NCBI GenBank assembly: GCA_029005135.1
Contig: JAQXFO010000022.1
Coordinates: 2,589-66,588 of the forward strand
DNA from: Lachnospiraceae bacterium
GTDB taxonomy: Bacteria > Bacillota > Clostridia > Lachnospirales > Lachnospiraceae
Direction of reading: 5' to 3'
Length of the DNA stretch: 64,000 nucleotides
In this document: positions 1-64,000 of the stretch, piece after piece
Layout of the letters: the number at the start of each line of letters is the position of its first letter
Numbering within the stretch: position 1 is the stretch's first letter
Position numbers and translations under genes: made by a program
Notes under the pieces: model-generated
What the model was told of the DNA's origin: nothing
The model's database searches: none
The model's input: the letters and a program-made list of their open reading frames with translations, nothing else

Positions 1-2302
1 TTTTCACGGATCCGTTGAAATCCACGGTCACTTCGAAATCCCGTCCGCCGTCGCGGATGCTCATGACCGTGCCTTCACCGAAGCGCATGTGACGCACCCG
101 GTCACCGACGGCATAATCGAGAGTCCCTTTGCCGGCGGTCCCGCTGCCGGCCGCGCTGTTGGCCCGGCTTACGGCTGTGCCTGAGACCTTACTGTCAGTC
201 TTACTGCCGGCCTTGCTGACGGCCCCGCCGCCGAAGCCGCTGCCGGTTCTGCCGAACGCTTCGGTGCCGGCAAAGGCCTTCGTGCGGAAGGCTTCCTTCA
301 TACGGGCATAGGTGTTGTTCGACGGGATATCGACAGTCGGGCGACGGGTGCCTTCCCCTGCCGGTGTCTCGATTTCCACGAGTTCCCGCGGAATCTCCCG
401 GATAAAGCGGGACATGGGATTGAGCTGGACCTCGCCGCGGACGAGCCGTTCCCTGGCACAGGTGAGGGTCAGCGTCTTGCGGGCCCGGGTTATGCCCACA
501 TAGGCCAGACGGCGTTCCTCCTCCATATCCCCGTCATCCTCGGCATTCATGGCCATGTAGCTGGGAAAGAGGCCGTCCTCCATGCCCACCATGGCCACAT
601 GGTCGAATTCCAGACCCTTGGCGGAATGAAGGGTCATCAGCAGAATCTTGTCATCGCTCTCGTCCACATCGTCGATATCGGCGATGAGGGCCACTTCTTC
701 CAGAAAGCCCGACAGCGTCGGGCTTTCGCTGCCTTCTTCGTAGGTAACAGCCTTGGAGATCAATTCATCGATGTTTTCAAGACGGGCCTGGGAATCCTCG
801 GTGTTCTCCTCCTTAAGCTCCGCCGCGTAGCCGGTCTTGTCAATGACCTCGCGGATCAGATCGCTGATGCTGATCTGACGGCTGAGGAGCCGCATTTTTT
901 CAATAAAATCGGTAAAAGCCAGCACCTTGTCAGCGCTCCGGCCAAGGCCCGGCACCAGGTCGGCCTCCCGGGCGGCTTCGTAGAAGGTCAGGCCGCCGCA
1001 CTCGGCATAATCCGCGATCTTGCCCAGGGTCGCCGCACCGATGCTCCGCTTCGGCACATTGATGATGCGGCGTACCGCCACCGTGTCCACGGCATTGTCG
1101 ATCGTCTTGAGGTAAGCCAGCACATCCTTGATCTCGCGGCGGGAATAGAAGTTCGTGCCGCCGACGATGCGATAGGGAATATTGGCCATCAGGAACTTTT
1201 CTTCGAAGAGGCGGGACTGGGCATTCGTCCGGTAGAGTATGGCACAGTCTTTATAGGCACACTCGCCCCGGCGGACCTTGCCGGCAAAGTCGGAAGCCAC
1301 ATAGGAAGCCTCCTCAAAGCCGTTCGGGAAGCGGCGCAGACAGATGGGGCCGCCGCGGCCGTTCTCCGTCCAGAGGCGCTTCCGCTTCCGGCCGGTGTTG
1401 TTGGCGATCACCGCATTAGCCGCGTCAAGGATCGTCTGGGTCGAGCGGTAATTCTGCTCAAGACGCACCACATGGGCCTTGTCAAACTGCTTCTCGAAGC
1501 CCAGGATATTGCCGATGTTGGCGCCTCGGAACTTGTAGATACTCTGATCGTCGTCGCCGACGACGCAGAGATTGCCGTAACGCGAAGCCAGAAGCCGGAC
1601 CAGCTCAAACTGGGCGTTATTCGTATCCTGATACTCATCGATCATCTGGTAGCGGAAACGCTCCTGATAGATAGCGAGGATATCGGGTCTTTCCCGGAAG
1701 AGGCGGACGGTCTCCACGATGATATCATCGAAGTCCATGGCGTTGCTTTCCTTGAGGCCCTCCTGATAGAGCTTGTAGAGCTCGCCGATCTGCCTGAGCC
1801 GATAGTCGCCGCTGTTTTCCCGCAGGAACCGCGCCGGACCGATGAGTTCGTCCTTGGCCGAGGAGATGACGCCCAGAACGGTTTTCTCCTTGAGTATCTT
1901 GGGGTCGATCTGACGGCGCTTGAAGATCGTCTTCATCAGTGACAGCTGATCGTCGGTGTCATAAATGGAAAAATACCGGGTATAGCCCAGCTCCTCGGCG
2001 TGGCGGCGCAGCACGCGCACGCAGAAGGCATGGAAGGTCATGACCCAGACAGCCTCGGCGCCGAAGCCCACCATCGCGTCGACGCGCTCCCGCATCTCCC
2101 GGGCCGCCTTATTGGTGAAGGTAATAGCCAGGATCTGTCCCGGATCAACGCCGCAGCTGTCGATGAGGTAGGCAATGCGGTGGACGATCACCCGTGTCTT
2201 GCCGGAACCGGCGCCGGCCAGTATTAAAAGCGGTCCTTCTGTGTGGAGGACCGCTTCTTTCTGTTCTTTATTCAAACCGCTGATAATCTCGTTTGCAGAC
2301 AT
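1..2302 (-). CDS. pcrA: ATP-dependent DNA helicase PcrA/UvrD family (3' end runs off the window start)
   Basis: Absent from the ORF track because it is open at the window edge. Reverse translation from the ATG at 2302 gives MSANEIISGLNKEQKEAVLHTEGPLLILAGAGSGKTRVIVHRIA (Walker A GSGKT). The codons at the edge read DYAVGDRVRHMRFGEGTVMSIRDGGRDFEVTVDFNGSVK, a typical PcrA C-terminal tail. Confidence 0.9.
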   Translation of the reverse strand, partial: MSANEIISGLNKEQKEAVLHTEGPLLILAGAGSGKTRVIVHRIAYLIDSCGVDPGQILAITFTNKAAREMRERVDAMVGFGAEAVWVMTFHAFCVRVLRRHAEELGYTRYFSIYDTDDQLSLMKTIFKRRQIDPKILKEKTVLGVISSAKDELIGPARFLRENSGDYRLRQIGELYKLYQEGLKESNAMDFDDIIVETVRLFRERPDILAIYQERFRYQMIDEYQDTNNAQFELVRLLASRYGNLCVVGDDDQSIYKFRGANIGNILGFEKQFDKAHVVRLEQNYRSTQTILDAANAVIANNTGRKRKRLWTENGRGGPICLRRFPNGFEEASYVASDFAGKVRRGECAYKDCAILYRTNAQSRLFEEKFLMANIPYRIVGGTNFYSRREIKDVLAYLKTIDNAVDTVAVRRIINVPKRSIGAATLGKIADYAECGGLTFYEAAREADLVPGLGRSADKVLAFTDFIEKMRLLSRQISISDLIREVIDKTGYAAELKEENTEDSQARLENIDELISKAVTYEEGSESPTLSGFLEEVALIADIDDVDESDDKILLMTLHSAKGLEFDHVAMVGMEDGLFPSYMAMNAEDDGDMEEERRLAYVGITRARKTLTLTCARERLVRGEVQLNPMSRFIREIPRELVEIETPAGEGTRRPTVDIPSNNTYARMKEAFRTKAFAGTEAFGRTGSGFGGGAVSKAGSKTDSKVSGTAVSRANSAAGSGTAGKGTLDYAVGDRVRHMRFGEGTVMSIRDGGRDFEVTVDFNGSVK

Positions 2303-2311
2303 AATTCTCCG

Positions 2312-2956
2312 TTACCGCGATGTCTCCGGATCCTTCCTGCGGCTGCCGGCCTTATGGCGCACCGTCTTCGGATCGGGCATATCGTCGATCAGTTTTTCAA
2401 TCATCTGTTTCTTAACATAAACATCAAAGCTCAGCAGGCAGATGAAGGCAAAATCATGCAGATAGGCCTTGTCTTCTTCATCACAGCCTTCAAAATCCAG
2501 ATTCGACAGCTCATAGCGGCGGATCAGATCCTTGGCCATGTAGCCCAGCTGGCCGTGGATCATATCATAAATCAGCCGGTAAACCTTTTCAACATTGAAA
2601 TCTTCGCCGCTGTTGAAATACGTCTCGGTCAGCGGTGTGATCAGGGTCTCGATGTCGCTGATGGACAGAAAGCTCTTGAAATAGTAGATGAAAATGAAGA
2701 TCAGCAGGTGCTCCTTGCTGTACTTTTTTCTGTCCGGCGGCGGAATGAGCCCGTTCTTCGCATAATTGTTGATCATGGTCTTCGTCATGATCTTGTCATC
2801 GTCGTGACGGCGGCAGCTTTTGAGCCGCTCCTCCATGAAAGTCGTGACCTGATCCATGTAGAGGGCGATATCCGGCACGTCCTGCGGCCTGATGTAATCC
2901 ATCCCGGCAAAATTGTTCAGAATCTTCCGGATGCTTTCCTTTATCTCCGTATCCAT
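2312..2956 (-). CDS. DUF1836-like protein
   Basis: ORF 2312..2992 (TTG). The preferred ATG at 2956 (MDTEIKE) has GAGAGG 5 nt upstream. YMDQVTTFMEE...KTMINNYAKNGLIPPPDRKKYSKEHL resembles the DUF1836 signature as I remember it. It ends 9 nt before the pcrA start. Confidence 0.7.
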   Translation of the reverse strand: MDTEIKESIRKILNNFAGMDYIRPQDVPDIALYMDQVTTFMEERLKSCRRHDDDKIMTKTMINNYAKNGLIPPPDRKKYSKEHLLIFIFIYYFKSFLSISDIETLITPLTETYFNSGEDFNVEKVYRLIYDMIHGQLGYMAKDLIRRYELSNLDFEGCDEEDKAYLHDFAFICLLSFDVYVKKQMIEKLIDDMPDPKTVRHKAGSRRKDPETSR

Positions 2957-3115
2957 AAAAACCTCTCGGAAAAAGGTGTTGTCGTATGACAACGTCGATA
3001 CATGGTTTTAAAAACTAATTCCTATATTATAATCCCGCCGCCAAAAACTCAAGAAAAAATGCCTGACAGTTTCACCGGCCGCGGGCGGCCGGGCGGAGAC
3101 CTGTCAGGCACTGTG

Positions 3116-3466
3116 TCAGTTATTGTCTTGCTTTTTCGATCCTTCACCGGCTTTTGCGGCCGCTTCTTCGGCCTTTTTGGCCTCGGCCAGGCGGCTCCAG
3201 ACAAGCTCGTAGCCGTCATTGCCGTAGTTCAGGGAGCGCCCGACTCGGCTGATGGTCGCCGTGGATGCGCCGGTTTTCTCGGAGATCTTCATATAGGTCT
3301 CCCCGGCATTCAGCATGCGTGCCACCTCCTGGCGCTGGGACAGGGACAGGATCTCGTTGATGGTGCACAGATCTTCGAAGAAACGGTAGCATTCTTCTCG
3401 GTTCTTCAGGCAGAGGATCGCGTCAAACAGCAGATCCACCTCGGGATTATGCAGCTTCTTTTTCAT
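3116..3466 (-). CDS. YerC/YecD family TrpR-like DNA-binding protein
   Basis: ORF 3116..3484 (GTG). The ATG at 3466 (MKKKLHNPEVDLLFDAIL) has GAGAGGTG upstream. ...SQRQEVARMLNAGETYMKISEKTGASTATISRV is the TrpR-like helix-turn-helix of the YerC family. Proximity of yerC to pcrA is also seen in Bacillus. Confidence 0.8.
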   Translation of the reverse strand: MKKKLHNPEVDLLFDAILCLKNREECYRFFEDLCTINEILSLSQRQEVARMLNAGETYMKISEKTGASTATISRVGRSLNYGNDGYELVWSRLAEAKKAEEAAAKAGEGSKKQDNN

Positions 3467-3488
3467 AAGCACCTCTCTCGTCACGGTA

Positions 3489-4274
3489 TCAAAGCACCTT
3501 GCCCAGGAATTCCTTCAGCCGTTCATCTTTCGGATTCTCAAAGAATTCCTCCGGTGTGCCTTCCACCCTGATCCGGCCTTCATCCATAAAGAGGATGCGC
3601 GTGCCCACCTCGCGGGCAAAGCCCATCTCGTGGGTAACGCAGACCATGGTCATCTTTTCCCGGGCCAGTTCCTTCATCAGGTCAAGGACCTCACCGACCA
3701 TCTCCGGATCGAGAGCCGATGTCGGTTCATCGAAAAGCATCACTTCCGGATTCATGCAGAGGGCACGGACGATGGCGATACGCTGTTTCTGCCCGCCGGA
3801 AAGCTGGCTCGGATAGGCATTGGCCCGGTCTTCAAGACCGACGCGCCGCAGGTATTTCATCGCCAGCTCCTCGGCTTCGGCCTGAGACTTGCCCTGGAGT
3901 TTTTCCGGCCCCAGTGTCAGGTTGCGCAGAATCGTCATATGGGGAAACAGGTTGAAATGCTGGAATACCATGCCCATGTGCTGGCGGTGACGATCAATAT
4001 CGACCTTTTTATCGGTGATATCCTCACCCTCAAAGTATATATGACCGCCGGTGGGTATTTCAAGCAGGTTCAGCGAGCGGAGGAAAGTGGATTTGCCCGA
4101 GCCCGAGGGCCCGATCACGACCACGACCTCCCCCCGGTAGATATCGGTGGTAATGCCGTTCAGGGCATAGACAGCCTCTGCGGACTGCTTTTTCTTCCGG
4201 CCTCTGGCGGCAAAGCACTTTTCCAGACCCTCCACGCGGATCAGAGGCTCTTCGCGGTTGTTTTCAGCGTTCAC
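3489..4274 (-). CDS. polar amino acid ABC transporter, ATP-binding protein
   Basis: Walker [10 protein letters not shown], signature [15 protein letters not shown] and Walker [12 protein letters not shown]. The GTG start overlaps the permease stop. Confidence 0.92.
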
Positions 4275-4968
4275 TGTCTCTCAGCCTCCTTTCCAGTTTA
4301 CCCAGAAGCCAGGTGAAGAAGCCGACCATACCCAGATAGATCAGCGCCACCGCGATCAGCGGCATGAAAGCACTGAAGGTACGGCTTCGGATAAGGTCGC
4401 CGGCCTTGGTCAGATCCTGCAGGGCGATATAACCGGCAACGGAAGTTTCCTTGAGAAGGGTGATGAACTCGTTGCCCAGAGCCGGCAGGACATTCTTGAA
4501 GGCCTGGGGCATAATGATGTATATCATCGTTTTGGTGTAGTTGAAGCCCAGGGACCGGCCCGCCTCCAGCTGGCCGATATCGATGGACATGATGCCGGAA
4601 CGGACGATCTCCGAGACATAGGCGCCGGAGTTGAGGCCGAAGGCCAGCACCGCCACCACCACTTTGCTGATGTTGACGGAGGAAAAGATGACGAAGTAAA
4701 TAATCAGCAGCTGAACGACGACCGGTGTACCGCGGATCACCGTGGTATAGACCTTGGCGACGGCATTGGCGATGCGGAGTCTGCCGGTCTGATCATGGGT
4801 TGCCCGGATGATGGCCACCACAAATCCCAGAACAATACCGATAATCAGGGCAAAAAGGGTGACCTCCAAAGTAACGCCGAGACCGCTGAGAAGAATCTTC
4901 CAGCGGTCTTCGGCAATAAAATTGGCATGAAACTGACTGCCAAAATTAGAGATAACATTGTCGAGCAT
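4264..4968 (-). CDS. polar amino acid ABC transporter permease (His/Glu/Gln/Arg/opine family)
   Basis: Multi-TM protein with an EAA-like loop ([24 protein letters not shown]). It sits between the binding protein and the ATPase. Confidence 0.9.
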
Positions 4969-4974
4969 GAGTGT

Positions 4975-5772
4975 TTATTCCTTTACGATAACAGCCTGCT
5001 TGGCAGTCATATAAGCATCGGAGAAGTCCACATTCTGCTTGCGATCTTCGTTCACCGTCAGGCCGGCCATACCGAAGTCGCATTTGCCGGTGGAGATAGC
5101 GGCGATGATGGAATCGAACTTCATATCTTCGATGACCAGTTCATAGCCCAGCTTGTCGCAGATAGCCAGGGCGATCTCGGCATCGATACCGACGATGTCT
5201 TCGCCTTCATAGTATTCATACGGCGGGAAGTCAGCCGAGGTGGCCATCTTCAGGGATCCGTTCGGATAAGTGGTGCCTTCCGGTGTGACATAGGCATGCT
5301 CCACCGGCTTGTTGTCGCTCTGGGCTGTCAGATAAGCCTCAACAATAGCATCGAAGGTGCCTTCGGCGATCAGTTCGGCCATAGCCTCATTGAAAGAAGC
5401 GGTCAGCTCGGAGCCCTTGCCGAAGGCGATGGCGTATTCTTCCTCGGTATACGGGGAATCCAGGATCGTCAGGCCTTCGGTCTGGGACACAAAGGTCTTG
5501 GCCGGTGAATCGTCAATGATGACGGCGTCAATCTTGCCCTGGGACAGAGCCTGAACGGCTTCAAAGCCGGAGTTGTAACGCTCGACGGCACCGACACCCA
5601 GTTCTTCGTCTTCAGAGATATACAGGTCGCCGGTGGTACCGGTCTGAACACCGACCTTCTTGCCGGCCAGCTGATCAACGGATGTGATCTTATCGGCTTC
5701 CTTCGTCTGGCCGCAGGCTGTCATACCGAGAACCATAGCGGCGGTCAGGACAAGACATACTAACTTTTTCAT
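4975..5772 (-). CDS. amino acid ABC transporter substrate-binding lipoprotein
   Basis: Lipoprotein signal MKKLVCLVLTAAMVLGMTACG. Family-3 SBP-like body. AAGGAGG SD upstream of the ATG at 5772. Confidence 0.9.
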   Translation of the reverse strand: MKKLVCLVLTAAMVLGMTACGQTKEADKITSVDQLAGKKVGVQTGTTGDLYISEDEELGVGAVERYNSGFEAVQALSQGKIDAVIIDDSPAKTFVSQTEGLTILDSPYTEEEYAIAFGKGSELTASFNEAMAELIAEGTFDAIVEAYLTAQSDNKPVEHAYVTPEGTTYPNGSLKMATSADFPPYEYYEGEDIVGIDAEIALAICDKLGYELVIEDMKFDSIIAAISTGKCDFGMAGLTVNEDRKQNVDFSDAYMTAKQAVIVKE

Positions 5773-5836
5773 GAAAAATCCTCCTTGGAAATACTGATTG
5801 ACTATCTTGTTTGGCTAAACGCATTCATATTTGAAA

Positions 5837-5865
5837 ATTTTATCACGGCACAGCGTGACGGTAAA
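5837..5865 (-). promoter_or_regulatory. candidate sigma-A promoter of the ABC operon (TTTACC-17-TAAAAT)
   Basis: Minus strand reads TTTACC gtcacgctgtgccgtga TAAAAT. The spacer contains the palindrome TCACG-N6-CGTGA. Confidence 0.45.
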
Positions 5866-5989
5866 GCATAATATTAAGAAAGCATGAATTTTATGCAAAA
5901 CAGGCCGGCGCGCGTCTTTTCATTTCTTCTTTTCATCACACTTTAAAGATGATAAGATGATATGAGATTTTCTATCGGAGAAATACGCT

Positions 5990-6508
5990 ATGACTGATAC
6001 ACAGACGCTGTACAAACTGATATTGCTTTACATGCTCCGCCGTGTCACCTATCCGCTGTCCAACACGCAGCTGATGAGCTTTCTTATCGATCAGAAATAT
6101 ACCGACTACTTCCATGTGCAGGAAGCCATCAACGATCTGGAGGATGCGCACCTGATCTCCCGCGAGAAGATCCGCAACACCTCCCAGTACAGTGCAACAG
6201 CTGAGGGGGAACAGACGCTGGAATATTTCGTATCGGATATCCCCGCCGAGATCCGCGCCGATGTGGATGCCTATCTCAAGAGAAATGCCTACGATATCCG
6301 CAACGAATCCTGCGTCCGCGCCGATTACGACAGGACGGAGTCCGGCGATTATGCCGTCCACTGCCAGGTGCGTGAGGGCGCCGAGACGGTCATTGACCTG
6401 ACGCTGACCGTGCCCACCGAGGATATGGCGGCGACGGTCTGCTCAAAATGGCCGGACAAATCTTCCGAGATCTATCTGTCGCTGATGAATGCCTTCTTTA
6501 AAAAATGA
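5990..6508 (+). CDS. DUF4364-like (PadR/winged-helix-like) protein
   Basis: The N-terminus YKLILLYMLRRVTYPLSNTQLMSFLIDQKYTDYFHVQEAINDLEDAHLI resembles the DUF4364 family of Clostridia as I recall it. Confidence 0.65.
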   Translation: MTDTQTLYKLILLYMLRRVTYPLSNTQLMSFLIDQKYTDYFHVQEAINDLEDAHLISREKIRNTSQYSATAEGEQTLEYFVSDIPAEIRADVDAYLKRNAYDIRNESCVRADYDRTESGDYAVHCQVREGAETVIDLTLTVPTEDMAATVCSKWPDKSSEIYLSLMNAFFKK

Positions 6509-6563
6509 TCCGTCCGGCTGCGAATAAAAAGCGCATAGGCTGCATAAAACACGCTATAAAAAA

Positions 6564-6598
6564 AGCTGAAGAGACGTCACTGTCCCTTCAGCTTTTTT
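6564..6598. terminator. bidirectional hairpin terminator (DUF4364 gene / rarA)
   Basis: AGCTGAAG (6564-6571) pairs with CTTCAGCT (6586-6593). It is flanked by an A-run upstream and a T-run downstream. The 3' arm overlaps the last rarA codons. Confidence 0.6.
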
Positions 6599-7896
6599 AA
6601 ATTCGCCATGACGGTTTCCTCATATCCCAGGCCCGTCGGCTCATAGAATCGCTCGCCGAGGATCTCGTCGGGCAGATACTGCTGCTCTACCCAGTGGTTA
6701 GGATAATCGTGGGCATAGCGGTAGCCCACGGCTTTTTTTTCGTCGCCTTCGCCGTTGGCGTGGATGTTCATCAGATGCCCCGGCGTCGATGTTCTCTTTT
6801 CCCGGACCGACTGCATCGCCTTGTTTACCGCCAGATAGGAGGCGTTGCTCTTGGGCGCCGTCGCCACATAAACCGCGGCTTCTGAGAGCAGAATCCTTGC
6901 CTCCGGCATACCAACCCTCTCCACGGCCAGGGCTGCTGCCGTTGCCACCACCAGAGCCTGCGGATCGGCCATGCCCACATCCTCGGAGGCACAGATCATG
7001 ATGCGCCGGCTGATGAACTTGATGTCTTCTCCCGCCTCCAGCATCCTTGCCAGATAATAGACCGCCGCATCGGGATCGGAACCGCGCATGGATTTGATAA
7101 AGGCCGAAATCGTATCGTAATGCTGTTCGCCGTCCTTGTCATAGCGGACAATCTTCTTCTGGATGCAGTCGGAAGCCATGGCCCTGTCGATGACGATGCG
7201 CCCGGAGGCATCCGGATCCGTCGTCAGCACCGCCAGCTCCAGGGCATTAAGCGCCCCGCGGGCATCACCGCCGGCCGCCTCAGCCAGAAAGTCCCGGGCC
7301 TCCGGCAGAAGCTCGGCCCGGAAGGCTCCCAATCCCCGGTCTTCGTCCGCCATGGCCCGATCCAGAAGGGCGGCGATATCCGCCGTCTCCAGCGGGTGAA
7401 GTTCAAATAGCGTTGACCGCGACAGCAGAGCGGAATTCACTTCAAAGTAGGGATTCTCGGTGGTCGCGCCGATAAGCACCAGGGTACCGTCCTCCACATA
7501 GGGCAGCAGATAGTCCTGCTGGGCCTTGTTGAAGCGGTGGATCTCATCGATAAAAAGGATCGTGCGGCGGCCGTAGCCGCCCATGAGGGTTTTTGCCTCC
7601 TCCACCACCGTTTCCATGTCCTTTTTGCCGGCGGTGGTGGCGTTGATCTGACGGAACTCGGAGCGGGTGGTCCGGGCGATCACCTGTGCCAGAGAGGTCT
7701 TGCCCGTGCCCGGCGGGCCGTAGAAGATCACAGAGCTCAGCTTATCGGCCTTGATAGCCCGGTACAGAAGGCGGCCCTTACCGATGATGTGCTGCTGTCC
7801 CACCACCTCCTCCAGCGAGCGCGGGCGCATCCGCGACGCCAGAGGGGACGTCTTTTCTTTTCTGGTTTCTTTTACATAATCAAACAAATCCATCAT
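6577..7896 (-). CDS. rarA: replication-associated recombination protein A (AAA+ ATPase RarA/MgsA)
   Basis: FYGPPGTGKTSLA Walker A, ILFIDEIHRFNK Walker B and a MgsA C-terminal domain. Start trimmed to ATGATG at 7896 (MMDLFDYV) with GGAGGTG upstream. The track's extension to 8061 would overlap the symporter gene. Confidence 0.92.
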   Translation of the reverse strand: MMDLFDYVKETRKEKTSPLASRMRPRSLEEVVGQQHIIGKGRLLYRAIKADKLSSVIFYGPPGTGKTSLAQVIARTTRSEFRQINATTAGKKDMETVVEEAKTLMGGYGRRTILFIDEIHRFNKAQQDYLLPYVEDGTLVLIGATTENPYFEVNSALLSRSTLFELHPLETADIAALLDRAMADEDRGLGAFRAELLPEARDFLAEAAGGDARGALNALELAVLTTDPDASGRIVIDRAMASDCIQKKIVRYDKDGEQHYDTISAFIKSMRGSDPDAAVYYLARMLEAGEDIKFISRRIMICASEDVGMADPQALVVATAAALAVERVGMPEARILLSEAAVYVATAPKSNASYLAVNKAMQSVREKRTSTPGHLMNIHANGEGDEKKAVGYRYAHDYPNHWVEQQYLPDEILGERFYEPTGLGYEETVMANLKKLKGQ

Positions 7897-7961
7897 GACA
7901 CCTCCGGATCTTGACAGCAGACCGATACCCCCGGGACCGGCTGACCGGTCGGATCCGTCAC

Positions 7962-9377
7962 TCAGTTCCAGAAATCGGTCTTTTCGCGAATGCCGATATC
8001 GGCAGCCTTGAATACCGGGTTGAGGCCGCGTTTCTTCTGGTCCGTATAGTCCTCCAGGCAACGGATAGCCCTGCCGCCCAGGATCAGGATCACCGGCATG
8101 TTAACGCAGACGATCAGCCCCTGCAGCATATCCGCCGTATCCCAGACGATACCGGCGCTGGCGGCGGCACCGGCCAGAACGATGAGCGACGCCGCCAACC
8201 GGAAGGCCAGAAGCTCAACCTTCTTCGGCTTGCGGTGGATGATGAATTCCAGACAGCCTTCACAGTAGGAATAGTTGCCGATCAGCGTGGTAAAGGCAAA
8301 GAGGGACATCGCGATCGCCAGGAAGATCGGGCCGTAATCGCCGAAGACCGTCGCCAGAGAGGCCTGAACGTAGGGCGCACCGGCCAGTTCCGCCGTCGGT
8401 TCCACCGTGGTGCTCAGGCACAGCAGGCCCGTCGCGCTGCAGATCAGCAGCGTATCGATGAAGACGGACAGCATCTGCACGATGCCCTGCTTGGCCGGAT
8501 GCGACACATCGGCAGTGGCCGCCGCATTCGGTGCGGAGCCCATGCCGGCTTCATTGGAATAGAGGCCGCGCTTGACGCCGTACATCACGCAGGAGCCGGC
8601 AAAGCCGCTGAAAATGGCTTTCACATTGAAGGCATCGGACAAAATGCCGGCGAACATCGCCGGCAGGCGGCCGGCATTGATCACCAGAACCACCAGTGAG
8701 GCCAGCACATAGATCACACCCATGACCGGCACCAGCACTTCGGTAAAATGCGCCAGCCGGCGGGCACCGCCGATGACAATGATGCCGAACAGCACCGCCA
8801 GGATGATGCCGATGACGACCGGCGTGGAAGTTTTATCATAGAAATCAAAGGCCGCAAAGGTCGTCTGCAGGTTATAGGCCGCCAGCATGTTATAGCCGAC
8901 AGCGTAGATCAAGATGATCAGAAAGGAGAAGATCACGCCGAGCCAGCGCTGACCGAGGGCATCCTGCATGTAGAAGGCCGGACCGCCGAAGCTGGAGCCG
9001 TCGGGATTTTTCTTCTTATAGATCTGCGCCAACGTCGATTCCACAAAGGCGGTAGCCCCGCCCAGGATTGCCGTTATCCACATCCAGAAGAGGGCGCCGG
9101 GACCGCCGAGGCAGATGGCCATCGATACGCCGATGATGTTGCCGGTGCCGACGCGGGAGGCTGTCGAGACCATCAGGGCGCCGAAGGAGGAGATGCGGCC
9201 GGCCTTTTCCGGCTTTTCCAGAACGACGCGGAAGGCCTCGCCGAGGCAGCGGACCTGGATAAAACGGCTGCGGATCGTGAAGCAGAAGCCGCCGATCAGC
9301 AGAATAAGGGGCACGAACCAGGGCTGATACAGAAATGCGGAGATGGCTTTGATAACGTCATGAAGGGCGCTGAGCAT
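7962..9377 (-). CDS. alanine/glycine:cation symporter (AGCS family)
   Basis: Roughly 470-aa polytopic membrane protein. SSFGALMVSTASRVGTGNIIGVSMAI and YSNEAGMGSAPNAAATA are AGCS family hallmarks. ATG at 9377 (MLSALHDV). Confidence 0.9.
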   Translation of the reverse strand: MLSALHDVIKAISAFLYQPWFVPLILLIGGFCFTIRSRFIQVRCLGEAFRVVLEKPEKAGRISSFGALMVSTASRVGTGNIIGVSMAICLGGPGALFWMWITAILGGATAFVESTLAQIYKKKNPDGSSFGGPAFYMQDALGQRWLGVIFSFLIILIYAVGYNMLAAYNLQTTFAAFDFYDKTSTPVVIGIILAVLFGIIVIGGARRLAHFTEVLVPVMGVIYVLASLVVLVINAGRLPAMFAGILSDAFNVKAIFSGFAGSCVMYGVKRGLYSNEAGMGSAPNAAATADVSHPAKQGIVQMLSVFIDTLLICSATGLLCLSTTVEPTAELAGAPYVQASLATVFGDYGPIFLAIAMSLFAFTTLIGNYSYCEGCLEFIIHRKPKKVELLAFRLAASLIVLAGAAASAGIVWDTADMLQGLIVCVNMPVILILGGRAIRCLEDYTDQKKRGLNPVFKAADIGIREKTDFWN

Positions 9378-9411
9378 GGGGGAAAGTCCTCTCTTTGTTA
9401 TATTTTCGGAT

Positions 9412-9444
9412 AAAAAAAAGCTGCACACTACAGACGTGCGCAGC
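9412..9444 (-). terminator. intrinsic terminator after rplT
   Basis: Minus-strand RNA forms GCUGCGCAC-loop-GUGUGCAGC (9 bp including one G.U) followed by UUUUUUUU. Confidence 0.75.
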
Positions 9445-9457
9445 CATTATGTCACTG

Positions 9458-9814
9458 TCAGGCCAGTTTGGACTTGGCGATCTCAGCCAGAGCGGCGAAA
9501 CCGGCTTTGTCATTCACAGCCATCTCGGCCAGCATCTTGCGGTTGATGTTGATATCAGCCACCTTCAGGCCGTGCATCAGCTTGCTGTAGGACAGACCGT
9601 TCATACGGGCAGCGGCATTGATACGGGTGATCCACAGTTTGCGGAAATCTCTCTTTCTCTGCTTACGGCCGGCGAACTGGGCTGTCAGAGCACGCATAAC
9701 GGACTGTTTTGCGATGCGGTACTGTTTTGATCTGGCGCCATAATAACCTTTGGCGAGCTTCAGAACACGATTATGTCTTTTCTTGGCGTTAACGCCACCT
9801 TTAATTCTTGCCAT
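9458..9814 (-). CDS. rplT: 50S ribosomal protein L20
   Basis: [29 protein letters not shown]... is canonical L20. Confidence 0.97.
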
Positions 9815-9833
9815 TTTTCTGTCCTCCCCTTCA

Positions 9834-10031
9834 TTACAGATACGGTAAAATCTTCTTCATGACCTTTGCATTCGTCGCATCTGTCATGGTCGCCTGGCGC
9901 AGATTTCTCTTTGTCTTGCGGGATTTCTTTGTCAGAATATGGCTCTTGTAAGCTTTCATTCTTTTCAGTTTGCCGGAACCAGTCACTTTGAAACGTTTAG
10001 CGGCGGCCCGTTTTGTCTTCATTTTCGGCAT
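9834..10031 (-). CDS. rpmI: 50S ribosomal protein L35
   Basis: [24 protein letters not shown]... is canonical L35. Confidence 0.96.
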
Positions 10032-10054
10032 GATGTATAGTCTCCTCTCTTAAT

Positions 10055-10561
10055 TTACTTCTTCGCAGCCAGAAACATGGTCATGAAGCGTCCTTCCATC
10101 TTAGGCGCCTTATCGACAACAGCCACATCGGACAGCTGCTGTGCGAAGTCCTCCATCATCGGACGGGAATCGGCGGTATGCGCCAACTCACGGCCTCTGA
10201 AACGGATACTGACCTTAACTTTGTTGCCTTTTTCCAGGAATTTGCGGGCGGAAGCAACCTTGACGTTCAGGTCGTTCGTGTCGATGTTCGGCGACATGCG
10301 GACTTCCTTAACTTCAATCACTTTCTGCTTCTTGCGGGCATCTTTTTCTTTGCGGCTCAATTCATAACGATATTTGCCATAATCGATGATCTTGCACACC
10401 GGAGGCACAGCCTTCGGGGAGATCTTAACCAGGTCAAGACCTGCTTCGTCAGCCATAGCCTGAGCTTCACGGGCCGACATAATACCAAGCTGTTCACCAT
10501 CGGTTCCGATCAGACGCACTTCTTTATCTCTGATCTGACCGTTAATCATTAAATCGCTAAT
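10055..10561 (-). CDS. infC: translation initiation factor IF-3 with a probable ATT start codon
   Basis: INGQIRDKEVRLIGTDGEQLGI plus the IF3 C-terminal domain. GGAGG (10573-10569) lies 7 nt upstream of ATT (10561-10559). An in-frame TGA sits at 10576-10574. The first ATG (10549) is 19 nt from the SD. Confidence 0.9.
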   Translation of the reverse strand: MSDLMINGQIRDKEVRLIGTDGEQLGIMSAREAQAMADEAGLDLVKISPKAVPPVCKIIDYGKYRYELSRKEKDARKKQKVIEVKEVRMSPNIDTNDLNVKVASARKFLEKGNKVKVSIRFRGRELAHTADSRPMMEDFAQQLSDVAVVDKAPKMEGRFMTMFLAAKK

Positions 10562-10755
10562 TGCTCTACCTCCTCATACCCTCATAACAACAAAAAAGAT
10601 GGACGGCCGCAGACCTGTCCACCAACGCAATGAGTCCGGAAATTCCGTCTCTGCTATATTAACACTCAGTCACAGACCACATGCTGAGGTGAGAGTGGAC
10701 ACTCTGCTTTCTTTTCGAACTTCTGCATTCTATCATACAGGGGCCGCCGCGTCAA
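10562..10755 (-). promoter_or_regulatory. infC operon promoter plus a structured leader with terminator (L20-leader-like attenuator)
   Basis: TTGACG (10755-10750), a 17-nt spacer, then TAGAAT (10732-10727). The leader is about 150 nt and ends in the hairpin GGACAGG..CCGUCC followed by AUCUUUUUUG (10620-10592), about 30 nt before the infC SD. Confidence 0.45.
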
Positions 10756-10833
10756 GCGATTTTCCCTGATTTCTGCGGTTTTTCTGCCGCCTGACGCCAA
10801 AAAGTGAAGATTGTGTGAAGGCTTTGCCCGCCT

Positions 10834-10863
10834 TTGGCATTGACCGCCCGGATATGGTATACT
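10834..10863 (+). promoter_or_regulatory. candidate promoter (TTGGCA-18-TGgTATACT, extended -10)
   Basis: TTGGCA at 10834-10839 and TATACT at 10858-10863 preceded by TGg. It lies upstream of the lipoprotein gene. Confidence 0.45.
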
Positions 10864-10927
10864 GCTGTCATCCTGTGTTTACGACAGCATCATTCGTACC
10901 GTCTTATGGTACCACGGAGGCAAGTTT

Positions 10928-11626
10928 ATGTTCAACAGAAAAATACTGCCGGTCCTGGCCGTTCTCATCGCCGCCTCTCTGACTATGACAGCCGGCTGCG
11001 GACGCCGGGCCGCCGAATCCGATATCAGCGAAGCGTCCTCCATCAGCATCGTTCAGCAGCCCTTGAGCCCCGAGGAGGAGGCCGCTGAGACACCGAAGGA
11101 GGCCTACATCGATCCCAACATGCCCAGTGTCGAGGATTACAAGGTTACCGAGGAAACGAAGTCCGAAGGTCTCAACATCGTCCCGGGCACCCACCTGGAC
11201 CTGTCCGACAGCGTCATTGCCGGCGAGATCGGAAAAACCTATGACATCACAGGCGCCGGCGCCGCCCTCTCCCTGACGATGGAGAACATCGCCGAAGCCG
11301 CCCCGGAGCAGATGACCAGCGGTCAGGAGGCGGAGAAGGTCGTCCGCATCACCTACACCTACCGCAACGTAAAGGGTATCGACTCCCTGATGGTCGGCCA
11401 GTATTCCTTCAAAGCCCTCGATGAGAACGGCAATGCCCTTCAGATCTATTATTTCAACCCGGAAAATGACGACGAGGTGAACATGATGCCGGTGAGTGAG
11501 GGAAACAGTTATACCGCCGCCCTGGGCTTCATCATGGACCCCGCTTCGACCAAGGTCACCATTGTCTACGATGACAACGCGCTCAGCAGCGGTACGCAGA
11601 TCGCCTGGACGGCGGAACTCCCCTGA
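10928..11626 (+). CDS. lipoprotein of unknown function
   Basis: Lipobox LTMTAGCG after a hydrophobic signal. Acidic linker, then a beta-rich C-terminal domain. No catalytic motif recognised. Confidence 0.7.
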   Translation: MFNRKILPVLAVLIAASLTMTAGCGRRAAESDISEASSISIVQQPLSPEEEAAETPKEAYIDPNMPSVEDYKVTEETKSEGLNIVPGTHLDLSDSVIAGEIGKTYDITGAGAALSLTMENIAEAAPEQMTSGQEAEKVVRITYTYRNVKGIDSLMVGQYSFKALDENGNALQIYYFNPENDDEVNMMPVSEGNSYTAALGFIMDPASTKVTIVYDDNALSSGTQIAWTAELP

Positions 11627-11640
11627 GCGTCAGCCCGAAC

Positions 11641-11690
11641 AAAAAAAGACAGAGAAGAAAGCCATGCTGCTTTTTCTCTGTCTTTTCTTT
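11641..11690. terminator. bidirectional terminator between the lipoprotein gene and thrS
   Basis: AGACAGAGAA (11647-11656) pairs with TTCTCTGTCT (11674-11683). An A-run precedes it and a T-run follows. Confidence 0.7.
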
Positions 11691-11704
11691 ATGGCCTGTC
11701 GGTG

Positions 11705-13681
11705 TTATTTTTTCTCTTCCGCCGGGGCATTCGGGCGGATCACCTTCGTCCGGATCTCTTCCTGAACATCGGCAATAAAGTCATCCAGATTGCGGATACC
11801 TTCATCGCCCAGGAAACGGGAACGGATGGAGACGGCATTGCCATCCTCGGCCTCCTTCTGACCGACGATAGCCAGATACGGCAGGCGGTCCATACGGCCG
11901 GAGCGGATCTTGTAACCGATCTTTTCATCCCGCTCATCGACCTCGGCCTTGATGCCGGCATCTCTGAGCTTCTTCTTCACCGCGAAGGCATAATCCATAT
12001 ATTTCTCGGAGATCGGCAGGATGCGGACCTGTTCCGGGCACAGCCAGGTCGGGAAGTTGCCGGCGTATTTTTCAATAAGCCAGGCCAGCGTTCTCTCGTA
12101 GCAGCCCACCGAGGTGCGGTGGATGATGTACGGGCGCTTCTTCAGGCCGTCCTTATCGGTAAAGGTCATATCGTAGCGTTCAGCCAGGAACATATCCAGC
12201 TGAATGGTGATCATGGTGTCTTCCTTGCCGTAGACGTTCTTCGCCTGAACATCCAGCTTCGGACCGTAGAAGGCGGCTTCGCCCACACCTTCCTTGTAGG
12301 AGATGCCCAGATCCTTCAGGATCTTGCGCATGAAGTTCTGGACCTCGTCCCACTTCTCGGCATCGCCCAGATAGTGATCGGCATTGTCCGGATCCCACAG
12401 GGACAGGCGGTAGGTCACGTCATCCTGAAGGCCCAGGGTCGTCAGGCAGTATTTCATCAGGTCGACGCAGCCGCGGAATTCGTCCTCGGTCTGGTCGGGA
12501 CGGATGACCAGATGACCTTCGGAAATGGTAAACTGGCGGACACGGGTCAGGCCGTGCATCTCGCCCGAGGATTCATTTCGGAAAAGGGTCGAGGTCTCGC
12601 CGTAACGGCAGGGCAGATCGCGGTAGCTCTTCGGCTCGGCCTTGTAGATCATATACTGGAAGGGGCAGGTCATCGGACGCAGGGCGAAGATCTCCTCATT
12701 CGGGTCATCCTGCTTGTCGGTATCGCCGAGGATGAACATGCCTTCTTTGTAATGATTCCAGTGGTCGGAGAGGATATAGAGCTCTCTCTTGGCCATCAGC
12801 GGTGTCTTGGTCCTCATGTAGCCGCGGCGCTCTTCCTCGTCCTCGATCCAGCGCTGCATCGTCTGGATGATGGCGGCCCCCTTGGGCATAATCAGGGGCA
12901 GGCCCTGACCGATGACATCGACGGTGGTGAACAGACCCATCTCGCGGCCCAAACGGTTGTGATCGCGCAGCCTGGCCTCTTCGAGTCTCTTAAGATACTC
13001 TTCCAGTTCTTCCTTCGTGTTGAAGGCCGCCCCGTAGATACGGGTCAGCATCTTGTTTTTCTCGCTGCCGCGCCAGTAGGCACCGGAGCTTGATGTCAGC
13101 TTGAAATATTTGACCGGCCTGGTGTTCATCAGATGCGGACCGGCGCAGAGGTCGGTAAAGCCGCCCTGATCGTAAAAGCTGATGACGGCATCCTCCGGCA
13201 GGTCACGGATGAGCTCGGCCTTGTACGGTTCGCCCTCCTCTTCCATCCGGCGGATGGCTTCCTCGCGGGGCAGGGTGTAGCGGACGATCTCATGGCCTTC
13301 CTTGATGACCTTCTTCATCTCAGCTTCGATCTTATCCAGATCCTCACGGGTAAAGGGCGCCGTGTCAAAATCATAATACCAGCCGTTCTCGATGGCCGGA
13401 CCGATGGCCACCTTGACATCGGGACGGATACGCTTGACCGCTTCGGCCATAATATGGCTGGCGGTATGCCGCAGGGTCCTGATACCGGCCTCGTCCTTAG
13501 CTGTCAGAATGTTGAGGGTGGCATCGCTGTCGATCACGGTGCGCAGATCCCGGATCTCGCCGTTAATCTCGGCCACACAGGCCGCACGGGCCAGACCGGC
13601 GGAGATATCCTCGGCAATCTCGTACGCTGACATCGGATGATCGTATTCTTTAACGGAATTATCTTTCAGAGTAATTTTCAT
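11705..13681 (-). CDS. thrS: threonine--tRNA ligase
   Basis: 658 aa. It has a TGS domain N-terminus (MKITLKDNSVKEYD), class II core motifs (FRNESSGEMHGLTRVRQFT) and an anticodon-binding C-terminus. Confidence 0.97.
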   Translation of the reverse strand: MKITLKDNSVKEYDHPMSAYEIAEDISAGLARAACVAEINGEIRDLRTVIDSDATLNILTAKDEAGIRTLRHTASHIMAEAVKRIRPDVKVAIGPAIENGWYYDFDTAPFTREDLDKIEAEMKKVIKEGHEIVRYTLPREEAIRRMEEEGEPYKAELIRDLPEDAVISFYDQGGFTDLCAGPHLMNTRPVKYFKLTSSSGAYWRGSEKNKMLTRIYGAAFNTKEELEEYLKRLEEARLRDHNRLGREMGLFTTVDVIGQGLPLIMPKGAAIIQTMQRWIEDEEERRGYMRTKTPLMAKRELYILSDHWNHYKEGMFILGDTDKQDDPNEEIFALRPMTCPFQYMIYKAEPKSYRDLPCRYGETSTLFRNESSGEMHGLTRVRQFTISEGHLVIRPDQTEDEFRGCVDLMKYCLTTLGLQDDVTYRLSLWDPDNADHYLGDAEKWDEVQNFMRKILKDLGISYKEGVGEAAFYGPKLDVQAKNVYGKEDTMITIQLDMFLAERYDMTFTDKDGLKKRPYIIHRTSVGCYERTLAWLIEKYAGNFPTWLCPEQVRILPISEKYMDYAFAVKKKLRDAGIKAEVDERDEKIGYKIRSGRMDRLPYLAIVGQKEAEDGNAVSIRSRFLGDEGIRNLDDFIADVQEEIRTKVIRPNAPAEEKK

Positions 13682-13696
13682 GAATTTCTCCTTAAA

Positions 13697-14296
13697 TTAC
13701 TGATTCCTTCCGCAGCAGTTCTTATATTTTTTGCCCGAACCGCAGGGACAGGGATCATTGCGGCCGATCTTCTTCGGTTTGACGATCGTGCCTGATTTAC
13801 GCTGTTCCAGGAAAAGAGCGTGCTGTTCGTCTTTTGTAAAGATGGCGTCCCATTCCGGCAGCTCATAGAGCCAGTCGGCGCGGGCCTCCACCATATTCTT
13901 GTAGAGCCTTGTCTTGTCAAAGCCCAGATTGACTTCGGTATCCTCGGTCATCGTCTCGATCGGGTTTTTCTCGATCAGGCTGTCATTGATACCGTCCAGG
14001 AAGCCAACCATCTTCTCCAGAGTCACCTCGAATTTGTCGGCCAGCTCTTTGACAGAGCCGCGGACGACCGTATCCGGAGTCTTGAGAAGCTCGGCATAAA
14101 TAGCTTTCTCGGACAGGAAATAGTCCTGCCAGAGGCGTCTTAATTTTCCTTTATCCGCATTCTGGTCGTAGGCCTTGGCTCTCCACTGACCCAGAAGGGT
14201 GTTTTTATCTATTTTAAATTCCTCCGCCGCAGCCGGCGTGGGGGTGGCCTCCGCGGCCTCGGCGTTCATAAGATCTCTTGCCTTTTCATCAGCCAT
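13697..14296 (-). CDS. SEC-C motif-containing protein
   Basis: The C-terminus [19 protein letters not shown] is the SEC-C metal-binding motif. ATG at 14296 (MADEKARDL) has a GAGGAG SD. It ends 15 nt before thrS. Confidence 0.75.
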
Positions 14297-14404
14297 GATA
14301 ATAATCTCCTCAAACAAATGATTTTCAGTGTGAAAAACAGCACGACATTAAAAGCACATCATATTGTAGCAGAAAATCCCTGAAAGTGCCACAAAAATGG
14401 CACT

Positions 14405-15703
14405 TCATCCGGCGGGATTGAAACGGGCCAGATTCTTCTTGTCTTCCGGCGTCGGTCTGATCTCACCGGCCTTCGTCAGAGCCCAGCGCGTCAATGTCGG
14501 TCCGACCAGTTCGTAGATCAGCACGCCGAAGAGCACGATATTCCGGATCAGCGCACCTTCTCCCGTCCCGAGAGAGGAAGCCGTCACCGACATGCCGAGA
14601 GCCACGCCGGCCTGCGGAAACAGGGTTATGCCGAGATAGCGGCAGACATCGGGGCTGCTGTGAGCCAGACGGGCGCCGACGGAGGCGCCGGCGTATTTGC
14701 CGATGACACGGACCACAACATAGACAAGGCCCGCGATCACCACGCTCACGGAACTGAATACGCTCAGGTCAAGATCCGCCCCCGACAGCACGAAGAAGGT
14801 GGCAAAAAGCGGCATCGTCCAGCTGTCGGCTCTCTTGAAAATATCCTGGGAGAAGGGACTGAGGTTGCAGAAGACCATTCCCATCATCATCAGAACCAGC
14901 AGATTGGAGAAGGACAGGGTTACCGGCCCCAGCGGAATCTCCAGTGAAGCCACGGCGATGGTGAAAAAGACCAGCGAGATCGTCATGGCCATACGGTTGC
15001 GGTTGGAATAGAAAAGACGTTCCAGCTTTGTCATAACAAAGCCCATCAGAGCACCGAGCGCCAATGAGCCGACGATCTCCAGCAGCGGATTGACCGCCAC
15101 GGTGATCACACTGAGGGTACCGCCCTCCAGGGCCTGGGCGATCCCGAAGGAGACCGCGAAAATGATGAGGCCGGCAGCGTCATCCAGGGCTACCACCGGC
15201 AGCAGAATATCCACAATGGGGCCCTCCGCCTTGTACTGACGGACGACCATCAGCGTTGCCGCGGGGGCCGTCGCCGCCGCTATGGCACCGAGGGTGATGC
15301 AGGCCGACAGCGGCAGCACCTCTTCACCAAGAATCATATGAAGTCCCAGAAGGGCCAGGTCGACCAGCACGCAGGCCGAGAGCACCTCGCCGATCAGCAC
15401 GCGGACCACAGCCCCGCCGACACGCCTGAGTTTCTCGAGCTTGAATTCACTGCCGATGGAGAAGGCGATAAAGCCCAGGGCGGCATCCGTGATCAGCGCC
15501 ATGGCATCGACGGCTTCGAAGGACGTAAACCCGATCCCCGGAATGCCGAGACGGCCCAGGCAATAGGGTCCCACCAGCAGGCCGGCGATCAGGAAGGCCG
15601 TCACATCCGGAAAATTCAGACGGCACCATTTGAAGACACGGGTCATCATCAAACCCGCGAAAAGGGCTATCGCCGTCGCAAACAAAGGTTCCATTTCATT
15701 CAT
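14405..15703 (-). CDS. cation:proton antiporter (CPA family, Na+/H+ exchanger-like)
   Basis: Twelve or so TM segments. LIAGLLVGPYCLG and similar motifs are typical of Kef/NapA-type antiporters. Start trimmed to the ATG at 15703 (MNEMEPLF). The track's extension to 16015 overlaps the divergent HAD gene. Confidence 0.85.
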   Translation of the reverse strand: MNEMEPLFATAIALFAGLMMTRVFKWCRLNFPDVTAFLIAGLLVGPYCLGRLGIPGIGFTSFEAVDAMALITDAALGFIAFSIGSEFKLEKLRRVGGAVVRVLIGEVLSACVLVDLALLGLHMILGEEVLPLSACITLGAIAAATAPAATLMVVRQYKAEGPIVDILLPVVALDDAAGLIIFAVSFGIAQALEGGTLSVITVAVNPLLEIVGSLALGALMGFVMTKLERLFYSNRNRMAMTISLVFFTIAVASLEIPLGPVTLSFSNLLVLMMMGMVFCNLSPFSQDIFKRADSWTMPLFATFFVLSGADLDLSVFSSVSVVIAGLVYVVVRVIGKYAGASVGARLAHSSPDVCRYLGITLFPQAGVALGMSVTASSLGTGEGALIRNIVLFGVLIYELVGPTLTRWALTKAGEIRPTPEDKKNLARFNPAG

Positions 15704-15731
15704 GGTCAAAACCTTCTTTCTTACTTGAATG

Positions 15732-15760
15732 TTGTCTCTTATCAGGCACTTAGCTATAAT
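15732..15760 (+). promoter_or_regulatory. candidate promoter TTGTCT-17-TATAAT placed 7 nt before the HAD start codon
   Basis: TATAAT at 15755-15760 and ATG at 15768. See the finding on possible leaderless translation. Confidence 0.35.
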
Positions 15761-15767
15761 AAGGCTT

Positions 15768-16589
15768 ATGAATAAAAATATCAAACAAATCCTGGCGATC
15801 ATCGCCATCGTCCTGCTGGCGGGCTTGTATCTGTGCGCCTTCGTCTCCGCTTTTTTCAAAAGCGAACTGGCACAGACGCTATTCCGCGCCGCACTGGGCG
15901 GCACCATCATCATTCCGGTCTTCCTGTACGCCTTCCTGCTGGCGGCCAAAGCCTTGAAGCCGGGCAAATCACCCCTCATCGACACCATTGTCTTTGATGT
16001 CGGCAACGTTCTCATCGGTTTTGATTACCTGACATTCTGCCGGGAGGAGCTGGGATTTTCAGAAGAGATCATCACCCTGATGACGACGGACCACCGCTTC
16101 AGTGACCTGTGGCGTGACTTTGATCTGGGACTGCGTCCCTATGAGGAGATCCGCGACGACTATCTGCGGACATTTCCGTCATATCAAACTGAGATCGCAG
16201 CCTTCCTCGACAATATCGACCGGGCTATGGTGCCTTACGGCTACGCTGTCCCGATGCTTGAGGCGCTGAAGCAGCGCGGCTACCGGCTTTATATTCTGTC
16301 GAACTGGAACCGCTTTACCTATGACCGCCTCAGCGAACGCGGCGACATGGCCATCGAGGCTCTGACCGACGGCGCGGCCTGGTCACATCAGACCCATCTT
16401 CTCAAGCCGGATCCCGCCGCATACGCGTATCTGACCGCAGCCTTCGGCATTACGCCGGAGCGGGCTGTCTTTATCGACGACATGGCGGCGAACACGGCCG
16501 CTGCCGCCGAAGCCGGCTATCAGACCATCACCTTCACGGATTATCAGACCATGAAGGACAAACTCGCCGCCCTGGGTGTCCGTTTCTGA
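15768..16589 (+). CDS. HAD-superfamily hydrolase with an N-terminal membrane anchor
   Basis: Two N-terminal TM helices, then HAD motif I FDVGNVL, LSNWN, and motif IV FIDDMAANTAAA. Confidence 0.8.
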   Translation: MNKNIKQILAIIAIVLLAGLYLCAFVSAFFKSELAQTLFRAALGGTIIIPVFLYAFLLAAKALKPGKSPLIDTIVFDVGNVLIGFDYLTFCREELGFSEEIITLMTTDHRFSDLWRDFDLGLRPYEEIRDDYLRTFPSYQTEIAAFLDNIDRAMVPYGYAVPMLEALKQRGYRLYILSNWNRFTYDRLSERGDMAIEALTDGAAWSHQTHLLKPDPAAYAYLTAAFGITPERAVFIDDMAANTAAAAEAGYQTITFTDYQTMKDKLAALGVRF

Positions 16590-16618
16590 AGGACCGCGGA
16601 ACTATGTCAAACCCTGAA

Positions 16619-16661
16619 GAGGGCGTAAGAAACAGCCATCGTTTCTTACGCCCTCTCATTT
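16619..16661. terminator. bidirectional terminator (convergent HAD and ABC genes)
   Basis: 15-bp perfect stem GAGGGCGTAAGAAAC/GTTTCTTACGCCCTC with a 7-nt loop, followed by TCATTTT. Confidence 0.75.
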
Positions 16662-16708
16662 TGCCATGTTTTATACCTGCCTATGGCCGTCTTATTGCCG
16701 GCAGGCTG

Positions 16709-17506
16709 TCAGCTCTCCAGGAGCATGCGGTCGTTGTCCAGCTCCTCGCCGCTGTCTTCCTTGAATTTTTCCAGCAGATCAGCCACCTTCAGCGTCTTCT
16801 TCTCGTCGCCTTCAACGTCGTAGATGATACGACCGTTGCTCATCATGATCAGACGGTTGCCGTAACGGATGGCGTCTTTCATATTGTGGGTGATCATCAT
16901 TGTGGTCAGATTGTGCTCGGAGACCAGCTTCTCGGTCAGAGACAGCACCTTGGCGGCCGTCTTCGGGTCAAGGGCAGCGGTATGTTCGTCAAGAAGAAGA
17001 AGCTCCGGCTTCTTCAGTGTGGCCATCAGCAGGGTCAGGGCCTGTCTCTGTCCGCCGGACAGCAGGCCGACACGGGTGGTCAGACGTTCTTCAAGGCCCA
17101 GATCCAGAGTCTTCAGCTGTTCCTTGTACATCTCACGCTCGGCGGCGGTAATGGCCCACTTCAGGGTACGGCGGCTGCCGCGGCGGTTGGCCAGAGCCAG
17201 ATTTTCTTCGATCTGCATACTGGCGGCGGTACCGAACATCGGATCCTGGAAGACACGCCCCAGAAATTTGGCGCGTTTGTATTCCGGCCACAGGGAGATA
17301 TTGACGTCATTGAGGACGATCTTGCCCTTGTCGATCGGATAGACACCGGCGATCATGTTGAGCATGGTGGATTTGCCGGCGCCGTTGCCTCCGATGACCG
17401 TGACGAAATCACCGTCCTTCAGTGTCAGATTGATGCCGTTGAGAGCTTTCTTTTCGTTAATCGTTCCCTTATTGAAGGTTTTTTCGACATTTGTGATCGT
17501 GAGCAT
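16709..17506 (-). CDS. ABC transporter ATP-binding protein
   Basis: GGNGAGKST Walker A, LSGGQRQALTLLMA signature and LLLDEHTAALD Walker B. ATG at 17506 lies 1 nt after the permease stop. Confidence 0.9.
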   Translation of the reverse strand: MLTITNVEKTFNKGTINEKKALNGINLTLKDGDFVTVIGGNGAGKSTMLNMIAGVYPIDKGKIVLNDVNISLWPEYKRAKFLGRVFQDPMFGTAASMQIEENLALANRRGSRRTLKWAITAAEREMYKEQLKTLDLGLEERLTTRVGLLSGGQRQALTLLMATLKKPELLLLDEHTAALDPKTAAKVLSLTEKLVSEHNLTTMMITHNMKDAIRYGNRLIMMSNGRIIYDVEGDEKKTLKVADLLEKFKEDSGEELDNDRMLLES

Positions 17507-17507
17507 A

Positions 17508-18434
17508 TTATTTATCCTCCCCTTCTGAATAGGCACGTCTGATGCGTACTTTTTCGAGAATATTCGGTACAGACAGGAAGATGGCGACGACCACGGCCGA
17601 CAGGAGCTTCAGATCGTTGGAATTCAGGCCAAGCCACAGGACGATCTGCAGAACAGCATAATAAATGATGGCGCCGACAGAGACCGACAGCAGCTTGACG
17701 GCAAAATTTCGGGCGATCTTACCGAAAAGGACTTCCGCGATGATAACGGAGGCCAGGCCGATGACGATGGCGCCGCGGCCGGCATTGACATCCGCAAAGC
17801 CCTGATACTGGGCGTAGAGGCCGCTGGCAAAGGCCACAATGGCATTGGACAGCATCAGGCCGAAGATCTTGCACAGGGTCGTATTGATGCCCTGAGCGCA
17901 GGCCATCCGCTGATTGGAGCCCGTGGCCCGGAGGGAGGCGCCGAATTCCGTCCCGAAGAAGGCATACAGAAGGGCGATCATAAGGAGCGTGATGATGACC
18001 GCCACCAGAATCGTATTGCGGTAGAAGGGCACATTCTTGATATAGCGCAGGGACACCAGAAGATCATACTTGTCAACGCTGATGGCCTGGTTGGCCTTGC
18101 CGCCCAGGATGCGCAGGTTGACGGAGTAGAGTCCCAGCTGGGTCAGGATACCGGCCAGGATGGCCGGAATACCCATCACCGTATGCAGGACGCCGGTCAC
18201 CAGACCGGCCAGCAGGCCGGCAACAAAGGCAGCCGCAAGGGACACGCCGATAGAATAGCCGTTCAGCATCATCATAATGCAGACAGCGCCGCCGGTACAC
18301 ATCGTACCGTCAACGGTCAGATCGGCAATATCCAGGATTTTGTAGGTAATGTACACACCGATGGCCATGATGCCCCAGATCAGGCCCTGGGCCACCGCGC
18401 CGGGCATGGCATTCAGAAGGTTCAGAATTTCCAC
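17508..18434 (-). CDS. ABC transporter permease
   Basis: Polytopic membrane protein between the SBP and ATPase genes. GTG start with GAAGAGGTG SD. Confidence 0.85.
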   Translation of the reverse strand: MEILNLLNAMPGAVAQGLIWGIMAIGVYITYKILDIADLTVDGTMCTGGAVCIMMMLNGYSIGVSLAAAFVAGLLAGLVTGVLHTVMGIPAILAGILTQLGLYSVNLRILGGKANQAISVDKYDLLVSLRYIKNVPFYRNTILVAVIITLLMIALLYAFFGTEFGASLRATGSNQRMACAQGINTTLCKIFGLMLSNAIVAFASGLYAQYQGFADVNAGRGAIVIGLASVIIAEVLFGKIARNFAVKLLSVSVGAIIYYAVLQIVLWLGLNSNDLKLLSAVVVAIFLSVPNILEKVRIRRAYSEGEDK

Positions 18435-18538
18435 ATCAACACCTCTTCGTTTTTCCAGAAATCATATAAATCTATTTGTACCTTAAAATGCGGCGAAGGT
18501 CAACCTCCGCCGCATTGTTTGTGGTGCTGTGGTTATGT

Positions 18539-19498
18539 TTACTCTTCGGCAAGAGCCGTATAGCCTTCCGGAACATTAACGCCGAGGGCTTCGCAGCGGC
18601 TGGCCACGTATTCCTTCGTGACTTCCGGAGCGTATTCCACCTCCATCTGGGAGATGTCGGCGCCGTTCTTCAGAATATCGACGGCCATCTCGCCGGCCTT
18701 ATAGCCGATATCGTAATAGCTGATGGACAGTGTTGCCACACCGCAGCCCCGGGCAATGCCTTCTTCACCGGCCACGACCGGAACCTTGGCATCCAGGCAG
18801 ACAGCATCGATAACAGCGGTGTTGGAAGCGGCCGTGTTGTCCGTCGGAATATAGATGACATCGGAGGCGGAAGCCGCATTGGTGGCTACGGCCGCGATAT
18901 CATTGGAGTCCGTGAAGGTGTACGGTGCCACGGCATAACCCATAGCTGTCAGTGATTCTGTAATCACGTCAGCCTGATACTGGGAGTTGGGTTCGGCTGA
19001 GCAGTAGATAATACCGATATTCTTGGCATCCGGGAACAGCTCCTGGATCATGGCCGCCTGGTCTGCCAGCGGAGCCAGATCAGAGGTGCCGGAAATATTC
19101 TTGCCTGTGACGCCTGTCCAGCCGTCGATATCCAGAGCTGTGGCATAATCCGTGATGGAGGTGCCGAGGATCGGAATCTTATCCGTGCCGGCGGCAGCGG
19201 CCTGGAGTGCCGCAGTGGCATTGGCCAGAATCAGATCGACATCGTCAGAGACAAACTGATTGATGATCGTAGCGCATGTCGGGGAGTCACCGGCAGCATT
19301 CTGTTCGTCAAACTTGACCTTGTCACCGAACTCGGCTGTCAGGGCATCCTTAAAGCCCTGTGTCGCAGCATCGAGAGCTTCGTGCTGAACCAGCTGGCAG
19401 ATACCGACTGTGATGGCATCGTCCTTCTTGCCGCAGGCGGCTGTCATAGTCATCACCATAGCGGCGGCGGCAATAACCGCGATAATTCTCTTTTTCAT
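18539..19498 (-). CDS. ABC transporter substrate-binding lipoprotein (ABC_sub_bind / TrpX-like family)
   Basis: MKKRIIAVIAAAAMVMTMTAACG lipobox. ITVGICQLVQHEALDAATQGF resembles the uncharacterised ABC-type binding protein family. An alternative ATG at 19510 has an SD with no spacer. Confidence 0.82.
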   Translation of the reverse strand: MKKRIIAVIAAAAMVMTMTAACGKKDDAITVGICQLVQHEALDAATQGFKDALTAEFGDKVKFDEQNAAGDSPTCATIINQFVSDDVDLILANATAALQAAAAGTDKIPILGTSITDYATALDIDGWTGVTGKNISGTSDLAPLADQAAMIQELFPDAKNIGIIYCSAEPNSQYQADVITESLTAMGYAVAPYTFTDSNDIAAVATNAASASDVIYIPTDNTAASNTAVIDAVCLDAKVPVVAGEEGIARGCGVATLSISYYDIGYKAGEMAVDILKNGADISQMEVEYAPEVTKEYVASRCEALGVNVPEGYTALAEE

Positions 19499-19563
19499 AA
19501 TCTTCACCATTCCTCATTTTGTCCGGCGCTTTATCGGTTTAAAGCGTCGGCTTGCAAATGTAG

Positions 19564-19592
19564 ATTATAATGACGCCGCTCCGTTTTGTCAA
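19564..19592 (-). promoter_or_regulatory. consensus sigma-A promoter TTGACA-17-TATAAT for the ABC operon
   Basis: Minus strand reads TTGACA (19592-19587), aaacggagcggcgtcat, TATAAT (19569-19564). Confidence 0.65.
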
Positions 19593-19651
19593 TGCTTCTT
19601 ATCATTTTCCGTGATAATTACCATCGCATTTTTCGATAATCCGGCTTCCCA

Positions 19652-19915
19652 TCATCGATGAGACGGCAGCTGAACCAGCAGGGTCACGACATCCCCGCGC
19701 ACTTCCGCGACGCCGCTGCCGACCTCGATGCGTGCCTCCGCCCCTTCGTGCCGGCAGAGGACCGTGCCCGCTGCCACCGCGCAGAGCATCGGCGCGTGAC
19801 CCGGCAGAATGCCCACCGTGCCGTCCGTCGACGGCAGGTTAATGTACGAGGCAGCGTCGTGATAAAGCTCACCGCTGCCTGTCATAATGATCAGTGTCAT
19901 AACATGACCGGCCAT
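19652..19915 (-). CDS. atpC: F1 ATP synthase subunit epsilon, short form (beta-sandwich only)
   Basis: INLPSTDGTVGILPGHAPMLCAV...IEVGSGVAEVRGDVVTLLV matches the epsilon N-terminal domain. ATG at 19915 has a GAGGG SD (an alternative ATG is at 19900). It stops after about 87 aa. Confidence 0.8.
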   Translation of the reverse strand: MAGHVMTLIIMTGSGELYHDAASYINLPSTDGTVGILPGHAPMLCAVAAGTVLCRHEGAEARIEVGSGVAEVRGDVVTLLVQLPSHR

Positions 19916-19920
19916 GGTTC

Positions 19921-21336
<1,416 letters not shown>

Positions 21337-22203
21337 TCACAACGGATGATCGGTCGATCTCAGTGCCGAAGCACCGCCGACGATCTCGGCGATCTCGGTT
21401 GTGATAGCCGCCTGACGGGCGTGATTCAGCGCCATTGTCAGTTCGCGGATCATGTCCTCGGTGTTGTCCGATGCCGCCGTCATGGCACGCATGCGGGCGT
21501 TATGCTCGCTGACCCGGCTCTCCAGCATCACGGCATGGATCCTGCTGCCGGTATACAGCTCCGTCAGGGCATCAATAAGCGCGGCCTTTCCCGGCTCATA
21601 GAGGCAGTCTGCCCCTTCGCCGCTGCTGCCTTCGGGAGGCATCACCGGCAGATAGACCTGAGAAGTCACCTGTTGGGTCAGCGCCGTCAGATACTTCTGA
21701 TAGATCAGTTCGATGCGGTCTGTCCTGCCTTCCCGGAAGCGCGTCTTAAGGAAATCCGCGACAACGGCGGCTTCCCCGGGCGTCGGGACATCGCTGAGCG
21801 TGTCAAAATAACGGATGATCGGCAGATTCGAAGCCCGCAGCATCTCCTGCCCCCAGGCGCCGCAGATGACGATCTCGGAATAGTCGTACCGGTGCGCCGT
21901 CAGATAAGCCATCAGATCCTGATTGTAGGAGCCGCACAGGCCGCGATTGCCCAGGAAAACGACGGCGGTCACCGTCCTGACCGCCGGGGGCTGTCTCAGG
22001 TAGGGATTATCCGTCTCCGGCTCTCCGGCCAGAAGAGAGGCCAGCATCTGTTCACTTTTTTCGGAAAATGCCGTCAGGGTGCCTCGCATTTTCTGGACTC
22101 GCCGCATCTTGGAAGCGGCAACCACCTTCATGGACGAGGTGATTTTGCGCGTCCCCTCAATGCTTCTGATCCGCGCCCGGATCGCACGCATACTTGAACT
22201 CAT
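21337..22203 (-). CDS. atpG: F1 ATP synthase subunit gamma
   Basis: MSSSMRAIRARIRSIEGTRKITSSMKVVAASKMRR and the C-terminal ITTEIAEIVGGASAL are canonical gamma. Confidence 0.93.
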   Translation of the reverse strand: MSSSMRAIRARIRSIEGTRKITSSMKVVAASKMRRVQKMRGTLTAFSEKSEQMLASLLAGEPETDNPYLRQPPAVRTVTAVVFLGNRGLCGSYNQDLMAYLTAHRYDYSEIVICGAWGQEMLRASNLPIIRYFDTLSDVPTPGEAAVVADFLKTRFREGRTDRIELIYQKYLTALTQQVTSQVYLPVMPPEGSSGEGADCLYEPGKAALIDALTELYTGSRIHAVMLESRVSEHNARMRAMTAASDNTEDMIRELTMALNHARQAAITTEIAEIVGGASALRSTDHPL

Positions 22204-22216
22204 CGCTGCTCCTTAA

Positions 22217-24451
22217 TCACATCCTGTGAGCTGACAGGAAGTCCCGGGTGTACGCTTCGATATGGGATCTCAAAGCCGCAAGCACCGTCTCGGACAGCTT
22301 TTTGCCGCTCATAACGGCCGCTGTGAGATCCGGCATGGCGGTGTGAACATAGGGCAGCAGGCCCTTTTCGTAGTCCGCCGCATCCTTCAGTGCCACCGCA
22401 TCAACATAGCCCTGACCGGCCGCATAAAGGATAATGACCTGGTCGGCGGCAGACATCGGATGGAACTGGGGCTGCTTGAGGATCTCTGTCATCTTCTCGC
22501 CGCGGTTCAGTGTTTCACGGGTCGTTTTGTCAAGATCGGAACCGAACTGCGAGAAGGCAGCCAATTCACGATACTGGGCCAGCTCCATGCGCAGACGGCC
22601 GGCCACCTGTTTGACCGCCCCCAGCTGAGCGGCGCCGCCGACACGGGAGACCGACAGACCGACGTTGACAGCCGGCCGGACACCGCTGTTGAAAAGCTCA
22701 CTCTCAAGGAAGATCTGACCGTCGGTGATGGAGATCACATTCGTCGGAATATAGGCGGAAATATCACCGTCCTGAGTCTCGATGATCGGCAGGGCCGTCA
22801 TGGAGCCGCCGCCCTTTTCATCACTTAAACGGGCCGCTCTCTCAAGAAGACGGGAATGGACATAGAAAATATCGCCCGGATAAGCCTCACGCCCCGGCGG
22901 ACGCTGCAGAAGCAGCGAGATCTCACGGTAGGCCACTGCCTGCTTGGACAGGTCGTCGTAGACGATCAGCACATCCCGGCCGCTGTACATGAAATACTCA
23001 CCGATGGCGGCGCCGGTATAGGGTGCCAGATAAAGCATCGGCGCGGCTTCAGAGGCATTGGCGGCCACAATGACGGTGTAGTCCATGGCGCCGGCCGCCT
23101 CCAGCCGGCTGACAAAGCCGGCCACGGTGGATTCCTTCTGGCCGATGGCAACATAAACACAGATAACGCCGGTGTCCTTCTGATTGATGATGGCATCAAG
23201 GGCGATGGCGGTCTTGCCTGTCTGGCGGTCACCGATGATCAGCTCGCGCTGTCCGCGTCCGATAGGCACCAGGGCATCCACCGCCTTCAGACCGGTCTGC
23301 AGAGGCACGGTCACGGGCTGACGCTCCAGCACACCGGGCGCCGGACTTTCGATCGGTCTGTGTTCGGTCGTCCGGATGATGCCTTTGTCATCGATGGGAC
23401 GACCGAGGGTATCGACGACACGGCCAATCAGAGCCTCGCCGACCGGAACCTCGATGATGCGGCCGGTACGACGGACTTCATCGCCCTCCTCGATGGCATC
23501 AGGATTATCCAGAAGCATGACACCGGAGGTGCCGTCGAGAAGATCCATCCCCATACCGATGCTGCCGTTAGGGAAGGTCATCATCTCACCGTACATCAGG
23601 CGCTTAAGACCTCTGACATGGGCAATGCCGTCCCGCAGGGTGTCCACATAACCGGCCTCGTAGACAGCCATGCGTCGGCGGCTCCCGTTGATCGTCTCTG
23701 TCAGGGCTTCCTGGAAATCGCCGCCGGTCATACCGTCTGTAAGAATCTCACGGCGGATACGTTCCAGATTGTTTCTGACCGTCGTGTCATAGACCCAGTC
23801 ATCCATTTCAAGGCGGATGCCGCCGATAAGAGCGGGATCTTCACCGATATCATACGAAACCGCCGCCTCGCCGGCGGCAGCGGATGCGGCTGTTTTGATA
23901 AGCGCCAGATCCTCATCGGCAAGGGGACGGGCACAGCGGACCCGGACCGAAACCTTCCGGCCGGTGCAGGGTTTGATGACGCCGCCCAGCATAAGGGCAA
24001 ACTCATGGTTCATGGCCTGAAGCGCCGCCTCTGCGGACGGTGCCGTAAGCTTCTCTTCCGCCGCGGCTATGATCTTATCGGCGGCAGCGGCGGCCAGTTT
24101 ACGGTTCAGCGTCTCCTTCAGCTTTTCTTTGTGGTAAGTGACCCGTTCCTCATAACCGGACACCTCCCGTGCCGTCTCCCTGTCATTATCCTCCCGGAGA
24201 AGGGCAAGGTCACGGCCGGCTTTGGCCCGAACGGCATCGAGTCTTTCCTGATTCTTCCGGCGGCGCTGCGGCGCATCGTCCAAAAGCGCTCTGGCGTCCG
24301 AAAGCGTCTGATCGGCCTCCTTCAGGCTCTGCGCGACTTTGTCGCGATAGGCACCGATCATTTTGCCGGCCAGCCTGCGCCCGATAAAATAAAGGGCTCC
24401 GGCCAGTATCGCAAAATTGATGAATGCCGCAAGCAGGCTCCATCCTTTCAT
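22217..24451 (-). CDS. atpA: fused ATP synthase subunit: b-type stalk + delta (OSCP) C-terminal domain + alpha
   Basis: Single 744-aa ORF. Residues 1-135 form a TM helix plus coiled coil like subunit b. Residues about 160-237 ([22 protein letters not shown]...[32 protein letters not shown]) match the delta C-terminal domain. Residues 241-744 are a full alpha subunit ([16 protein letters not shown]-loop). There is no separate atpH in the operon. Confidence 0.9.
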
Positions 24452-24502
24452 GTCCTGTCAGGCTCCTTCCTGATAATCTGCGTAAAACTCTTCCGCCCCG
24501 CC

Positions 24503-24934
24503 TCAGCCGGCCGCGGCGTCAAGCATGCGTGAGGCCAGAACCGAGGCCAGTTCATCGGCAGACGCCTCCAGACGGCGTCCGGCGTTCTCCCCGGCCAGGC
24601 GCATCGCCTCATCGGCCTCTTCTCGTTTCTCAAGACTCCGCCGGCGTGCATCGGATACCGCCTTCTCCAGAGCCTCACGATGATCCCTGGCGGCCGCGTC
24701 GATGGCCTGACCTGCTTCGATGCGGGAGGCTCTGACAGCGTCATCCGCCGCCTTTTCCTCTTCATCCACAGACCGACGGAGGGCCTCGGCCTCACGGCGG
24801 AGACCGTCGATCTTCTCACGGCGCTTATCCATCACGCCGAGGATCGGCTTGAAGAGCAGGCGGTTCAGAAGAAAAAGAAGGATCAGGAAGTTGATCACTG
24901 TCCAGATGACTTCCGAAATGTTGATCGTTAACAA
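24503..24934 (-). CDS. atpF: Fo ATP synthase subunit b
   Basis: TM helix VIWTVINFLILLFLLNRLLFKPILGVMDKRREKI plus a charged coiled coil. TTG start with AAGGAGAG SD. Confidence 0.85.
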   Translation of the reverse strand: MLTINISEVIWTVINFLILLFLLNRLLFKPILGVMDKRREKIDGLRREAEALRRSVDEEEKAADDAVRASRIEAGQAIDAAARDHREALEKAVSDARRRSLEKREEADEAMRLAGENAGRRLEASADELASVLASRMLDAAAG

Positions 24935-24960
24935 GGTTTCTCTCCTTTTGCGGCAGCGGG

Positions 24961-25191
24961 TCAGATCTTGCCGACCAGCATGAAGGCGATCAGAAGGCCA
25001 TAGATCGTCAGGGCCTCCATAAGGCCCAGGGCCAGGATCATCGATGTACGGATGGCACCGGCTGCCTCCGGCTGTCGGGCGATGGCATCCATCGCATGAG
25101 AAGCGGCAAGGCCCTGACCGATGGCCGGACCGAGGGTGCTGACAGCCATGGTGATGGCGGCGGCAATGGCGATAATTGCGGATGAATCCAT
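24961..25191 (-). CDS. atpE: Fo ATP synthase subunit c
   Basis: 76-aa hairpin. ARQPEA loop and carboxylate motif LMEALTIYGLL. Confidence 0.94.
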   Translation of the reverse strand: MDSSAIIAIAAAITMAVSTLGPAIGQGLAASHAMDAIARQPEAAGAIRTSMILALGLMEALTIYGLLIAFMLVGKI

Positions 25192-25224
25192 AGTTTTTTC
25201 CTCCTAAATATGTGTTCGCGTGGA

Positions 25225-25941
25225 TTATTCTTCTTCCTCGATAGCTTCACTGACGTAGATCGAGAAAAGCATCGTAAAAACAAGGGCCTGGATGGCGCAG
25301 AACAGAAGGCTGAGCACCATCATGATCAGCGGTGCGCCGATCGGGAACAGGTTATAGAGATTGGATGTGACACTCTCTTCGCCGTACATATTGCCGAACA
25401 GTCGCAGTGCCAGGGAAAACGGTCTGACGATCTGTTCGATCAGCGTCAGCGGCAGCAAAAGGGCCACGGGCTTTAAAAATGATTTCAGATAGGCCTTAAG
25501 TCCCTTTTCCCGAATGCCCAGCGCATGGGTGAAGACAAAGGTCAGAATAGCCAGAGCTGCCGTCACGGACAGCGAAGCCGTCGGCACGGCAAAGCCTTCG
25601 ACATGGCCGGCGCCGGGCAGGATGCCCAGATAATTACTGACGATGATGAAAATAAAAAACGTGGCAAAGATCGGAAAATACCGCCGGGCGTGCTTTGCCC
25701 CGAGCAGACCGGAAAAGTAATTGACCAGCCCGCCGACAGCCATCTCGGCTGCCGCCTGTACCGGCCCCGGCTCCTCTTTGAGTCTGCGGGTCGCCAGCAC
25801 TGAGATCACAGCCAGCAGAAGTATAACGGCCCAGGTGGTGATCACCGGACCGGTGACCTCCAGGGGTCCGATCGAAAAAATGGCTCCGGATACCTCTTCC
25901 AAACCAACCTCCCCGCCAGAAGTTTCTGACGTATTCAGCAT
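25225..25941 (-). CDS. atpB: Fo ATP synthase subunit a
   Basis: Conserved LSLALRLFGNMYGEE (essential Arg). The ATG at 25941 has no SD. An in-frame TTG at 25902 has GGAGG 5 nt upstream and may be the true start. Confidence 0.88.
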   Translation of the reverse strand: MLNTSETSGGEVGLEEVSGAIFSIGPLEVTGPVITTWAVILLLAVISVLATRRLKEEPGPVQAAAEMAVGGLVNYFSGLLGAKHARRYFPIFATFFIFIIVSNYLGILPGAGHVEGFAVPTASLSVTAALAILTFVFTHALGIREKGLKAYLKSFLKPVALLLPLTLIEQIVRPFSLALRLFGNMYGEESVTSNLYNLFPIGAPLIMMVLSLLFCAIQALVFTMLFSIYVSEAIEEEE

Positions 25942-25965
25942 TTTTTAAAACAAAATTTAAAACAA

Positions 25966-25995
25966 AACGGCCGGCGCCTTTCGACGCCAACCGTT
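25966..25995 (-). terminator. hairpin terminator upstream of the atp operon, abutting a TGtTATAAT extended -10 box (26004-25996)
   Basis: Minus RNA forms AACGGUUGGCG-UCGAAAGG-CGCCGGCCGUU (11 bp including 2 G.U) followed by UUGUUUUAAAUUUUGUUUU. Confidence 0.5.
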
Positions 25996-26025
25996 ATTAT
26001 AACAGATTATTGCCGACAATAACAT

Positions 26026-26709
26026 TTATGACAGCACTTCAAAGCTGCCGGCGATCGTATCGAAGACAGCCTCCTCCGATCCGGCTCCGGCATTGCTCGT
26101 CCAGCAGCAGATCTGGTAAAAAGCCGTCTCGGTCTCCGCCGTGTACAGCGTATAAGCCACACGCCCGGCCTGGCTGTCAGCCGTAAACTGGGCAATATAG
26201 CCGCTAAGGCCGTCTCTGCCGAGGCTGATGGGCGTCAGCTGGCCCATCTGCACATCGGAGAACAGGCTGCTGGCCGTCATCCCCTGTACCAGGGTCTCGG
26301 TATAATCCCGGACATCCGACAGAATCGAACCTTCCCTGCTCTCGCAGCAGGCCAGAAGGAAGGCGGCTTCTTCCGGGCAGCCGGCCCGAAGGGGATAGGC
26401 CGCCTCAACGGAACCGTCGGTACTCATAAAGCCCGACATATCGCTCCAGTTATCTGGAAACTGAAGACGCATGCTCCCGTCGGCGCTGTCTATGGACTTT
26501 GTCAGCGTGATAACAGCCGCCTCCGCCCCGCTTTCGGGTTCACTGTCGGCCTGACTTTCCTCTGCCGGCAGACTGATGCCGCTCTCCGGCAGGCTCGTGT
26601 CCGAAACCGGTGTGCGGTCTGAGCCGCAGCCGGCCGTCAATAACGATGCCGCCAGAAGAAAACCGGCCAGAACGGATACGCTTTGGCGGCAGTATTTCCT
26701 GTATGTCAT
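26026..26709 (-). CDS. lipoprotein of unknown function
   Basis: Lipobox LLTAGCG after a hydrophobic signal, then an acidic Ser-rich linker. No recognised motif. Confidence 0.65.
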   Translation of the reverse strand: MTYRKYCRQSVSVLAGFLLAASLLTAGCGSDRTPVSDTSLPESGISLPAEESQADSEPESGAEAAVITLTKSIDSADGSMRLQFPDNWSDMSGFMSTDGSVEAAYPLRAGCPEEAAFLLACCESREGSILSDVRDYTETLVQGMTASSLFSDVQMGQLTPISLGRDGLSGYIAQFTADSQAGRVAYTLYTAETETAFYQICCWTSNAGAGSEEAVFDTIAGSFEVLS

Positions 26710-26712
26710 GAA

Positions 26713-27993
26713 TTACTGTTCTCTGTAAATGATATCCTGGCGTCCCGGGCCATTGCTGACCATCGTGATCGGGAAGCCGATCTTCTCTTCAATAAACTCC
26801 ACATAACGGCGGCAGTTTTCCGGCAGCTCGTCATAGTTCCGAATGCCGCGGATATCGCACTTCCAGCCCGGCAGGACCTCGTAGACCGGTTTGGCCTTCT
26901 TGAGGAGGGCCGTCGTCGGGAATTCTGTTGTCACCGTGCCGTCGATCTCGTAGCCGACGCAGACGGGGATTTCATCCAGATAGCTCAGCGGATCAAGGAC
27001 GGTAAGAACGACTTCCGTCGCTCCCTGCAGGCGGCAGCCGTATTTGGAAGCCACGGCATCGTACCAGCCCACACGGCGCGGACGGCCGGTGGTGGCACCG
27101 TATTCGCCCTTGTCACCGCCGCGTTTTCTCAGTTCCTCGGCCTCGTCGCCGAAGATCTCGGAGACGAATTCACCGGCGCCGACAGCGCTGGAATACGCTT
27201 TCGTCACCGCCACGATGCGCCTGATCTCATAGGGCGGCACGCCGGCACCGACGGCACCATAGGAAGCCAGTGTGGAGCTTGAGGTGACCATCGGATAAAT
27301 ACCGTGATCCGGATCCTTCATCGTCCCCAGCTGGCCTTCCAGAAGGACATTCTTGCCTTCCTTAAGGGCATTCCACAGATACAGAGAAACATCGTCCACA
27401 TAGGGGGCGAGCATTTCCTTATAGCCGCGCAGCTCTTCCATGATATCGTCCGGGTTCAGCAGGGGCTTGTGGTACAGGTGCTCAAGCAGGACATTCTTCT
27501 TCTCGCAGATACCCTCCACCTTCTCGCGCAGGGCTTCCATATCCTCCAGTTCGCTGACCTGAATGCCGATCTTGGCGTATTTGTCGGAATAGAAGGGCGC
27601 GATGCCGGATTTCGTAGAACCGAAGGCCTTGCCGGACAGTCTGGCTTCTTCATACTCATCGAACAGGATATGATAGGACATGACGATCTGGGCACGGTTG
27701 GAAATCTTGATCTTCGGCTGCGGAACGCCCTGGCTGACGATCTCATTGATCTCACTGATGACCTTAGGCACATTCAGGGCAACACCGTTGCCGATGACAC
27801 TGGTGGTGTGATCGTAAAACACACCGGACGGCAGGGTGTGCAGCGCAAATCTGCCGTAATTGTTGACAATGGTGTGGCCGGCATTGGCTCCGCCCTGAAA
27901 GCGGACGATGATATCGGCCTTTTCGGCCAGCATATCCGTGATCTTACCCTTGCCTTCATCACCCCAGTTAGCTCCAACGATAGCTGTGACCAT
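26713..27993 (-). CDS. purA: adenylosuccinate synthase
   Basis: MVTAIVGANWGDEGKGKITD P-loop, GGANAGHT and TTGRPRRVGWYD. Confidence 0.97.
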   Translation of the reverse strand: MVTAIVGANWGDEGKGKITDMLAEKADIIVRFQGGANAGHTIVNNYGRFALHTLPSGVFYDHTTSVIGNGVALNVPKVISEINEIVSQGVPQPKIKISNRAQIVMSYHILFDEYEEARLSGKAFGSTKSGIAPFYSDKYAKIGIQVSELEDMEALREKVEGICEKKNVLLEHLYHKPLLNPDDIMEELRGYKEMLAPYVDDVSLYLWNALKEGKNVLLEGQLGTMKDPDHGIYPMVTSSSTLASYGAVGAGVPPYEIRRIVAVTKAYSSAVGAGEFVSEIFGDEAEELRKRGGDKGEYGATTGRPRRVGWYDAVASKYGCRLQGATEVVLTVLDPLSYLDEIPVCVGYEIDGTVTTEFPTTALLKKAKPVYEVLPGWKCDIRGIRNYDELPENCRRYVEFIEEKIGFPITMVSNGPGRQDIIYREQ

Positions 27994-28040
27994 GACGATC
28001 CTCCTTAAGTAAAGTCTCTGATAATCGAAACACTTTTATA

Positions 28041-29474
28041 TTATACCGTGATATCCGCTGTCATGCCCAGTTCTTTTTCATGGGCTTCAAGAACCGGTCT
28101 GACAACCGTATCGAGATAGCGCGCCGTCTGCTCCGGCGCCCGGCCCACGTAACGCTGCGGGTCGGCAGCCGCCTCCAGCGCTTCCTTTGTCATGCCGAAG
28201 GCCGGGTCGGCGGCAATCAGATCAAAGAGGTTGTTGTCACCGCCCTCTTCCTTAACAACACGTCCCGCCTGCATGGACAGCCGGCGGATCTTTTCGTGAA
28301 GTTCCTGCCGGTCACCTCCGGCTTTGACGGCATCCATCATGATGTTTTCCGTCATCATGAAAGGAAGCTCCGCTCTCAGATGCTTCTCAATAACCTTCGG
28401 GTAGACCACCAGGCCGCCGGTAACATTGAGAAGAAGATCAAGAACACCATCGATTGTCAGGAATCCTTCCGCCACGGAAAAACGGCGATTGGCCGAATCG
28501 TCCAGGGTTCTCTCAAGCCACTGGGACGAAGAGGTCATCTCACTGTTCAGGATATCGGTCATCACATAGCGTGACAGGCCGGCGATGCGCTCACAGCGCA
28601 TCGGATTGCGCTTGTAGGCCATGGCCGATGACCCGATCTGATTTTTTTCAAAGGGCTCTTCGATCTCCTTTTCATGCTGAAGGAGACGAATGTCCCCGGC
28701 AAACTTAGTAGCACTGGCGGCAATACCGGCCAGAACACCGAGAACCCGGGTATCGACCTTGCGGGAGTAGGTCTGACCCGATACCGGCACGCAGCCTTCA
28801 AACCCCATCTTGTCGGCAATCCGCTGATCCAGCCTTTCGCATCTGTCGTGATCGCCGGCAAAAAGCTCCAGGAAAGAAGCCTGGGTACCCGTCGTACCCT
28901 TGGAGCCCAGCAGCTTCAGAGAATCCCGGACATAATTCAGATCCTCCAGATCCATCATAAATTCATTGATCCAGAGCGTCGCCCGTTTTCCCACCGTCGT
29001 CGGCTGAGCCGGCTGAAAATGCGTATAGGCCAGACAGGGCAGGGACTTATAGGTATCCGCGAAATCTGCCAGCTGAGCAATCACGCTGAGAAGCTTGCCT
29101 CTGACAAGATCCAGGGCTTCCCGCATGACGATGACATCGGTATTGTCACCGACATAGCAGCTGGTCGCGCCGAGATGGATGATGCCTTTCGCCTTCGGGC
29201 ACTGCAGGCCATAGGCATAGACATGGGACATGACATCATGGCGGACCACCTTCTCGCGTGCCGCCGCTTCCTCGTAATTGATGTCGTCGGCATGACTCTT
29301 CATCTCTTCGATCTGCTCATCGGTGATAGGCAGTCCCAGTTCCTTTTCCGTCTCGGCCAAAGCGATCCAGAGACGGCGCCAGGTGCGGAATTTCTTCTCC
29401 GCCGAGAACAGATACTGCATCTCCTTAGAGGCATAGCGGCCCGAAAGCGGGCTGACATAGCGGTTTTCGTTCAC
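28041..29474 (-). CDS. purB: adenylosuccinate lyase
   Basis: Fumarate-lyase signature GSSAMAYKRNP. N-terminus YVSPLSGRYASKEM. There is no Met upstream. The GTG at 29474 is preceded by GGAAAGGAAAAA. The track's extension to 29744 overlaps the ABC ATPase gene. Confidence 0.92.
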   Translation of the reverse strand: MNENRYVSPLSGRYASKEMQYLFSAEKKFRTWRRLWIALAETEKELGLPITDEQIEEMKSHADDINYEEAAAREKVVRHDVMSHVYAYGLQCPKAKGIIHLGATSCYVGDNTDVIVMREALDLVRGKLLSVIAQLADFADTYKSLPCLAYTHFQPAQPTTVGKRATLWINEFMMDLEDLNYVRDSLKLLGSKGTTGTQASFLELFAGDHDRCERLDQRIADKMGFEGCVPVSGQTYSRKVDTRVLGVLAGIAASATKFAGDIRLLQHEKEIEEPFEKNQIGSSAMAYKRNPMRCERIAGLSRYVMTDILNSEMTSSSQWLERTLDDSANRRFSVAEGFLTIDGVLDLLLNVTGGLVVYPKVIEKHLRAELPFMMTENIMMDAVKAGGDRQELHEKIRRLSMQAGRVVKEEGGDNNLFDLIAADPAFGMTKEALEAAADPQRYVGRAPEQTARYLDTVVRPVLEAHEKELGMTADITV

Positions 29475-29601
29475 GTTATTTTTCCTTTCCGACCGGCAGC
29501 ACACCGGTCGCCGGAGACATTTTACACCATGCCTGCCTCTTCGGCAAGCATGGTGCTGTAATTTACGCAAGATGGCATCAGGCGCTCCCGGAGACCTTCT
29601 C

Positions 29602-30357
29602 TCAGCCTTCGTAGCGACCGAGGAAATCATTGATGCGCTTGTTGCCGGAATCGAAGACCTCCGCCGGCGTGCCGGATACCGCGATCTCACCCTCATCCAT
29701 GAAAATGATGCGGTCGGAAATGTTGCGGGCAAACTGCATCTCATGGGTAACGATCACCATGGTGATATGCATCTCGGCCAGGCTCTTGATGACCCGCAGG
29801 ACCTCGGCTGTCAGTTCGGGATCGAGGGCTGACGTCGGTTCGTCAAAGAAGAGCACCTTCGGATTGAGCGCCAGCGCCCGGGCAATGGCCACACGCTGAC
29901 ACTGGCCGCCGGACAGCTGATACGGATAGAAATCGGCCCTGTCCGCCAGGCCCATGCGGTCCAGAAGCTCCCGGGCCTTCTGTTCGGCACTCCGGGGATC
30001 CTCCTTCCAGATATGGATCGGCGCATCGGTGATGTTCTGCATCACCGACCGGTGAGGAAAGAGATTGAAATTCTGAAAAACCATGCCGAAATAGCTGCGG
30101 ATGCGTTTCAGGTCAGCCCCTGTGGGACTGATCAGACGGCCGTCCTCGACGCGGGCGGCACTTTCACCCAGATATCGGATCTCTCCGGCATCAATGGTCT
30201 CGAGAAGCGTGGCACAGCGCAGGATTGTGGTTTTACCCGAACCGCTGCGACCGATGATCGACAGTATCTCACCCTCATTGACCCGGATCGAGATATCCTT
30301 GAGAACCTCATGGCTGCCGAAGCTTTTCCTGATATTGTTGATTTCCAGTAAACTCAT
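29602..30357 (-). CDS. polar amino acid ABC transporter ATP-binding protein
   Basis: GRSGSGKTT Walker [16 protein letters not shown] and [11 protein letters not shown]. Confidence 0.92.
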
Positions 30358-30368
30358 GGCCGCCCCCT

Positions 30369-31016
30369 TTATCGATAATAATCCAGTTTCTTCTCAATGC
30401 GTTCCATGATCCAGGCCACCGCAAAGTTGAAAATATAGTAGAACACACCGGCCGCCACCAGAGGCATGATCGTCGTCTGCGCCGACGAGATCTGCTTGGC
30501 GATCGCGAACATTTCCACATAAGACACCGAGTAGACAAGGGAGGTATCCTTGACCAGGGTGATAACTTCGTTGGTGACCGCGGGCAGCACGATCTTGATG
30601 ACCTGCGGCAGGATAATGCGGAGGAAAGTCTGAACCTTGTTGTAGCCCAGAAGCTGAGCCGCTTCATACTGGCCCTTCGGCATGGATTCGATGCCGGAAC
30701 GATAAATTTCGGCGAAGTAGGCCGCGTAGTTGACCGAACAGCCGAGAATAATGGCCGTGAACTTGTAATTGCCGATATTCATGCCCCACAGATAGAAGGG
30801 TCCGAAATACCACATCAGCAGCTGAAGCATCAGCGGCGTTCCCCGCATGACGGAGATATAGATCTTGACGATCCCGCTCAGGAGCCTGAAGCGGCTGGCC
30901 CGGCCGAAGTAGACGATAAGGCCCAGGGGCAGTGATATGACAAGGACAAGGGCAAAGATCAGAACGGTGCTGCCAAAGCCCGACAGCAGCTGTAATAGCA
31001 TTGTCGAAAAACTCAT
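30369..31016 (-). CDS. polar amino acid ABC transporter permease
   Basis: Five TM segments and an EAA loop ([23 protein letters not shown]). Confidence 0.9.
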
Positions 31017-31089
31017 GTTGTTCTCCCCGGCTTTCGGTTTTTACGGCTGAAGAAAAAGCCGGCACAGGGCCGGCTTACTTACCGCAGTT

Positions 31090-31902
31090 TTATTTGGCTG
31101 TCAGAGTCACCATATCGGAGATCTCGTATTTTTCGGCCAGCTCGGCAACAACGCCTTCGTTGGTCAGTTCCTGCAGATCCTTGTTGATGATTTCGGCCAG
31201 GGCGGCACCGCCGTCATCCTTACGGAAACCGATGGCGTATTCTTCGGAGTTCAGAGCCTCATCCAGCATGGCGAAACCTTCGCCGCGGGAGTTCAGCTGA
31301 TATTTGGCCACACCGATATCGATGGCCAGAGCGTCCAGGGCGCCGGCCTGCAGTTCTGTGAAGGCTGTGTTGTAATCGGCGAACTGCTTGATCTCGGCAA
31401 AGCTGTCGGCCAGAGCCTTCTGATCGCTCTCCTCATCGGTCAGAACATCCAGGGCGGCGGAAGCCTGCTGGACACCGACGACCTTGCCGGCCAGATCGGA
31501 CAGCTTGGCGATACCGGAGTTCTCGGCCACCACGATCACCTGGCTGTTGTCAACATAGGAGACGGAGAAGTTGTACTCATCCTCGCGTCCGTTCTTCGTG
31601 AAGCCGTTCCAGATGCAGTCGATGGAGGAGGAATTCAGTTCCATATCCTTGGATTCCCAGACGATCGGCTTCTTCTCCAGCTTCCAGCCTTCCTTCTCGC
31701 AGACAGCCTCAGCCAGTTCCAGATCGAAACCGGTATACTCGCCATTCTCATCCATGTAGCCGTAGGGCGGGTATTCGGCGTCGAAACCGACGGTCAGAGT
31801 GCCGTCCTCAACACCGGTCTTCACGTCATCTTTCTTGCCGCAGGCGGTCATGCCGATGACCATGACAGCCGCCAGTAACAGTACGCTGATTCTCTTCATC
31901 AT
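31090..31902 (-). CDS. amino acid ABC transporter substrate-binding lipoprotein
   Basis: MMKRISVLLLAAVMVIGMTACG lipobox and a family-3 SBP body (LTVGFDAEYPPYGYMDENGEYTGFDLELA). Confidence 0.9.
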   Translation of the reverse strand: MMKRISVLLLAAVMVIGMTACGKKDDVKTGVEDGTLTVGFDAEYPPYGYMDENGEYTGFDLELAEAVCEKEGWKLEKKPIVWESKDMELNSSSIDCIWNGFTKNGREDEYNFSVSYVDNSQVIVVAENSGIAKLSDLAGKVVGVQQASAALDVLTDEESDQKALADSFAEIKQFADYNTAFTELQAGALDALAIDIGVAKYQLNSRGEGFAMLDEALNSEEYAIGFRKDDGGAALAEIINKDLQELTNEGVVAELAEKYEISDMVTLTAK

Positions 31903-31992
31903 AATCGTTATCTCTCTTTCCTCATAAAAATTTGGCAGATACTTTCATGTGCTATCTCTCTACCACATAAAAGTGCCATTGTTATATCATGA

Positions 31993-32026
31993 AAAGCCCT
32001 CTCTGTCAACAAAGAGGGCTTTTTTC
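31993..32026 (-). terminator. terminator of the giant/Hsp70-like/TPR operon
   Basis: AGCCCTCT (31995-32002) pairs with AGAGGGCT (32013-32020). T/A runs on both sides. It lies 33 nt after the stop at 32059. Confidence 0.65.
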
Positions 32027-32058
32027 GTCACTTTTTATCAGGCTTTTTGCTCCCGGCC

Positions 32059-32835
32059 TCAGACATCCGCGGCCCGGTGGTATTCCCGCATCAGATCAGC
32101 CAGATAACTCTTCATATCGGCCGCCTCGGGATAACGCACGGCGGCCGCCGCTTCCCTGAGACCGCGGTCTATCTCCTCCCGCGTCCTGTCGTCGACGCCG
32201 CGCTTTTTCAGTTCTTCCTCATATTTCTCCCGGGGTCTGGCAATGGCACAGACATAGAGATAATCCTTAAGGGCCTCCCGGGTATAGGAAAGGCTCAGCG
32301 CCTTTTCAAAATCTGACAGGGCCTCCGGATACGCCAGAAGCTGCATATGGGCCACACCGATATTGTGCCAGACGGAAGCCGCCAGCACCTCGCCGGAGCG
32401 GCACTCCTCCATCCGCAGCACCTCCCGGTAGACGTTGACGGCGCCGGCGAGGCGGCCGCAGCGCACCAGAGCATCACCCTTCTTCTTCAGACGGACAGCC
32501 TCGCTGTCCCGGGACAGAGCCTGAAGCCGCCGCTCAAAGGCCTGCATATCCCGATGTGAGAGATACGCCTCCTCCCGGAGGATCGCCGTCACAAAAGGCG
32601 CCGTCGGCTCATCTTCCGCCAGTACCTTTTCCAGGGTGCGGGCCAGGGCCGCCATGCCGAGCTGCTCCTCAAACCAGCGGGCCAGTTCCCGGCAGACGAA
32701 GCTCTCGTCCAGCAGCGCCGTCTCATTGACGATAAAATAGCAGATCTCCTCGATCGAACGGGCATTGACGCCGATCGAAGCGATGTAGAACGGTTCCTCC
32801 GCTCTCTTAGTCAGGCAAAGTCTCAAACAACCCAT
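32059..32835 (-). CDS. TPR-repeat protein of unknown function
   Basis: Two recognisable TPR units (KKKGDALVRCGRLAGAVNVYREVL; WHNIGVAHMQLLAYPEALSDFEKALSL). ATG at 32835 has GGAGG 6 nt upstream. Confidence 0.7.
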   Translation of the reverse strand: MGCLRLCLTKRAEEPFYIASIGVNARSIEEICYFIVNETALLDESFVCRELARWFEEQLGMAALARTLEKVLAEDEPTAPFVTAILREEAYLSHRDMQAFERRLQALSRDSEAVRLKKKGDALVRCGRLAGAVNVYREVLRMEECRSGEVLAASVWHNIGVAHMQLLAYPEALSDFEKALSLSYTREALKDYLYVCAIARPREKYEEELKKRGVDDRTREEIDRGLREAAAAVRYPEAADMKSYLADLMREYHRAADV

Positions 32836-32879
32836 ACCACGCCTCCGTCGGGGTGCTCCCGGGCATCGCCCGGATCAGA

Positions 32880-34127
32880 TCACAAGTCCAGTTCCTCCTG
32901 CCACACAAGACCCGCCGGCGGATAGAAGCCGCCGAAGCCCAGGTCCTCGACCCGGATGAGACAGCGGGTCGGCGACAGCATGCTCACGCGAAGCGACAGC
33001 CGTGTCGTCCGGTTGGGCCGGTTCGGCAATCCCGGCAGATCCATCCGGCACTGACGTTTATCGCGTCCGCTGATAGGATTCAGGGAAAATGTCAGAGAGT
33101 CCGTATTATCCAGAATAAACTCACAGTATTTATCGGCGTCGAACCAGTTGCGTCCGGCGGAAATCAACGGGTAATAGGACGGCACGCCGCGGACGACCAT
33201 TTCCATGCCCAGGTTGGTACGGACCAGATCGTCTCCCATGTAGAGCTGTCCCTTCAGGCTGTGGGTCTCCTGTTTTTCCAGGGAGGTGTAGCAGGCCCCG
33301 CGGACATAGAGATTCTCACCGCTGAAGACATGGCGGCGGCTCTGGCAGAGGAAAGCTGTGGATCGGTCGGCCCAGGTCACGTCAAAGCCGCTGCCGCACA
33401 GATAAACCGATGAGAACAGCCGCCGGTTCATCTGCACCCCGGCAAAGGCCAGGAAGGCTTCGTCACGGGCGTATTTCTCCGCCGGCAGCTGTGTCTCCCC
33501 GCCTCGCAGCAGCCGCACGGAGGCCGGCCGCGTCGTGCGGTCCATCGTCAGAGACACGCAGCTGACGGTGTCGCCTTCAAATTCATAGAGAATCGCATCC
33601 CGGGTGCACAGCTCCGGCTTCTGAGAATAAACATAGTAATAGAAACTTTCCATGTGATTCTGAACTGTCAGTGCCTCCGGCGAAAGCCCCAGCGAAAAGC
33701 AGGCCGTACGCAGGTTATCCACCAGCCCCTTGGTCAGGGAACGTGTCGTGACGGTCAGATGGCTGATCGCTCGAATGACATCGCGAACCCCCGTCAGAGC
33801 CAGCGCCTTCTCGAGAAAAACAGCCAGAAGCGCCGCCGGCGTTTTCCTGCGTCCGTCCACCTCGACGTCAGCGGTGCCGCAGAAGACATCGTAGAGATCC
33901 GGTACCGGGACGCCGTTGTCCCGGGAACCGAAATAGTCGGCCTCCAGACCGAAATGCCACTCTTCTTTACCGGCGATCTTGGTCAGATGTGTCGGAAAGG
34001 TATAGAGATTGGTGCCCACCTTGACGGGGACGGACACAGGCTCGCCGGCACGGCGTTCGTAATAGCTGAGCTGACAGCTGTCACGGTTAAGTTCAAAGCC
34101 AATCAGAAGATTGCGGATCTCATTCAC
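32880..34127 (-). CDS. divergent lidless Hsp70-like protein (NBD + SBD-beta, degenerate phosphate loops)
   Basis: By-eye collinear match to DnaK. Matches are LLIGFELNRDSC / IGIDLGTTNSC, AILYEFEGDTVSCVSL / IAVYDLGGGTFDISII, VYLCGSGFD / ILVGGQTRMP, and LGMEM..GLPNRPNRTTRLSLRVSM / LGIET..[18 protein letters not shown]. The GTG start overlaps the upstream stop by 8 nt, with AAGGAGAGGA as SD. Confidence 0.72.
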   Translation of the reverse strand: MNEIRNLLIGFELNRDSCQLSYYERRAGEPVSVPVKVGTNLYTFPTHLTKIAGKEEWHFGLEADYFGSRDNGVPVPDLYDVFCGTADVEVDGRRKTPAALLAVFLEKALALTGVRDVIRAISHLTVTTRSLTKGLVDNLRTACFSLGLSPEALTVQNHMESFYYYVYSQKPELCTRDAILYEFEGDTVSCVSLTMDRTTRPASVRLLRGGETQLPAEKYARDEAFLAFAGVQMNRRLFSSVYLCGSGFDVTWADRSTAFLCQSRRHVFSGENLYVRGACYTSLEKQETHSLKGQLYMGDDLVRTNLGMEMVVRGVPSYYPLISAGRNWFDADKYCEFILDNTDSLTFSLNPISGRDKRQCRMDLPGLPNRPNRTTRLSLRVSMLSPTRCLIRVEDLGFGGFYPPAGLVWQEELDL

Positions 34128-37100
34128 GGCCCTTATCCTCTCCTTCCTCTTTCAGTCTGAACAAGGCGGCTGCCATCTGCGTCAGACGGCTGTAATCCCG
34201 GAGTTTTTCCCGAAGGACCTCCGTCTTGCCCAGCTTCTGTGCCGACAGCATCTGATTGATCAGCTGATAACGGCTGCGGCCCGTCATATCCACACGGGCC
34301 ATCGTTTCTGTCCTCTCGGGTGTTAAGCGGGAAACGCCGTTGTGCTCGATCTTCAGATACCAGGTCAGCACCTCGCCGTAGAACAGCACGAATTCCCGGG
34401 AATACAGACCGTAACACATCTCCCTGAGCGGTTCGCTGACAAAGGGCTCGCCGGTATCGGCAGGTCCGCTGCTTAAGCGGTAATAGAGGGTCACCCGGTC
34501 CTTCGGTCCGGCAAAGGTCTCCACGAAGATCCTGTCCTCGAGGCCGTAACCGGCCAGAGCCCGGCGGGGCAGTTTCCGGCAGAAGCCCAGGCGAATGTCA
34601 TCCTCGGCCATAATCTCCAGGATGCGGTCCGCCCGTCTCTCCTCCTCATCGTCAAGGGATCCCTGATCGGCATAGGCCTGGAGCAGCGCCAGCAGGCAGA
34701 TGCCGTCCAGCTCCCATTTCCGGTCCATAGCCTCCTCCAACAGGCGGCGTGTGTAGGTGTTCAGCGGGCAGAGCCGGCGGAAGGCCTGATGGGATTCAAA
34801 TGTCATCATCGCCAGCACGATGCGTGCCCTGCCGCCCTGCCGGCGGTAGCTGTGCAGGATCTGACCGCCGTCGTTCAGGGAGCGGCGGACAAACATGGCC
34901 TGCATCAGGATCCTTTCATCGAAATCATAGGTCTCCAGATAAAAGGCGGCGGCGCTTTGACGGATCCGAAGACAGATGTCAAGCGGCCCGGTATAGTATT
35001 TCATCAGATAGGTCAGTATGCTGTCATCATACTTGTCATGGCTGAAGACATAGAAGGCCGCCTTGAGAAGGCTGTCATCCGGGCCGTCGGCCTCCCGGAC
35101 ACGGCGGCTCACCAGGGGCATCATCAGCGCCGGGTTGACGCGTTCGTAACCGCAGCGCGTCATGAGGTACCAGGCCTTGGCATCCAGCGCATGGGTCAGA
35201 AGTGTCTCCAGATACCCGATCCTGTCCGTCTTGACAAAGAGGGAATCCCGGACCTTCGACAGAAGGCTCTCCGCCTTCGTACTCAGCGGATGATCGGTAA
35301 AATACGCCAGGATCCCGCGGCAGGCCTTTTCACGGTAAGCCGTCGTGAAGGCGTCGCTATCGGCAATGTAGGCCAGGGCACTGAGGCGGGCCTCTTCATC
35401 GAGGATTTCCGGGCGGCGGCAGGCATGGAGAACCAGGCCGGGCGTCATCACACCCAGCTTCAGGCAGTCGGCAGTCAGTGCCTCGTCATCGGAGAACCTT
35501 TCCAGAGAATAGGCCACACCGGAGGCATAACGGGCCCCCCGGGCATCACAGAAGGCGATCACCGCCTCCGGCGTATAGAGAGGGATATAGGCCGTGCCGC
35601 CCTTCAGCTTGACACAGATCTCCCCCTCCAGCTCGCCGTGCACCACGACGACCTCCCTCATCCGCGGATCATCACAGTAGAGGCGGGCCGTAAAGGCGGT
35701 GCCGGCCAGGGCGCCGGCGATCACACGGTCATCGGCCTTCGGGTAAAACTCGCGGTACAGAACAGCATAATTCTCGTCCATGGCCCCGTCCATCAGGGCC
35801 CGGGCCGTAAATTCGCCCATGGCGGGCAGATAGTCGTCGTAGGTGCCGGGGTCTGCCGTCTTGTTGCGGACGATATTGGCATAGATAAAGGCCATACGGG
35901 ATCGGCTCACACCGCCGGACAGCAGGAAATACTTGCGGATCGGCAGCGGCAGCTTATCACGGAAGGACGGCGGGATCGTCTCGATATAGAACTCATAGAG
36001 GCGTGTCAGGCGCACGCCCTTGTCCACCGCCTCGGCATACCAGCGGAAATACGCCGGCCGCGCCGGCTCTCCCTTCATGATATGGCGGCAGATCGCCTCC
36101 AGCGCTTCGGAAGACGGCCAGCGGTCATAGCCCTCCGTCAGGATCCGGTACATCTGGGGACGGAAGGCCTTCTCATTGTCCGCCAGAAGGCAGACACGGT
36201 TATAAAGGGCCTCCGTCATCAGGTCATAGCGGGCGGCAAACAGGAGTACCCGGCGGGTAAAGGCATTGAGGCGCAGCAGGCTGTCCTGCCAGCGCAGCAG
36301 CGAAACGGCTTCCATATAAAGAAGGGGGCTGCTGCAGCCGCTGCGGTCCATCTCCTCCATCATGCGGAGCTTTTTGCCGGGACTGCGGGCCAGCTCATCG
36401 TCAACCTGCATCAGGATCAGCATCAGCACACTGCTCTCACGACAGCGCTGATACCAGTCGCGCAGGCGCGCCTTCACATCGATGCTGCCGGGCGTCAGAA
36501 GCCCCAGCACATGGCACAGATAGAGAAAGCTGCCCTTGATCTCCAGGCTCTCTCCGGAGAAATCATAGTCCTGCAGAGATCGGACAAGCCGGGATGCCGT
36601 GCCTTTGTCACCCGAGACCCAGGCCACATAAGCTTCATAGAGCGTTATGTCAACCGGGCAAGGACCAAGATCGCGGACGGCAGTGATCGTCATCAGGGAA
36701 CGCCGGCTCCAGGCGGCGGTATCCAGACGGTTCATACGGAAGTCCAGATACAGACGCATCAGACGGGCCCGGCTCTTTCTGACAGCTTCGGCGGCATTCG
36801 GGCGATGGGGACCGCGGCGGGAAGCTGTCACCTCAAAGACAAGACGCTGTTCGTCAGAGGTCAGAATCAGACGCCCATAGCAGCAGGTCCTGCCCAGGCG
36901 GTCGGCATGAATGATATAGGGTACGTCGCAAACAGAGCCGATGAAGTCCTGATCGGTGATCCGGCGGCGCACCGCTTCCAGGAAGCTCCCCTCCGTCTCC
37001 ACACGGAAATTCAGAAGCCCCCAGGTATGGCGTGTCAGACGCAGCGACTCGCAGGTATCGCTGTCCACATGATAAAAAGCGCGGGACGGCTGATCCACAG

Positions 37101-37680
37101 ACACCGTCACAGCCTTTTTCCTGCCGGAAGCGACCAGAAAGGCCTCCAGCCTCTGAGCCGTCACCGGGTTGCGGGACAGGGCACGGTAGAGAGGCAGAAG
37201 TCCCTCATCCTCACCGGTCAGAAGCGACGGAAAACGGCGGCTTGAGAAAAGGCGCAGTGCCTCGCCCCCGGCCTGCTCGCTGAGAGCGGTGAACTCATCC
37301 AGCGTCTCGATACCCGCTGCCCGCCCTTCGCCGACGGCCTCCTCGATATCGAGCTCGATGGGGATGACCTTCTCGCCGGCCGAGGAAACGATCGTGACGG
37401 AAGCCTGCAGCGTATCACCCGGCCGGAGGCCCCGGACATTGATGCTGATTCTGACCGAAACCGACGTGCCGCGGAAGGTCTCCTCCGACAGTGTCACGCG
37501 GGGACTGTCCGTCGACAGGAAGCCGCGTATCGGAACATCCTCCTCCGTGCCGATATTAATCTCCGCCGCATAGTCCGAATCGGCAGGCACCGACGCCGTC
37601 AGGCGCTCCGGCGCCGTGATCAGTTCCGGCGCATCGGGTTCGTATTTCCCGGTAATAAGATGCTCTATTCTGCGTAACAA
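34120..37680 (-). CDS. 1186-aa cytoplasmic protein of unknown function (two N-terminal beta-sandwich-like modules + long helical region)
   Basis: Continuous ORF 34120..37800. I prefer the TTG at 37680 (GGGGGA SD 6 nt upstream), which lies downstream of the promoter at 37754-37726. No TM, signal peptide or catalytic motif recognised. Confidence 0.72.
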   Translation of the reverse strand: MLRRIEHLITGKYEPDAPELITAPERLTASVPADSDYAAEINIGTEEDVPIRGFLSTDSPRVTLSEETFRGTSVSVRISINVRGLRPGDTLQASVTIVSSAGEKVIPIELDIEEAVGEGRAAGIETLDEFTALSEQAGGEALRLFSSRRFPSLLTGEDEGLLPLYRALSRNPVTAQRLEAFLVASGRKKAVTVSVDQPSRAFYHVDSDTCESLRLTRHTWGLLNFRVETEGSFLEAVRRRITDQDFIGSVCDVPYIIHADRLGRTCCYGRLILTSDEQRLVFEVTASRRGPHRPNAAEAVRKSRARLMRLYLDFRMNRLDTAAWSRRSLMTITAVRDLGPCPVDITLYEAYVAWVSGDKGTASRLVRSLQDYDFSGESLEIKGSFLYLCHVLGLLTPGSIDVKARLRDWYQRCRESSVLMLILMQVDDELARSPGKKLRMMEEMDRSGCSSPLLYMEAVSLLRWQDSLLRLNAFTRRVLLFAARYDLMTEALYNRVCLLADNEKAFRPQMYRILTEGYDRWPSSEALEAICRHIMKGEPARPAYFRWYAEAVDKGVRLTRLYEFYIETIPPSFRDKLPLPIRKYFLLSGGVSRSRMAFIYANIVRNKTADPGTYDDYLPAMGEFTARALMDGAMDENYAVLYREFYPKADDRVIAGALAGTAFTARLYCDDPRMREVVVVHGELEGEICVKLKGGTAYIPLYTPEAVIAFCDARGARYASGVAYSLERFSDDEALTADCLKLGVMTPGLVLHACRRPEILDEEARLSALAYIADSDAFTTAYREKACRGILAYFTDHPLSTKAESLLSKVRDSLFVKTDRIGYLETLLTHALDAKAWYLMTRCGYERVNPALMMPLVSRRVREADGPDDSLLKAAFYVFSHDKYDDSILTYLMKYYTGPLDICLRIRQSAAAFYLETYDFDERILMQAMFVRRSLNDGGQILHSYRRQGGRARIVLAMMTFESHQAFRRLCPLNTYTRRLLEEAMDRKWELDGICLLALLQAYADQGSLDDEEERRADRILEIMAEDDIRLGFCRKLPRRALAGYGLEDRIFVETFAGPKDRVTLYYRLSSGPADTGEPFVSEPLREMCYGLYSREFVLFYGEVLTWYLKIEHNGVSRLTPERTETMARVDMTGRSRYQLINQMLSAQKLGKTEVLREKLRDYSRLTQMAAALFRLKEEGEDKGRE

Positions 37681-37699
37681 AAGTGTTCCCCCTGCGGAC

Positions 37700-37754
37700 T
37701 TGACCAGACATCTTTTACAGCGTAAATTATATATCAGTTCGCACTTTTGCGCAA
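37700..37754. promoter_or_regulatory. overlapping divergent promoters
   Basis: Plus strand: TTGACC (37700-37705), 17-nt spacer, TAAATT (37723-37728). Minus strand: TTGCGC (37754-37749), 17-nt spacer, TATAAT (37731-37726). The two -10 boxes overlap in taaattatatat. Confidence 0.5.
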
Positions 37755-37773
37755 TTTCATGAAAGGAACCGCC

Positions 37774-38871
37774 ATGGGACAGAACAAAACGCCCTTCCAC
37801 GGCAGTGATCTGGAGAAGGTCGAAGCCGTCTACGGGATCAAAAAGGAATCCATCATCAGCTATGCTGCCAATGTCAATCCGCTGGGCATTTCATCAAAGC
37901 TTAAGGAGACGCTGGCCGGCCATCTGGATGCTATCACGCGCTATCCCGATCCGGATTACGCCGACCTGCGCCGGGTCATCGGCACCTACTGCGGTGCCTG
38001 CCCCGACAACATCATCTGCGGCAGCGGCGCCACCGAGCTGATCTCTCTGGTTCTGACCGTCCGACGTCCCAGAAAAGCCGTCATCATCGGACCGACCTAT
38101 TCCGAATACGAACGGGAGATCGCCCTGGGCGGCGGCACCTCGAATTATTATCCCCTGCGGGAAGAAGAGGCTTTTCGTCTGAATACGGAAGAATTCTGCG
38201 CCTCTCTCAATGACAGCCTGGATCTTCTGGTCATCTGCAACCCGAATAACCCCACCGGCACCGCCATCGACCGCCGTGACATGCGCCGCATCCTCGACGC
38301 CTGCATGAAGAACGGCATTTTCGTCATGGTCGACGAGACCTATGTGGAATTCGCCCGGGATGTCAATGCCGTCACCGCCGTCTCCCTGACCGAATCCTAC
38401 AACAATCTGGTGGTTCTGCGCGGCACCTCCAAGTTCTTCGCCTCGCCCGGCCTGCGTCTCGGCTATGCCGTCACCGGCAATCACGATATGCTCAAGGCCA
38501 TCAACCACCGCAAGAACCTCTGGACTATCAGTTCCCTGGCTGAAATCGCCGGCTGCATCATGTTTGCCGACGACGATTATATCCGTGCTACCCGGGAGCT
38601 CATCAGCCGGGAACGTGACCGTGTCATCGATGTCCTCTCCCGGATCGACACCATCAAGGTCTACCCGACGGAGGCCAATTTCGTGCTCTACCGGATCCTC
38701 CGGGAAGATGTGGACGCACAGCAGCTCTTCGAGTACTGCATCCGCCGTCATATGATGGTCCGCAACTGCGCCTCCTTCCCCTTCCTCGACGACAGATACG
38801 TCCGCTTCTGCTTCATGGAACCGGAACAGAATGATGCCCTCCTTGACACGATGAAAGAGATTCTTCTGTAA
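37774..38871 (+). CDS. PLP-dependent class I/II aminotransferase (histidinol-phosphate aminotransferase / threonine-phosphate decarboxylase-like)
   Basis: NVNPLG, NPNNPTG and RGTSKFFASPGLRLGY (PLP lysine) are typical of the HisC/CobD family. ATG at 37774 has a GAAAGGA SD. Confidence 0.85.
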   Translation: MGQNKTPFHGSDLEKVEAVYGIKKESIISYAANVNPLGISSKLKETLAGHLDAITRYPDPDYADLRRVIGTYCGACPDNIICGSGATELISLVLTVRRPRKAVIIGPTYSEYEREIALGGGTSNYYPLREEEAFRLNTEEFCASLNDSLDLLVICNPNNPTGTAIDRRDMRRILDACMKNGIFVMVDETYVEFARDVNAVTAVSLTESYNNLVVLRGTSKFFASPGLRLGYAVTGNHDMLKAINHRKNLWTISSLAEIAGCIMFADDDYIRATRELISRERDRVIDVLSRIDTIKVYPTEANFVLYRILREDVDAQQLFEYCIRRHMMVRNCASFPFLDDRYVRFCFMEPEQNDALLDTMKEILL

Positions 38872-38924
38872 ACACTGACGCCCAGAACTGACACCGTCAG
38901 AACGCAGTCCTGCGTTCCTCAAAA

Positions 38925-38976
38925 CCTCCCGTCCCGGTAAGGCTTCAGAGCCTTGTGACGACGGGGGGCTTTTTTG
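38925..38976 (+). terminator. intrinsic terminator after the aminotransferase gene
   Basis: CCTCCCGTC (38925-33) pairs with GACGGGGGG (38960-68). An inner AAGGCT/AGCCTT stem lies within it, and CTTTTTT follows. Confidence 0.7.
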
Positions 38977-39005
38977 TCACGACACGGCCGGCACTTCCTT
39001 TAGTG

Positions 39006-39034
39006 TTGACTAACTCTTGTGTTGAGTATACATT
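39006..39034 (+). promoter_or_regulatory. candidate promoter TTGACT-17-TACATT for the tryptophanase-family gene
   Basis: TTGACT at 39006-39011 and TACATT at 39029-39034 (or TATACA with a 15-nt spacer). Confidence 0.4.
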
Positions 39035-39114
39035 GTTATAGGTTATTGCTTTGCCACTTTAAAGCGACTCACCGTTCCTTCGGTAAAGAATTTTGTTTAA
39101 CAGGAGTATCGACT

Positions 39115-40563
39115 ATGTCTGACATCAAGTTCTACAAGCATCAACAGATTCCCTTGGAAATGCACAAGGTCAAAATCGTCCAGCAGCTCAGGCTTCTTCC
39201 CGCCGACGAAAGGCTGAAAAAAATGTATGCTGCCGGTTTCAATACCTTCCAGCTGCACAACGGTGACATTTTCCTTGATATGCTGACCGATTCCGGCGTC
39301 AACGCCATGAGCGATATGATGCAGGCGGCGATGATGCATCCCGATGATGCCTACGCCGGTTCCGAGACCTTCTTCCGTATGGCTGCCAAGCTTGAAGAGA
39401 TCTTCGGCATCAAATACTGCCTGCCGGCCCACCAGGGCCGTGCCTGTGAAAATATCCTGGCCACGCGCTTTGTCAAGCCGGGCAACTGCGTCATCATGAA
39501 TTATCACTTCACCACCGCCAAGGCCCACATCACACGAGTCGGCGGCCGTGTGGAGGAACTGGTCAGTGATGCCGGTCTTGAGACCGAGAGCACCCTCCCC
39601 TTCAAGGGAAATATCGACCTTGACAAGCTGGAGGCCTGTATCAAAAAGGAAACGCCGGCCAATATTCCCTTCGTGCGTCTTGAAGCCGGCACTAACCTGA
39701 TCGGCGGTCAGCCCGTGTCTTATGAGAATTTCAAAGCCGCCACCGACCTCTGCAAAAAATACGGCATCATGACGGTCCTTGACGCCTCTCTTCTGCAGGA
39801 CAACCTTTATTTCATCAAGACCCGCGAAGACAGCATGAAGGATAAGAGCATCCGCGAAATCACCCGCATGATTGCCGACTGCTTTGACATCATCTATTTT
39901 TCAGCCCGCAAATTCGGCTTTGCCCGCGGCGGTGCCCTGCTGATCCGTGATGAGACCCTCTTCCACTCCATGGAGGATCTGATTCCGATGTTTGAGGGTT
40001 TCCTGACTTACGGCGGCATGTCTGTGCGTGAAATGGAGGCCATGACCGTCGGCTTCGATGAATCCATGGAAATGGATGTCATATCCCAGGGCCCGCAGTT
40101 TATCAAATACATGGTTGATGAGCTGGCTGCCTACGGTGTCCCGATGGTCACCCCGGCCGGTGGCCTGGGCGGTCATATCAACGCCCGGGAGGTTCTCGAG
40201 CACCTGAAAGCCGAGGAATACCCGGCCGGCGCCCTTGTCTGCGCCCAGTATCTGGCCGGCGGCATCCGCGGCATGGAACGCGGCACGCTTTCCGAAGAGA
40301 GAAATGCCGACGGCAGTGAGCGCATTGCCTCGGTGGAGCTTGTCCGCCTGGCCGTTCCGCGCCGTGTCTTCACCCTGTCCCAGATTGAATATGTCATCGA
40401 CCGCGTCAAGTGGCTCTACGATCATCGCCGCATGATCGGCGGTCTCCGCTTCGTCCACGAACCGAAGACACTCCGCTTCTTCACCGGCATCCTGGAGCCC
40501 ACCAGTGACTGGCCCGAAAAGCTCACGGCCGCCTACAAGGCCGATTTCGGTGAAGACGCCTGA
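39115..40563 (+). CDS. beta-eliminating lyase: tryptophanase / tyrosine phenol-lyase family
   Basis: Collinear with E. coli TnaA from memory: FLDMLTDSGVNAMSDMMQAAMM, PAHQGRACENIL, the PLP-lysine motif YFSARKFGFARGG (SAKK in TnaA), and YEPKxLRxFT as HEPKTLRFFT. ATG at 39115 has a GGAG SD. Confidence 0.88.
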   Translation: MSDIKFYKHQQIPLEMHKVKIVQQLRLLPADERLKKMYAAGFNTFQLHNGDIFLDMLTDSGVNAMSDMMQAAMMHPDDAYAGSETFFRMAAKLEEIFGIKYCLPAHQGRACENILATRFVKPGNCVIMNYHFTTAKAHITRVGGRVEELVSDAGLETESTLPFKGNIDLDKLEACIKKETPANIPFVRLEAGTNLIGGQPVSYENFKAATDLCKKYGIMTVLDASLLQDNLYFIKTREDSMKDKSIREITRMIADCFDIIYFSARKFGFARGGALLIRDETLFHSMEDLIPMFEGFLTYGGMSVREMEAMTVGFDESMEMDVISQGPQFIKYMVDELAAYGVPMVTPAGGLGGHINAREVLEHLKAEEYPAGALVCAQYLAGGIRGMERGTLSEERNADGSERIASVELVRLAVPRRVFTLSQIEYVIDRVKWLYDHRRMIGGLRFVHEPKTLRFFTGILEPTSDWPEKLTAAYKADFGEDA

Positions 40564-40606
40564 GAACAGCGGTACCGCCTCAGCATTCAGCATTTTCACC
40601 CAAAAA

Positions 40607-40644
40607 AAGGGATCTCCTTCATCGGGAGATCCCTTAGCTTTTTT
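40607..40644. terminator. bidirectional terminator (lyase gene / polC)
   Basis: 11-bp stem AAGGGATCTCC/GGAGATCCCTT with a 7-nt loop. An A-run precedes it and a T-run follows. Confidence 0.78.
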
Positions 40645-40671
40645 ATGGATTCATGGCGCTTCTGTCCCCGA

Positions 40672-43600
40672 TCAGGCCAGATCAAAGAGTGAGATCTGAT
40701 TGGATTCCGGCATATTACTGAGAATGCCCAGATTCTCCAGCTGATCAATGATCGTCTTGGAGACCTTGGTGCGGATACGGAAGTCATCCTTTGACAGGAA
40801 GGGGCCCTTGCGGGATTCGGCTTCCACCGCGTCCGCCTGGGTATCACCCAGACCGCCGATGGTGTTGATGGCCGGCATCAGCTTCCCGTCGATGATGCGG
40901 AAGTCCCGGGCATGGGCCTGCGTCAGATCCATTTTATGGAACTCGAACCCCCGGGCGTACATTTCCCGGCAGATGCGCATGTCGCGCAGGGTGTCCTTTT
41001 CATTGGCCGTCAGTTCATTTTTCCGGCGCTCAAAATCATCGATATGATACTGCAGCCGCTCAAGACCCAGACACATCAGCTCATAATTGAAGGTGGTAGA
41101 CCGGATGGAAAAATAAGCCGCATAATAGGCCAGCGGATAATGGACCTTGTAATAGGCGATGCGGAACGCATTCATAACATAGGCTGCCGCGTGGGCCTTG
41201 GGGAACATATACTTGATCTTCTTGCAGGACTCGATATACCAGTCAGGCACACCGTGCTCCCGCATCTCCTCCTCCTGATCCGGCTTGAGTCCTTTGCCCT
41301 TTCGTACAGCCTCCATGATCTTGAAGGCGTGCTCCGGCTCCAGACCCTGGGCGATCAGATACAGCATGATATCGTCGCGGGTACAGATGGCCGTCGACAG
41401 CGTACAGTCGCCGTTACGGATATATTCCTGGGCATTGCCCAGCCAGACGTCGGTGCCGTGAGACAGGCCCGAGATCCTGATGAACTCTGCCAGGGTGGAG
41501 GGCCGCGTATCCTTCAGCATACCCATAACAAAGTCTGTTCCGAATTCCGGGATCCCCAGTGTCCCCAGCTCACAGCCGCCGATGTCCTCAGGTGTGATGC
41601 CCAGGGCCTCTGTGGAGCGGAACAGGGAACGGACGCCCTCGTCATCCATCGGCACCTGCAGCGGATCGGTTCCCGTCAGGTCCTTGAGCATACGGATCAT
41701 GGTCGGATCGTCGTGACCGAGTATATCCAGCTTCAGAAGGTTTTTGTCGATGGAGTGGTAGTCAAAATGTGTGGTGATGATATTGCTCGACATATCGTCG
41801 GCCGGATGCTGCACCGGCGTGAACCAGTTGATGTCCATGCCCTTGGGCACGACGATGACGCCGCCGGGGTGCTGTCCCGTCGTCCGACGGACGCCGACAC
41901 AGCCCTGGGAGAGCCGTTCCAGCTCACAGGGACGTTTCTTTTCCTCCCGGTCGGCAAAATAATGCATCGCGTAGCCGTAGGCGGTCTTATCCGCCACCGT
42001 GCCGATGGTGCCGGCCTTGAAGGTCTGGCCCTTGCCGAAGATGACCTCCGTGTAGGCCTGGGCGACGCCCTGCTCATCCCCGGAGAAGTTAAGGTCGATA
42101 TCCGGCTCCTTGTTGCCCTTGAAGCCCAGGAAGGTCTCGAAGGGAATGTCAAAGCCGTCCTTTTTCAGCTTTTCACCGCAGTTCGGGCAGTTGCGGTCCG
42201 GCAGGTCGAAGCCGGCACCGCCGGCATGCTTTCTGACCTCTTCGGAGTCAAAATCCACATAATGGCATTGAGGACAGTAATAATGAGGCGGCAGAGGGTT
42301 GACCTCGGTGATATCCGACATCGTGGCGACGAAGGAGGAGCCGACCGACCCCCGGGAGCCGACCAGATAGCCGTCCTCCATGGACTTGGCCACCAGCTTC
42401 TGGGCGATCATATACATAACCGAGTAGCCGTTGGAGCAGATCGAATGGAGTTCCTTCTCCAGACGTGTGGCCACGATCTCCGGCAGCGGATCCCCGTAAA
42501 TGCGGTGAGCCTTCTTATAGCACATTTCCGTCAGATCCTCCTCGGAATGGGGAATCTCCGGCGGGCATTTGTCCGGATGGATCGGAGAGATCTTCTCCAG
42601 CCTGTCCGCGATCTTATTCGTGTTGGTGACGACAACCTCATAGGCTTTCTCATCACCCAGATAGGCAAACTCAGCCAGCATCTCGTCCGTTGTCCTCAGG
42701 TAAAGAGGCGGCTGTGCCTCATCCTTATAGCCGTGACCCACCTGAATGATGCGGCGGTAGATCTCATCCTCAGGATTCAGGAAATGCACGTCGCAGGTGG
42801 CGCAGACCGGTTTACGGAACTGCTCGCCCAGCTTGCAGATGCGGCGGTTGATCTCACGGATATTCTCCAGGGTCTCGATGCCGTCAAGGTGATCCCGGAC
42901 CAGATACTCATTATTGCCGTCCGGCTGGATTTCAAGATAATCATAGAAATCCACGATCGAAGCGATCTCGGCGTCGCTTTTGTGCTTCAGGATCGCCTGG
43001 TACAATTCACCGGCGGAGCAGGCGGATCCGTAGATAAGTCCCTCCCTGAGCTCTGTCATCAGACTCTTGGGGAGACGGGGGCGTCTCTTGTAGTAGCGCA
43101 GATGGGACTCGGACACCATTTTGTAGAGATTGCGGCGGCCGGTCTCATTCTGAATCAGGATGATGGCGTGGTAATAGGGCAGGTTCCGGATACGCTGATC
43201 GTCCACCCTCCCCTTCTTATTGAGGTCGCGCAGAGTCTGAATGCCTGCCTTGTCCATGGCGTCCTGAAGACGCGTGTAGACAAGGGCCATGCTCCGGGCC
43301 CGGGGGAAAGCCCGCATAGCGTCGCTGCAGGGGATCTTGAGATCCTTGCAGAGGCGGTCAAAACGGATCTTGCCGATATTGGGCAGCAGATAGCGAACCA
43401 CCGACGGGATATCCACATAGGTCGCCGGTACCGGCAGCCCCGCCTCTGTCAGGGCACGGCTCAGAAAGCTCATCTCGTAATCCGCTTCGTAGGCCGCCAG
43501 AACATGATCCCCGGCAAAAGCCAGAAAAGCCTTCAGGGCCTCGCCGATCGCCGGGGCGTCCGCCACCATGTCATCGCCGATGCCGACGGTGCGCTCGATG

Positions 43601-45288
43601 GAGAAGGGAATCGGCCGGCCCGGGTTGACCAGAGTCTTGAAGGTGCCGGTGATCTGGCCGTCCTCCAGAAGGACGGCACCGATCTCGATGATGTCATGGT
43701 CATAGGGGCTCCGCCCTGTAGTCACGGTGGAGAAGACGACCACCGGCTCCGTCACGGCGCGGCTGTCAGCGCCGGTAACCAGGCTGACGGTATCATCGAC
43801 CAGATAGGCTTCCATGCCGTAGATGATCTTCATATCCGCATCGGCGGGGATGCCTCCCTTGCCGCCGAAGGCATGCAGTGCCTCCGGGAAGGCCTGCACG
43901 ACGCCATGATCCGTGATAGCCAGCGCCTTATGCCCCCAGCTGTAGGCTCTGGCGATGATTGAGGTGGCCGAGGAGACTCCGTCCATATCGGACATCTTCG
44001 TATGGCAATGCAGCTCCACGCGCTTGACCGGAGCGGTATCCTCGCGGACAGGACGTATGCTGCTGCTCCTCTTAATGGAAAAGACCTGGCGGATGATCGT
44101 TTCCTTATCGTAGGCATCAAAATCCATCATGCCGCGGAAAATAAAGCATTTACCCTTGCTGAAGGTTCCGCGGAAATCGTCCAGTTCTTCCTTGTCAAGC
44201 CAGAATTTGATACGAATACTGTCTGTACCGTCGGTGACGGCGATACTGAAAATGATGCGTCCGGAGCGTGTCTCCTGCTCTGTCACGGCGAAGACCTCGC
44301 CGCGGATGATCACCTCATGGGGATCGTCACCCAGCTCACTGATCGGCACAGGCTCACCCTCGAAATCCTTGCCGTAGATCACATTCGGATCAGCGGGCGT
44401 AAAGCTGTGCCGGCGCCGGCCCGGATTCTCCTGACGGGAGGGCAGCTTCTTCTCCGGCTCCTCGCCCTTTTCGCTTTCCCTGAGGTTCTTATCCATGATC
44501 GACTGCACACGGGCCTCGATCAGCTCCTCCCTGGACACCGCCTGTCGGGCATCCTGGTAATGATACGATTCGGCAATTGCCGCGGCGGCGGCCATAGCCA
44601 TCTCTTCATCGGCGGCGTTGTGTCCGGCCGTCTCTCCCGAAGGCCGTGTCTGCGGCGCGTTCCGGTGCGGCTGGTAGCTTCTGCCGGCGCCCAGGCGTCT
44701 TTCCCGGCGTTCAAAATACCCGGCAGCTTTTTCGAGACTATCCTCGTAGGCCGCCTCATTGAAGGTCTTTTTGACGGCAGCATCGCTCAGAATGCGCACT
44801 TCGACCGTCAGGTCGAAGCCGGCTCTTTCATTGAATACCTTGTGGAGATAGCGCTGCAGCTCATCGGCCTTCTGCCGCGATACCAGCGTCGGCGGCATCG
44901 TGACGAAGAGACGGGCATCGCCGTCAAAGGAGAGATGCGTATGCAGAAAGGTCTGGTGAAGGGCCGGACTCTGAGCTTTCAGCTCCTCCAGCATGCTGGG
45001 CCGGTAGACCTCATAGAAATTCTCCGGATGGTAGGAGGCCGACAACCGGAAATGTTCCACGACTTTGACCGTCATCACGGCCTCCGGAAAAAACTGCGCC
45101 TTCACCGCCTTTTCCAGTTCTTCGATATACCCGCGGCCGATCCAGTTGCGGGAATGGATATAAATATGCAGAAAATCCCTGGCGGGGTTGAGGGTCACCC
45201 TGTCGGCAACCACCTCGTCAAGGAATTCATCCAGCCGGTCAGACACTTTTAAGTTGGGAAATGCACTCTTAAAAGGAGTTTCTGCCAT
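40672..45288 (-). CDS. polC: DNA polymerase III alpha subunit, PolC type
   Basis: 1538 aa. It has a PHP domain (VELHCHTKMSDMDG), an inserted DEDDh exonuclease (VVFSTVTTG...EADYEMSFL), a Zn module (CPQCHY...CPNCGEKL) and a pol III core. Confidence 0.97.
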   Translation of the reverse strand: MAETPFKSAFPNLKVSDRLDEFLDEVVADRVTLNPARDFLHIYIHSRNWIGRGYIEELEKAVKAQFFPEAVMTVKVVEHFRLSASYHPENFYEVYRPSMLEELKAQSPALHQTFLHTHLSFDGDARLFVTMPPTLVSRQKADELQRYLHKVFNERAGFDLTVEVRILSDAAVKKTFNEAAYEDSLEKAAGYFERRERRLGAGRSYQPHRNAPQTRPSGETAGHNAADEEMAMAAAAAIAESYHYQDARQAVSREELIEARVQSIMDKNLRESEKGEEPEKKLPSRQENPGRRRHSFTPADPNVIYGKDFEGEPVPISELGDDPHEVIIRGEVFAVTEQETRSGRIIFSIAVTDGTDSIRIKFWLDKEELDDFRGTFSKGKCFIFRGMMDFDAYDKETIIRQVFSIKRSSSIRPVREDTAPVKRVELHCHTKMSDMDGVSSATSIIARAYSWGHKALAITDHGVVQAFPEALHAFGGKGGIPADADMKIIYGMEAYLVDDTVSLVTGADSRAVTEPVVVFSTVTTGRSPYDHDIIEIGAVLLEDGQITGTFKTLVNPGRPIPFSIERTVGIGDDMVADAPAIGEALKAFLAFAGDHVLAAYEADYEMSFLSRALTEAGLPVPATYVDIPSVVRYLLPNIGKIRFDRLCKDLKIPCSDAMRAFPRARSMALVYTRLQDAMDKAGIQTLRDLNKKGRVDDQRIRNLPYYHAIILIQNETGRRNLYKMVSESHLRYYKRRPRLPKSLMTELREGLIYGSACSAGELYQAILKHKSDAEIASIVDFYDYLEIQPDGNNEYLVRDHLDGIETLENIREINRRICKLGEQFRKPVCATCDVHFLNPEDEIYRRIIQVGHGYKDEAQPPLYLRTTDEMLAEFAYLGDEKAYEVVVTNTNKIADRLEKISPIHPDKCPPEIPHSEEDLTEMCYKKAHRIYGDPLPEIVATRLEKELHSICSNGYSVMYMIAQKLVAKSMEDGYLVGSRGSVGSSFVATMSDITEVNPLPPHYYCPQCHYVDFDSEEVRKHAGGAGFDLPDRNCPNCGEKLKKDGFDIPFETFLGFKGNKEPDIDLNFSGDEQGVAQAYTEVIFGKGQTFKAGTIGTVADKTAYGYAMHYFADREEKKRPCELERLSQGCVGVRRTTGQHPGGVIVVPKGMDINWFTPVQHPADDMSSNIITTHFDYHSIDKNLLKLDILGHDDPTMIRMLKDLTGTDPLQVPMDDEGVRSLFRSTEALGITPEDIGGCELGTLGIPEFGTDFVMGMLKDTRPSTLAEFIRISGLSHGTDVWLGNAQEYIRNGDCTLSTAICTRDDIMLYLIAQGLEPEHAFKIMEAVRKGKGLKPDQEEEMREHGVPDWYIESCKKIKYMFPKAHAAAYVMNAFRIAYYKVHYPLAYYAAYFSIRSTTFNYELMCLGLERLQYHIDDFERRKNELTANEKDTLRDMRICREMYARGFEFHKMDLTQAHARDFRIIDGKLMPAINTIGGLGDTQADAVEAESRKGPFLSKDDFRIRTKVSKTIIDQLENLGILSNMPESNQISLFDLA

Positions 45289-45308
45289 AATTCGCCTTCC
45301 GTCTTTAT

Positions 45309-46376
45309 CTATCGGCCCTGACCGGGCTCCCAGTTGTCCAGTTCTTCCTTCAGAGCCGGGATGAGTTCGCTTTCCGGCAGCTTTTTCAGGATTTCACCGT
45401 GCTTCATCAGAAGGCCGTAGCCGACGCCGCCGCAGATGCCCAGATCCGCTTCGCGTCCCTCGCCGGGCCCGTTCACAACACAGCCCATGACGGCCACCTT
45501 GATATCGTAATCATAGCGGGAGGCCAGCTTTTCCGCCTGCTCCGCCAGAGAGATAAGATCGACCTGAGTCCGGCCGCAGGTCGGGCAGGAAACGATCTCG
45601 ATACCGCCCTTCCTAAAATTCAGCGTCTTCAGAATCAGGCGGGCCGAGCGGATCTCCTCCAGGGGATCCCCCGTCAGCGACACGCGTATCGTATCGCCGA
45701 TGCCGCGGGACAGAATAAGTCCCAGACCGATGGCCGATTTGATATTGCCGGCATAGGGTGTTCCGGCCTCGGTGATGCCCACATGCAGGGGCAGATCCGT
45801 CCTGTCGGCGATCAGCTCATGGGCTTCGGCACACATCATCACATCCGAGGATTTGATGCTGATGACCAGATCCTCCATGCCGTAATCCCGAAGGATGCGG
45901 ACCTTGTCGAGGGCCGATTCCACCAGTCCCTCCGCGGTAACACCGCCGTATTTTTCAATCAGCGGCTTCTCCAGAGAGCCGGAATTGACGCCGACCCGGA
46001 TCGGGATGCGGCGGCGCTTCGCCATGTCGGCAACGGCCCGGATATTCTCGGAGGAGCCGATGTTGCCCGGATTGATGCGGATCTTGTCGGCACCGGCCTC
46101 CATGGCCTTCAGCGCCAGGCGGTGATCAAAATGGATATCCGCCACCAGCGGGATATGGATCGCCTTCTTTATCGCCGTCAGAGCCTCCGCGTCCGCCATC
46201 GTCGGCACGGCGCAGCGGATGATATCGCAGCCGGCCTCCTCCAGCGCCAGAATCTGACGGATCGTCGCCGCCGTATCGGCGGTTCTGGTATTCGTCATTG
46301 ACTGTATCAGAATCGGATGGCCGCCGCCGATGACTTTATCACCGATGCGGACGGCCCTGGTGTGATCTCTCTTCAT
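45309..46376 (-). CDS. ispG: 4-hydroxy-3-methylbut-2-en-1-yl diphosphate synthase
   Basis: PILIQSMTNT, DIIRCAVP and CPTCGRT / GCVVNGPGE Fe-S ligand motifs. The ATG at 46376 overlaps the folA stop (ATGA). Confidence 0.95.
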   Translation of the reverse strand: MKRDHTRAVRIGDKVIGGGHPILIQSMTNTRTADTAATIRQILALEEAGCDIIRCAVPTMADAEALTAIKKAIHIPLVADIHFDHRLALKAMEAGADKIRINPGNIGSSENIRAVADMAKRRRIPIRVGVNSGSLEKPLIEKYGGVTAEGLVESALDKVRILRDYGMEDLVISIKSSDVMMCAEAHELIADRTDLPLHVGITEAGTPYAGNIKSAIGLGLILSRGIGDTIRVSLTGDPLEEIRSARLILKTLNFRKGGIEIVSCPTCGRTQVDLISLAEQAEKLASRYDYDIKVAVMGCVVNGPGEGREADLGICGGVGYGLLMKHGEILKKLPESELIPALKEELDNWEPGQGR

Positions 46377-46864
46377 AATGTCCTTTTGTATACACAAAAT
46401 GTGTAAATAATATCAAAATACGTCTTTTCGTCACTCTCTTCGACGAGGGTCCAGCCTTCTTCCCTGTCCAGATCGGGCATAAAGCTGTCGCAGTCGTAGC
46501 GATAGTCCAGCCGGGTGATGAGCGCTGTCTCGCACCAGGGCAGTAGCGCCCGGTAGACACTCTCGCCGCCGGCGGCAAAAACCTTATCGGCGGGCAGATC
46601 GGCTGTCATCCGAAGGGCCTCCTCCACTGAGGCGGCCCGCTGCCAGCCCCTGAGAGCCGTATCCTCGCGGCGGCTCAGCACGATGCGGCGGCAGTTATCA
46701 AGAAAAAGCCCCTGGGGCAGTGAAGCGGCAGCCCGGCGGCCGAAAATAACCGCACCGCCTTCCGTCACGGCCTGAAAGCGGCGGATATCTTCGGGCACCG
46801 TGACCGGGCGGCGTCCGCCGCTGCCGATGCCCCACCGGCTGTCGGCACAGGCCAGCAGTATCAT
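46373..46864 (-). CDS. folA: dihydrofolate reductase
   Basis: 163 aa. RWGIGSGGRRPVTVPEDIRRF and GGESVYRALLP resemble DHFR motifs. It lies directly downstream of thyA. Confidence 0.82.
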   Translation of the reverse strand: MILLACADSRWGIGSGGRRPVTVPEDIRRFQAVTEGGAVIFGRRAAASLPQGLFLDNCRRIVLSRREDTALRGWQRAASVEEALRMTADLPADKVFAAGGESVYRALLPWCETALITRLDYRYDCDSFMPDLDREEGWTLVEESDEKTYFDIIYTFCVYKRTL

Positions 46865-46872
46865 AAAGCCTC

Positions 46873-47721
46873 CTATATAGCAATCGGAATGTTTTTGACC
46901 TGCTCGCCGCAGACATAATCCCCGACGATCAGATCCTGTGTCGTAAAGTCATAAAAATCACGGATATCCGGGTTCAGGGACACCTTCGGTGCCGGATGAA
47001 CCGGCCGCGTGATCAGTTCCTCTATGATCGGGATGTGGCGGTCATAGATGTGGGCGTCGGCAATGACATGCACCAGCTCACCGGGGATCATATCGCTGAC
47101 CTGAGCCACCATCATCAGCAGGATGGCATACTGAGCGACATTCCAGTTATTGGCCGCCAGTACGTCCTGAGAGCGCTGATTCAGCACCATGTTGAGGGTC
47201 AGCTTCTCCTGATCCGGCTCCTTCGTCACGTTATACGTCACGGAATAGGCACAGGGATGCAGCGCCATCTCATTAAGATCATGGTGATTGTACAGATTCG
47301 TCATGATCCGGCGGCTGTAGGGGTTTTGCTTCAGATCGTAGAGGACCCGGTCCATCTGATCGAACATCCCCTCGCGGTAGGCATGCTTCACGCCGACCTG
47401 ATAGCCGTAGGCCTTGCCGATGGAACCGTTCTCATCGGCCCAGGCATCCCAGATATGGCTGTGGAGATCGTGGATGTTGTTGGACTTCTTCTGGTAAATC
47501 CAGAGGATCTCGTCCATGGCAGACTTGAGGGCGGTCCGTCTCAGTGTGATCGCGGGAAATTCCTTCCTGAGATCATAGCGGTTGACGACGCCGAAGGCCT
47601 TGATGGTGTAGGCCGGCGTCCCGTCCTCCCAATGAGGTCTTACCTTTTCCCCTTCCGTGCTGGTTCCGTGATCCAGAATATGGCGGCACATGGTGATAAA
47701 CAGCTCATCAGCGTAGCTCAT
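46873..47721 (-). CDS. thyA: thymidylate synthase (ThyA type)
   Basis: ALHPCAYSVTYNV (catalytic Cys), LNQRSQDVLAANNWNVAQYA and DAHIYDRH. Confidence 0.95.
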   Translation of the reverse strand: MSYADELFITMCRHILDHGTSTEGEKVRPHWEDGTPAYTIKAFGVVNRYDLRKEFPAITLRRTALKSAMDEILWIYQKKSNNIHDLHSHIWDAWADENGSIGKAYGYQVGVKHAYREGMFDQMDRVLYDLKQNPYSRRIMTNLYNHHDLNEMALHPCAYSVTYNVTKEPDQEKLTLNMVLNQRSQDVLAANNWNVAQYAILLMMVAQVSDMIPGELVHVIADAHIYDRHIPIIEELITRPVHPAPKVSLNPDIRDFYDFTTQDLIVGDYVCGEQVKNIPIAI

Positions 47722-48254
47722 ACGGACTCCTTTTCCTGTTCCTCCTCATCGAGAAGGCCCTCTTCCTCGTTCATCCGGCGCAGTCTCTCACGAATACTGC
47801 TGCCGGTCATATCCCGCGGGGCCGGTGCCGGCGGAGCGGCTTCCTGTTCCTTCTCAGCCTGCTCGGCCTGCTCCTTCTTCTGCTGCTCCTGCAGTGCCAG
47901 ATACTGCCGGATCGAGATCACGGCGAAGACAAAGCCGAAGCCGGCGAACAGTACCGCGATAAGAACATAATACCAGCGGATATCGCCGCTCTCCTTCATC
48001 TGTGAAAAAAGGCTCCAGCCGGTGTAGATCAGATAGATACCGGCCAGAGCGCGGATCATGACCATGAAGGTCGCCTTGCGCCCGCCGCCGGGTCTGCCAT
48101 CCTCTGCCTTCGTTTCGGCCGGCTGATTCTCTTCCGTGCCGGTTTCCCCCGTTATCGCCGTCTCAGCCGCCTCCGGCCTCAGCTCTCTGTTTTCTTCCAT
48201 AGCGTTTTCTCCTGTCACGAAGGCCGCCTGAACGTCTTCGCGCCTGCCGCTCAT
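47718..48254 (-). CDS. small membrane protein with acidic tails, unknown function
   Basis: Two TM helices (MVMIRALAGIYLIYTGW; YYVLIAVLFAGFGFVFAVISI) flanked by E/Q/K-rich low-complexity tails. AAGAGG SD. Its stop overlaps the thyA start (ATGA). Confidence 0.55.
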   Translation of the reverse strand: MSGRREDVQAAFVTGENAMEENRELRPEAAETAITGETGTEENQPAETKAEDGRPGGGRKATFMVMIRALAGIYLIYTGWSLFSQMKESGDIRWYYVLIAVLFAGFGFVFAVISIRQYLALQEQQKKEQAEQAEKEQEAAPPAPAPRDMTGSSIRERLRRMNEEEGLLDEEEQEKESV

Positions 48255-48263
48255 AACGGCCTC

Positions 48264-49463
48264 TTATTTTCTCAGACCGTAAACATCCGCCAGCTTCTCA
48301 AAGGCCGGCAGGGATCTCTCGATCATATGGTAATCGCAGCAATAGGCCAGACGGACATAGCCCGGACAGCCCCAGCTCTTCATGCCGACCATCAGGATAC
48401 CCAGCTTTTTGCCTTCGTTGACAAAATCCGTGTCATCCTCCGTCGGTGATTTGACGAAGAGGTAGAAGGCACCCTGGGGCCTGACACAGGTGAAACCGTC
48501 TTTCGTCAGGGCATCGTAGAGCAGCTGACGGTTCCGGTCGTAGGCGGCGATATCCGTCTTCTCATCAAGGCATTCCGCCACCACCAGCTGGAAAAGCGAC
48601 GGCGCGTTGATATAGCCGAGGGCCCGGTTGGCGCAGATCAGGGCGCCCATGATCTCATCAAAGGCGTCCACGTCGGACGGCACGGCGATATAGCCGATGC
48701 GCTCGCCCGGCAGAGACAGCGTCTTCGAGAAGGATTCGCACAGAATCGTATTCTTCACATGATCGGGCATATAAGGCACCGTCTCGTTGTCATAGGCCAG
48801 CGCCCGATACGGCTCATCGCAGATAACATAGATCGGATGGCCGGCCTTTTTCTCGGCTTCGATCAGCAGTTCATTGAAACGGTCAAGCGTCTCGCCACTG
48901 TAGATAACACCCGTCGGATTGTTCGGGGAGTTCAGGATGACCGCTTTGGTCTTCTCATTCACATATTCCGGGAAGGCCTCCAGATTCAGCTGGAAGCTGC
49001 CGTCCGGATTCACCGGCACCGCCGCGATGCGGCCGCCGAAATTGGCCGCGTAGTTGCGGTATTCGCCGAAATACGGGGCAAAAGCAATGATCTCGTCGCC
49101 CGGATTGACCAGCACGCGCATGATGCAGTTAAGAGCGCCGGCCGCACCGGCTGCCATCATCACATTCGCCGCGGTCATGCCGGCATTGAACGCGCGGTTC
49201 AGATAGTCGGCCACGCAGGTTCTGACATCGTCGTAACCGGCATTCTGCATATAGCCATGAACATAGAGGGAATCCTGCTCGTCAAGGATCCGGCGGATCG
49301 TATCCGCGACCCTGGCCGGCGCCGGCACCGACGGATTGCCGAGAGAAAAATCGTAGACATTTTCCCGGCCGATGACTTTGGCCATGGCAATGCCCTCTTC
49401 AAACAGTTTTCTGATGGCCGAGCTGTTCGCCACCAGGTCCTTCATGCTTTCTGATATAACCAT
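48264..49463 (-). CDS. PLP-dependent aminotransferase (aspartate/aromatic aminotransferase class I)
   Basis: LGNPSVPAP, NSPNNPTG and SFSKTLSLPGERIGY (PLP lysine). ATG at 49463 has an AAGGAAGGGAG SD. Confidence 0.88.
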   Translation of the reverse strand: MVISESMKDLVANSSAIRKLFEEGIAMAKVIGRENVYDFSLGNPSVPAPARVADTIRRILDEQDSLYVHGYMQNAGYDDVRTCVADYLNRAFNAGMTAANVMMAAGAAGALNCIMRVLVNPGDEIIAFAPYFGEYRNYAANFGGRIAAVPVNPDGSFQLNLEAFPEYVNEKTKAVILNSPNNPTGVIYSGETLDRFNELLIEAEKKAGHPIYVICDEPYRALAYDNETVPYMPDHVKNTILCESFSKTLSLPGERIGYIAVPSDVDAFDEIMGALICANRALGYINAPSLFQLVVAECLDEKTDIAAYDRNRQLLYDALTKDGFTCVRPQGAFYLFVKSPTEDDTDFVNEGKKLGILMVGMKSWGCPGYVRLAYCCDYHMIERSLPAFEKLADVYGLRK

Positions 49464-49571
49464 GATAAAACTCCCTTCCTTAAAGCCCCGCCCCATGTGC
49501 GGCGGTCTTGCCGTATAGTTCATTGTCACGCCCTGCCGCGCCTCTGTCAAGTCAAAAGCCGTGTCCGTCCT

Positions 49572-50681
49572 TCACCGGAAAAGACGGTCCGCAATCCCAA
49601 GCGACAGCGCCGCGGCATCATCCATATCGAGGTAGCGATAGGTGCCCAGGCGGCCGCCCATGATAACACGCTTCTCGTTCCCGGCCCGCCGGCGGTAGGC
49701 CTCCGCCAGGGCCTCATTGACAGGATCGTTCACCGGATAGCAGGGCTCGGCCCCCGGTGTCATCCCCTCACTGTATTCGTATGTCACCACGGTCCGCGGC
49801 ACAGCCGTGTATGCCTCCGGCAGAAAATGCCGGTGCTCGATGATCCGGGTCCAGGGCACCTCGGTGCCGGTATAATTCACCACGGCGCAGCCCTGATGAT
49901 CCGTCACGTCGAGCACCTTATGCTCGAAACGCAGTGTCCGGTAGGCCAGTGCCCCCAGATCGCAGCGATAGAACGCATCAAGGGGACCTGTGTAGAAAAT
50001 TCGCTCCGCCAGACGACCGTAAAAGCCCCGGTCCGCCAGATAATCCTCCGACGTCCGAATCTCGCAGCCCTCCAGCATCGCCGCTGTCATGGCTGTGTAT
50101 CCCTCCGCGGGGATCCCCTGGAAACGGTCGTCAAAATAGCCCCTGACATCGTTAAACCGCACCGGCAGACGACGGATGAGAAAGGCCGGCAGCTCCCGGC
50201 AGGGTCTGCCCCACTGTTTTTCCGTGTAGCCGCGGACGAGCTTCTCGTAGATATCCCGGCCCACCAGGGCGACGGCCTGCTCTTCCAGATTGGCCGGCTC
50301 CCGCGCCGCGTTCTCATTGCGCTGCGACGCGATGATGGCGGCCGCCTCCGCCGGTGTCACATCGCCCCACATTTCCCGGAAGGTGTGCATCGTAAAGGGC
50401 AGTGAATAGAGCCGTCCCCGATAGTTCGCCTTCGGCTCGTGGCAATAGGGCACCAGGCGGGCAAAGCGGCTGACAAACTGCCATACCGCGGCGTTATCCG
50501 TGTGGAAAATGTGAGCGCCGTACCGGTGGACCGTGATGCCGGCCAGGGTCTCCGTGCGAATGCTGCCGCCGATATGCGGCCGCTTGTCGATGACCAGGAC
50601 CTTCTGTCCGGCTTCCCGGGCGCGCCGGGAAAAGACGGCGCCGTAAAGCCCGGCGCCGACCACCAGATAATCATAGCCCAT
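49572..50681 (-). CDS. glf: UDP-galactopyranose mutase
   Basis: YDYLVVGAGLYGAVF FAD fold, VHRYGAHIFHTDN and YPVNDPVN match Glf as I remember it. Confidence 0.9.
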   Translation of the reverse strand: MGYDYLVVGAGLYGAVFSRRAREAGQKVLVIDKRPHIGGSIRTETLAGITVHRYGAHIFHTDNAAVWQFVSRFARLVPYCHEPKANYRGRLYSLPFTMHTFREMWGDVTPAEAAAIIASQRNENAAREPANLEEQAVALVGRDIYEKLVRGYTEKQWGRPCRELPAFLIRRLPVRFNDVRGYFDDRFQGIPAEGYTAMTAAMLEGCEIRTSEDYLADRGFYGRLAERIFYTGPLDAFYRCDLGALAYRTLRFEHKVLDVTDHQGCAVVNYTGTEVPWTRIIEHRHFLPEAYTAVPRTVVTYEYSEGMTPGAEPCYPVNDPVNEALAEAYRRRAGNEKRVIMGGRLGTYRYLDMDDAAALSLGIADRLFR

Positions 50682-50699
50682 GGCAGACCTCCCCGTCTG

Positions 50700-51563
50700 T
50701 CAGTTTTCCAGATAATTGCCCAGATAGAGATAGCGCGGGCAGGTTTTTTCCATATCGTCCAGAACCTCCCGGACAGCGGGATCCGTCACCGACGCCGTCA
50801 GATCGATGTAAAAGAGGAATTCGAAGTCGCGTCCCGGGATCGGCACGCTCTCCAGCTTGATGACGTCCACATTGAGCTCGGCGAAACCCTGCAGCACATG
50901 GTAAAGGGAGCCGGGCTGATGGGGCAGCGACAGCATCAGGGAGATGCGGTTGGAGCCGGGATAGACCGCCTTCTGACGGGCGATGCAGACAAACCGCGTG
51001 TAGTTATTGTCGGAATCCTGAATATCGATGTCCAGATTCTCAAGGCCGTAGAGCCCGGCACAGACGGCATTGGCGATGGCGCAGGCCCCCGCCGGCATCC
51101 CCGCGACCTCGCGGGCAGCGATAGCGGTGTTGAGGACCGGCGTGATGCGGACCTTATCCCCCAGACTCTTCAGGAAATGGCTGCACTGGCCGATGGCCTG
51201 TTCATGGGAATAGATCTCGGTGATATCCTCCAGACGTACGCCCGGCTTGACCAGCAGATCGTTATGGATGTGGATGCGTTCTCCCCGGACGATGGTCACG
51301 TCACCGTTCTGCAGCAGAGAATAGACCGTCCGGACGGAGCCGTGGATATTATTCTCAATGGGCAGGACGCCGAAATCCGCCAGCCCTGACTTGACCGCCT
51401 CCACAACGCCTTCAAAATTCTTGAAAAACAGCTGTTTCCCGTAGGGGAACATCCGCTGAGCCGCCACCTGGGAATTGGCGCCGGCAATCCCCTGACAGGC
51501 GATGCGCCCGCTCTGGGGAAAAATGACATCCTGATTCAGAATTCCGTAATCTTCTGCTCTCAT
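50700..51563 (-). CDS. pheA: prephenate dehydratase (PDT + ACT domains)
   Basis: IACQGIAGANSQ, GVLPIENNIHGSV, NYTRFVCI and a C-terminal ACT domain. The ATG overlaps the aroF stop (ATGA). Confidence 0.9.
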   Translation of the reverse strand: MRAEDYGILNQDVIFPQSGRIACQGIAGANSQVAAQRMFPYGKQLFFKNFEGVVEAVKSGLADFGVLPIENNIHGSVRTVYSLLQNGDVTIVRGERIHIHNDLLVKPGVRLEDITEIYSHEQAIGQCSHFLKSLGDKVRITPVLNTAIAAREVAGMPAGACAIANAVCAGLYGLENLDIDIQDSDNNYTRFVCIARQKAVYPGSNRISLMLSLPHQPGSLYHVLQGFAELNVDVIKLESVPIPGRDFEFLFYIDLTASVTDPAVREVLDDMEKTCPRYLYLGNYLEN

Positions 51564-52567
51564 ACCGTAATACCTGCCTCTTTGATCATGCTGACTGACC
51601 GGGTGATGGTCCCGAGGGTCTCGGGAGTGATGGACTGGGAACCGTCGAAACGGGCGTGGGACGGATCGTGGTGGACCTCCAGGAAAAGGCCGTCGGCACC
51701 GGCGCTTACCGCGGCGGCGGCCATCGGCGGCACCAGATACGCCTTCTTGACAGCCCGGCTCGGATCGACGATGACCGGAAGATGGGACAGCTTTTTCAGC
51801 ACCGGCACCGCCGTGATGTCCAGCGTCGTCCGGGTGTAGTTTTCAAAGCTGCGGATACCGCTTTCGGAGAGGATCACCCGGTCGTTGCCGCCTGCCATGA
51901 TGTATTCCGCCGCCATCAGAAATTCCTCGTAAGAGGCGGAAAAGCCGCGGGTCAGAATAACCGGCCTGTCCAGCCTGCCCAGAAGGCTCAGAAGCTGATA
52001 ATTCTGCATATTGGCGGCACTGACCAGCAGGATATCCACCTCCTCGAAGCAGGACATCTGCGCGTCGTCAGAGATCTCCGAGACCACCGGCAGGCCGGCC
52101 TTATGCCCCGCTTCCACAAGATAACGGATCCCTTCCTCCCGGAGCCCGGCAAAGGCATAGGGGGAGGTGCGCGTCATGAAGGCGCCGCCGTAGAGGAGAT
52201 CCGCCCCTTTTTCCGCTGCCGCCAGAGCGATGGTCAGGATCTGCTCCCGGGATTCCACGGCCCCCGGTCCGGCGATGACCACCGGACGTCCGCCGCCGAT
52301 TCTCACGCCGCCGACCTCGATCACCGTGTCCTCCGGATGAAACTTGCGATTCACATTTTTATAGGGCTCCTGCACACGCTTGACCTCATCGACGATGTCG
52401 AGGGCCGCGATCATGTCCTGGTCGATCGAAGCCGTATCCCCGACCAGACCCAGGATCGTCTGTCCGGTTCCCACCGTCGGCCGGACCGTGATATGCTGAT
52501 CCTCAAGCCAGGCGATCAGTCCCTCCAGCTGATCCGGATCCGGATCCTTTTTTAGAATGACGATCAT
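51560..52567 (-). CDS. aroF: 3-deoxy-7-phosphoheptulonate (DAHP) synthase, class I-beta with an N-terminal regulatory domain
   Basis: The N-terminal roughly 70-aa ferredoxin-like domain (MIVILKKDPD...) is followed by VIAGPGAVES, the KDO8P/DAHP-I-beta core and VIVDPSRA. GAAGGAG SD. Confidence 0.9.
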   Translation of the reverse strand: MIVILKKDPDPDQLEGLIAWLEDQHITVRPTVGTGQTILGLVGDTASIDQDMIAALDIVDEVKRVQEPYKNVNRKFHPEDTVIEVGGVRIGGGRPVVIAGPGAVESREQILTIALAAAEKGADLLYGGAFMTRTSPYAFAGLREEGIRYLVEAGHKAGLPVVSEISDDAQMSCFEEVDILLVSAANMQNYQLLSLLGRLDRPVILTRGFSASYEEFLMAAEYIMAGGNDRVILSESGIRSFENYTRTTLDITAVPVLKKLSHLPVIVDPSRAVKKAYLVPPMAAAAVSAGADGLFLEVHHDPSHARFDGSQSITPETLGTITRSVSMIKEAGITV

Positions 52568-52617
52568 GACTGTCTCCTTCTGCCTTCAGGGCGCCTTGGG
52601 CGCACCTGCTTTTTCAC

Positions 52618-52649
52618 AAAAAATAAAGCCCGCAGCGGTCGGCTGCGGG
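52618..52649 (-). terminator. attenuator terminator in the aroF-pheA leader
   Basis: Minus RNA forms CCCGCAGC (52649-42), loop CGACC, GCUGCGGG (52636-29), then CUUUAUUUUUU. It ends about 50 nt before the aroF ATG. Confidence 0.78.
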
Positions 52650-52686
52650 TCCCGGACGAAGTTCATAGAAGCTTCTGCACCTTTTT

Positions 52687-52767
52687 TCAGCCAACCAAAT
52701 TAGCCCTGCCGTTAAACGCAAAGCTGAAAAAGCTGAAAAAAAAGTTGCCGTGGGATCTGAAATTCAT
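52687..52767 (-). CDS. Phe-rich leader peptide MNFRSHGNFFFSFFSFAFNGRANLVG
   Basis: 26 codons, 8 of them Phe (TTT/TTC) clustered as FFFSFFSFAF. GGGAG SD (52779-75) lies 7 nt before the ATG at 52767. The TGA at 52689-87 is embedded in the antiterminator arm. Confidence 0.65.
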   Translation of the reverse strand: MNFRSHGNFFFSFFSFAFNGRANLVG

Positions 52768-52795
52768 AAAAAATCTCCCGTCTGAAGCTCATTTA

Positions 52796-52824
52796 ACGCT
52801 ATCATAACCGCTTATTTTTGTCAA
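52796..52824 (-). promoter_or_regulatory. candidate promoter TTGACA-17-TAGCGT for the aro leader
   Basis: TTGACA at 52824-52819, a 17-nt spacer, then TAGCGT at 52801-52796. Confidence 0.4.
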
Positions 52825-53024
52825 TATTTCCAAACTCTTTGCCCTCTCTGCAAAACATTTTTATTCTGCTATCTTTTTATACTCCGTTATGGTAAACTTA
52901 TGGTCAAATGCAACTCAAAACGGGCCAATTTTTTTGGTATTTTCCCTGCAAAAGCACTTTTCACCGACCGGTGCCCCGCGCCGCGGTGTTTCTAATCAGC
53001 AGCCATTCATGACGAAAGGAGGTT

Positions 53025-54395
53025 ATGATGGATCATTACAAAAAAATGTATCAGTATGCTCTGGACAAAACGGCGATAACGGTTCAGAACGATACCATTG
53101 ACAACAAGCTCTTCACCGATCTGGGTGTTTACCGCGGTCTGCGTGATGAGAAGGGCAAGGGCGTTCTGACAGGCCTGACCTCCGTCTCCCGTATCGATGC
53201 CTACAAAATCGAAAACGGACAACGTATTCCGACAGACGGTGCACTGTATTACCGTCATTACAACATTGCCGATCTGATCGACCGCTACATCGATGACGGC
53301 TTCGGCTTCGAGAACACGGCTTATCTCCTGCTCTTCGGCGAGCTGCCGACGGAAGAGCAGTCGGCGGAATTCATCAATATTCTGGCGAAGGCCCGGGACC
53401 TGCCCCAGAACTTCACCCGGGACGTCATCATGAAGGCGCCGACCCAGGATATCATGAATTCGATGATGCGGAGCATCCTGACCCTGTCCTCCTATGACAA
53501 AAATGCAGCCCGCACCGATATCTCCAACAGCATCACCCAGAGTCTCAACCTGATCGCGGTCTTCCCGATGCTGGCGGTCTATGCCTACCACGCCTTCAAT
53601 CATTACGAAAATTACGGCAGCATGTACATTCACCGTCCCTCCAAGACGTATTCGACGGCGGAGAATATCCTGAGGATGCTGCGTCCCAACAAGACCTTCA
53701 CCCCGACCGAGGCCAAGGTTCTTGACGCCTGCCTGATGCTGCACATGGAGCATGGCGGCGGTAATAACTCAACCTTCACGACCCGCGTCGTCACCTCCTC
53801 CGGTTCCGATACCTACTCCGCCATCGCGGCGGCCATGTCCTCCCTCAAGGGACCCAAGCACGGCGGTGCCAACATCAAGGTTATGGAGATGTTCAAGGAC
53901 ATCCGCGCTCACGTCAATGATCCCTATGACGAGGAAGCCATCGCCGATTATCTGGGCAAGATCCTCGACGGCGAGACCTTCGACCGCCGCGGCCTGATTT
54001 ACGGTATGGGACATGCGGTCTACACGATCTCCGATCCCCGTGAACGCATCCTGAAAAAATTTGTCCTGCAGCTGGCCGAGGAAAAGCATCTGCAGAAGGA
54101 GCTGGCCATGTATCAGAATGTCGAAAAGCTGGCGCCGCGGCTCATCGCCGAGAAACGCCACATCTACAAGGGCGTCAACCCCAACGTCGACTTCTACAGC
54201 GGCTTTGTCTACAAGATGCTGGGCATCCCGGAAGAGCTGTACACCCCGCTCTTTGCCATTGCCCGTATCGTCGGCTGGTCGGCCCACCGCCTTGAGGAAC
54301 TGGTCGGCAGCGGCAAGATCATCCGTCCGGCCTACATGAGTGTCCTGAACGTCAACAACTCCCTCGACCCGAATATGCCCGACAACGTGATCTGA
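53025..54395 (+). CDS. citrate synthase
   Basis: 456 aa. MLHMEHGGGNNSTF, GPKHGGAN and GMGHAVY carry the citrate synthase catalytic His/Asp motifs. AAAGGAGG SD. Confidence 0.92.
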   Translation: MMDHYKKMYQYALDKTAITVQNDTIDNKLFTDLGVYRGLRDEKGKGVLTGLTSVSRIDAYKIENGQRIPTDGALYYRHYNIADLIDRYIDDGFGFENTAYLLLFGELPTEEQSAEFINILAKARDLPQNFTRDVIMKAPTQDIMNSMMRSILTLSSYDKNAARTDISNSITQSLNLIAVFPMLAVYAYHAFNHYENYGSMYIHRPSKTYSTAENILRMLRPNKTFTPTEAKVLDACLMLHMEHGGGNNSTFTTRVVTSSGSDTYSAIAAAMSSLKGPKHGGANIKVMEMFKDIRAHVNDPYDEEAIADYLGKILDGETFDRRGLIYGMGHAVYTISDPRERILKKFVLQLAEEKHLQKELAMYQNVEKLAPRLIAEKRHIYKGVNPNVDFYSGFVYKMLGIPEELYTPLFAIARIVGWSAHRLEELVGSGKIIRPAYMSVLNVNNSLDPNMPDNVI

Positions 54396-54406
54396 CAAGA
54401 CAAAAC

Positions 54407-54447
54407 GAGTGCGAAAGCGTAAACCGCTTTCGCACTCTCTTTTTTTC
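54407..54447 (+). terminator. intrinsic terminator after citrate synthase
   Basis: 13-bp stem GAGTGCGAAAGCG/CGCTTTCGCACTC with a 5-nt loop, then TCTTTTTTT. Confidence 0.82.
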
Positions 54448-54487
54448 TCTGCTGATCCGCTCTTATGACCCCGGTCATAATCCGCGG

Positions 54488-55612
54488 TTATGTCATGACG
54501 ATCAGCTCATAGCTGCGGGTGCCCAGACCGATCCTTTCGCCGTGGGCCAGCGTCTCCTTCCAGCTGACATGCGGGTTGCTGTCCTTGAAATGATCATGGT
54601 GATGATGCCAGTCCGGCCTGGCCAGATTGTCACCCAGCTGACTGTTGCGGATCGGCTCCGCCTTCTGACACAGATCGACGCAGGCCTGATCCAGGGCCAC
54701 CGGGTCAAAAGAGGCCAGAATGCCCAGATCCGGCAGGATCGGTGCGTCATTTTCCGCATGACAGTCGCAGTTGGGCGAGACATCCGTGATCAGTGAGATG
54801 TGGAAGCACGGACGGCCGCCGCAGACCGCTTTGGTGTATTCGGCCATCTTGCAGCCCAGCCTGTCGGCGGCATTGAAATCGGGGCAGCTGATAGCGTCGA
54901 AGGCGCAGGCACCGATACAGCGGCCGCAGCCCTTGCAGGCAGCCTGATCGATCACCGCCTTGCCGTTCTCATAGCGGATGGCGTCGGAGCCGCATTCACC
55001 GGCACAACGGCGGCAGAGACGGCACAGATCCGGATCCACGACGGGCTTGCCGTCACTGTGCTGGTGCATCTTGCCCGCGCGGCTGCCGCAGCCCATGCCG
55101 ATATTCTTAATAGCGCCGCCGAAGCCAGCCTCCTCATGACCCTTGAAATGCGTCAGTGAAACCAGAATATCCGCGTCCATGACAGCCCGGCCGATGTAGG
55201 CCTCCTGACAGTAGACGCCGCCCTCCACGGGCACGACCACGTCATCGGTACCGCGCAGGCCGTCACCGATGAGGATCTGACAGCCGCAGGTCACCGTATT
55301 GAAGCCGTTGATATTGGCGCAGTCCAGATGCTCCAGCGCATTTTTGCGGCTGCCCGGATACAGGGTATTGCAGTCGGTCAGAAAAGGCCGGCCGCCCTGA
55401 TCCTTGATGACATCCACCACCGCCCGGGCATAATTCGGCCTCAGATAGGCCAGATTGCCCAGCTCACCGAAATGCATCTTGACGGCGACGAACTTGCCCT
55501 CCATCGGTATCGTGCCGATGCCGGCCCGCCGGATCAGCCGTTTCAGTTTTTCTGTGATCGAAACACCCAGCTGTGTCCTGAAATCCGTAAAATAGACCTT
55601 TGATTTTTCCAT
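54488..55612 (-). CDS. DUF362 domain protein with a 2x[4Fe-4S] ferredoxin insert
   Basis: The N-terminal KVYFTDFR...VAVKMHFGE and PFLTDCNTLY resemble DUF362. CRLCRRCAGEC and CKGCGRCIGAC are ferredoxin-type motifs. Confidence 0.78.
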   Translation of the reverse strand: MEKSKVYFTDFRTQLGVSITEKLKRLIRRAGIGTIPMEGKFVAVKMHFGELGNLAYLRPNYARAVVDVIKDQGGRPFLTDCNTLYPGSRKNALEHLDCANINGFNTVTCGCQILIGDGLRGTDDVVVPVEGGVYCQEAYIGRAVMDADILVSLTHFKGHEEAGFGGAIKNIGMGCGSRAGKMHQHSDGKPVVDPDLCRLCRRCAGECGSDAIRYENGKAVIDQAACKGCGRCIGACAFDAISCPDFNAADRLGCKMAEYTKAVCGGRPCFHISLITDVSPNCDCHAENDAPILPDLGILASFDPVALDQACVDLCQKAEPIRNSQLGDNLARPDWHHHHDHFKDSNPHVSWKETLAHGERIGLGTRSYELIVMT

Positions 55613-55638
55613 CTCTCTCCCCTTTCGGAAAACACATC

Positions 55639-56373
55639 TCAGAATAAAAAGCCTTCCGTCAGCATCCAGCGGATACCCTTCGCCAGACGGCCCGCCGGAT
55701 CATCAAAATGCCCGCCTCTGTTTTTTTCAAATACCGTCGTCACCTCCGCAGCCCTCATGATCGACGCTGCCTCCGCCATGACAGCCTCATTGCGGGACAT
55801 CCGCGGATGGCGTGTCCGGCACTCGCGGTCGCCGATGGAAAAATACGCCGCGCAGAGATCCGGCGGCACCGTTTCACTGCGCATATACCCGTCAAAGCCC
55901 GGATACCACAGGGAGCCGGAGGCACAGATCACCCCGTCAAAAAGGGGCGTCCGATAGAGGCTCCAGAGGGCAAAAAGCCCGGCAAGAGAGTAGCCGGCAT
56001 TGATGATAATCAGCGGCTCGGCGGCCATTTCCCGGAAGACAGAGGGCAGCATAACGTTCATCAGAAGCTGATAGAAGCCCTCGCCGAGCCCGCGGAAATC
56101 CTCACCGTCGGGCCAGGGGCTCAGTTCGGCGCGCCAGTCCAGCGGCTCCACCGCCGCCAGATAAAAGGTGGGACAGTCAAGCGCCCGGCAGGCCTCCCGA
56201 AGGGCTTCCCATTCCCCGGGCATCAGATAACACAGCACCAGCGGATCCTTGTCAAGGCCCGTTTCTGTGCCGATAAGGCGTACCAGCCGGACTGTGTGGC
56301 CGGCGGCCGTCAGTTCTTTTTCATGCGACAGGTTCAATAGCGTGCTTCTCTTTCTCTGATAATACGGTACCAT
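55639..56373 (-). CDS. alpha/beta hydrolase (esterase family)
   Basis: Nucleophile elbow GYSLAG plus a C-terminal His region. The ATG at 56373 lies 40 nt inside panE. An alternative TTG at 56337 overlaps the panE stop (TTGA). Confidence 0.68.
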   Translation of the reverse strand: MVPYYQRKRSTLLNLSHEKELTAAGHTVRLVRLIGTETGLDKDPLVLCYLMPGEWEALREACRALDCPTFYLAAVEPLDWRAELSPWPDGEDFRGLGEGFYQLLMNVMLPSVFREMAAEPLIIINAGYSLAGLFALWSLYRTPLFDGVICASGSLWYPGFDGYMRSETVPPDLCAAYFSIGDRECRTRHPRMSRNEAVMAEAASIMRAAEVTTVFEKNRGGHFDDPAGRLAKGIRWMLTEGFLF

Positions 56374-57257
56374 TCATCGTTGATCGGTGTCGGCACCCCC
56401 GTGTCACGGCCGAGACGGCTGACAGTGCCGGCAAACAGCGCCACCTCGCTCGGGCGGTGAGCCCGGCCGTCCTGTCTCATGGACGGCTCCCCCGTGGGAT
56501 CCAGGGCGTCAATAACGCCCGTCCAGAAGACGACATCCTTCTCTGACAGATCTATCCCCATGGCCTGCGCCACCGCGGCAGTCTCACGCATGGCACCGAT
56601 CATCATCCGGCGGATCTCACCCTCAGCCTGCATGCCGCTGTAAGTCGTCTCATAGACAAAGGCGGCCTGATTGCAGCCCACATTGCACAGGAGCTTGCCC
56701 CACATCTCTTTCTCGATATCCTCCGTCAGCACATAAGGAAAATGCGCCCGCTTAAGGATATCCGCTGCCGCGGCGGCATTTTCCCGCTGGGAGGGCGTCT
56801 CCGGTCCGATCACCAGTTCTCCCGGCGTGATGGCAGTGACACGGGGTCCTTCCTTGACAGCGGACATCTTGCGGGCCACGCAGTCGATGACCTGATCTGC
56901 CGGGTAGATCTCCCTCAGATCCTTCTCGCTGACGACACCGTTCAGCACGGAGATGATGACCGTCTCCGGCCGCACCCAGGCCCTGACGCTCTCCGCAACC
57001 TCCCTCAGCTGGCCGTATTTGCAGCAGATCATCAGCAGATCCACGGCGGGCCCGTCCTCTGGCCGTTCGATATCAACATAATGAAAATCGCATTTTTCAC
57101 CGTTAAAGAAGAGGCCCTCCGATTCATAGCGATCAAGACGGGCCCTGTCGGCGATGGCGACGACCGATTCTTTTCCCAGGGCGCCCGTCAGATGCCAGGC
57201 GTACATCACGCCCAGGGCACCCAGGCCGATAATACCGATTGTATTCAGTTTTTTCAC
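56334..57257 (-). CDS. panE: 2-dehydropantoate 2-reductase (ketopantoate reductase family)
   Basis: IGIIGLGALG Rossmann N-terminus, ApbA/PanE-like C-terminal domain and SMRQDGRAHRPSEV. Confidence 0.85.
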   Translation of the reverse strand: MKKLNTIGIIGLGALGVMYAWHLTGALGKESVVAIADRARLDRYESEGLFFNGEKCDFHYVDIERPEDGPAVDLLMICCKYGQLREVAESVRAWVRPETVIISVLNGVVSEKDLREIYPADQVIDCVARKMSAVKEGPRVTAITPGELVIGPETPSQRENAAAAADILKRAHFPYVLTEDIEKEMWGKLLCNVGCNQAAFVYETTYSGMQAEGEIRRMMIGAMRETAAVAQAMGIDLSEKDVVFWTGVIDALDPTGEPSMRQDGRAHRPSEVALFAGTVSRLGRDTGVPTPINDEWYRIIREREARY

Positions 57258-58579
57258 AGCTGTTCTTTTCCTTTCCTGTCCTGTTCATGTACTGCCGCCT
57301 GGCTGTCGGCCCGGCCGGCCTCATCACCGGCCAGCCCGCAGGCGGCTATGGCCGTCCGGCAGAAAATCTCCGCGCTGCGGCATACCTCATCCAGTTCTAT
57401 GATCTCTTCGGCAGTGTGGCACAGACTGTTGTCCCCCGGGCCGAAGACCAGTGTCGGAATTCCCATGTCATTAACCAGGAAATCCATATCGGTGTAGCCG
57501 GTCCAGAATTCCTTCTCAACCGGAGCAAGCCCCAGCGACACCGCCGCCTCGTTAAGATAGGTGTAAAGGGGCGTGTCGAGGTCCGTCAGCGTCGGCTCCA
57601 GACCGCGCCGGATGATCGGCTCCCAGTGCCAGTCCGGACGCGCCGTCATGACGGCGGCCTCCAAAGCCGGATCATCCCGGCGGGCCTCGTCGATAATGGC
57701 TTCGATCTCACGCAGAGCCAGGGCCGTTGTCTCCCCAGGCACCGTCCGCCGGTCCATCCAGATGACCGCTTCCCCCGGCACGTTATTGTAGGCCGTGCCC
57801 GCGGCCATCTTGCTGACGCACAGGGTCCCTTCGTAAATGCCCAAAGGCCCCAGATCCACCCGGGCAAACCGGGCTCTGAACAGCCTCTCAAGAAGCGGCA
57901 GAGCCTTCTCGATGGCGTTGATCCCCTTCCAGGGCATGCCGGCGTGGGCCGTCCGCCCCTTCACCACCAGGCACAGCGGTGTGGTGCCCTTGCAGCCAAA
58001 GGCGCAGCGGCCGCCCGTCGGCTCGGTGGAAATGGCATAATCGGCGCGAATGCCGCTTTCGGCCAGGGTATAGCTGCCGCTGTGCTCCGACTCCTCATCG
58101 ATGACGCAGGCCGTCATCAGGGGCTTTGTCAGGCGGACACCGGCGCGTTTCAGCGCAATCATGGCCGCCAGTGAGGCCGCCAGTCCTGCCTTCTGATCCA
58201 CGATGCCGCGGCCGCGCATCCGATGGCCGTCGATGACCGCGGTCTCATAGGGATCCGCCATATCCATCACCGGCACCGTATCGTAATGCCCGTGAAGCAT
58301 AAGACCGTAATCTCCCTCACGATACGATCGGCAGCCCAGTGACCAGATCACATTGAAGCGTCCCTCTTCGCGGCAGGGCATCACCTCGACGGTGAGCCCC
58401 TCCCGGCGGCCCAGCGCCGTCAGGTAACGGCCCAGGGCCTCCTCCTGTCCCGTCACGCTGGGAATGCGGACAATTTCCCCCAGGAGCCGGCAAACCTCCC
58501 GGCAGGTCATCGGGGCCGCTTCGCCGATATAGGTGCCGGCAAAGGCCGGCCGATACGTCTCTTCTCTGATGTCAGACAT
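57254..58579 (-). CDS. M20 family metallohydrolase (ArgE/DapE-like)
   Basis: LHGHYDTVPV, VIDEESEHSG and a dimerisation-domain layout. Its stop overlaps the panE start (ATGA). Confidence 0.85.
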   Translation of the reverse strand: MSDIREETYRPAFAGTYIGEAAPMTCREVCRLLGEIVRIPSVTGQEEALGRYLTALGRREGLTVEVMPCREEGRFNVIWSLGCRSYREGDYGLMLHGHYDTVPVMDMADPYETAVIDGHRMRGRGIVDQKAGLAASLAAMIALKRAGVRLTKPLMTACVIDEESEHSGSYTLAESGIRADYAISTEPTGGRCAFGCKGTTPLCLVVKGRTAHAGMPWKGINAIEKALPLLERLFRARFARVDLGPLGIYEGTLCVSKMAAGTAYNNVPGEAVIWMDRRTVPGETTALALREIEAIIDEARRDDPALEAAVMTARPDWHWEPIIRRGLEPTLTDLDTPLYTYLNEAAVSLGLAPVEKEFWTGYTDMDFLVNDMGIPTLVFGPGDNSLCHTAEEIIELDEVCRSAEIFCRTAIAACGLAGDEAGRADSQAAVHEQDRKGKEQL

Positions 58580-58606
58580 GGTTTTCCTCCCGACGGCCGG
58601 CTCTGT

Positions 58607-59665
58607 CTACAGACCGGCGTAGAGCGTCACTTCCGAGATGCAGCAGTCACTGCTGGTACCGGCATAAACACTGTTGATCGTCAGCGTCAGGGCCGAAGCG
58701 TTGACGTAGTCCTCAAAGCAGATATAATGAGCCGTCATCTGATCGCTGAAGGAGAAGGTATAGCTCTCTCCGCCGAAAGACAGCGTCAGCGAGGAAGGCC
58801 GGTTGTTCTCGCGGTAGCTGTCGCTGTTCCGCCAGTTGCCCAGCTTCAGCTCAATGTATTTGACATAGTAGTAATTGCCGAACCTCAGCTGCAGCTGCTG
58901 GCCGGTGCCGTCGCCCGCATCCCCCTCCTGCCAGGAGGTGGTTTCGCTGCCGTCGGCGGCCATGTGGGCCTCGTTGTTGTAGAACGGATTGTCCTGAACA
59001 AGATAGGTTGTCGCCAGGGCCGAGGTCACCGGTATCACCCCGCCGGCCGTCAGATCGGCCGGAGCCGTATCCGTCGCGTAAGGCGGCTTCAAAGCCGGCG
59101 GCGTGATCACCACCGCCTGAGGTACGCTCTCCGCTGCCGACTCTTCGACGGCGGTGCTCTCTTCGCCTCCCGCCTCCGACGCCGTCTCACTTTCGTCCAC
59201 ATCCAGCTTATCGATATTCTGGACCGGTACCGGTGAGGCCCGCGCTGCCTCGGCATAGGCCTCCGCCGCCGCTTCAAGGCGGCTCTCCGTGTCGGCCTCC
59301 AGCTTCTTCATACGGTTTGGGATCACCCGGAACATCAGATAGATAAGGAGGAAGGCCAGCACCACCGTCACCGCGATTACCAGGATCGACACGACGCACC
59401 GTCGGCGTTCGCCGGCCCGGCGTTTCTCCTCAGCCGCAGCCGCCTCGGCAGCTTCCTCTTCGGCTCTCCGGCGTTCGGCCCGCTCCCGGGCCCGGCGCTC
59501 CCGTTCTTCCGATTCCTTCTGCTTTCTGTCCTTTTTTTCCTTCTGCTGCGCCTCCAGATCCTTGACGGTCTGATAAGTCTCGACCTCCCGGATGACGGGA
59601 GTGCCGCAGTGGGGACAGAACAGCTTTTCGTCCGGCACGTCATGGCCGCATTTTGTACATATCAT
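58607..59665 (-). CDS. zinc-ribbon / single-TM / extracellular beta-sandwich protein
   Basis: CTKCGH...CPHCGT zinc ribbon, an R/E/K-rich segment and the TM helix VVSILVIAVTVVLAFLLIYLMF. The C-terminal domain is discoidin-like (WQEGDAGDGTGQQLQLRF...YIELKLGNW). Confidence 0.7.
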   Translation of the reverse strand: MICTKCGHDVPDEKLFCPHCGTPVIREVETYQTVKDLEAQQKEKKDRKQKESEERERRARERAERRRAEEEAAEAAAAEEKRRAGERRRCVVSILVIAVTVVLAFLLIYLMFRVIPNRMKKLEADTESRLEAAAEAYAEAARASPVPVQNIDKLDVDESETASEAGGEESTAVEESAAESVPQAVVITPPALKPPYATDTAPADLTAGGVIPVTSALATTYLVQDNPFYNNEAHMAADGSETTSWQEGDAGDGTGQQLQLRFGNYYYVKYIELKLGNWRNSDSYRENNRPSSLTLSFGGESYTFSFSDQMTAHYICFEDYVNASALTLTINSVYAGTSSDCCISEVTLYAGL

Positions 59666-59685
59666 AAGCTTACCCGTTTTCCTTA

Positions 59686-60549
59686 TTACTGTCTGTGCTT
59701 CCGTGCCGCCAGATAGGCGACGGCCGACAGCGCCGCCGTATTGCCCTGGCCCGCCGCCTTAATATACTGATAGGGCCTCCCGGTGATATCACCGCAGGCA
59801 AAAAGGCCCGGCACTGACGTGCCCATCGTCAGGTCTGTCTTCACATGAGGTCCGTCCGTGACCAGACCGGGCACCAGCCTCTCCGGCCGCACCGCGTCCC
59901 TCAGAACAAAGATTCCGTCGACATCATAGCGCTGTCTGTCGGTGACGAGGGTATCGGCCTTCAGCCTGCCTTCGATGGTCTCCGGCTTCTCACGGATGAT
60001 CGTCAGATTATCCCTCCTGTCGGGTTCAGGACCGCTCACCGGGAAATACAGAACCTCACCGGCGATGCCGGCCAGATAGTCGGCCTCCGCGGCCGCTTCT
60101 TTCCCCGCGCCGACCACCGCGATCCGGCGTCCGCGGTACAGAGCGCCGTCACAGGTGGCACAGATGCTGACACCCCGTCCGAGGAAAGCGTCCTCCCCCG
60201 GCAGCGGACGGTCCGTAACGATCCCCGTCGCCAGCACCACTGTGTCAGCCTCGATGACCGCCTCCCCTGCCTGCAGGGCAAAATAGTCGCCCATGGGGTA
60301 AACGGCATTCACACGCCCCTCCGTCACAGCGACACCGGCATCCGCCAGCTGCTGCCGGAATACCGCCGCCATGGCCTCACCGGACACAGAGGGCAGGCCG
60401 GGATAATTCTCGATACGTTCGGCCCGGGAGATCTTCTCGCTCAGCTTCCCGCTGCCTATCAGAAGAAAATTCAGGCGGCGAACCGCCGCTGTCAAAGCTG
60501 CCGAAATACCGGCTGGGCCGGTGCCGATGATTGCCATATCATAGCGCAT
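59686..60549 (-). CDS. thioredoxin-reductase-like flavoprotein lacking the HRR NADPH motif
   Basis: IIGTGPAGISAA FAD motif, CATCDG redox-active disulfide and GDITG. The second dinucleotide site reads VVGAGKEAAAEADYL...EVLYFPVSG instead of GGGNSA...HRRD. Confidence 0.82.
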   Translation of the reverse strand: MRYDMAIIGTGPAGISAALTAAVRRLNFLLIGSGKLSEKISRAERIENYPGLPSVSGEAMAAVFRQQLADAGVAVTEGRVNAVYPMGDYFALQAGEAVIEADTVVLATGIVTDRPLPGEDAFLGRGVSICATCDGALYRGRRIAVVGAGKEAAAEADYLAGIAGEVLYFPVSGPEPDRRDNLTIIREKPETIEGRLKADTLVTDRQRYDVDGIFVLRDAVRPERLVPGLVTDGPHVKTDLTMGTSVPGLFACGDITGRPYQYIKAAGQGNTAALSAVAYLAARKHRQ

Positions 60550-60577
60550 AAGTCCTGCCTCCCTTCATCGCCGGCCG

Positions 60578-61369
60578 TCATCCGAGACGGTCGGCCAGCA
60601 AAGTCTTAAGGGTCCTGCCGACGCTGTCGGTCGTCCCGAAACACCGGCTTTTCAGAGTCTCCGGCGCCTGTGCCATCGCATAGCTGTAGGTCACCGCCGC
60701 CAGGGCTGTCTCATCATTATCATTATCGCCGAACATCGCGACCTCCGAGGGCTGATACCCGTAGGTCTCCATATACCAGGTGAGGGCCTTGCCCTTGGTC
60801 GTTCCCAGCGCTGAAAAATCGATCCAGCCGTTGCCGCCGTAGACCACCGTCAGCTCGCCGGCAAACAGCTCCCGCCAGGCGCTGAGCCTCTCTGTGATGT
60901 GCGGGATATCGTCGACCCAGAGCGATATCTTAAAATAAGGCTCCGGTATCGTCGTCAGGTCATCCCAAAGGGAGAAGCGCACCCGGCAGAAATCACGGCA
61001 CATCGCCGCAAATGCCGGGGTTGATGCTTTGATATAGGCATGCTCCACACCTGACACCAGTATACCATATTCGGGCCTGGCCGACGCCTCCGCGATAAGG
61101 CGAAGGGCCGATTCCCGCGGCATCGTTTCCCGGCGGACGATCTCCCCGTCATGAATCACCAGGCAGCCGTTCTCGGCGATGTAATCCAGCCTTCCCGCCT
61201 CATCGCGAAAAAGCTCCCGCATCAGGCGATACTGACGGCCGCTTACCGGCATAAAGCGGATCCCCGCCTCCCGCATCCGCCCGATCAGAGCCAGATCCTC
61301 CGGGGCCACATCGGCGTCCGTCGTCGGCAGCAGCGTGCCGTCCAGATCACTGCAGACCAGTCGTATCAT
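60578..61369 (-). CDS. Cof-type HAD-IIB phosphatase
   Basis: LVCSDLDGTLL motif I, SGRQY and FGDNDNDETA motif IV. Confidence 0.88.
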   Translation of the reverse strand: MIRLVCSDLDGTLLPTTDADVAPEDLALIGRMREAGIRFMPVSGRQYRLMRELFRDEAGRLDYIAENGCLVIHDGEIVRRETMPRESALRLIAEASARPEYGILVSGVEHAYIKASTPAFAAMCRDFCRVRFSLWDDLTTIPEPYFKISLWVDDIPHITERLSAWRELFAGELTVVYGGNGWIDFSALGTTKGKALTWYMETYGYQPSEVAMFGDNDNDETALAAVTYSYAMAQAPETLKSRCFGTTDSVGRTLKTLLADRLG

Positions 61370-62151
61370 ACGCGTATCATACCTCCGATATCCTGCTCGA
61401 TCTCCGCCTTGATGGCCAGCACGTGGACGGCCAGTTCACGGATCCGGGCATCATCCATCCGGCCTGCCGGCGCCGAGATACTGAAAGCATAGTCGGCCGC
61501 CTGCCCGTTCAGCATCAACGAGGCGGCGATACAGCGGACGCCGGTCTCATTTTCCTCATTATCCAGGGCGTAGCCCTTCTCCCGGACCAGCTTCAGTGCC
61601 TCCAGGTACCGGTCATAGTCGGTGATGGTACAGGGCGTCATCTTTTCAATACGGCTTTCCTGCCAGATCGCCCGCACCTCGGACTCGGGCAGCGTCGCGG
61701 CCATCGCCTTGCCGACACCGGAACGGTAAAGGGGGATGCGGTTGCCGATCCGCGAGATCAGCTGGACCGACTGGCTGATGGATTCCACCTTATCCACATA
61801 GACCGCCTCGCCGCCCTCCCGCTTCACAAAATGCACCGTCTCACCGGAGATCTCCATCAGGCGGCGCAGGTAGGGACGGATGGCCGTGATAATATCGGCC
61901 CCGGCCATTTTTCTGTTGGCCAGGCCGACGATGCGAAACGTCAGCTCATAGGTATTGTCCGGCTCGTTCTGCTGTACATAGCCCAGATACTGGAGAGAAC
62001 AGAGGATGCGGTGCATGGTGCTTTTGTTGAGCCCCATGGCCTGGGACAGCTGCATCAGACCGCAGCGTCCGTGCTCTGCCAGATATTCCAGAGTCCCGAA
62101 GAGGCGGTCTGCCACCTGGATCGGGTTGCCTTTTTCTTTATCGGTTGACAT
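61366..62151 (-). CDS. IclR family transcriptional regulator (KdgR-like)
   Basis: IQVADRLFGTLEYLAEHG...LSQAMGLNKSTMHRIL helix-turn-helix plus an IclR effector domain. ATG at 62151 has an AAGGAGA SD at 5 nt. Its stop overlaps the HAD start. Confidence 0.9.
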   Translation of the reverse strand: MSTDKEKGNPIQVADRLFGTLEYLAEHGRCGLMQLSQAMGLNKSTMHRILCSLQYLGYVQQNEPDNTYELTFRIVGLANRKMAGADIITAIRPYLRRLMEISGETVHFVKREGGEAVYVDKVESISQSVQLISRIGNRIPLYRSGVGKAMAATLPESEVRAIWQESRIEKMTPCTITDYDRYLEALKLVREKGYALDNEENETGVRCIAASLMLNGQAADYAFSISAPAGRMDDARIRELAVHVLAIKAEIEQDIGGMIRV

Positions 62152-62264
62152 AAATGTCTCCTTCATTCCATAATACGGAACTCATTCTATCACGGAAGGG
62201 ATTTTTAGGCAACCTGCCCTCCGAAAGGCCCATGGAATCGGGCACTTTTTTCAGGGAAATGGCC

Positions 62265-62330
62265 TTGACTTTCAAATGAAAACGGTTACAATAAAATTAC
62301 CGCATTGTGAAATATAGTTTCATATTGCGG
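62265..62330 (+). promoter_or_regulatory. kdgK promoter (TTGACT-16-TACAAT) with a downstream 13-bp-arm inverted repeat (candidate IclR/KdgR operator)
   Basis: TTGACT at 62265-70 and TACAAT at 62287-92. The repeat is CCGCATTGTGAAA-TATAG-TTTCATATTGCGG (62300-62330), with a core of TGAAA-N5-TTTCA. Confidence 0.5.
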
Positions 62331-62415
62331 AACTTACACATTAGATGATGCGGTCCGGAAAAGCCAACCCCCGCACGCTTTTCCGGGTGCCGCTGATATT
62401 GTCGAGGAGGTCATT

Positions 62416-63513
62416 ATGGATTTAAAGCTTAGACCGGCAGAGGAATGCCGCTTTGATGCCGTATCGCTTGGCGAGATTATGCTTCGACTTGATCCGGGCG
62501 AAGGCAGGATCCGCACAGCCCGTTCTTTCCGCGCCTGGGAAGGCGGCGGTGAATACAATGTTATCCGTGGTCTGCACAAATGCTTCGGCATGAACACAGC
62601 CGTTATCACAGCCTTTGCCGATAACGAAGTCGGCAAGCTGATGAAGGATCTTATCGAGCAGGGCGGTGTCGACACCTCTCTGATCAGCTGGAAAAAAACA
62701 GACGGCATCGGCCGTATCTGCCGCAATGGTCTGAATTTCACCGAAAGAGGCTTCGGTATCCGCGGCGCCGTCGGGTGCTCCGACAGAGCCAACACCGCCA
62801 TTTCTCAGGCCACACCGGAGGATTTCGACTTTGATTACATCTTCGGCGAGCTGGGTGTCCGCTGGCTGCACACAGGCGGCATCTACGCCGCCCTGTCCGA
62901 ACAGGCCTGCGAAACCGTTATCGCCGCCTGCAAGGCTGCCAAAAAATACGGCACCATCGTTTCCTATGACCTGAACTACCGTCCCTCCATGTGGAGTGCC
63001 ATCGGCGGTCTGGCCAAGGCTCAGGAAGTCAACAAGGAAGTCGCCAAATACGTCGACGTCATGATCGGCAACGAGGAAGACTTCACCGCCTGCCTCGGTT
63101 TCCAGATCGAAGGCAACGACGAAGGCCTCAAGAAACTGAACATCGACGGCTACAAGAAGATGATCGGCGAGGCTGCCAAGGTCTATCCGAACTTCAAGGC
63201 CGTGGCCACCACGCTCCGTACCGTCAAGACAGCCACCGTCAATGACTGGAAGGCCATCTGCTACGCCGACGGCGAGATCTATATGTCCAAGGAATACAAC
63301 GGTCTGGAGATCATGGACCGCGTCGGCGGCGGCGACTCCTTCGCCTCCGGCCTGGTCTACGGCCTTATGACCTTCGCTGATGCCGAGAAGGCCGTCAACT
63401 ACGGTGCCGCTCACGGCGCCCTGGCCATGACCACTCCGGGTGACACCTCCATGGCTTCCAAAGAAGAAGTTGAAGCCATCATGGGCGGTGCCGGCGCCCG
63501 CGTCAAACGCTGA
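62416..63513 (+). CDS. kdgK: 2-dehydro-3-deoxygluconokinase-like sugar kinase (PfkB family)
   Basis: GEIMLRLDP...GGGEYNV N-terminus, and DRVGGGDSFASGLVYG plus GAAHGALAMTTPGD (PfkB signature 2 region). GAGGAGG SD. Confidence 0.85.
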   Translation: MDLKLRPAEECRFDAVSLGEIMLRLDPGEGRIRTARSFRAWEGGGEYNVIRGLHKCFGMNTAVITAFADNEVGKLMKDLIEQGGVDTSLISWKKTDGIGRICRNGLNFTERGFGIRGAVGCSDRANTAISQATPEDFDFDYIFGELGVRWLHTGGIYAALSEQACETVIAACKAAKKYGTIVSYDLNYRPSMWSAIGGLAKAQEVNKEVAKYVDVMIGNEEDFTACLGFQIEGNDEGLKKLNIDGYKKMIGEAAKVYPNFKAVATTLRTVKTATVNDWKAICYADGEIYMSKEYNGLEIMDRVGGGDSFASGLVYGLMTFADAEKAVNYGAAHGALAMTTPGDTSMASKEEVEAIMGGAGARVKR

Positions 63514-63553
63514 TCATCCATCATTGCCTGATTCCAACATATCATTCATGAAA

Positions 63554-63602
63554 AAGGGATACACTCCGAAGCCTTCATGGCCCCGGGGCGTATCCCTTTT
63601 TT
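63554..63602 (+). terminator. terminator after kdgK
   Basis: AAGGGATAC (63554-62) pairs with GTATCCCTT (63590-98) around a structured loop, followed by a T-run. Confidence 0.6.
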
Positions 63603-63652
63603 ATCATTGTCTTATTTGGCGGCGTCTCTCTGCGTCCTGTCCTGCTGCTCTG

Positions 63653-64000
63653 TCAGACCGTCGTCTTCAGGAAATTTTCCATGATTCGATCGCCGCAGGA
63701 CGACAGGAAGGATTCCGGATGAAACATGACGCCGAAGAGAGGCAGAGACGGATGTTCGATAGCCGCCGCTTCACTGCCGACGACCGCCGTCACGCGAAAG
63801 ACGGCCTTTGCCGCCTCCGCCGTGATTGTCTCCGACTGATAGAAGGCGGCCCGGAAATCGTCCGGCACGCCCTGAAAAAGAAGGCCCGGTTCCGTCACAT
63901 GCACCATTTCTGCCTTGCCCTGCCTGATCTCCGCCATTTTTACCGGCATAATGCCGTATTCGGCGCCGATGATGCGCATACCCTGACAGATACCGAGAAT
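63653..64000 (-). CDS. class I glutamine amidotransferase (TrpG/PabA-like), 5' part outside the window
   Basis: The edge codons read ILGICQGMRIIGAEYG (catalytic Cys motif). FGVMFHPESFLSSCGDRIMENFL is the HPE triad region. Confidence 0.8.
   Translation of the reverse strand: MLGICQGMRIIGAEYGIMPVKMAEIRQGKAEMVHVTEPGLLFQGVPDDFRAAFYQSETITAEAAKAVFRVTAVVGSEAAAIEHPSLPLFGVMFHPESFLSSCGDRIMENFLKTTV

What the first reader, a model, noticed from the sequence alone, without database searches (positions are those of the whole stretch)
22217..24451. Single 744-aa ORF fuses a b-type stalk, the delta C-terminal domain and the alpha subunit; no separate delta gene
Seen: the operon order is a, c, b, [744-aa ORF], gamma, beta, epsilon.
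- Residues 1-135 are a TM helix plus charged coiled coil: [43 protein letters not shown], like subunit b.
- Residues about 160-237 reproduce the delta/OSCP C-terminal domain: ...[32 protein letters not shown] versus the usual DPSLIGG..V..GD.V.D.SV...L..L.
- From residue 241 a complete alpha follows.
- There is no stop codon and no stand-alone atpH.
- The delta N-terminal helical bundle, which normally grips the alpha N-terminus, is absent.

Inference: a covalent link to alpha would make that bundle redundant. Mycobacteria are known to fuse b and delta, but I do not know of a described b-delta-alpha fusion. The separate atpF (24503-24934) would then give a b / b-prime-like heterodimeric stalk.
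Basis: partly seen in the sequence, partly recalled or inferred. Interest (0 to 1): 0.7.

Follow-up and report, generated by a model that had tools for sequence, protein, structure and literature searches.

The report
Stalk-fused ATP synthase alpha subunit
In this gut/rumen Clostridia bacterium and at least 40 related species, one gene joins a membrane-anchored stalk arm and the tip domain of the delta subunit to the catalytic alpha subunit of the ATP synthase, so every one of the three alpha copies should carry its own stalk, a three-stalk design so far only shown in an engineered enzyme.

Summary
ORF 22217-24451 (-) encodes 744 aa made of a b-like membrane helix and long helix (1-158), the delta/OSCP C-terminal domain only (166-238), and a complete F-type alpha (241-744). 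It sits in an a-c-b-[fusion]-gamma-beta-epsilon operon with no separate delta gene.

It is not an artefact:
- The same ORF recurs in independent assemblies.
- The same architecture and operon occur in at least 46 species genomes of gut and rumen Clostridia.
- The delta-to-alpha spacing is invariant (51 residues in 36 of 38).
- The N-terminal start has a strong ribosome-binding site. No conserved internal start exists for a free alpha.

The junction region matches, by sequence and by predicted fold, the engineered deltaΔN-alpha chain of Bacillus PS3 (PDB 9JC1). That design gave up to three peripheral stalks and extra a-subunits.

The most likely reading is therefore a natural multi-stalk F-ATP synthase. 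Each alpha would be tethered to the membrane by its own b'/b stalk. How many a-subunits it holds is not shown.

The idea is partly anticipated. Ueno et al. 2025 noted a natural deltaΔN-alpha fusion in Acidaminococcus. I found no description of a fusion that also includes b. NCBI annotation starts this alpha at the internal Met241, which hides the fusion.

The parts
25225..25941 (-). atpB, Fo subunit a (238 aa from the first ATG; called as 225 aa on the sister contig L081)
   Evidence: PF00119 ATP-synt_A, E 3.5e-46; gene call on L081
24961..25191 (-). atpE, Fo subunit c (76 aa)
   Evidence: PF00137 ATP-synt_C, E 4.6e-17
24503..24934 (-). atpF, free subunit b (143 aa), the presumed partner of the fused b-like arm
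   Evidence: PF00430, E 1.8e-17. No BLASTP similarity to the fused b-like part. A free b of 138-161 aa is present in every related operon whose upstream side is on the contig.
24463..24470 (-). Shine-Dalgarno-like GGAAGGAG, 11 nt upstream of the ATG of the fusion ORF
   Evidence: Sequence. Duplex energy with the anti-SD is -7.3 kcal/mol here, median -11.5 in 38 operons.
22217..24451 (-). Whole fusion ORF, 744 aa plus stop: b'-like arm, delta C-terminal domain, alpha
24380..24439 (-). Residues about 5-24, the hydrophobic membrane helix ([20 protein letters not shown]). It is the most conserved stretch of the N-terminal part.
   Evidence: Alignment A3: N12, L16 and L20 invariant, and G3, W4, F13, I15, A17, G24 and K26 at 90% or more in 30 species
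23978..24451 (-). Residues 1-158, b-like stalk arm (membrane helix plus long helix)
   Evidence: PF00430, 29.9 bits on the N-terminal 300 aa, found in 30/30 relatives. PRK07352 subunit B, E 8e-9. AlphaFold helices 3-135 and 138-158, pLDDT 70-87.
23738..23956 (-). Residues 166-238, delta/OSCP C-terminal domain (four strands, two helices). The delta N-terminal bundle is absent.
   Evidence: PF00213 166-235 to profile 102-171/172. Secondary structure. Own delta HMM, E 4e-11.
23669..23737 (-). Residues 239-261, junction: short linker plus the alpha N-terminal helix (246-256). It includes Met241 (ATG 23729-23731), where NCBI starts its 504-aa alpha.
   Evidence: Spacing from the delta GDTVYD motif to the alpha DGIC motif is 51 residues in 36 of 38 operons. 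Met241 is not conserved and its SD energy is -2.7. The NCBI member of 504 aa is.
22217..23731 (-). Residues 241-744, complete F1 alpha subunit
   Evidence: TIGR00962, 743 bits. PF02874, PF00006 and PF00306.
21337..22203 (-). atpG, gamma (288 aa)
   Evidence: PF00231, E 3.6e-75
19921..21336 (-). atpD, beta (ORF 471 aa; probably 463 aa from the ATG at 21312, as called on L081)
   Evidence: PF00006 and PF02874
19652..19915 (-). atpC, epsilon, 87 aa. Beta-sandwich domain only, with no C-terminal helical domain.
   Evidence: PF02823 only. ATG at 19915 preceded by GAGGG. Called as 87 aa on L081. Most epsilon ORFs are 87-91 aa in the related operons.

Best explanation
**Shown**
- The ORF is one real gene, and its product is a single polypeptide.
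- That polypeptide has an N-terminal b-type membrane anchor and long stalk helix, the C-terminal (b-binding) domain of delta, and a full alpha subunit.

**Inferred**
- The F1 head contains three alphas, and no separate alpha gene or conserved internal start is present. Every alpha therefore brings its own stalk arm.
- The delta N-terminal bundle, which normally sits on the three-fold axis and limits the enzyme to one stalk, is missing. The three arms can therefore all be accommodated.
- Each arm most likely pairs with one copy of the free 143-aa b to form a b/b' coiled coil.
- The result would be a natural F-type ATP synthase whose head is tied to the membrane by three peripheral stalks.

**More weakly inferred**
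- In the engineered analogue each stalk recruits an a-subunit. Here the stalks may likewise hold two or three a-subunits around the c-ring.
- That would multiply the ions moved per ATP and allow ATP synthesis at low membrane potential. It could equally mean pumping more ions per ATP, against a lower maximum gradient. Either would suit energy-limited fermenting anaerobes.
For: **Real, conserved gene**
- More than 120 clusters (at 90% identity) of 744-752-aa proteins share the same five Pfam domains, from ENA, NCBI, JGI and Logan assemblies.
- Of the 47 Clostridia loci returned by the genome scan, 39 have an intact 745-757-aa fusion ORF (two show as 777 and 812 aa from an upstream in-frame start codon) in the order a-c-b-fusion-gamma-beta-epsilon. 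Four more cross the junction before the contig ends. None has a separate delta gene.
- A further, more distant lineage has the same operon.

**Translated from the b-like N-terminus**
- The N-terminal 26 residues are the best conserved part of the arm and align from residue 1 in 30 species.
- The start codon has a strong SD, with median duplex energy -11.5 kcal/mol.

**No free alpha expected**
- In-frame ATG, GTG or TTG codons in the junction have no conserved position.
- Their SD energies (mean -4.2, n=107) equal those of background internal codons (mean -4.05, n=1655).
- Two operons have no candidate start codon there at all.
- Met241 of the window is unique to it.

**The junction is structural**
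- The delta-to-alpha spacing is 51 residues in 36 of 38 operons, despite about 30% identity in this part.

**Equivalence to the engineered enzyme**
- Residues 151-330 hit 9jc1_I (delta-alpha fusion chain) at E 1.5e-24. The alignment is collinear across the junction. The next hits are plain alpha chains at 1e-11.
- The AlphaFold model of residues 141-345 (pLDDT 83, pTM 0.78) matches 9jc1 chains K, I and J with TM 0.64-0.67 over 175 columns at E 6e-14. Plain alpha chains reach TM 0.40 over about 100 columns.
- For that engineered enzyme, cryo-EM showed one to three stalks, more a- and b-subunits, and H+/ATP of 5.8 against 3.0 (PMC12229609).

**Natural precedent**
- Chloroflexus aurantiacus F1Fo has two stalks and two a-subunits (PMC12002316).
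Against: - No protein-level evidence exists for this organism or its relatives. Cleavage of the linker after translation cannot be excluded from sequence.
- Weak, unconserved internal starts exist in the window itself: Met261 with SD -6.6 and GTG269 with SD -5.9. They could give some free alpha in this species.
- The number of a-subunits and of free b copies per complex is unknown.
- Nothing in the a or c genes looks unusual.
- The full-length AlphaFold model was poor for the nucleotide-binding domain, with pLDDT 20-30. Only the N-terminal third is usable.
- The structure alignment for the sub-model had only 7 sequences.
- Only one 64-kb window of the genome is available. A second alpha or delta gene elsewhere cannot be ruled out.
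Confidence: 0.6

Rival explanations
1. One stalk only. The gene gives two products: a minority full-length b'-delta-alpha that forms the single stalk, and a majority free alpha. The free alpha would come from internal initiation near the old atpA start or from cleavage in the linker. The enzyme would then be an ordinary one-stalk F-ATPase with a covalently attached stalk, comparable to the mycobacterial b-delta fusion.
For: - The window has an ATG exactly at the ancestral alpha start (Met241), and NCBI's pipeline calls a 504-aa alpha from it.
- Two further in-frame starts with moderate SD lie nearby: Met261 at -6.6 and GTG269 at -5.9.
- One stalk is the rule in nearly all solved F-type enzymes (PMC12229609, PMC12002316).
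Against: - Met241 has a poor SD (-2.7) and is not conserved in any of 29 aligned relatives.
- Junction start-like codons are no better than background, and are absent in L021 and L052.
- Without the delta N-terminal bundle nothing is known that would restrict binding to one alpha (PMC12229609).
- Proteolysis is untestable here.
Confidence: 0.2
2. Three stalks but one a-subunit. All three alphas are tethered, yet only one stalk holds the single proton-conducting a-subunit. The other two act as braces, as the extra EG stalks do in V-type ATPases. The ion-to-ATP ratio would then be unchanged, and the benefit would be stability or assembly.
For: - V/A-type enzymes have two or three stalks with one a-subunit (PMC12002316, on Thermus V1Vo).
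- The operon has one a gene with nothing unusual about it.
- The stoichiometry of a is not fixed by the fusion.
Against: - In both F-type cases studied, each stalk carries an a-subunit. These are the engineered PS3 enzyme and the natural Chloroflexus enzyme.
- In F-type enzymes the b membrane helices are the a-binding elements.
Confidence: 0.17
3. Artefact or decaying gene. The ORF would be a mis-assembly, a frameshift error joining atpF', atpH and atpA, or a pseudogene of a paralogous operon.
For: - The sequence comes from metagenome-type assemblies.
- Three related MAG loci do show frame breaks: L040, L042 and L044.
- L088 is split in the linker.
Against: - The same 744-aa ORF occurs in at least 8 separate contigs of this species-level cluster.
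- 39 intact orthologues occur in distinct species, with invariant junction length.
- The frame breaks in L040 and L044 lie inside alpha and the one in L042 lies inside the b-like arm, not at a domain border.
- All catalytic alpha motifs are intact, at 743 bits to TIGR00962.
Confidence: 0.02

Closest known systems
Engineered deltaΔN-alpha fused FoF1 of Bacillus PS3 (PDB 9JC1; Ueno et al. 2025, Nat Commun 16:5410, PMC12229609)
   Same: - The delta C-terminal domain, without the N-terminal bundle, is fused in frame to the alpha N-terminus.
- The junction is nearly the same length: 51 residues between the motifs here, about 54 in the design by my count of the alignment.
- It is the best sequence and fold match in the PDB.
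- That construct also lacked the epsilon C-terminal domain, as the natural epsilon does here.
   Different: - In the design, b is a free homodimer, so stalk number varied from 1 to 3.
- Here one arm of each stalk is covalently part of alpha and a second, different b is free. Three arms are therefore obligatory.
- This enzyme is natural, and nothing about it has been measured.
Natural delta(no N-domain)-alpha fusion noted in Acidaminococcus fermentans (UniProt D2RLW6; also G4Q3K6 and A0A1I2C5T3), mentioned in the Discussion and Supplementary Fig. 9 of PMC12229609
   Same: - A natural atp operon in an anaerobic Bacillota member in which delta lacks its N-domain and is fused to alpha.
- The authors proposed a multi-stalk enzyme for it.
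   Different: - It is described as a delta-alpha fusion only. I could not obtain those sequences, so whether b is fused there is unknown.
- A 593-aa deltaCTD-alpha with a separate b'-deltaCTD gene does exist in another lineage (L086). Two-part and three-part versions are therefore distinct natural forms.
Mycobacterial b-delta fusion (atpH encoding b-delta, next to a separate b)
   Same: - Operon logic of a-c-b-(b fused to delta)-alpha.
- A heterodimeric stalk made of a free b and a b-like arm covalently joined to delta (PMC5709465; NCBIfam PRK13428 'subunit B/delta' exists).
   Different: - Mycobacterial b-delta keeps the whole delta, including the N-terminal domain, and is not joined to alpha.
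- PRK13428 does not match this protein significantly.
N-ATPase subunit AtpF_N (TIGR03321, b plus delta C-terminal part)
   Same: - The N-terminal 240 aa align end to end with TIGR03321: residues 4-235 to profile 6-244 of 246, E 4e-8.
- N-ATPase operons also lack atpH (PMC2881411).
   Different: - The score is far below the family cutoff: 33 bits against 224.7.
- The operon order is the ordinary F-type one, not atpDCQRBEFAG, and there is no AtpQ or AtpR.
- Alpha is TIGR00962, not the alternate alpha TIGR03324 (623 bits against a cutoff of 750.5).
- AtpF_N is not fused to alpha.
Chloroflexus aurantiacus F1Fo with two stalks and two a-subunits (PMC12002316)
   Same: A natural F-type enzyme in which a reduced delta N-domain goes with more than one stalk and more than one a-subunit.
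   Different: There delta is a free protein that dimerises through a shortened N-domain, and there is no fusion. The stalk number is two, not three.
V/A-type ATPases with two or three EG peripheral stalks
   Same: Several stalks link the catalytic head to the membrane sector. The E subunit has been equated with b plus delta (PMC2881411).
   Different: EG stalks have no membrane helix, attach to a single a-subunit, and are not fused to the catalytic subunits. All subunits here are F-type by profile.

Membership tests
F-type ATP synthase alpha subunit (NCBIfam TIGR00962 atpA) | Full-length match above the curated cutoff, with the beta-barrel, nucleotide-binding and C-terminal domains | tested here: met
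   743 bits against a cutoff of 484.45, residues 245-738 to profile 6-501/503. PF02874, PF00006 and PF00306 all present.
Delta/OSCP subunit (Pfam PF00213) | N-terminal helical bundle (profile positions about 1-100) that binds the alpha N-termini on top of F1 | tested here: not met
   Only profile positions 102-171 match. The preceding residues are one long helix with b-type profile matches.
Delta/OSCP subunit (Pfam PF00213) | C-terminal alpha/beta domain that binds the b C-terminus | tested here: met
   E 3e-12, 47 bits against a cutoff of 22.3. Found in 30/30 relatives. The predicted fold has four strands and two helices at pLDDT about 90.
Fo subunit b/b' (Pfam PF00430) | N-terminal membrane helix followed by a long charged helix, scoring above the gathering score | tested here: inconclusive
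   21.2 bits (below 28) on the whole protein. 29.9 bits (above 28) on the N-terminal 300 aa, and 30/30 relatives match at E<1e-3, best 1.6e-13. Helix 3-135 in the model. Pairing with the free b is not testable here.
Natural deltaΔN-alpha fusion class (as defined in PMC12229609 for A. fermentans) | Delta C-terminal domain fused in frame to the alpha N-terminus; delta N-domain missing; no separate atpH in the operon | tested here: met
   for the window. for relatives. Collinear match to the engineered chain 9jc1_I across the junction.
Multi-stalk F-type ATP synthase (engineered PS3; Chloroflexus) | More than one peripheral stalk and more than one a-subunit per complex, seen by structure or stoichiometry | not testable with these tools
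   Needs purified complex. Only the genetic precondition is shown: every alpha carries an arm and there is no delta N-domain.
N-ATPase (alternate F1Fo) | Operon atpDCQRBEFAG with AtpQ and AtpR, and alternate alpha, beta and b above the curated cutoffs | tested here: not met
   The order is a-c-b-alpha-gamma-beta-epsilon. TIGR03324 scores 623 against 750.5, TIGR03321 scores 33 against 224.7, and TIGR03305 scores 106 against 752.
Mycobacterial-type b-delta fusion (NCBIfam PRK13428) | A b-like arm fused to a complete delta | tested here: not met
   PRK13428 is absent from the hits of the N-terminal 240 aa. The delta N-domain is absent.

The most novel reading that the evidence does not exclude
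A large clade of gut and rumen Clostridia runs an obligately three-stalked F-type ATP synthase. Each alpha is covalently tethered to the membrane and each stalk holds its own a-subunit. The c-ring would then pass three ion channels per turn, and the ion-to-ATP ratio would be about three times that of a normal enzyme with the same ring (roughly one ion per c-subunit per ATP). This would be the natural counterpart of the engineered triple-stalk enzyme. It would be a previously unrecognised way for fermenters to make ATP from very small ion gradients.
Probability: 0.3. Interest if true: 0.85.

Novelty: new variant of a known kind. Interest (0 to 1): 0.62.

Why it matters
**For the field**
- Textbook F-type ATP synthases have one peripheral stalk and one a-subunit, and the ion-to-ATP ratio is set only by c-ring size.
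- In 2025 an engineered delta-alpha fusion and the Chloroflexus structure showed that extra stalks and a-subunits are possible and raise that ratio.
- This finding supplies a natural, widespread and genetically obligatory version. The stalk arm is part of alpha itself, so the enzyme cannot have fewer than three arms.
- It makes testable whether nature uses multi-stalk F-ATPases to live on small gradients. The operon could be expressed and imaged.

**For annotation**
- NCBI's pipeline calls alpha from an internal methionine and so hides the fusion. Surveys of ATP synthase subunit content would score these genomes as lacking delta.

Tried and rejected
1. The genome-collection scan with the single protein found nothing. 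Alignment A1 was too diverse to give patterns. The scan worked with four closer sequences.
2. Loci L046-L080 from that scan (PVC group, Planctomycetes, Rhodothermales, Kuenenia) looked like delta-alpha fusions because tblastn ran across the gene border. ORF analysis shows separate, adjacent or overlapping delta and alpha genes, so they were rejected as fusions.
3. Protein searches with the N-terminal 300 aa alone and with the 30-sequence profile returned only 3 and 9 hits. The word index was swamped. They were useless for counting family size.
4. The full-length AlphaFold model was poor for residues 332-666, so the TM and rmsd values are meaningless. I replaced it with a sub-model of residues 141-345.
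5. The internal-start hypothesis was tested and not supported.
6. L088 at first looked like an unfused intermediate (b'-deltaCTD followed by a 478-aa alpha). The alpha ORF begins exactly at the conserved DVYQ just after the linker, in another frame. It is most likely a frameshifted triple fusion on a single contig.
7. I could not retrieve the Acidaminococcus proteins (D2RLW6 and the others), so the comparison with them rests on the paper's wording only.
8. BLASTP of the free b against the fused b-like arm showed no similarity. A recent duplication origin of the arm is not supported.
Full report
**Observation**

The window carries, on the minus strand, an uninterrupted ORF 22217..24451 of 744 codons.
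- It lies in an ordinary F-type gene order: a (25225-25941), c (24961-25191), b (24503-24934, 143 aa), the ORF, gamma (21337-22203), beta (19921-21336) and epsilon (19652-19915). Each is identified by its Pfam family.
- The intergenic gaps around the ORF are 51 and 13 nt, so there is no room for a delta gene.
- A delta profix built here and searched against every stop-to-stop segment of the 64-kb window hits only this ORF.

**Domain content**

| Residues | Match | Source |
|---|---|---|
| 245-738 | NCBIfam atpA TIGR00962, nearly end to end, 743 bits against a cutoff of 484 | |
| N-terminal arm | ATP-synt_B, borderline: 21 bits in the whole protein, 29.9 bits (gathering score 28) when the first 300 residues are scanned alone | |
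| N-terminal arm in relatives | ATP-synt_B in 30 of 30 relatives, E down to 1.6e-13 | |

- AlphaFold gives a helix at 3-135, a helix at 138-158, a four-strand two-helix domain at 166-238, a short linker, the alpha N-terminal helix at 246-256 and the crown barrel at 262-332. All have pLDDT of about 70-90.

**Is it real?**

- The protein's 90% cluster holds seven other 744-aa members from different ENA contigs.
- One independent contig has the identical operon.
- A whole-protein search returned more than 120 further clusters of 747-752 aa at 56-58% identity with the same five Pfam domains. Many were seen on tens of contigs from ENA, NCBI, JGI and Logan.
- A scan of one genome per GTDB species found 222 matching genomes. 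Of the 80 loci kept, 47 come from Oscillospiraceae, Ruminococcaceae, Candidatus Limivicinus or 'Clostridiales' MAGs of human gut, Hadza gut, chicken and ruminants.
- My ORF and profile survey of those loci gave:
  - 39 intact fusion ORFs of 745-757 aa (two print as 777 and 812 aa because the ORF finder took an upstream in-frame start codon);
  - 4 that cross the delta-alpha junction before the contig ends;
  - 1 with the N-terminus only;
  - 3 with a frame break elsewhere, inside alpha or inside the arm.
- Wherever the contig extends far enough, the order is a, c, b (138-161 aa), fusion, gamma, beta, and an epsilon ORF that is 87-91 aa in most loci. There is never a separate delta.
- A more distant lineage (28% identity in the arm) has the same operon.
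- The remaining loci of that scan (PVC group, Planctomycetes and others) are not fusions but ordinary adjacent delta and alpha genes.

**One product or two?**

NCBI's annotation of a MAG of this very species gives a 504-aa alpha, i.e. a start at Met241. I tested whether an internal start is a conserved feature.
- Across 38 operons the annotated N-terminal start has a strong ribosome-binding site: median duplex energy -11.5 kcal/mol, and -7.3 in the window.
- The first 26 residues (MxGWNIFYGLINFAILAAALYFIGRK) are the best conserved part of the arm and align from residue 1.
- In the junction, in-frame ATG, GTG or TTG codons have no conserved position. Their SD energies (mean -4.2, n=107) are the same as those of internal codons elsewhere in the ORF (mean -4.05, n=1655).
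- Two operons have no candidate start there at all.
- Met241 is unique to the window and has a poor SD (-2.7).
- The distance from the delta GDTVYD motif to the alpha DGIC motif is exactly 51 residues in 36 of 38 operons, although this part is only about 30% identical. This points to a structured, selected connection rather than a relic intergenic region.
- The simplest reading is that alpha exists only as the fusion protein. Proteolysis after translation cannot be addressed from sequence.

**What it resembles**

- Residues 151-330 were searched against all PDB sequences. The best hit is 9jc1 chain I, named 'ATP synthase delta subunit, ATP synthase subunit alpha' (E 1.5e-24). The alignment runs straight through the junction. 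The next hits are plain alpha chains at 1e-11.
- 9JC1 is the engineered deltaΔN-alpha FoF1 of Bacillus PS3 (Ueno et al. 2025, PMC12229609).
- A confident AlphaFold model of residues 141-345 (pLDDT 83, pTM 0.78) also finds 9jc1 chains K, I and J first: TM 0.64-0.67, 175 columns, rmsd 4.7-4.9 Å, E 6e-14. Plain alpha chains reach TM 0.40 over about 100 columns.
- The search with the full-length model also ranked 9jc1 first, but its TM values are meaningless because the nucleotide-binding domain was badly modelled.

**Mechanism**

Ueno et al. showed the following:
- The delta N-terminal domain occupies the three-fold axis on top of F1 and thereby limits the enzyme to one stalk.
- Deleting it and fusing the delta C-terminal domain to each alpha gave complexes with one to three b2 stalks.
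- These complexes had about twice the a and b content and an H+/ATP of 5.8 instead of 3.0. Cryo-EM classes had three stalks.

Zhang et al. found a natural two-stalk, two-a-subunit enzyme in Chloroflexus, linked to a shortened delta N-domain.

The window's protein has the same deltaΔN-alpha core and in addition carries one arm of the stalk itself.
- With three alphas per head this gives three membrane-anchored arms by construction.
- The separate 143-aa b matches the b family but is unrelated in sequence to the arm.
- *Shown:* the gene, its conservation, the domain order and the lack of a conserved internal start.
- *Inferred:* three assembled stalks.
- *More weakly inferred:* more than one a-subunit and a raised ion-to-ATP ratio.

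The rivals are listed with their tests in the rival explanations. They are one fused plus two free alphas, three stalks with one a-subunit, and artefact.

**Relation to known systems and novelty**

- b fused to the delta C-terminal part is known from N-ATPase AtpF_N (PMC2881411). The first 240 residues align end to end with that model, but far below its cutoff. The operon and alpha are ordinary F-type, so this is not an N-ATPase.
- b fused to a complete delta is known from mycobacteria.
- A natural deltaΔN-alpha fusion was pointed out for Acidaminococcus fermentans and two other UniProt entries in one paragraph and one supplementary figure of Ueno et al.. No experiments were reported on it.
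- I found no description of the three-part b-delta-alpha fusion or of its spread in gut and rumen Clostridia in the searchable library. [quoted passage not shown]
- I could not obtain the Acidaminococcus sequences, so I cannot say whether b is fused there.
- I rate this a new variant of a known kind. It is interesting because it is natural, obligatory and widespread, and because annotation hides it. It is tempered by the 2025 anticipation and the absence of any protein-level evidence.

**Related forms seen on the way**

- Another lineage splits the same parts differently. It has a 267-aa b'-deltaCTD gene followed by a 593-aa deltaCTD-alpha gene, with two paralogous delta C-domains in tandem (L086).
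- Stand-alone b-deltaCTD proteins of 240-260 aa are common among the distant hits, and all score below the N-ATPase cutoff.
- One operon has a delta with three tandem C-terminal domains, and another protein has two.

Together these suggest that loss or multiplication of the stalk-limiting geometry has happened several times.

Noticed in passing
window 23729-23731 (Met241) and NCBI protein MDD6347113.1: NCBI's annotation of a MAG of the same species-level cluster gives a 504-aa 'F0F1 ATP synthase subunit alpha [Lachnospiraceae bacterium]', starting at the internal Met241. The 240-codon b-delta part is thus cut off and the fusion is invisible in that record. Other gene callers (ENA, JGI) call the full 744-752 aa.
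   Followed up: partly
window 19652-19915 (-): Epsilon is only 87 aa. It has the beta-sandwich domain without the C-terminal helical (auto-inhibitory) domain. Most related fusion operons have an epsilon ORF of 87-91 aa (longer calls are ORF-start artefacts). The L086 and L088 lineages keep a 138-139-aa epsilon with PF00401.
   Followed up: partly
L086 5001-5804 and 5809-7590 (NCBI GCA_036651655.1, contig JAVVXJ010000049.1); also L087: A different natural split of the same parts. A 267-aa b'-delta-C-domain gene is directly followed by a 593-aa delta-C-domain-alpha gene, so two paralogous delta C-domains sit in tandem. The operon is a-c-b-[b'δC]-[δC-alpha]-gamma-beta-epsilon, seen on 5 contigs. 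It may be the Acidaminococcus-like form, or a secondary split of the triple fusion.
   Followed up: partly
L085 2271-3509 (Logan ERR9598561), protein P0191; also P0289: A 412-aa delta subunit with a complete delta followed by two extra tandem copies of the C-terminal domain (three PF00213 stretches). It sits in an otherwise normal atpI-a-c-b-delta-alpha-gamma-beta operon. P0289 (282 aa) has one extra copy. This could be another natural route to several stalks.
   Followed up: partly
proteins P0172, P0176, P0186, P0190, P0204, P0214, P0215, P0220 (one search hits): Many stand-alone 240-260-aa proteins combine a b-type arm with a delta C-terminal domain. All score below the curated N-ATPase AtpF cutoff (at most 139 bits against 224.7). 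The b-plus-deltaCTD architecture may therefore be commoner than the N-ATPase family alone. Their operons were not examined.
   Followed up: no
L088 5001-7242 (JGI 3300053042): A single contig where the b'-deltaCTD ORF (260 aa) stops in the linker. A 478-aa alpha ORF starts in another frame exactly at the conserved DVYQ. This is probably a frameshifted triple fusion, but a genuine split cannot be excluded.
   Followed up: partly
window 24961-25191 (-): The c-subunit ion site reads Q26 ... E59-A60-L61-T62-I63-Y64. The Ser/Thr pair that helps bind Na+ in Ilyobacter-type c-subunits (S66/T67, from my own knowledge) is Ala-Leu here, so the enzyme is probably proton-coupled. This was not tested.
   Followed up: no
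window 34120-37800 (-): A 1226-aa protein made entirely of the two DUF5717 domains (E 1e-203 and 6e-79). It is a large conserved protein of unknown function.
   Followed up: no
window 7962-9428 (-) and 14405-16015 (-): A Na+:alanine symporter family protein and a Na+/H+ exchanger family protein lie within 15 kb of the atp operon. This is relevant background for which ion gradients this organism uses. No Rnf or V-type ATPase genes were found among the ten largest other ORFs scanned.
   Followed up: no

Follow-up and report, generated by a model that had tools for sequence, protein, structure and literature searches.

Hsp70s are among the best-studied proteins, and their bacterial members are usually described just as DnaK, HscA and HscC. 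Within the Hsp70 nucleotide cleft, subdomain IIB is the lobe to which exchange factors bind. Hsp110 proteins such as Sse1 are locked in an ATP-like docked form and do not cycle, acting instead through binding, as exchange factor or holdase. Ssz1 (HSPA14), of the eukaryotic ribosome-associated complex, has no lid, binds but does not hydrolyse ATP and is unable to go through the canonical cycle. It is an obligate partner of Zuo1, whose N-terminus complements and occupies the SBD-beta of Ssz1 and serves as a pseudo-substrate (PMC7083937). Conflict systems described by Kaur et al. (eLife 2020) link non-housekeeping HSP70 genes to beta-sandwich-repeat and TPR proteins, also in Firmicutes (PMC7159879). 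A keyword search of a 2021 review of bacterial Hsp70 machines found no mention of truncated, lidless or atypical paralogues.

Here, we describe a highly diverged paralogue of the Hsp70 superfamily, belonging to the family DUF5716, and consider how it might work with the products of two neighboring genes. The window analysed is a 64,000-nt stretch of a Lachnospiraceae bacterium genome (GCA_029005135.1, contig JAQXFO010000022.1, positions 2,589-66,588, forward strand), and coordinates below are those of the window. The gene under study is real, and its open reading frame matches exactly the interval and length assigned to it by an initial annotation made from the DNA sequence.

32880-34127, minus strand: Hsp70-like gene, 415 aa; open reading frame with a GTG start, stop codon at 32880-32882

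Residues 123-415 of the encoded protein match Pfam DUF5716_C (PF18980; E=2e-92; 309.7 bits against a gathering cut-off of 34.7), as do all 56 of 56 aligned relatives. Members of the family are typically ~410-430 aa long, form 1783 clusters at 50% identity and occur in at least 536 species genomes, with a concentration in Lachnospiraceae that are abundant in the gut of humans and animals (such as Blautia, Fusicatenibacter and Ruminococcus). The median dN/dS of the gene is 0.067, and a ratio of ~0.07 indicates strong purifying selection. In the libraries searched, the DUF5716/DUF5717 entries PF18980, PF18984 and PF18983 carry no functional or fold annotation, and an NCBIfam search gave no matches. 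Full-text literature searches found no paper treating the biology of DUF5716 or DUF5717, and nothing relevant for Hsp70-like proteins combined with Lachnospiraceae and TPR.

The initial annotation had proposed, from a by-eye alignment with E. coli DnaK, that the protein has an Hsp70 fold comprising NBD and SBD-beta, and both structure and profile comparisons bear this out. An AlphaFold2 model built on a 56-sequence alignment has a mean pLDDT of 93.0 and a pTM of 0.86. When it was searched against the PDB with Foldseek, the best 50 matches were all Hsp70 or Hsp110 chains covering both NBD and SBD-beta, DnaK, BiP, Hsc70 and Sse1 among them, the best being the DnaK structure 2v7y (E=2.1e-18); alignments spanned ~510-540 columns, and identity to canonical Hsp70 in structural alignment was ~13%. 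Profile comparison with hhalign, using a 126-sequence DUF5716-family profile against a 3-sequence Hsp70 profile, gave a single collinear match in local mode (query 7-403 to DnaK 3-498; Prob 86.5%, E=4.6e-6) and a significant match in global mode (Prob 91.8%, E=9.5e-8). The DnaK reference sequence agrees with PDB 2kho in 506 of its 507 compared positions. With one DnaK sequence as the target, hhalign of the family was only marginal (E=0.076); a more diverse family profile paired with a small Hsp70 profile was needed. Neither phmmer with the single sequence nor hmmsearch with the family HMM retrieved an Hsp70 from PDB sequences, and Pfam HSP70 (PF00012) matched 0 of 56 members at E<=10.

Five of the six by-eye DnaK blocks were reproduced by hhalign: phosphate-1, the IB segment PT..L..WHFG.EA, TVTT...LG, phosphate-2 and the SBD-beta segment LPGLPxRP..TTRL....VEDLG. 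The sixth, which had paired SVYLCGSGFD with VILVGGQTRMP as the adenosine motif, was not aligned by hhalign and is backed only by model topology.

The domain order of the Hsp70 superfamily, in which a linker joins a two-lobed actin-like NBD to a C-terminal SBD-beta of eight strands, is present in the protein, as in canonical members (DnaK, Hsc70, BiP; PF00012).

33258-34127, minus strand: actin-like nucleotide-binding domain (NBD), residues 1 to ~290; placed by the secondary-structure order of the model, with hhalign matching 7-200 to DnaK 3-210
33219-33257, minus strand: interdomain linker, residues 291-303; contains model strand 294-297, aligned by hhalign to VLLLD of DnaK
32883-33218, minus strand: SBD-beta-like sandwich, residues 304-415; eight model strands, aligned by hhalign to DnaK 394-498

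Unlike canonical Hsp70s, the protein is ~220 residues shorter, and in the model it has neither the SBD-alpha lid nor a C-terminal tail. Its NBD measures ~290 residues as compared with ~383 in DnaK, and of subdomain IIB, previously noted as much shorter, the model shows just a single helix (218-233), set between the IIA strands 202-213 and 238-246. The linker keeps the hydrophobic character of canonical Hsp70, with [YF][VLI][YF]L at residues 294-297 in a predicted beta strand. Within the SBD-beta-like domain, M308, F337, L345 and F347 align with the DnaK pocket residues I401, F426, V436 and I438 and maintain their hydrophobic nature, and an invariant D395-x-G397-F-G399 motif is specific to the family. 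The absence of a helical lid, which the initial annotation had also recognized, is borne out by a model that ends with strand 408-414; the ~20 residues it had placed beyond SBD-beta were a misreading, as this strand is the eighth and last of the sandwich. Taken together, sequence and model indicate that DUF5716 retains a two-lobed NBD, a hydrophobic linker and SBD-beta, whereas IIB, the lid and the greater part of the machinery for ATP hydrolysis have been lost. An EEVD-like TPR-clamp tail was considered for the protein, which ends in ...EELDL, and rejected: in the model this stretch makes up the final strand of the sandwich, and the C-terminal sequence varies.

The model is closer to DnaK with a docked SBD (TM-scores of 0.59 for 7kru, chain 7kru_B, query-normalized, and 0.51 for 4b9q, from Foldseek) than to undocked DnaK, for which Foldseek scores are lower (0.44 for 2kho and 0.43 for 2v7y). 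Along with the pTM of the model and the linker strand at 294-297, these scores suggest a docked conformation for the two domains.

Conservation of the nucleotide site was counted in 126 diverse relatives of 25-43% identity.

34071-34100, minus strand: phosphate-1 hairpin loop, residues 10-19, GFELNRDSCQ; column frequencies from the 126 relatives
33561-33590, minus strand: phosphate-2 hairpin loop, residues 180-189, LYEFEGDTVS; frequencies from the 126 relatives
33372-33407, minus strand: adenosine-motif equivalent, residues 241-252, VYLCGSGFDVTW; placed by model topology

In the phosphate-1 loop G10 is kept in 96% of relatives and position 12 is acidic in 96% (D 73%, E 23%), while glycine occurs at position 14 in just 30% and the two consecutive threonines are missing. 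The canonical form GxDxG[TS][TS] survives in 1 of 126 sequences, and the Gly-rich phosphate-2 form [DE]xGG in none (0/126); no Gly-Gly-Gly-Thr is present, and position 182, aligned with DnaK D194, is acidic in only 67%. Both loops, for which acidic substitutions were reported earlier, are net negative on average in the relatives, with mean charges of -1.8 (phosphate-1) and -1.2 (phosphate-2). By an hhalign mapping that depends on a profile alignment weak in places, DnaK K70 corresponds to position 76 (D 33%, E 17%, S 9%) and E171 to position 156 (Gln in 56%). No conserved lysine was found at or around the K70-equivalent position in the 126 relatives, and the T199 equivalent is not conserved in the family either. 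Four residues from the E171-aligned position, near a helix start, E160 (87%) and S161 (92%) are conserved, a pair that could stand in for E171. The adenosine-motif region has the topology of a strand (238-246), G245-x-G247-F248 and a helix (254-260) in the model, and its conserved residues are G245 (100%), G247 (76%), F248 (96%) and W252 (92%), with G277 (100%) farther on. G277 and A278 are both kept in the family.

As a set, the canonical Hsp70 catalytic features (D8, K70, E171, D194, T199, DxGTT and DxGGGT) are thus not those of DUF5716, and the degenerate ATP site is a trait of the family rather than a peculiarity of the copy at 32880-34127; the counts above speak against the possibility that this copy is an outlier among orthologues with canonical loops. 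Of the earlier claim that the catalytic Asp and the Gly-rich loops are replaced, the part concerning the loops holds; the catalytic Asp is not lost in the same sense, E12 being a conservative form of the ASKHA acidic residue, which is retained. The copy is representative of DUF5716, its nucleotide site is most naturally read as altered or dead for hydrolysis, and loop degeneration across the family supports the earlier suggestion of a pseudo-ATPase or of altered nucleotide handling. Since the position-12 acid, G245 and G277 are retained, the protein might bind nucleotide or Mg, or even carry out slow non-canonical hydrolysis.

The Hsp70-like gene lies between two genes on the same strand.

34120-37680, minus strand: DUF5717 protein, 1186 aa; probable TTG start at 37680, with the open frame extending to a GTG at 37800
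34120-34127, minus strand: eight-base overlap, GTGAATGA, of the DUF5717 stop codon with the Hsp70-like start codon
32059-32835, minus strand: TPR partner, 258 aa, with Pfam TPR_2 and TPR_1 matches; downstream of the Hsp70-like gene

The upstream gene has an AGGGGGA ribosome-binding site ahead of its TTG, and its product matches DUF5717_N (E=1e-203) and DUF5717 (E=6e-79), with orthologues of 1171-1247 aa. AlphaFold2 predicts four Ig-like beta sandwiches and two TPR-like alpha solenoids (pLDDT 85.5, pTM 0.55). We recognized no enzyme domain in this protein, and its Foldseek matches were at the level of domains (ASH/MSP-type Ig, Ctr9, Ski3 and UNC-45; TM <= 0.15) and gave no functional lead. The eight-nucleotide overlap of stop and start suggests that DUF5717 and the Hsp70-like gene are translationally coupled; a promoter and terminator scan of the three-gene cluster was uninformative. 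The TPR partner comprises a very conserved N-terminal domain of ~110 aa followed by TPR repeats, and L6, C7 and P15 at its N-terminus are invariant in 81 sequences. We asked whether this protein might be a lid encoded in trans; hhalign of the 81 TPR sequences against Hsp70 lids gave the idea no sequence support (E=0.29).

The order DUF5717, Hsp70-like, TPR is found in 84 of 87 loci and persists at 26-31% identity. Natural fusions, present in several clusters and lineages, append the TPR partner C-terminally to the Hsp70-like protein; two of them (P0016 and P0157) align to the TPR partner over its full length at 42% and 38% identity (E=2e-62 and 1e-47), and in the fusions the TPR N-terminus begins no more than ~20 residues past the last SBD-beta strand. 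Neither the cluster nor the adjacent genes encode a J-domain (DnaJ) protein or GrpE, a further difference from canonical Hsp70 systems, though co-chaperones may be encoded at other places in the genome.

We think it probable, though well short of assured, that the protein is a non-cycling, Hsp70-derived binding subunit of a three-protein complex, analogous to Ssz1. The conserved synteny, the TPR fusions and the lack of a J-domain or GrpE partner lend indirect support to the proposal of the initial annotation that it is an adaptor and not a cycling chaperone. Under this model, the protein would not run an ATP-driven cycle of opening and closing; its NBD and SBD-beta would be permanently docked in an 'ATP-like' arrangement, and, as a fixed binding module, it would be part of a stable complex in the cytoplasm, alongside the DUF5717 Ig/TPR scaffold and the TPR protein. 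A segment of a partner might be clamped by the lidless SBD-beta or by the adjoining DxGFG surface; a candidate segment is the very N-terminus of the TPR protein, which is strongly conserved. Such an arrangement would resemble the binding of the Zuo1 N-terminus by Ssz1 as a pseudo-substrate. Synteny and the fusions are what suggest both the complex and a pseudo-substrate within it.

The residues that survive in the nucleotide site would also suit a working ATP-driven chaperone of the Hsp70 type with unconventional phosphate loops, for which DUF5717 and the TPR protein would be dedicated co-chaperones or clients. Such a protein would make use of the position-12 ASKHA acid (96% conserved), of G245/G247, G277/A278 and E160/S161, and of a hydrophobic linker like the one that transmits allostery in Hsp70. 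However, it would have to operate with no conserved lysine in the K70 region, no Gly-rich phosphate-2 loop, no Thr pair in phosphate-1, no lid and no IIB lobe to close over the nucleotide, and with no J-domain or nucleotide-exchange factor encoded in its cluster, and we consider this unlikely. The same residues are compatible with a ligand-controlled switch, in which a nucleotide or a different phosphorylated ligand would be bound but not turned over and would regulate the three-protein assembly. Ssz1 and Hsp110 have a comparable need for bound ATP but not for its hydrolysis, and Ssz1 offers an example of ATP binding without hydrolysis (PMC7083937). Here the phosphate loops, net negative and devoid of the Gly/Thr cradle of backbone amides, and the missing IIB lobe, which contacts adenine and ribose, argue against ligand binding of this kind, and we give the switch a low probability as well.

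A mobile anti-phage or conflict system carrying an Hsp70 module, comparable to the GTPase-centred systems of Kaur et al. 2020 with their HSP70, GrpE and FNIII/TPR/DnaJ proteins, would account for the company of an Hsp70-family protein with beta-sandwich and TPR repeats, which is one theme of those systems (PMC7159879), and tblastn matches the cluster to five GenBank records named 'Bacteriophage sp.'. One of these, MT835486 (UNVERIFIED), has rarA/mgsA and valS flanking the cluster and is therefore bacterial DNA; with that record examined, we rejected a phage origin of the cluster and regard the 'phage' records as unverified metagenomic contigs with bacterial housekeeping genes. Whereas the systems of Kaur et al. 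have GAP1-N2 GTPases, GrpE and DnaJ fusions, the Hsp70-like cluster has no GTPase, GrpE, DnaJ or effector domain. The three proteins gave no PADLOC match apart from a TPR hit at chance level (E=0.023), no PHROG match and no plasmid match. The context is conserved and of a housekeeping kind across lineages (polC, purB, purA and an amino-acid ABC transporter), and the cluster, with a dN/dS of 0.07, appears single-copy and vertically inherited, all of which makes a conflict system very improbable. Equally little credence attaches to readings in which the likeness to Hsp70 is incidental and the protein is an actin-like filament former (of the ParM, MreB or FtsA type) or an ASKHA enzyme akin to sugar kinases. 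The NBD does have the ASKHA fold, and loss of IIB brings its size nearer to that of minimal ASKHA proteins; yet the 50 best structural matches are exclusively Hsp70/Hsp110 with the second domain included, the linker and SBD-beta signature align specifically to Hsp70, and the phosphate loops are unlike those of an active kinase.

The proposed non-cycling binding subunit can be compared with two members of the superfamily that depart from the canonical cycle. Hsp110/Sse1 is likewise an Hsp70-superfamily member (Foldseek E ~1e-14), but it is larger than Hsp70, has both lid and IIB and needs ATP binding, in contrast to which the Hsp70-like protein is a minimised version. Like Ssz1, the Hsp70-like protein is lidless, and its site is degenerate; the putative partner complex is suggested by synteny, the overlap of stop and start codons and the natural fusions. 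In Ssz1, however, the NBD is of full size, IIB included, and binds ATP, and the partner of Ssz1 (Zuo1/MPP11) is a ribosomal J-domain protein, whereas the putative partners of the Hsp70-like protein, an Ig/TPR scaffold and a TPR protein, have no J-domain. The Hsp70-like lineage is bacterial (Lachnospiraceae and related Clostridia), and the analogy with Ssz1 is functional, implying no direct orthology.

Extending the binding-subunit reading, we tentatively raise the possibility that the three proteins constitute an unrecognised cytoplasmic machine of gut Lachnospiraceae, in which an Hsp70 fold without its ATPase cycle would act as a permanent clamp, its SBD-beta gripping the conserved TPR N-terminus on the 1186-aa scaffold. 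If true, prokaryotes would have their first counterpart of an Ssz1-type 'structural Hsp70', evolved independently of eukaryotes. DUF5716 offers a natural experiment on the capacities of an Hsp70 scaffold that has neither IIB nor lid nor catalytic site, and two large DUF families, DUF5716 and DUF5717, gain a concrete and testable structural hypothesis. The Ssz1 structures 6sr6 and 7x3k_B are themselves among the Foldseek matches of the protein, at E ~1e-14 to 2e-15.

The Hsp70 likeness that the initial annotation drew by eye, from six blocks aligned with E. coli DnaK, concerns a 415-residue protein that we located at 32880-34127 on the minus strand, with a GTG start. Its sole library match is the Pfam family DUF5716_C (PF18980, E=2e-92, residues 123-415), and NCBIfam, PADLOC and PHROGs gave none. 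PDB chain sequences queried with the protein or a family HMM did not return Hsp70, and 56 of 56 DUF5716 members left Pfam HSP70 unmatched even at E<=10, placing the likeness beyond the reach of ordinary sequence searches.

An AlphaFold2 model of the protein (mean pLDDT 93.0, pTM 0.86) yielded 286 Foldseek matches in the PDB at E<=1e-3. Every one of the best 50 is an Hsp70 or Hsp110 with nucleotide-binding (NBD) and substrate-binding (SBD) domains, over ~510-540 alignment columns; they include DnaK from G. kaustophilus (2v7y, E=2.1e-18) and E. coli, BiP, Hsc70, Ssz1, Sse1 and mortalin. As independent evidence from sequence, we used hhalign to compare a profile built on 126 varied relatives, which share 25-43% identity with the window protein, with a small Hsp70 profile made from human Hsc70 and the DnaK sequences of E. 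coli and B. subtilis; the E. coli sequence agreed with PDB 2kho at 506 of 507 positions. Local mode gave a single collinear alignment (query 7-403, DnaK 3-498; Prob 86.5%, E=4.6e-6) and global mode, with the same profiles, Prob 91.8% and E=9.5e-8. Five of the six by-eye blocks were recovered; the adenosine block is backed only by model topology, in which strand 238-246 leads through G245-x-G247-F248 into helix 254-260. Profile homology and the predicted fold show that the DUF5716 protein belongs to the Hsp70 superfamily, with both the NBD and the SBD-beta sandwich that had been proposed.

Predicted domain anatomy of the Hsp70-like protein (residues)
1 to ~290: NBD, from model secondary structure
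7-13 and 17-24: strands of the phosphate-1 hairpin
43-112: IB-like region
177-184 and 187-196: strands of the phosphate-2 hairpin
218-233: single helix, the remnant of subdomain IIB
294-297: hydrophobic linker [YF][VLI][YF]L, a beta strand in the model, paired with DnaK VLLL in the alignment
304-414: eight strands of SBD-beta, the last forming the protein end

As first read, IIB is much reduced, with one helix at the place of DnaK's ~80-residue lobe. The eighth SBD-beta strand ends the chain, so the helical lid is wholly absent; the roughly 20 residues placed beyond SBD-beta in that reading are this last strand in the model. Foldseek TM-scores of the predicted model were higher against SBD-docked DnaK (7kru 0.59, 7krw 0.59, 4b9q 0.51) than against undocked ADP or apo DnaK (2kho 0.44, 2v7y 0.43), which, together with the pTM, suggests that NBD and SBD-beta are fixed in a docked, 'ATP-like' arrangement.

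A word-indexed search found 294 relatives at E<=1e-3, 56 of which were aligned (alignment A1); column statistics were taken over 126 relatives.

Nucleotide-site positions in 126 relatives
G10: G in 96%
Position 12 (DnaK D8): D 73%, E 23%
Position 14 (DnaK G10): only 30% G
Phosphate-1 Thr-Thr pair: variable residues instead, often acidic; canonical GxDxG[TS][TS] in 1 of 126
Position 76 (DnaK K70): D 33%, E 17%, S 9%, with no conserved Lys nearby
Position 156 (DnaK E171): Q 56%
Position 182 (DnaK D194): D/E 67%
Phosphate-2 loop: [DE]xGG in 0 of 126

The canonical phosphate loops are thus lost family-wide and the window copy is no outlier among its orthologues; net charge averages -1.8 in the phosphate-1 loop and -1.2 in the phosphate-2 loop. 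Other NBD residues are kept (G245 100%, G247 76%, G277 100%, A278 97%, E160 87%, S161 92%; likewise F248, W252 and Q169), as are G325, W328, R370 and R376 in SBD-beta, which also carries a motif specific to the DUF5716 family, D395-x-G397-F398-G399. The median dN/dS of 0.067 among moderately diverged orthologues and the column statistics indicate a functional, strongly constrained family, but one whose constraint lies elsewhere than at the Hsp70 ATPase machinery. Lid, IIB and canonical catalytic motifs are lost throughout.

The gene sits between two partners on the same strand. Its GTG start and the preceding gene's stop codon overlap by 8 nt, GTGAATGA; the product of that upstream gene matches DUF5717_N (E=1e-203) and DUF5717 (E=6e-79) in Pfam. 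The mechanical DUF5717 ORF from GTG 37800 (minus) overlaps a divergent aminotransferase ORF (37747-38871, plus); the true start is probably TTG 37680, giving 1186 residues, as a ribosome-binding site (AGGGGGA) precedes it and orthologues measure 1171-1247 residues.

Partner proteins
DUF5717 protein, residues 20-113, 193-286, 664-728 and 1050-1126: four beta sandwiches (model)
DUF5717 protein, residues 296-662 and 732-1045: two long alpha solenoids (model)
32059-32835, minus: TPR protein, 258 residues, downstream of the Hsp70-like gene

The DUF5717 model (pLDDT 85.5, pTM 0.55) resembles known structures only at domain level (TM <= 0.15), namely ASH/MSP-type Ig domains and TPR/HAT scaffolds, for example Ctr9, Ski3, Prp6 and UNC-45; neither model nor Foldseek revealed an enzyme domain. 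The order DUF5717, Hsp70-like, TPR, with the three genes on a single strand, holds in 84 of 87 loci and in lineages at merely 26-31% identity. Two of the three exceptions are truncated by contig ends. The third, L035:1-6000 (Blautia MAG CAOJIB010000038), is the sole informative locus lacking DUF5717 upstream and instead has lower-GC DNA with a gene of the phage integrase family and a DUF5105 gene, either a rearrangement or insertion or else an assembly chimera. Several independent clusters are natural Hsp70-like/TPR fusions: P0016 (692 residues) matches the window TPR protein over its full length (42% identity, E=2e-62), P0157 at 38% (E=1e-47), and P0140, P0158 and P0194 also show TPR matches. 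The Hsp70-like gene is obligatorily linked, and occasionally fused, to repeat-scaffold partners.

Across 81 TPR-partner sequences the first ~50 residues are best conserved, with L6, C7, P15, E30, L41 and D43 invariant. This non-TPR N-terminal domain (residues 1-60; consensus MSGYILCQTKRAxxPYYIENISTNIYSIEELCYYLYHNLYLLD) is far better conserved than the TPR region, and the window copy departs from consensus at several sites (L4, R5, A19, R26). Sequence comparison does not back the TPR protein as a trans-encoded homologue of the lid (E=0.29).

The initial observation thus holds, apart from small corrections, and the pseudo-ATPase or adaptor role proposed at the outset is supported to the extent that sequence and structure prediction allow. 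The Hsp70-like protein would run no ATP cycle, and no J-domain or GrpE partner was found near the cluster; it would instead act as a permanently docked binding module inside a three-protein complex. Its lidless SBD-beta, or the adjoining DxGFG surface, probably grips a partner segment. The conserved TPR N-terminus is a candidate, since in natural fusions it lies only ~20 residues past the last SBD-beta strand. The best precedent is eukaryotic Ssz1, which binds ATP without hydrolysing it and lacks a lid, and whose SBD-beta is complemented by the Zuo1 N-terminus and holds a Zuo1 pseudo-substrate in its cleft (PMC7083937).

One rival to such a module would be an ATPase still active with non-canonical loops. 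A ligand-binding, non-hydrolysing switch is possible, given the conserved D/E12, G245/G247, G277 and E160/S161. A defence system like those of Kaur et al. 2020 (PMC7159879) is unlikely, because the cluster has no GTPase, GrpE, DnaJ or effector and its surroundings are housekeeping genes. An actin-like filament or kinase is contradicted by a specific Hsp70 match spanning two domains.

DUF5716 and DUF5717 are known in Pfam solely as DUFs. Full-text literature searches found no paper treating the DUF5716 family, and truncated, lidless or atypical forms are not discussed in the passages of a 2021 review of bacterial Hsp70 machines reached by keyword. As read from sequence and model, the protein is a bacterial Hsp70 paralogue, minimised, without a lid and degenerate at its catalytic site, within a conserved three-gene module; so large a family of 'dead', Ssz1-like Hsp70s in bacteria would surprise Hsp70 specialists and is easily tested. 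An exhaustive profile search returned 1783 clusters (50% identity) at E<=1e-3, 688 of them at E<=1e-30, and a pattern scan, with each species represented by one genome, detected the gene in at least 536 species, nearly all Lachnospiraceae or unclassified Clostridia (e.g. Blautia, Fusicatenibacter, Oliverpabstia, Ruminococcus).

Housekeeping genes flank the cluster: polC and ispG lie at one end, while the opposite end has an amino-acid ABC transporter, purB and purA. No plasmid matched it, and five 'Bacteriophage sp.' matches are unverified metagenomic contigs, from human-faecal records (MT835486.1, MT835719.1, MT835988.1, MT837634.1, MT837190.1). MT835486, the record examined, has the look of a bacterial chromosome fragment deposited as phage, given the rarA/mgsA, valS (valyl-tRNA synthetase) and glycosyltransferase genes around its cluster. 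In two distant lineages (L088:11002-12180, L089:4222-5388; MT835486, MT835719), whose Hsp70-like proteins share 28-31% identity with that of the window, the TPR gene is followed by a fourth gene. Its product is a coiled-coil protein of ~390 residues (the two copies 26% identical, E=7e-41) with two central hydrophobic TM-like segments; neither the window nor loci L001-L087 yielded a homologue. This protein may be a hint that the complex associates with membranes in those lineages.

Directly 3' of purA, 26026-26709 (minus) encodes 227 residues that include a signal peptide of the lipoprotein type (…LLTAGC) and match nothing in Pfam. The purB (adenylosuccinate lyase) ORF, 28041-29744 (minus), has 567 residues versus 477 in related loci; its Pfam match begins at residue 165, and its first ~90 residues, rich in Arg, Ser and Cys, are probably not translated. 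Between polC and the cluster, on the opposite strand, 37747-40563 (plus) encodes two enzymes, an aminotransferase of class I/II and a beta-eliminating lyase of the tryptophanase/tyrosine phenol-lyase type; as polC adjoins DUF5717 directly in locus L001, this pair looks like a lineage-specific insertion.

Follow-up and report, generated by a model that had tools for sequence, protein, structure and literature searches.

A candidate Phe-codon leader-peptide attenuator upstream of aroF-pheA in a Lachnospiraceae genome

The aroF-pheA locus and its leader

The window, that is the whole stretch of 64,000 nucleotides from a Lachnospiraceae bacterium analysed here, carries on its minus strand the genes aroF and pheA, preceded by a short leader (Table 1). 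The aroF product is a DAHP (3-deoxy-7-phosphoheptulonate) synthase with an N-terminal ferredoxin-like regulatory domain (Pfam DAHP_snth_FXD and DAHP_synth_1), and its nearest homologues, at 50-62% identity, are found mostly in MAGs labelled Clostridia, Oscillospiraceae, Acutalibacteraceae and Lachnospiraceae. The last 4 nt of aroF are shared with the start of pheA, whose product is assigned as a prephenate dehydratase by Pfam PDT and by NCBIfam NF008865, for which the score of 200.6 bits lies slightly below the cut-off of 219. The first gene downstream of the candidate attenuator, on the same strand, is aroF.

Direct reading and scans of the minus strand recovered every sequence feature of the original prediction in its place. 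Both the Shine-Dalgarno motif and the 26-codon open reading frame behind it were verified, and the latter contains 8 Phe codons (codons 3, 9-11, 13, 14, 16 and 18), seven of which fall within the ten codons UUU UUU UUC agc UUU UUC agc UUU gcg UUU. This density is unique in the window: among 2449 six-frame stop-to-stop segments of at least 10 aa, the leader frame alone reaches 7 Phe in 10 residues, the runner-up having 5, and a survey of the window for mini-ORFs biased towards other amino acids (His, Trp, Thr, Leu and others) gave no further leader-like candidate. The promoter proposed as TTGACA-17-TAGCGT is present as a sequence, although its -10 hexamer is weak, matching the consensus at 3 of 6 positions, and was not called by the promoter scan. 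Its layout recurs in the three closest relatives of the locus (L167, L168 and L169), all of which have TTGACA followed by a 17-nt spacer and, at the same spacing, the pattern TGnTAnnnT (TGATACGTT, TGATAGGTT and TGGTAATTT, respectively).

Since T-boxes are the usual control of aromatic amino-acid genes in Bacillota (PMC2965389), the leader might be a T-box, or another tRNA-sensing or otherwise known Bacillota-type leader, misread as a leader-peptide attenuator. Searches of positions 52300-53100 gave no match to the T-box or any other Rfam family at E <= 10, the whole window gave none at gathering score, and ten typical loci of the leader family described below gave none at E <= 0.1; no T-box was found at gathering score in 20 aroF loci that fail the leader filter either. 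The distance from the leader ATG to the terminator is only about 140 nt, and T-box sequence or structure went undetected in it in the Rfam searches. The T-box reading is accordingly given almost no credence.

Table 1. Features of the aroF-pheA leader and operon in window coordinates
Feature	Sequence	Position	Strand	Basis or remark
-35 hexamer	TTGACA	52824-52819	-	read directly; putative promoter element
Extended -10	TGATAGCGT	52796..52804	-	read directly; TGn + TAGCGT
-10 hexamer	TAGCGT	52801-52796	-	17-nt spacer after TTGACA
Shine-Dalgarno motif	GGGAG	52779-52775	-	7 nt 5' of the leader ATG at 52767
Leader peptide ORF	MNFRSHGNFFFSFFSFAFNGRANLVG	52767-52687	-	read directly; 26 codons + UGA
P1a 5' strand (region 1, outer strand)	CAACUUUUUUUUCAGCU	52731..52747	-	MFE fold
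Regulatory Phe run		52714..52743	-	codons 9-18; 7 Phe, 0 Tyr
Region 1, two copies	UUUUUCAGC	52740-52732 and 52731-52723	-	read directly
P1b 5' strand (region 1, inner strand)	AGCUUUGC	52718..52725	-	fold and clade alignment
P1b 3' strand	GCAGGGCU	52702..52709	-	fold and HMM alignment; family-wide nAAGGnn motif
Region 2	GGUUGGCUGAAAAAAGGUG	52678..52696	-	includes GGUUGGCUGAAAAA at 52696-52683
Leader stop	UGA	52689-52687	-	inside region 2
Region 3	CAGCCGACC	52645-52637	-	last 4 nt of terminator 5' arm + loop
Intrinsic terminator	CCCGCAGC / GCUGCGGG, then CUUUAUUUUUU	52649-52618	-	terminator scan
aroF, DAHP synthase		51560..52567	-	NCBIfam NF006421, 385.5 bits (cut-off 335)
pheA, prephenate dehydratase		50700..51563	-	NCBIfam NF008865, E = 2.8e-59; Pfam PDT

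Alternative helices of the leader RNA

Both copies of region 1 as well as regions 2 and 3 and the terminator were verified on the minus strand. Region 2 is shared between two partners: its 5' half (52696-52688) is complementary to region 3, while its 3' part pairs with region 1, the partner being the P1a 5' strand (52731..52747). The antiterminator helix between regions 2 and 3 consists of 9 pairs, one of them G.U, and, as had been proposed, consumes half of the 5' arm of the terminator together with its loop. The terminator itself has a stem of 8 bp with 7 G-C pairs and a loop of 5 nt (hairpin energy -16.5 kcal/mol); it had been placed about 50 nt before the aroF Shine-Dalgarno motif, but the distance from the end of the U-tract to that motif is about 37 nt, and it is the aroF ATG (52567) that lies 50 nt away. 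The pairings 1:2, 2:3 and 3:4 exclude one another and, with the stop codon within region 2, are placed to suit control by a ribosome.

The unconstrained MFE fold contains both the 1:2 hairpin, P1, with an energy of -26.7 kcal/mol, and the terminator, which bears out the predicted 1:2 and 3:4 pairings; without a ribosome P1 forms and region 3 is essentially free in the fold. If region 1 is removed and the 3' arm of the terminator has not yet been made, the MFE structure is the 9-bp 2:3 helix at -20.6 kcal/mol. A ribosome with its A site on any of codons 9-18 would extend its footprint to about 52704 at most, and region 2 begins at 52696.

A switch between the three helices did not appear at equilibrium. 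In a simulation that kept 28 nt free of pairing, as a ribosome footprint, over the stop codon or over each Phe/Tyr codon in turn, the complete window RNA formed the terminator in every ribosome state with a probability of 0.83-1.0, and across 96 leaders the mean terminator probability was 0.96 for the free RNA, 0.93 with the ribosome stalled and 0.96 with the ribosome at the stop. Such a simulation is blind to a kinetic switch, and since equilibrium folding does not switch, the attenuator model depends on co-transcriptional kinetics. Pairing of the 5' arm in nascent RNA cut before the 3' arm gave noisy values, the G+C-rich arms pairing about equally in shuffled sequences, and RNAduplex comparison with shuffles and column-wise covariation took the place of this simulation. 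For the window taken singly, the 2:3 duplex has an energy of -16.3 kcal/mol compared to -12.6 kcal/mol in shuffles, which is not significant (p ~0.08), and the 1:2 duplex is not better than in dinucleotide shuffles (p ~0.2). Support for both helices comes from their conservation in relatives.

Conservation and codon content of aroF leaders

Homologous leaders are widespread in Clostridia-type genomes and metagenomes. With a filter that required an ATG start, a length of 10-45 aa and a stretch of 10 residues holding 6 or more Phe/Tyr, a mini-ORF was found in 116 of 153 distinct regions upstream of aroF, compared to a mean of 1.05 (maximum 3) in shuffled regions and 2 in their reverse complements; in a first pass over 158 regions, 112 of the 121 regions with a mini-ORF also had a terminator. 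An SD-like motif lies 5-16 nt before the in-frame ATG in 79 of 90 unique leaders, as opposed to 26% of background ATGs. A family HMM built from 53 distant leaders, with the window clade left out, gives one match (E = 3.3e-5, 19.5 bits) in an nhmmer search of the window, a space of 128 kb over both strands, and places it at 52745-52682 on the minus strand. Of 157 loci, 95 have a match to the same HMM directly before aroF; elsewhere in 1.8 Mb there are 2. The family profile follows the layout run - AGCUUUnCC - loop - GGnAAGGCU - UUUG - GUUGGCUG, and the family's Phe/Tyr run is matched in the alignment by the Phe run of the window. In addition to the profile match, the window shares with the family the position before aroF, the Phe-run ORF with its Shine-Dalgarno motif, P1 and a terminator complementary to region 2.

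The helices are conserved by compensatory change in this wider family. For the antiterminator, 84.5% of the positions are paired in 34 related leaders, falling to 24-45% if the partner is slid out of register, and both sides have changed in 26 alignment cells as opposed to 9.5 in shuffles (reached in 0 of 500). The terminator is paired at 94.3% with 51 two-side-changed cells (13.6 shuffled), P1b at 90.5% with 58 such cells in the 53 distant leaders (20.4 shuffled), and P1a and P1b combined at 77.9% with 31 (12.3 shuffled), in each case reached by none of 500 shuffles; the outer helix P1a alone is paired at 65.7%. Covariation is thereby observed for all three helix classes, and region 3 contains two alignment columns (125 and 126) that covary with both alternative partners. 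Independent of any alignment, the 2:3 duplex of 96 unique leaders is more stable than in shuffles (mean z = -1.95; p <= 0.05 in 49 of 96).

The mini-ORF could instead be an independent gene for a functional, Phe-rich hydrophobic peptide, with the hairpin as its terminator, while aroF-pheA would depend on a different promoter or on leaky read-through. The frame does come with its own promoter-like site, Shine-Dalgarno motif and strong terminator, and a peptide motif, an F/Y run followed by G-K/R-A, appears conserved. Peptide conservation, however, tracks the RNA helices: the G-K-A codons GGUAAGGCU make up the 3' strand of P1b, and other family members conserve these nucleotides in another frame or past the stop. 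Peptides of the family range from 16 to 45 aa with widely variable C-termini. The element also lies almost exclusively just before aroF on the same strand, with 95 HMM matches there and 2 elsewhere, and the interval of 50 nt from the U-tract to the aroF ATG holds neither room nor signal for a separate promoter. Finally, the antiterminator covaries, which a plain terminator would not need. An independent small gene is therefore regarded as very improbable.

Closer to the window, genome and metagenome scans for aroF gave relatives of 62% identity at most, and the protein database yielded L167, L168 and L169, with aroF products 73, 65 and 63% identical to that of the window and homologous Phe-rich leaders. 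Their leader peptides end in NFFFSFFNFFNFAFSGKVYLVG, NNYFFGFTGFAFYGAGLIRIG and KNFFFGFYGFAFNKARHIRVG, respectively, each followed by the stop; the UGA inside GGCUGAAAA is invariant across the clade, and the terminator and the layout of the promoter are common to the window and all three relatives. The leaders of L168 and L169 contain 1-2 Tyr codons, and no clear Shine-Dalgarno motif was found 5' of their ATG. All nine antiterminator pairs are kept in five of five clade sequences, four positions changing between G-C and G.U or between U-A and U.G, and the outer pairing of P1 persists in L165 and L167-L169, where the changes amount to wobbles and a few mismatches in a fixed alignment register. 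The original prediction had suggested a search of related genomes for conserved Phe-run mini-ORFs with compensatory changes in the helices. Mini-ORFs with Phe/Tyr runs and compensatory helix changes both occur in the wider family; within the window clade (4 species) each altered pair has changed in one strand alone, and fully compensatory pairs are absent.

The codon content of the leaders follows the genes downstream. The ratio F/(F+Y) has a mean of 0.50 in 80 loci with aroF-tyrA operons, 0.69 in 8 loci with aroF-aroB operons and 0.98 in the 7 loci of the aroF-pheA window clade, in which the downstream gene is known in two species, the window and L169, as two of the three contigs of L167-L169 stop before the gene 3' of aroF. 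The association of a Phe-only leader with pheA hence represents a single clade; among the other loci L028 alone has a pheA-type gene behind aroF, and with no intergenic sequence preceding that aroF it offers no leader for comparison.

This match with the downstream gene bears on a further explanation, in which a protein or small ligand would bind the conserved leader RNA, as in TRAP, PyrR or riboswitch control, and would decide whether antiterminator or terminator forms, the Phe-rich frame being a by-product of a U-rich structured RNA. The most conserved motif of the family, the CUUU/AAGG core of P1b, is indeed conserved as RNA, lying within the ORF in long leaders and 3' of the stop in short ones; the indistinct translation signals of L168 and L169 and the equilibrium folding without a switch point in the same direction. 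A ligand-binding fold, on the other hand, offers no reason for a Phe:Tyr ratio that follows the downstream gene. Nor would it account for in-frame ATG ORFs with dense Phe/Tyr runs in about three quarters of the loci or for the enrichment of SD-like motifs in front of them. Moreover, the run keeps its codon identity amid free variation in the helix sequences, and neither the window region nor the ten typical loci match a known riboswitch or protein-binding leader family. Binding of a protein or ligand is thus considered improbable, though somewhat less so than an independent small gene.

The same codon ratios raise the question of how a Phe-only leader arose. In most relatives the outer strand of region 1 is GCAGCUGAAU, located before the run and paired with GUUUGGCUGC, and the operon is aroF-tyrA; this type is taken here as ancestral. 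In the window, by contrast, the strand is made of the Phe/Ser codons UUUUUCAGC, and P1a has the U-run as its 5' partner. The Phe-only sensor may, with about even chances, be a retuned ancestral Phe/Tyr leader, changed by single-base Tyr-to-Phe substitutions (UAY to UUY) that co-occurred with the replacement of tyrA by pheA, by a shift of region 1 into the Phe run and by placement of the stop inside region 2. If so, L168 and L169 may be intermediates, and leader codon composition could predict the end product that limits each operon.

Proposed attenuation mechanism and known systems

Taken together, the homologous leaders, the HMM match, the covariation and the codon content support the attenuation logic of the original prediction, in which stalling on the Phe codons would leave region 2 free for the antiterminator, and the terminator would form when the ribosome reaches the UGA. 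Judged from sequence, the element is very probably a ribosome-mediated, Phe-sensing transcription attenuator that controls aroF-pheA. From the elements described above we infer a transcription start, translation of the leader, stalling, an order of kinetic folding, a premature 3' end and a response to Phe. The transcript would probably start about 7 nt 3' of the extended -10, near 52789, and the 26-codon leader would be translated as RNA polymerase proceeds, the sensed signal being charged tRNA-Phe. When Phe is scarce, the ribosome would stall in the seven-Phe run (52743-52714) with its footprint over region 1, that is over the 5' strands of P1, leaving GGUUGGCUG of region 2 (52696-52688) single-stranded to pair with region 3 once this is transcribed. 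Because region 3 comprises half of the 5' arm of the terminator and its loop, the terminator cannot form in the 2:3 state, and polymerase would read through into aroF-pheA. When Phe is plentiful, the ribosome would reach the UGA and occlude region 2, and in an untranslated leader region 1 would pair with region 2 in P1. In either case region 3 would be free, the terminator (52649-52629 and the U-tract) would form, and a leader RNA of about 170 nt would be released.

In Clostridia-type Bacillota, for which T-boxes are the usual assumption, the element would be a clean, well-supported case of classical leader-peptide attenuation. With about three quarters of the 153 loci carrying one, a leader of this kind seems to be the norm before aroF in Clostridia of the gut and rumen. 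The Phe:Tyr codon ratio of these leaders amounts to a readable code that could help to annotate aromatic amino-acid control in uncultured gut bacteria, and the family may provide compact, portable Phe- or Tyr-responsive control parts.

Among known systems, the T-box resembles the proposed attenuator in coupling aminoacyl-tRNA supply to transcription antitermination in the same phylum; it differs in that it binds uncharged tRNA directly and does not need translation, and none is detectable in the window. The E. coli pheL leader, represented in Rfam by Phe_leader, likewise has a Phe-run ORF, the pairings 1:2, 2:3 and 3:4, an intrinsic terminator and a prephenate dehydratase gene downstream (PMC3082878), but the window operon begins with aroF and not with pheA. 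The comparison with E. coli pheA made in the original prediction thus applies to the logic and not to descent, as none of the Rfam leader families including Phe_leader matched positions 52300-53100 at E <= 10. Since the element derives from the Clostridia Phe/Tyr leader family, the resemblance to pheL is convergent.

Within Bacillota, the view that such an attenuator would be a novelty has been overtaken, as cases in Firmicutes and upstream of aroF have been predicted before (PMC2965389; PMC6429828; PMC8632094). Naville and Gautheret (2010; PMC2965389) predicted leader-peptide attenuators in Firmicutes, including the Bacillus His leader of a hisS paralogue/hisZ, which is similar in being an amino-acid-specific leader-peptide attenuator that replaces a T-box, but concerns another amino acid and other genes and has no sequence relationship to the window. 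Brewer et al. (2021; RNA Biol 18:2417; PMC8632094) predicted uORFC-13-1, which precedes aroF in Acholeplasma. It shares with the window a Phe-codon uORF before an intrinsic terminator and aroF, a Bacillota-related lineage and a proposed ribosome-mediated attenuation; it differs in being confined to Acholeplasma and environmental sequences, with 24 representatives, and in being described by a U run that codes for at least one Phe, as opposed to the dense seven-Phe run of the window.

The closest counterpart is found in Stav et al. (2019; BMC Microbiol 19:66; PMC6429828), who predicted the aromatic amino acid attenuators "uORF-12" and "uORF-13" in Firmicutes. According to that study (Fig. 6b and supplement), uORF-13 consists of a stem P1, whose loop holds a short ORF with a conserved F-Y-F consensus, and of a terminator stem behind it. 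Of its 336 examples, roughly half precede aroF (DAHP synthase), and tyrA is often the next gene; the examples occur in Clostridiales, Bacillales, Negativicutes and metagenomes, the seed comes from C. novyi (NC_008593.1, 2309418-2308872), and an action like that of the trp attenuator was proposed (PMC6429828). Among the papers searched there was no experimental test of uORF-12, uORF-13 or the Acholeplasma aroF uORF, and no relevant Term-seq work on C. difficile aroF; uORF-13 is absent from Rfam 15, judged from the lack of matches on typical loci. The aroF family assembled here (more than 150 loci) has the traits described for uORF-13, an identity that is inferred from the description alone. Unlike uORF-13 as described, with its F-Y-F consensus and frequent tyrA, the window has a run of 7 Phe and 0 Tyr, a stop codon inside region 2 and an aroF-pheA operon behind it. 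The window element thus has predicted forerunners in Bacillota. It is related to a predicted class of Phe/Tyr leaders, from which its Phe-only run sets it apart, and is a good, simple candidate for the first experimental test of that class.

Organization of the leader and its surroundings

Inspection of the minus strand of 52400-53000 together with the ORF list showed that every element of the original prediction, namely promoter, SD, leader ORF, regions 1-3 and terminator, is present on that strand (see the table below).

Features of the aroF-pheA leader and of the neighboring genes
Feature	Position	Strand	Basis or remark
-35 TTGACA	52824-52819	minus	read from sequence
Promoter spacer, 17 nt	52818-52802	minus	read from sequence
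-10 TAGCGT	52801-52796	minus	read from sequence
SD GGGAG, 7 nt 5' of ATG	52779-52775	minus	read from sequence
Leader ORF MNFRSHGNFFFSFFSFAFNGRANLVG	52767-52687	minus	sequence and ORF list
Leader stop UGA	52689-52687	minus	sequence and ORF list
Region 1 UUUUUCAGC, two copies	52740-52732, 52731-52723	minus	read from sequence
Region 2 GGUUGGCUGAAAAA	52696-52683	minus	read from sequence
Region 3 CAGCCGACC	52645-52637	minus	read from sequence
Terminator CCCGCAGC-CGACC-GCUGCGGG + CUUUAUUUUUU	52649-52618	minus	sequence and terminator scan
aroF-type DAHP synthase, N-terminal ferredoxin-like domain	52567-51560	minus	NF006421, 385 bits
pheA, prephenate dehydratase	51563-50700	minus	Pfam PDT; 4-nt overlap with aroF
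glf, UDP-galactopyranose mutase	50681-49572	minus	between pheA and aminotransferase
PLP-dependent aminotransferase	49550-48264	minus	
Citrate synthase, upstream, divergent	53025-54395	plus	

Seven of the eight Phe codons fall within codons 9-18, and out of 2449 stop-to-stop segments (>=10 aa, six frames) in the window the leader ORF alone has 7 Phe in 10 residues (3 segments have 5), so it is no chance product of composition. The terminator was called independently by the terminator scan (8 pairs, 7 of them G-C) and does not stem from an upstream gene, since the upstream citrate synthase gene is divergent. The promoter was missed by the promoter scan because TAGCGT agrees with TATAAT at only 3/6 positions; 5' of the hexamer stands TGA, which fits the TGn of an extended -10 element. 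Nothing in the 64-kb window reached an Rfam gathering score (no riboswitch, T-box, tRNA-like RNA or other catalogued RNA), and the attenuator region matched zero families at E <= 10, T-box, Phe_leader and other leader families included.

The T-run just 5' of the leader ATG (52768-52792, minus strand) varies by strain, with T6 in the window and T5 in strains L161 and L162. In these two, an ATG further 5' (window position 52792) is in frame with the leader and would extend its N-terminus by MSFRREIF; in the window it starts a separate 26-aa frame (52792-52712, minus strand). A G+C-rich hairpin (CAGGUGCGCC-CAA-GGCGCCCUG, 52587-52608, minus strand) separates the attenuator U-tract from the aroF SD (52581-52574); it is shared only within the species (L165), is not conserved in the closest other species (L167-L169), and might stabilize the mRNA or mark where it is processed. 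Further downstream, pheA, glf and the aminotransferase gene share one strand with gaps of 18-21 nt (48264-50681, minus strand), for which reason the cell-wall sugar gene glf may be co-transcribed with the Phe-pathway genes under the attenuator.

Close relatives and the wider aroF-leader family

An identical aroF protein is encoded on 10 metagenome contigs, where the leaders are almost identical to that of the window. The next nearest DAHP synthases (73, 65 and 63% identical; contigs L167, L168 and L169) are all three preceded by a homologous leader, with the peptides MIKNHSDNFFFSFFNFFNFAFSGKVYLVG (L167), MKTDTSNNYFFGFTGFAFYGAGLIRIG (L168) and MKNTVTKNFFFGFYGFAFNKARHIRVG (L169). Common to these species are an invariant GGCUGAAAA that contains the UGA, a terminator CCCGCAG...CUGCGGG with its U-tract, and the promoter TTGACA, 17 nt, TGnTAnnnT; 9/9 antiterminator (2:3) pairs are retained, four positions alternating between G-C and G.U or U-A and U.G. 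Conserved Phe-run mini-ORFs, which the original prediction had proposed to seek in orthologous leaders, are present there; fully compensatory changes, sought alongside, were not found in the window clade, with four species only, and occur in the wider family. In L168 (~2870-2885) and L169 (~290-300) the -10 hexamer ends 9 nt from the leader ATG and an SD is absent, because of which the peptide may be translated from an mRNA that is leaderless or almost so; in the window and L167 the 5' UTR is ~28-30 nt long and carries GGAG.

The wider family was sampled as 160 loci (L001-L160) from GTDB genomes and metagenomes with DAHP synthases 50-62% identical to that of the window, the GTDB loci being mostly MAGs labelled Clostridia, Oscillospiraceae, Acutalibacteraceae, Lachnospiraceae or Ruminococcus. 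A Phe/Tyr mini-ORF (ATG start, 10-45 aa, at least 6 Phe/Tyr per 10 residues) was found in 116 of 153 distinct aroF upstream regions, compared to a mean of 1.05 (maximum 3) in dinucleotide shuffles and 2 in reverse complements. A terminator followed the mini-ORF in 112/121 cases (first pass), and an SD-like motif preceded the in-frame ATG in 79 of 90 unique leaders vs 26% of background ATGs. MAGs labelled Victivallales, Spirochaetia and Alloprevotella (L041, L042, L050, L061) also contain close aroF homologues, in front of which no Phe/Tyr leader passed the filter; these genes could have been transferred horizontally or wrongly binned.

The leaders share an RNA plan, ...UUUGCAGCUGAAU-ACUUUUACUUU-AGCUUUACC-(loop)-GGUAAGGCU-UAUUUG-GGUUUGGCUGC...(spacer)...terminator. 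P1b, the inner helix of the 1:2 hairpin P1 (AGCUUUnCC / GGnAAGGCU), has its 5' strand within the Phe/Tyr run, which the outer helix P1a (GCAGCUGAAU / GUUUGGCUGC) encloses; GUUUGGCUGC is also complementary to the terminator 5' arm end and loop (GCAGCCAAAC). The invariant CUUU/AAGG core of P1b reads G-K-A inside long leader ORFs 5' of aroF in L001-L160 (e.g. L044:2811-2900, L004:2804-2896), and in short leaders the AAGGCU motif lies 3' of the stop, e.g. in L044, MKSIFVFAYYYYFTMDS. Since the same core falls after the stop codon there, what look like peptide motifs, A-A-E-Y ahead of the run and G-K-A behind it, are RNA strands conserved at the RNA level. The leaders fall into classes that differ in the length and register of region 2, and a CCAGGGCUUUUAC...AGCGCUGG variant occurs in some Lachnospiraceae-labelled loci, e.g. 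L040 and L068.

A family HMM built from 53 distant leaders (alignment A1), window clade excluded, matched 95 of 157 loci on the coding strand <=450 nt upstream of aroF and only 2 other places in 1.8 Mb. On both strands of the window it gave a single match (52745-52682, minus strand, E = 3.3e-5), in which the Phe run, AGCUUU...GGCAGGGCU and UUUGGUUGGCUGAAAA align to their counterparts in the family consensus. Judged by its sequence, the window element is a member of an already predicted Phe/Tyr aroF-leader family widespread in Clostridia, set apart by its Phe-only codons, pheA association, region-1 strand within the Phe run and stop inside region 2.

Alternative helices and the proposed mechanism

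Covariation tests of the leader helices (observed vs shuffled)
Helix	Alignment	Paired	Partner slid	Both-side changed cells	Covariation score
Antiterminator	A2, 34 leaders including window	84.5%	24-45%	26 vs 9.5 +/- 3.4	0.257 vs 0.174
Terminator	A2	94.3%	32-54%	51 vs 13.6	0.436 vs 0.212
P1b	A1, 53 leaders	90.5%	32-59%	58 vs 20.4	0.432 vs 0.241
P1a + P1b	A4, 24 leaders	77.9%	31-52%	31 vs 12.3	0.254 vs 0.159

In each of the four helix tests, 0/500 shuffles reached the observed pairing, both-side changes or covariation score. Region 3 columns 125-126 covary both with region 2 (GG/CC, CA/UG, UG/CA etc.) and with the terminator 3' arm, as would be expected if the two helices exclude each other. P1b was recovered unaided by RNAalifold (5/8 pairs compensated), and P1a is the weakest element, as it is 65.7% paired vs 91% for P1b in A4. 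In 96 unique leaders compared without alignment, the best 2:3 duplex was on average stronger than in dinucleotide shuffles (mean z = -1.95), with p <= 0.05 in 49 and the lowest attainable p (~0.01) in 26. The window duplexes alone are modest (2:3, -16.3 vs -12.6 kcal/mol shuffled, p ~0.08; 1:2, p ~0.2), the latter because U-runs in the shuffles still pair with A-runs.

On the window minus strand, the unconstrained MFE of 52800-52580 contains both the 1:2 hairpin and the terminator, and with region 1 absent and the 3' arm untranscribed (52703-52637) the 9-bp antiterminator becomes the MFE structure, at -20.6 kcal/mol. Separately, P1 (52748-52676) folds at -26.7, the terminator hairpin at -16.5 and the window-specific 2:3 duplex at -17.9 kcal/mol. 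In RNA ending at 52637 with no ribosome, P1 is present and region 3 essentially unpaired. A ribosome with its A site on codons 9-18 would have a footprint reaching at most ~52704, short of 52696, and would thus leave region 2 free during stalling; at the UGA (52689-52687) it would cover region 2. Since the terminator dominates the complete RNA at equilibrium in every simulated state, the usual kinetic argument is needed, by which region 2 would capture region 3 before the 3' arm exists.

Codon content and relation to known attenuators

When the gene 3' of aroF was classified by BLAST, locus by locus, the mean leader F/(F+Y), the Phe share among Phe + Tyr residues, was 0.50 in aroF-tyrA operons (80 loci), 0.69 in aroF-aroB operons (8 loci) and 0.98 in aroF-pheA operons (7 loci; window species and L169). 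Tyr-dominant leaders exist (L054, L150, L152; e.g. MNTKAFATGYRYYCLTAYYYGR..., MNSMITVYNYYYFYFEESIS), therefore the family ratio spans mostly Tyr to Phe only. Codon content that tracks operon type is a prediction of a codon-reading sensor, whereas a ligand- or protein-binding RNA in that role offers no reason for operon-matched Phe:Tyr codons. The link between Phe-only leaders and pheA is suggestive only, because it comes from a single clade; in L028, which alone among the remaining loci has a pheA-type gene 3' of aroF, an upstream intergenic region is missing. The element may be an example of specificity retuned by Tyr-to-Phe codon changes. Relatives, family HMM match, helix covariation and codon content all support the originally predicted Phe-codon leader-peptide mechanism, and the element is very probably a ribosome-mediated, Phe-sensing transcription attenuator of aroF-pheA.

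The likeness drawn to the textbook E. coli pheA case holds for the attenuation logic and fails for homology: the element is not homologous to pheL, with no Rfam Phe_leader match at E <= 10. Vitreschak and colleagues reportedly predicted some attenuators in low-GC Gram-positives in 2004, and Weinberg and colleagues are said to have described a Leu/Phe leader in Lactococcus in 2010. Starting from Clostridium novyi, a previous study described two candidates termed 'aromatic amino acid attenuator', for both of which a mode of action like that of the trp attenuator was proposed: uORF-12 (1258 examples, transporters downstream in most) and uORF-13 (336 examples; Clostridiales, Thermoanaerobacterales, Bacillales, Negativicutes and metagenomes) (Stav et al., 2019; PMC6429828). 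The published description of uORF-13 agrees with the aroF-leader family assembled here, a candidate for membership in that motif class. A Phe uORF with a terminator has been described 5' of aroF in Acholeplasma (Brewer et al., 2021; PMC8632094), and 'regular' leader peptides (His) have been reported from Firmicutes (Naville and Gautheret, 2010; PMC2965389). Given these His leaders and the aroF Phe/Tyr leaders already predicted, the novelty originally seen in a Bacillota example is outdated. Typical family loci gave no Rfam 15 match to any of these published motifs, and no experimental follow-up of them was found in the literature searched; the window element is a clean test case for this unvalidated attenuator class.
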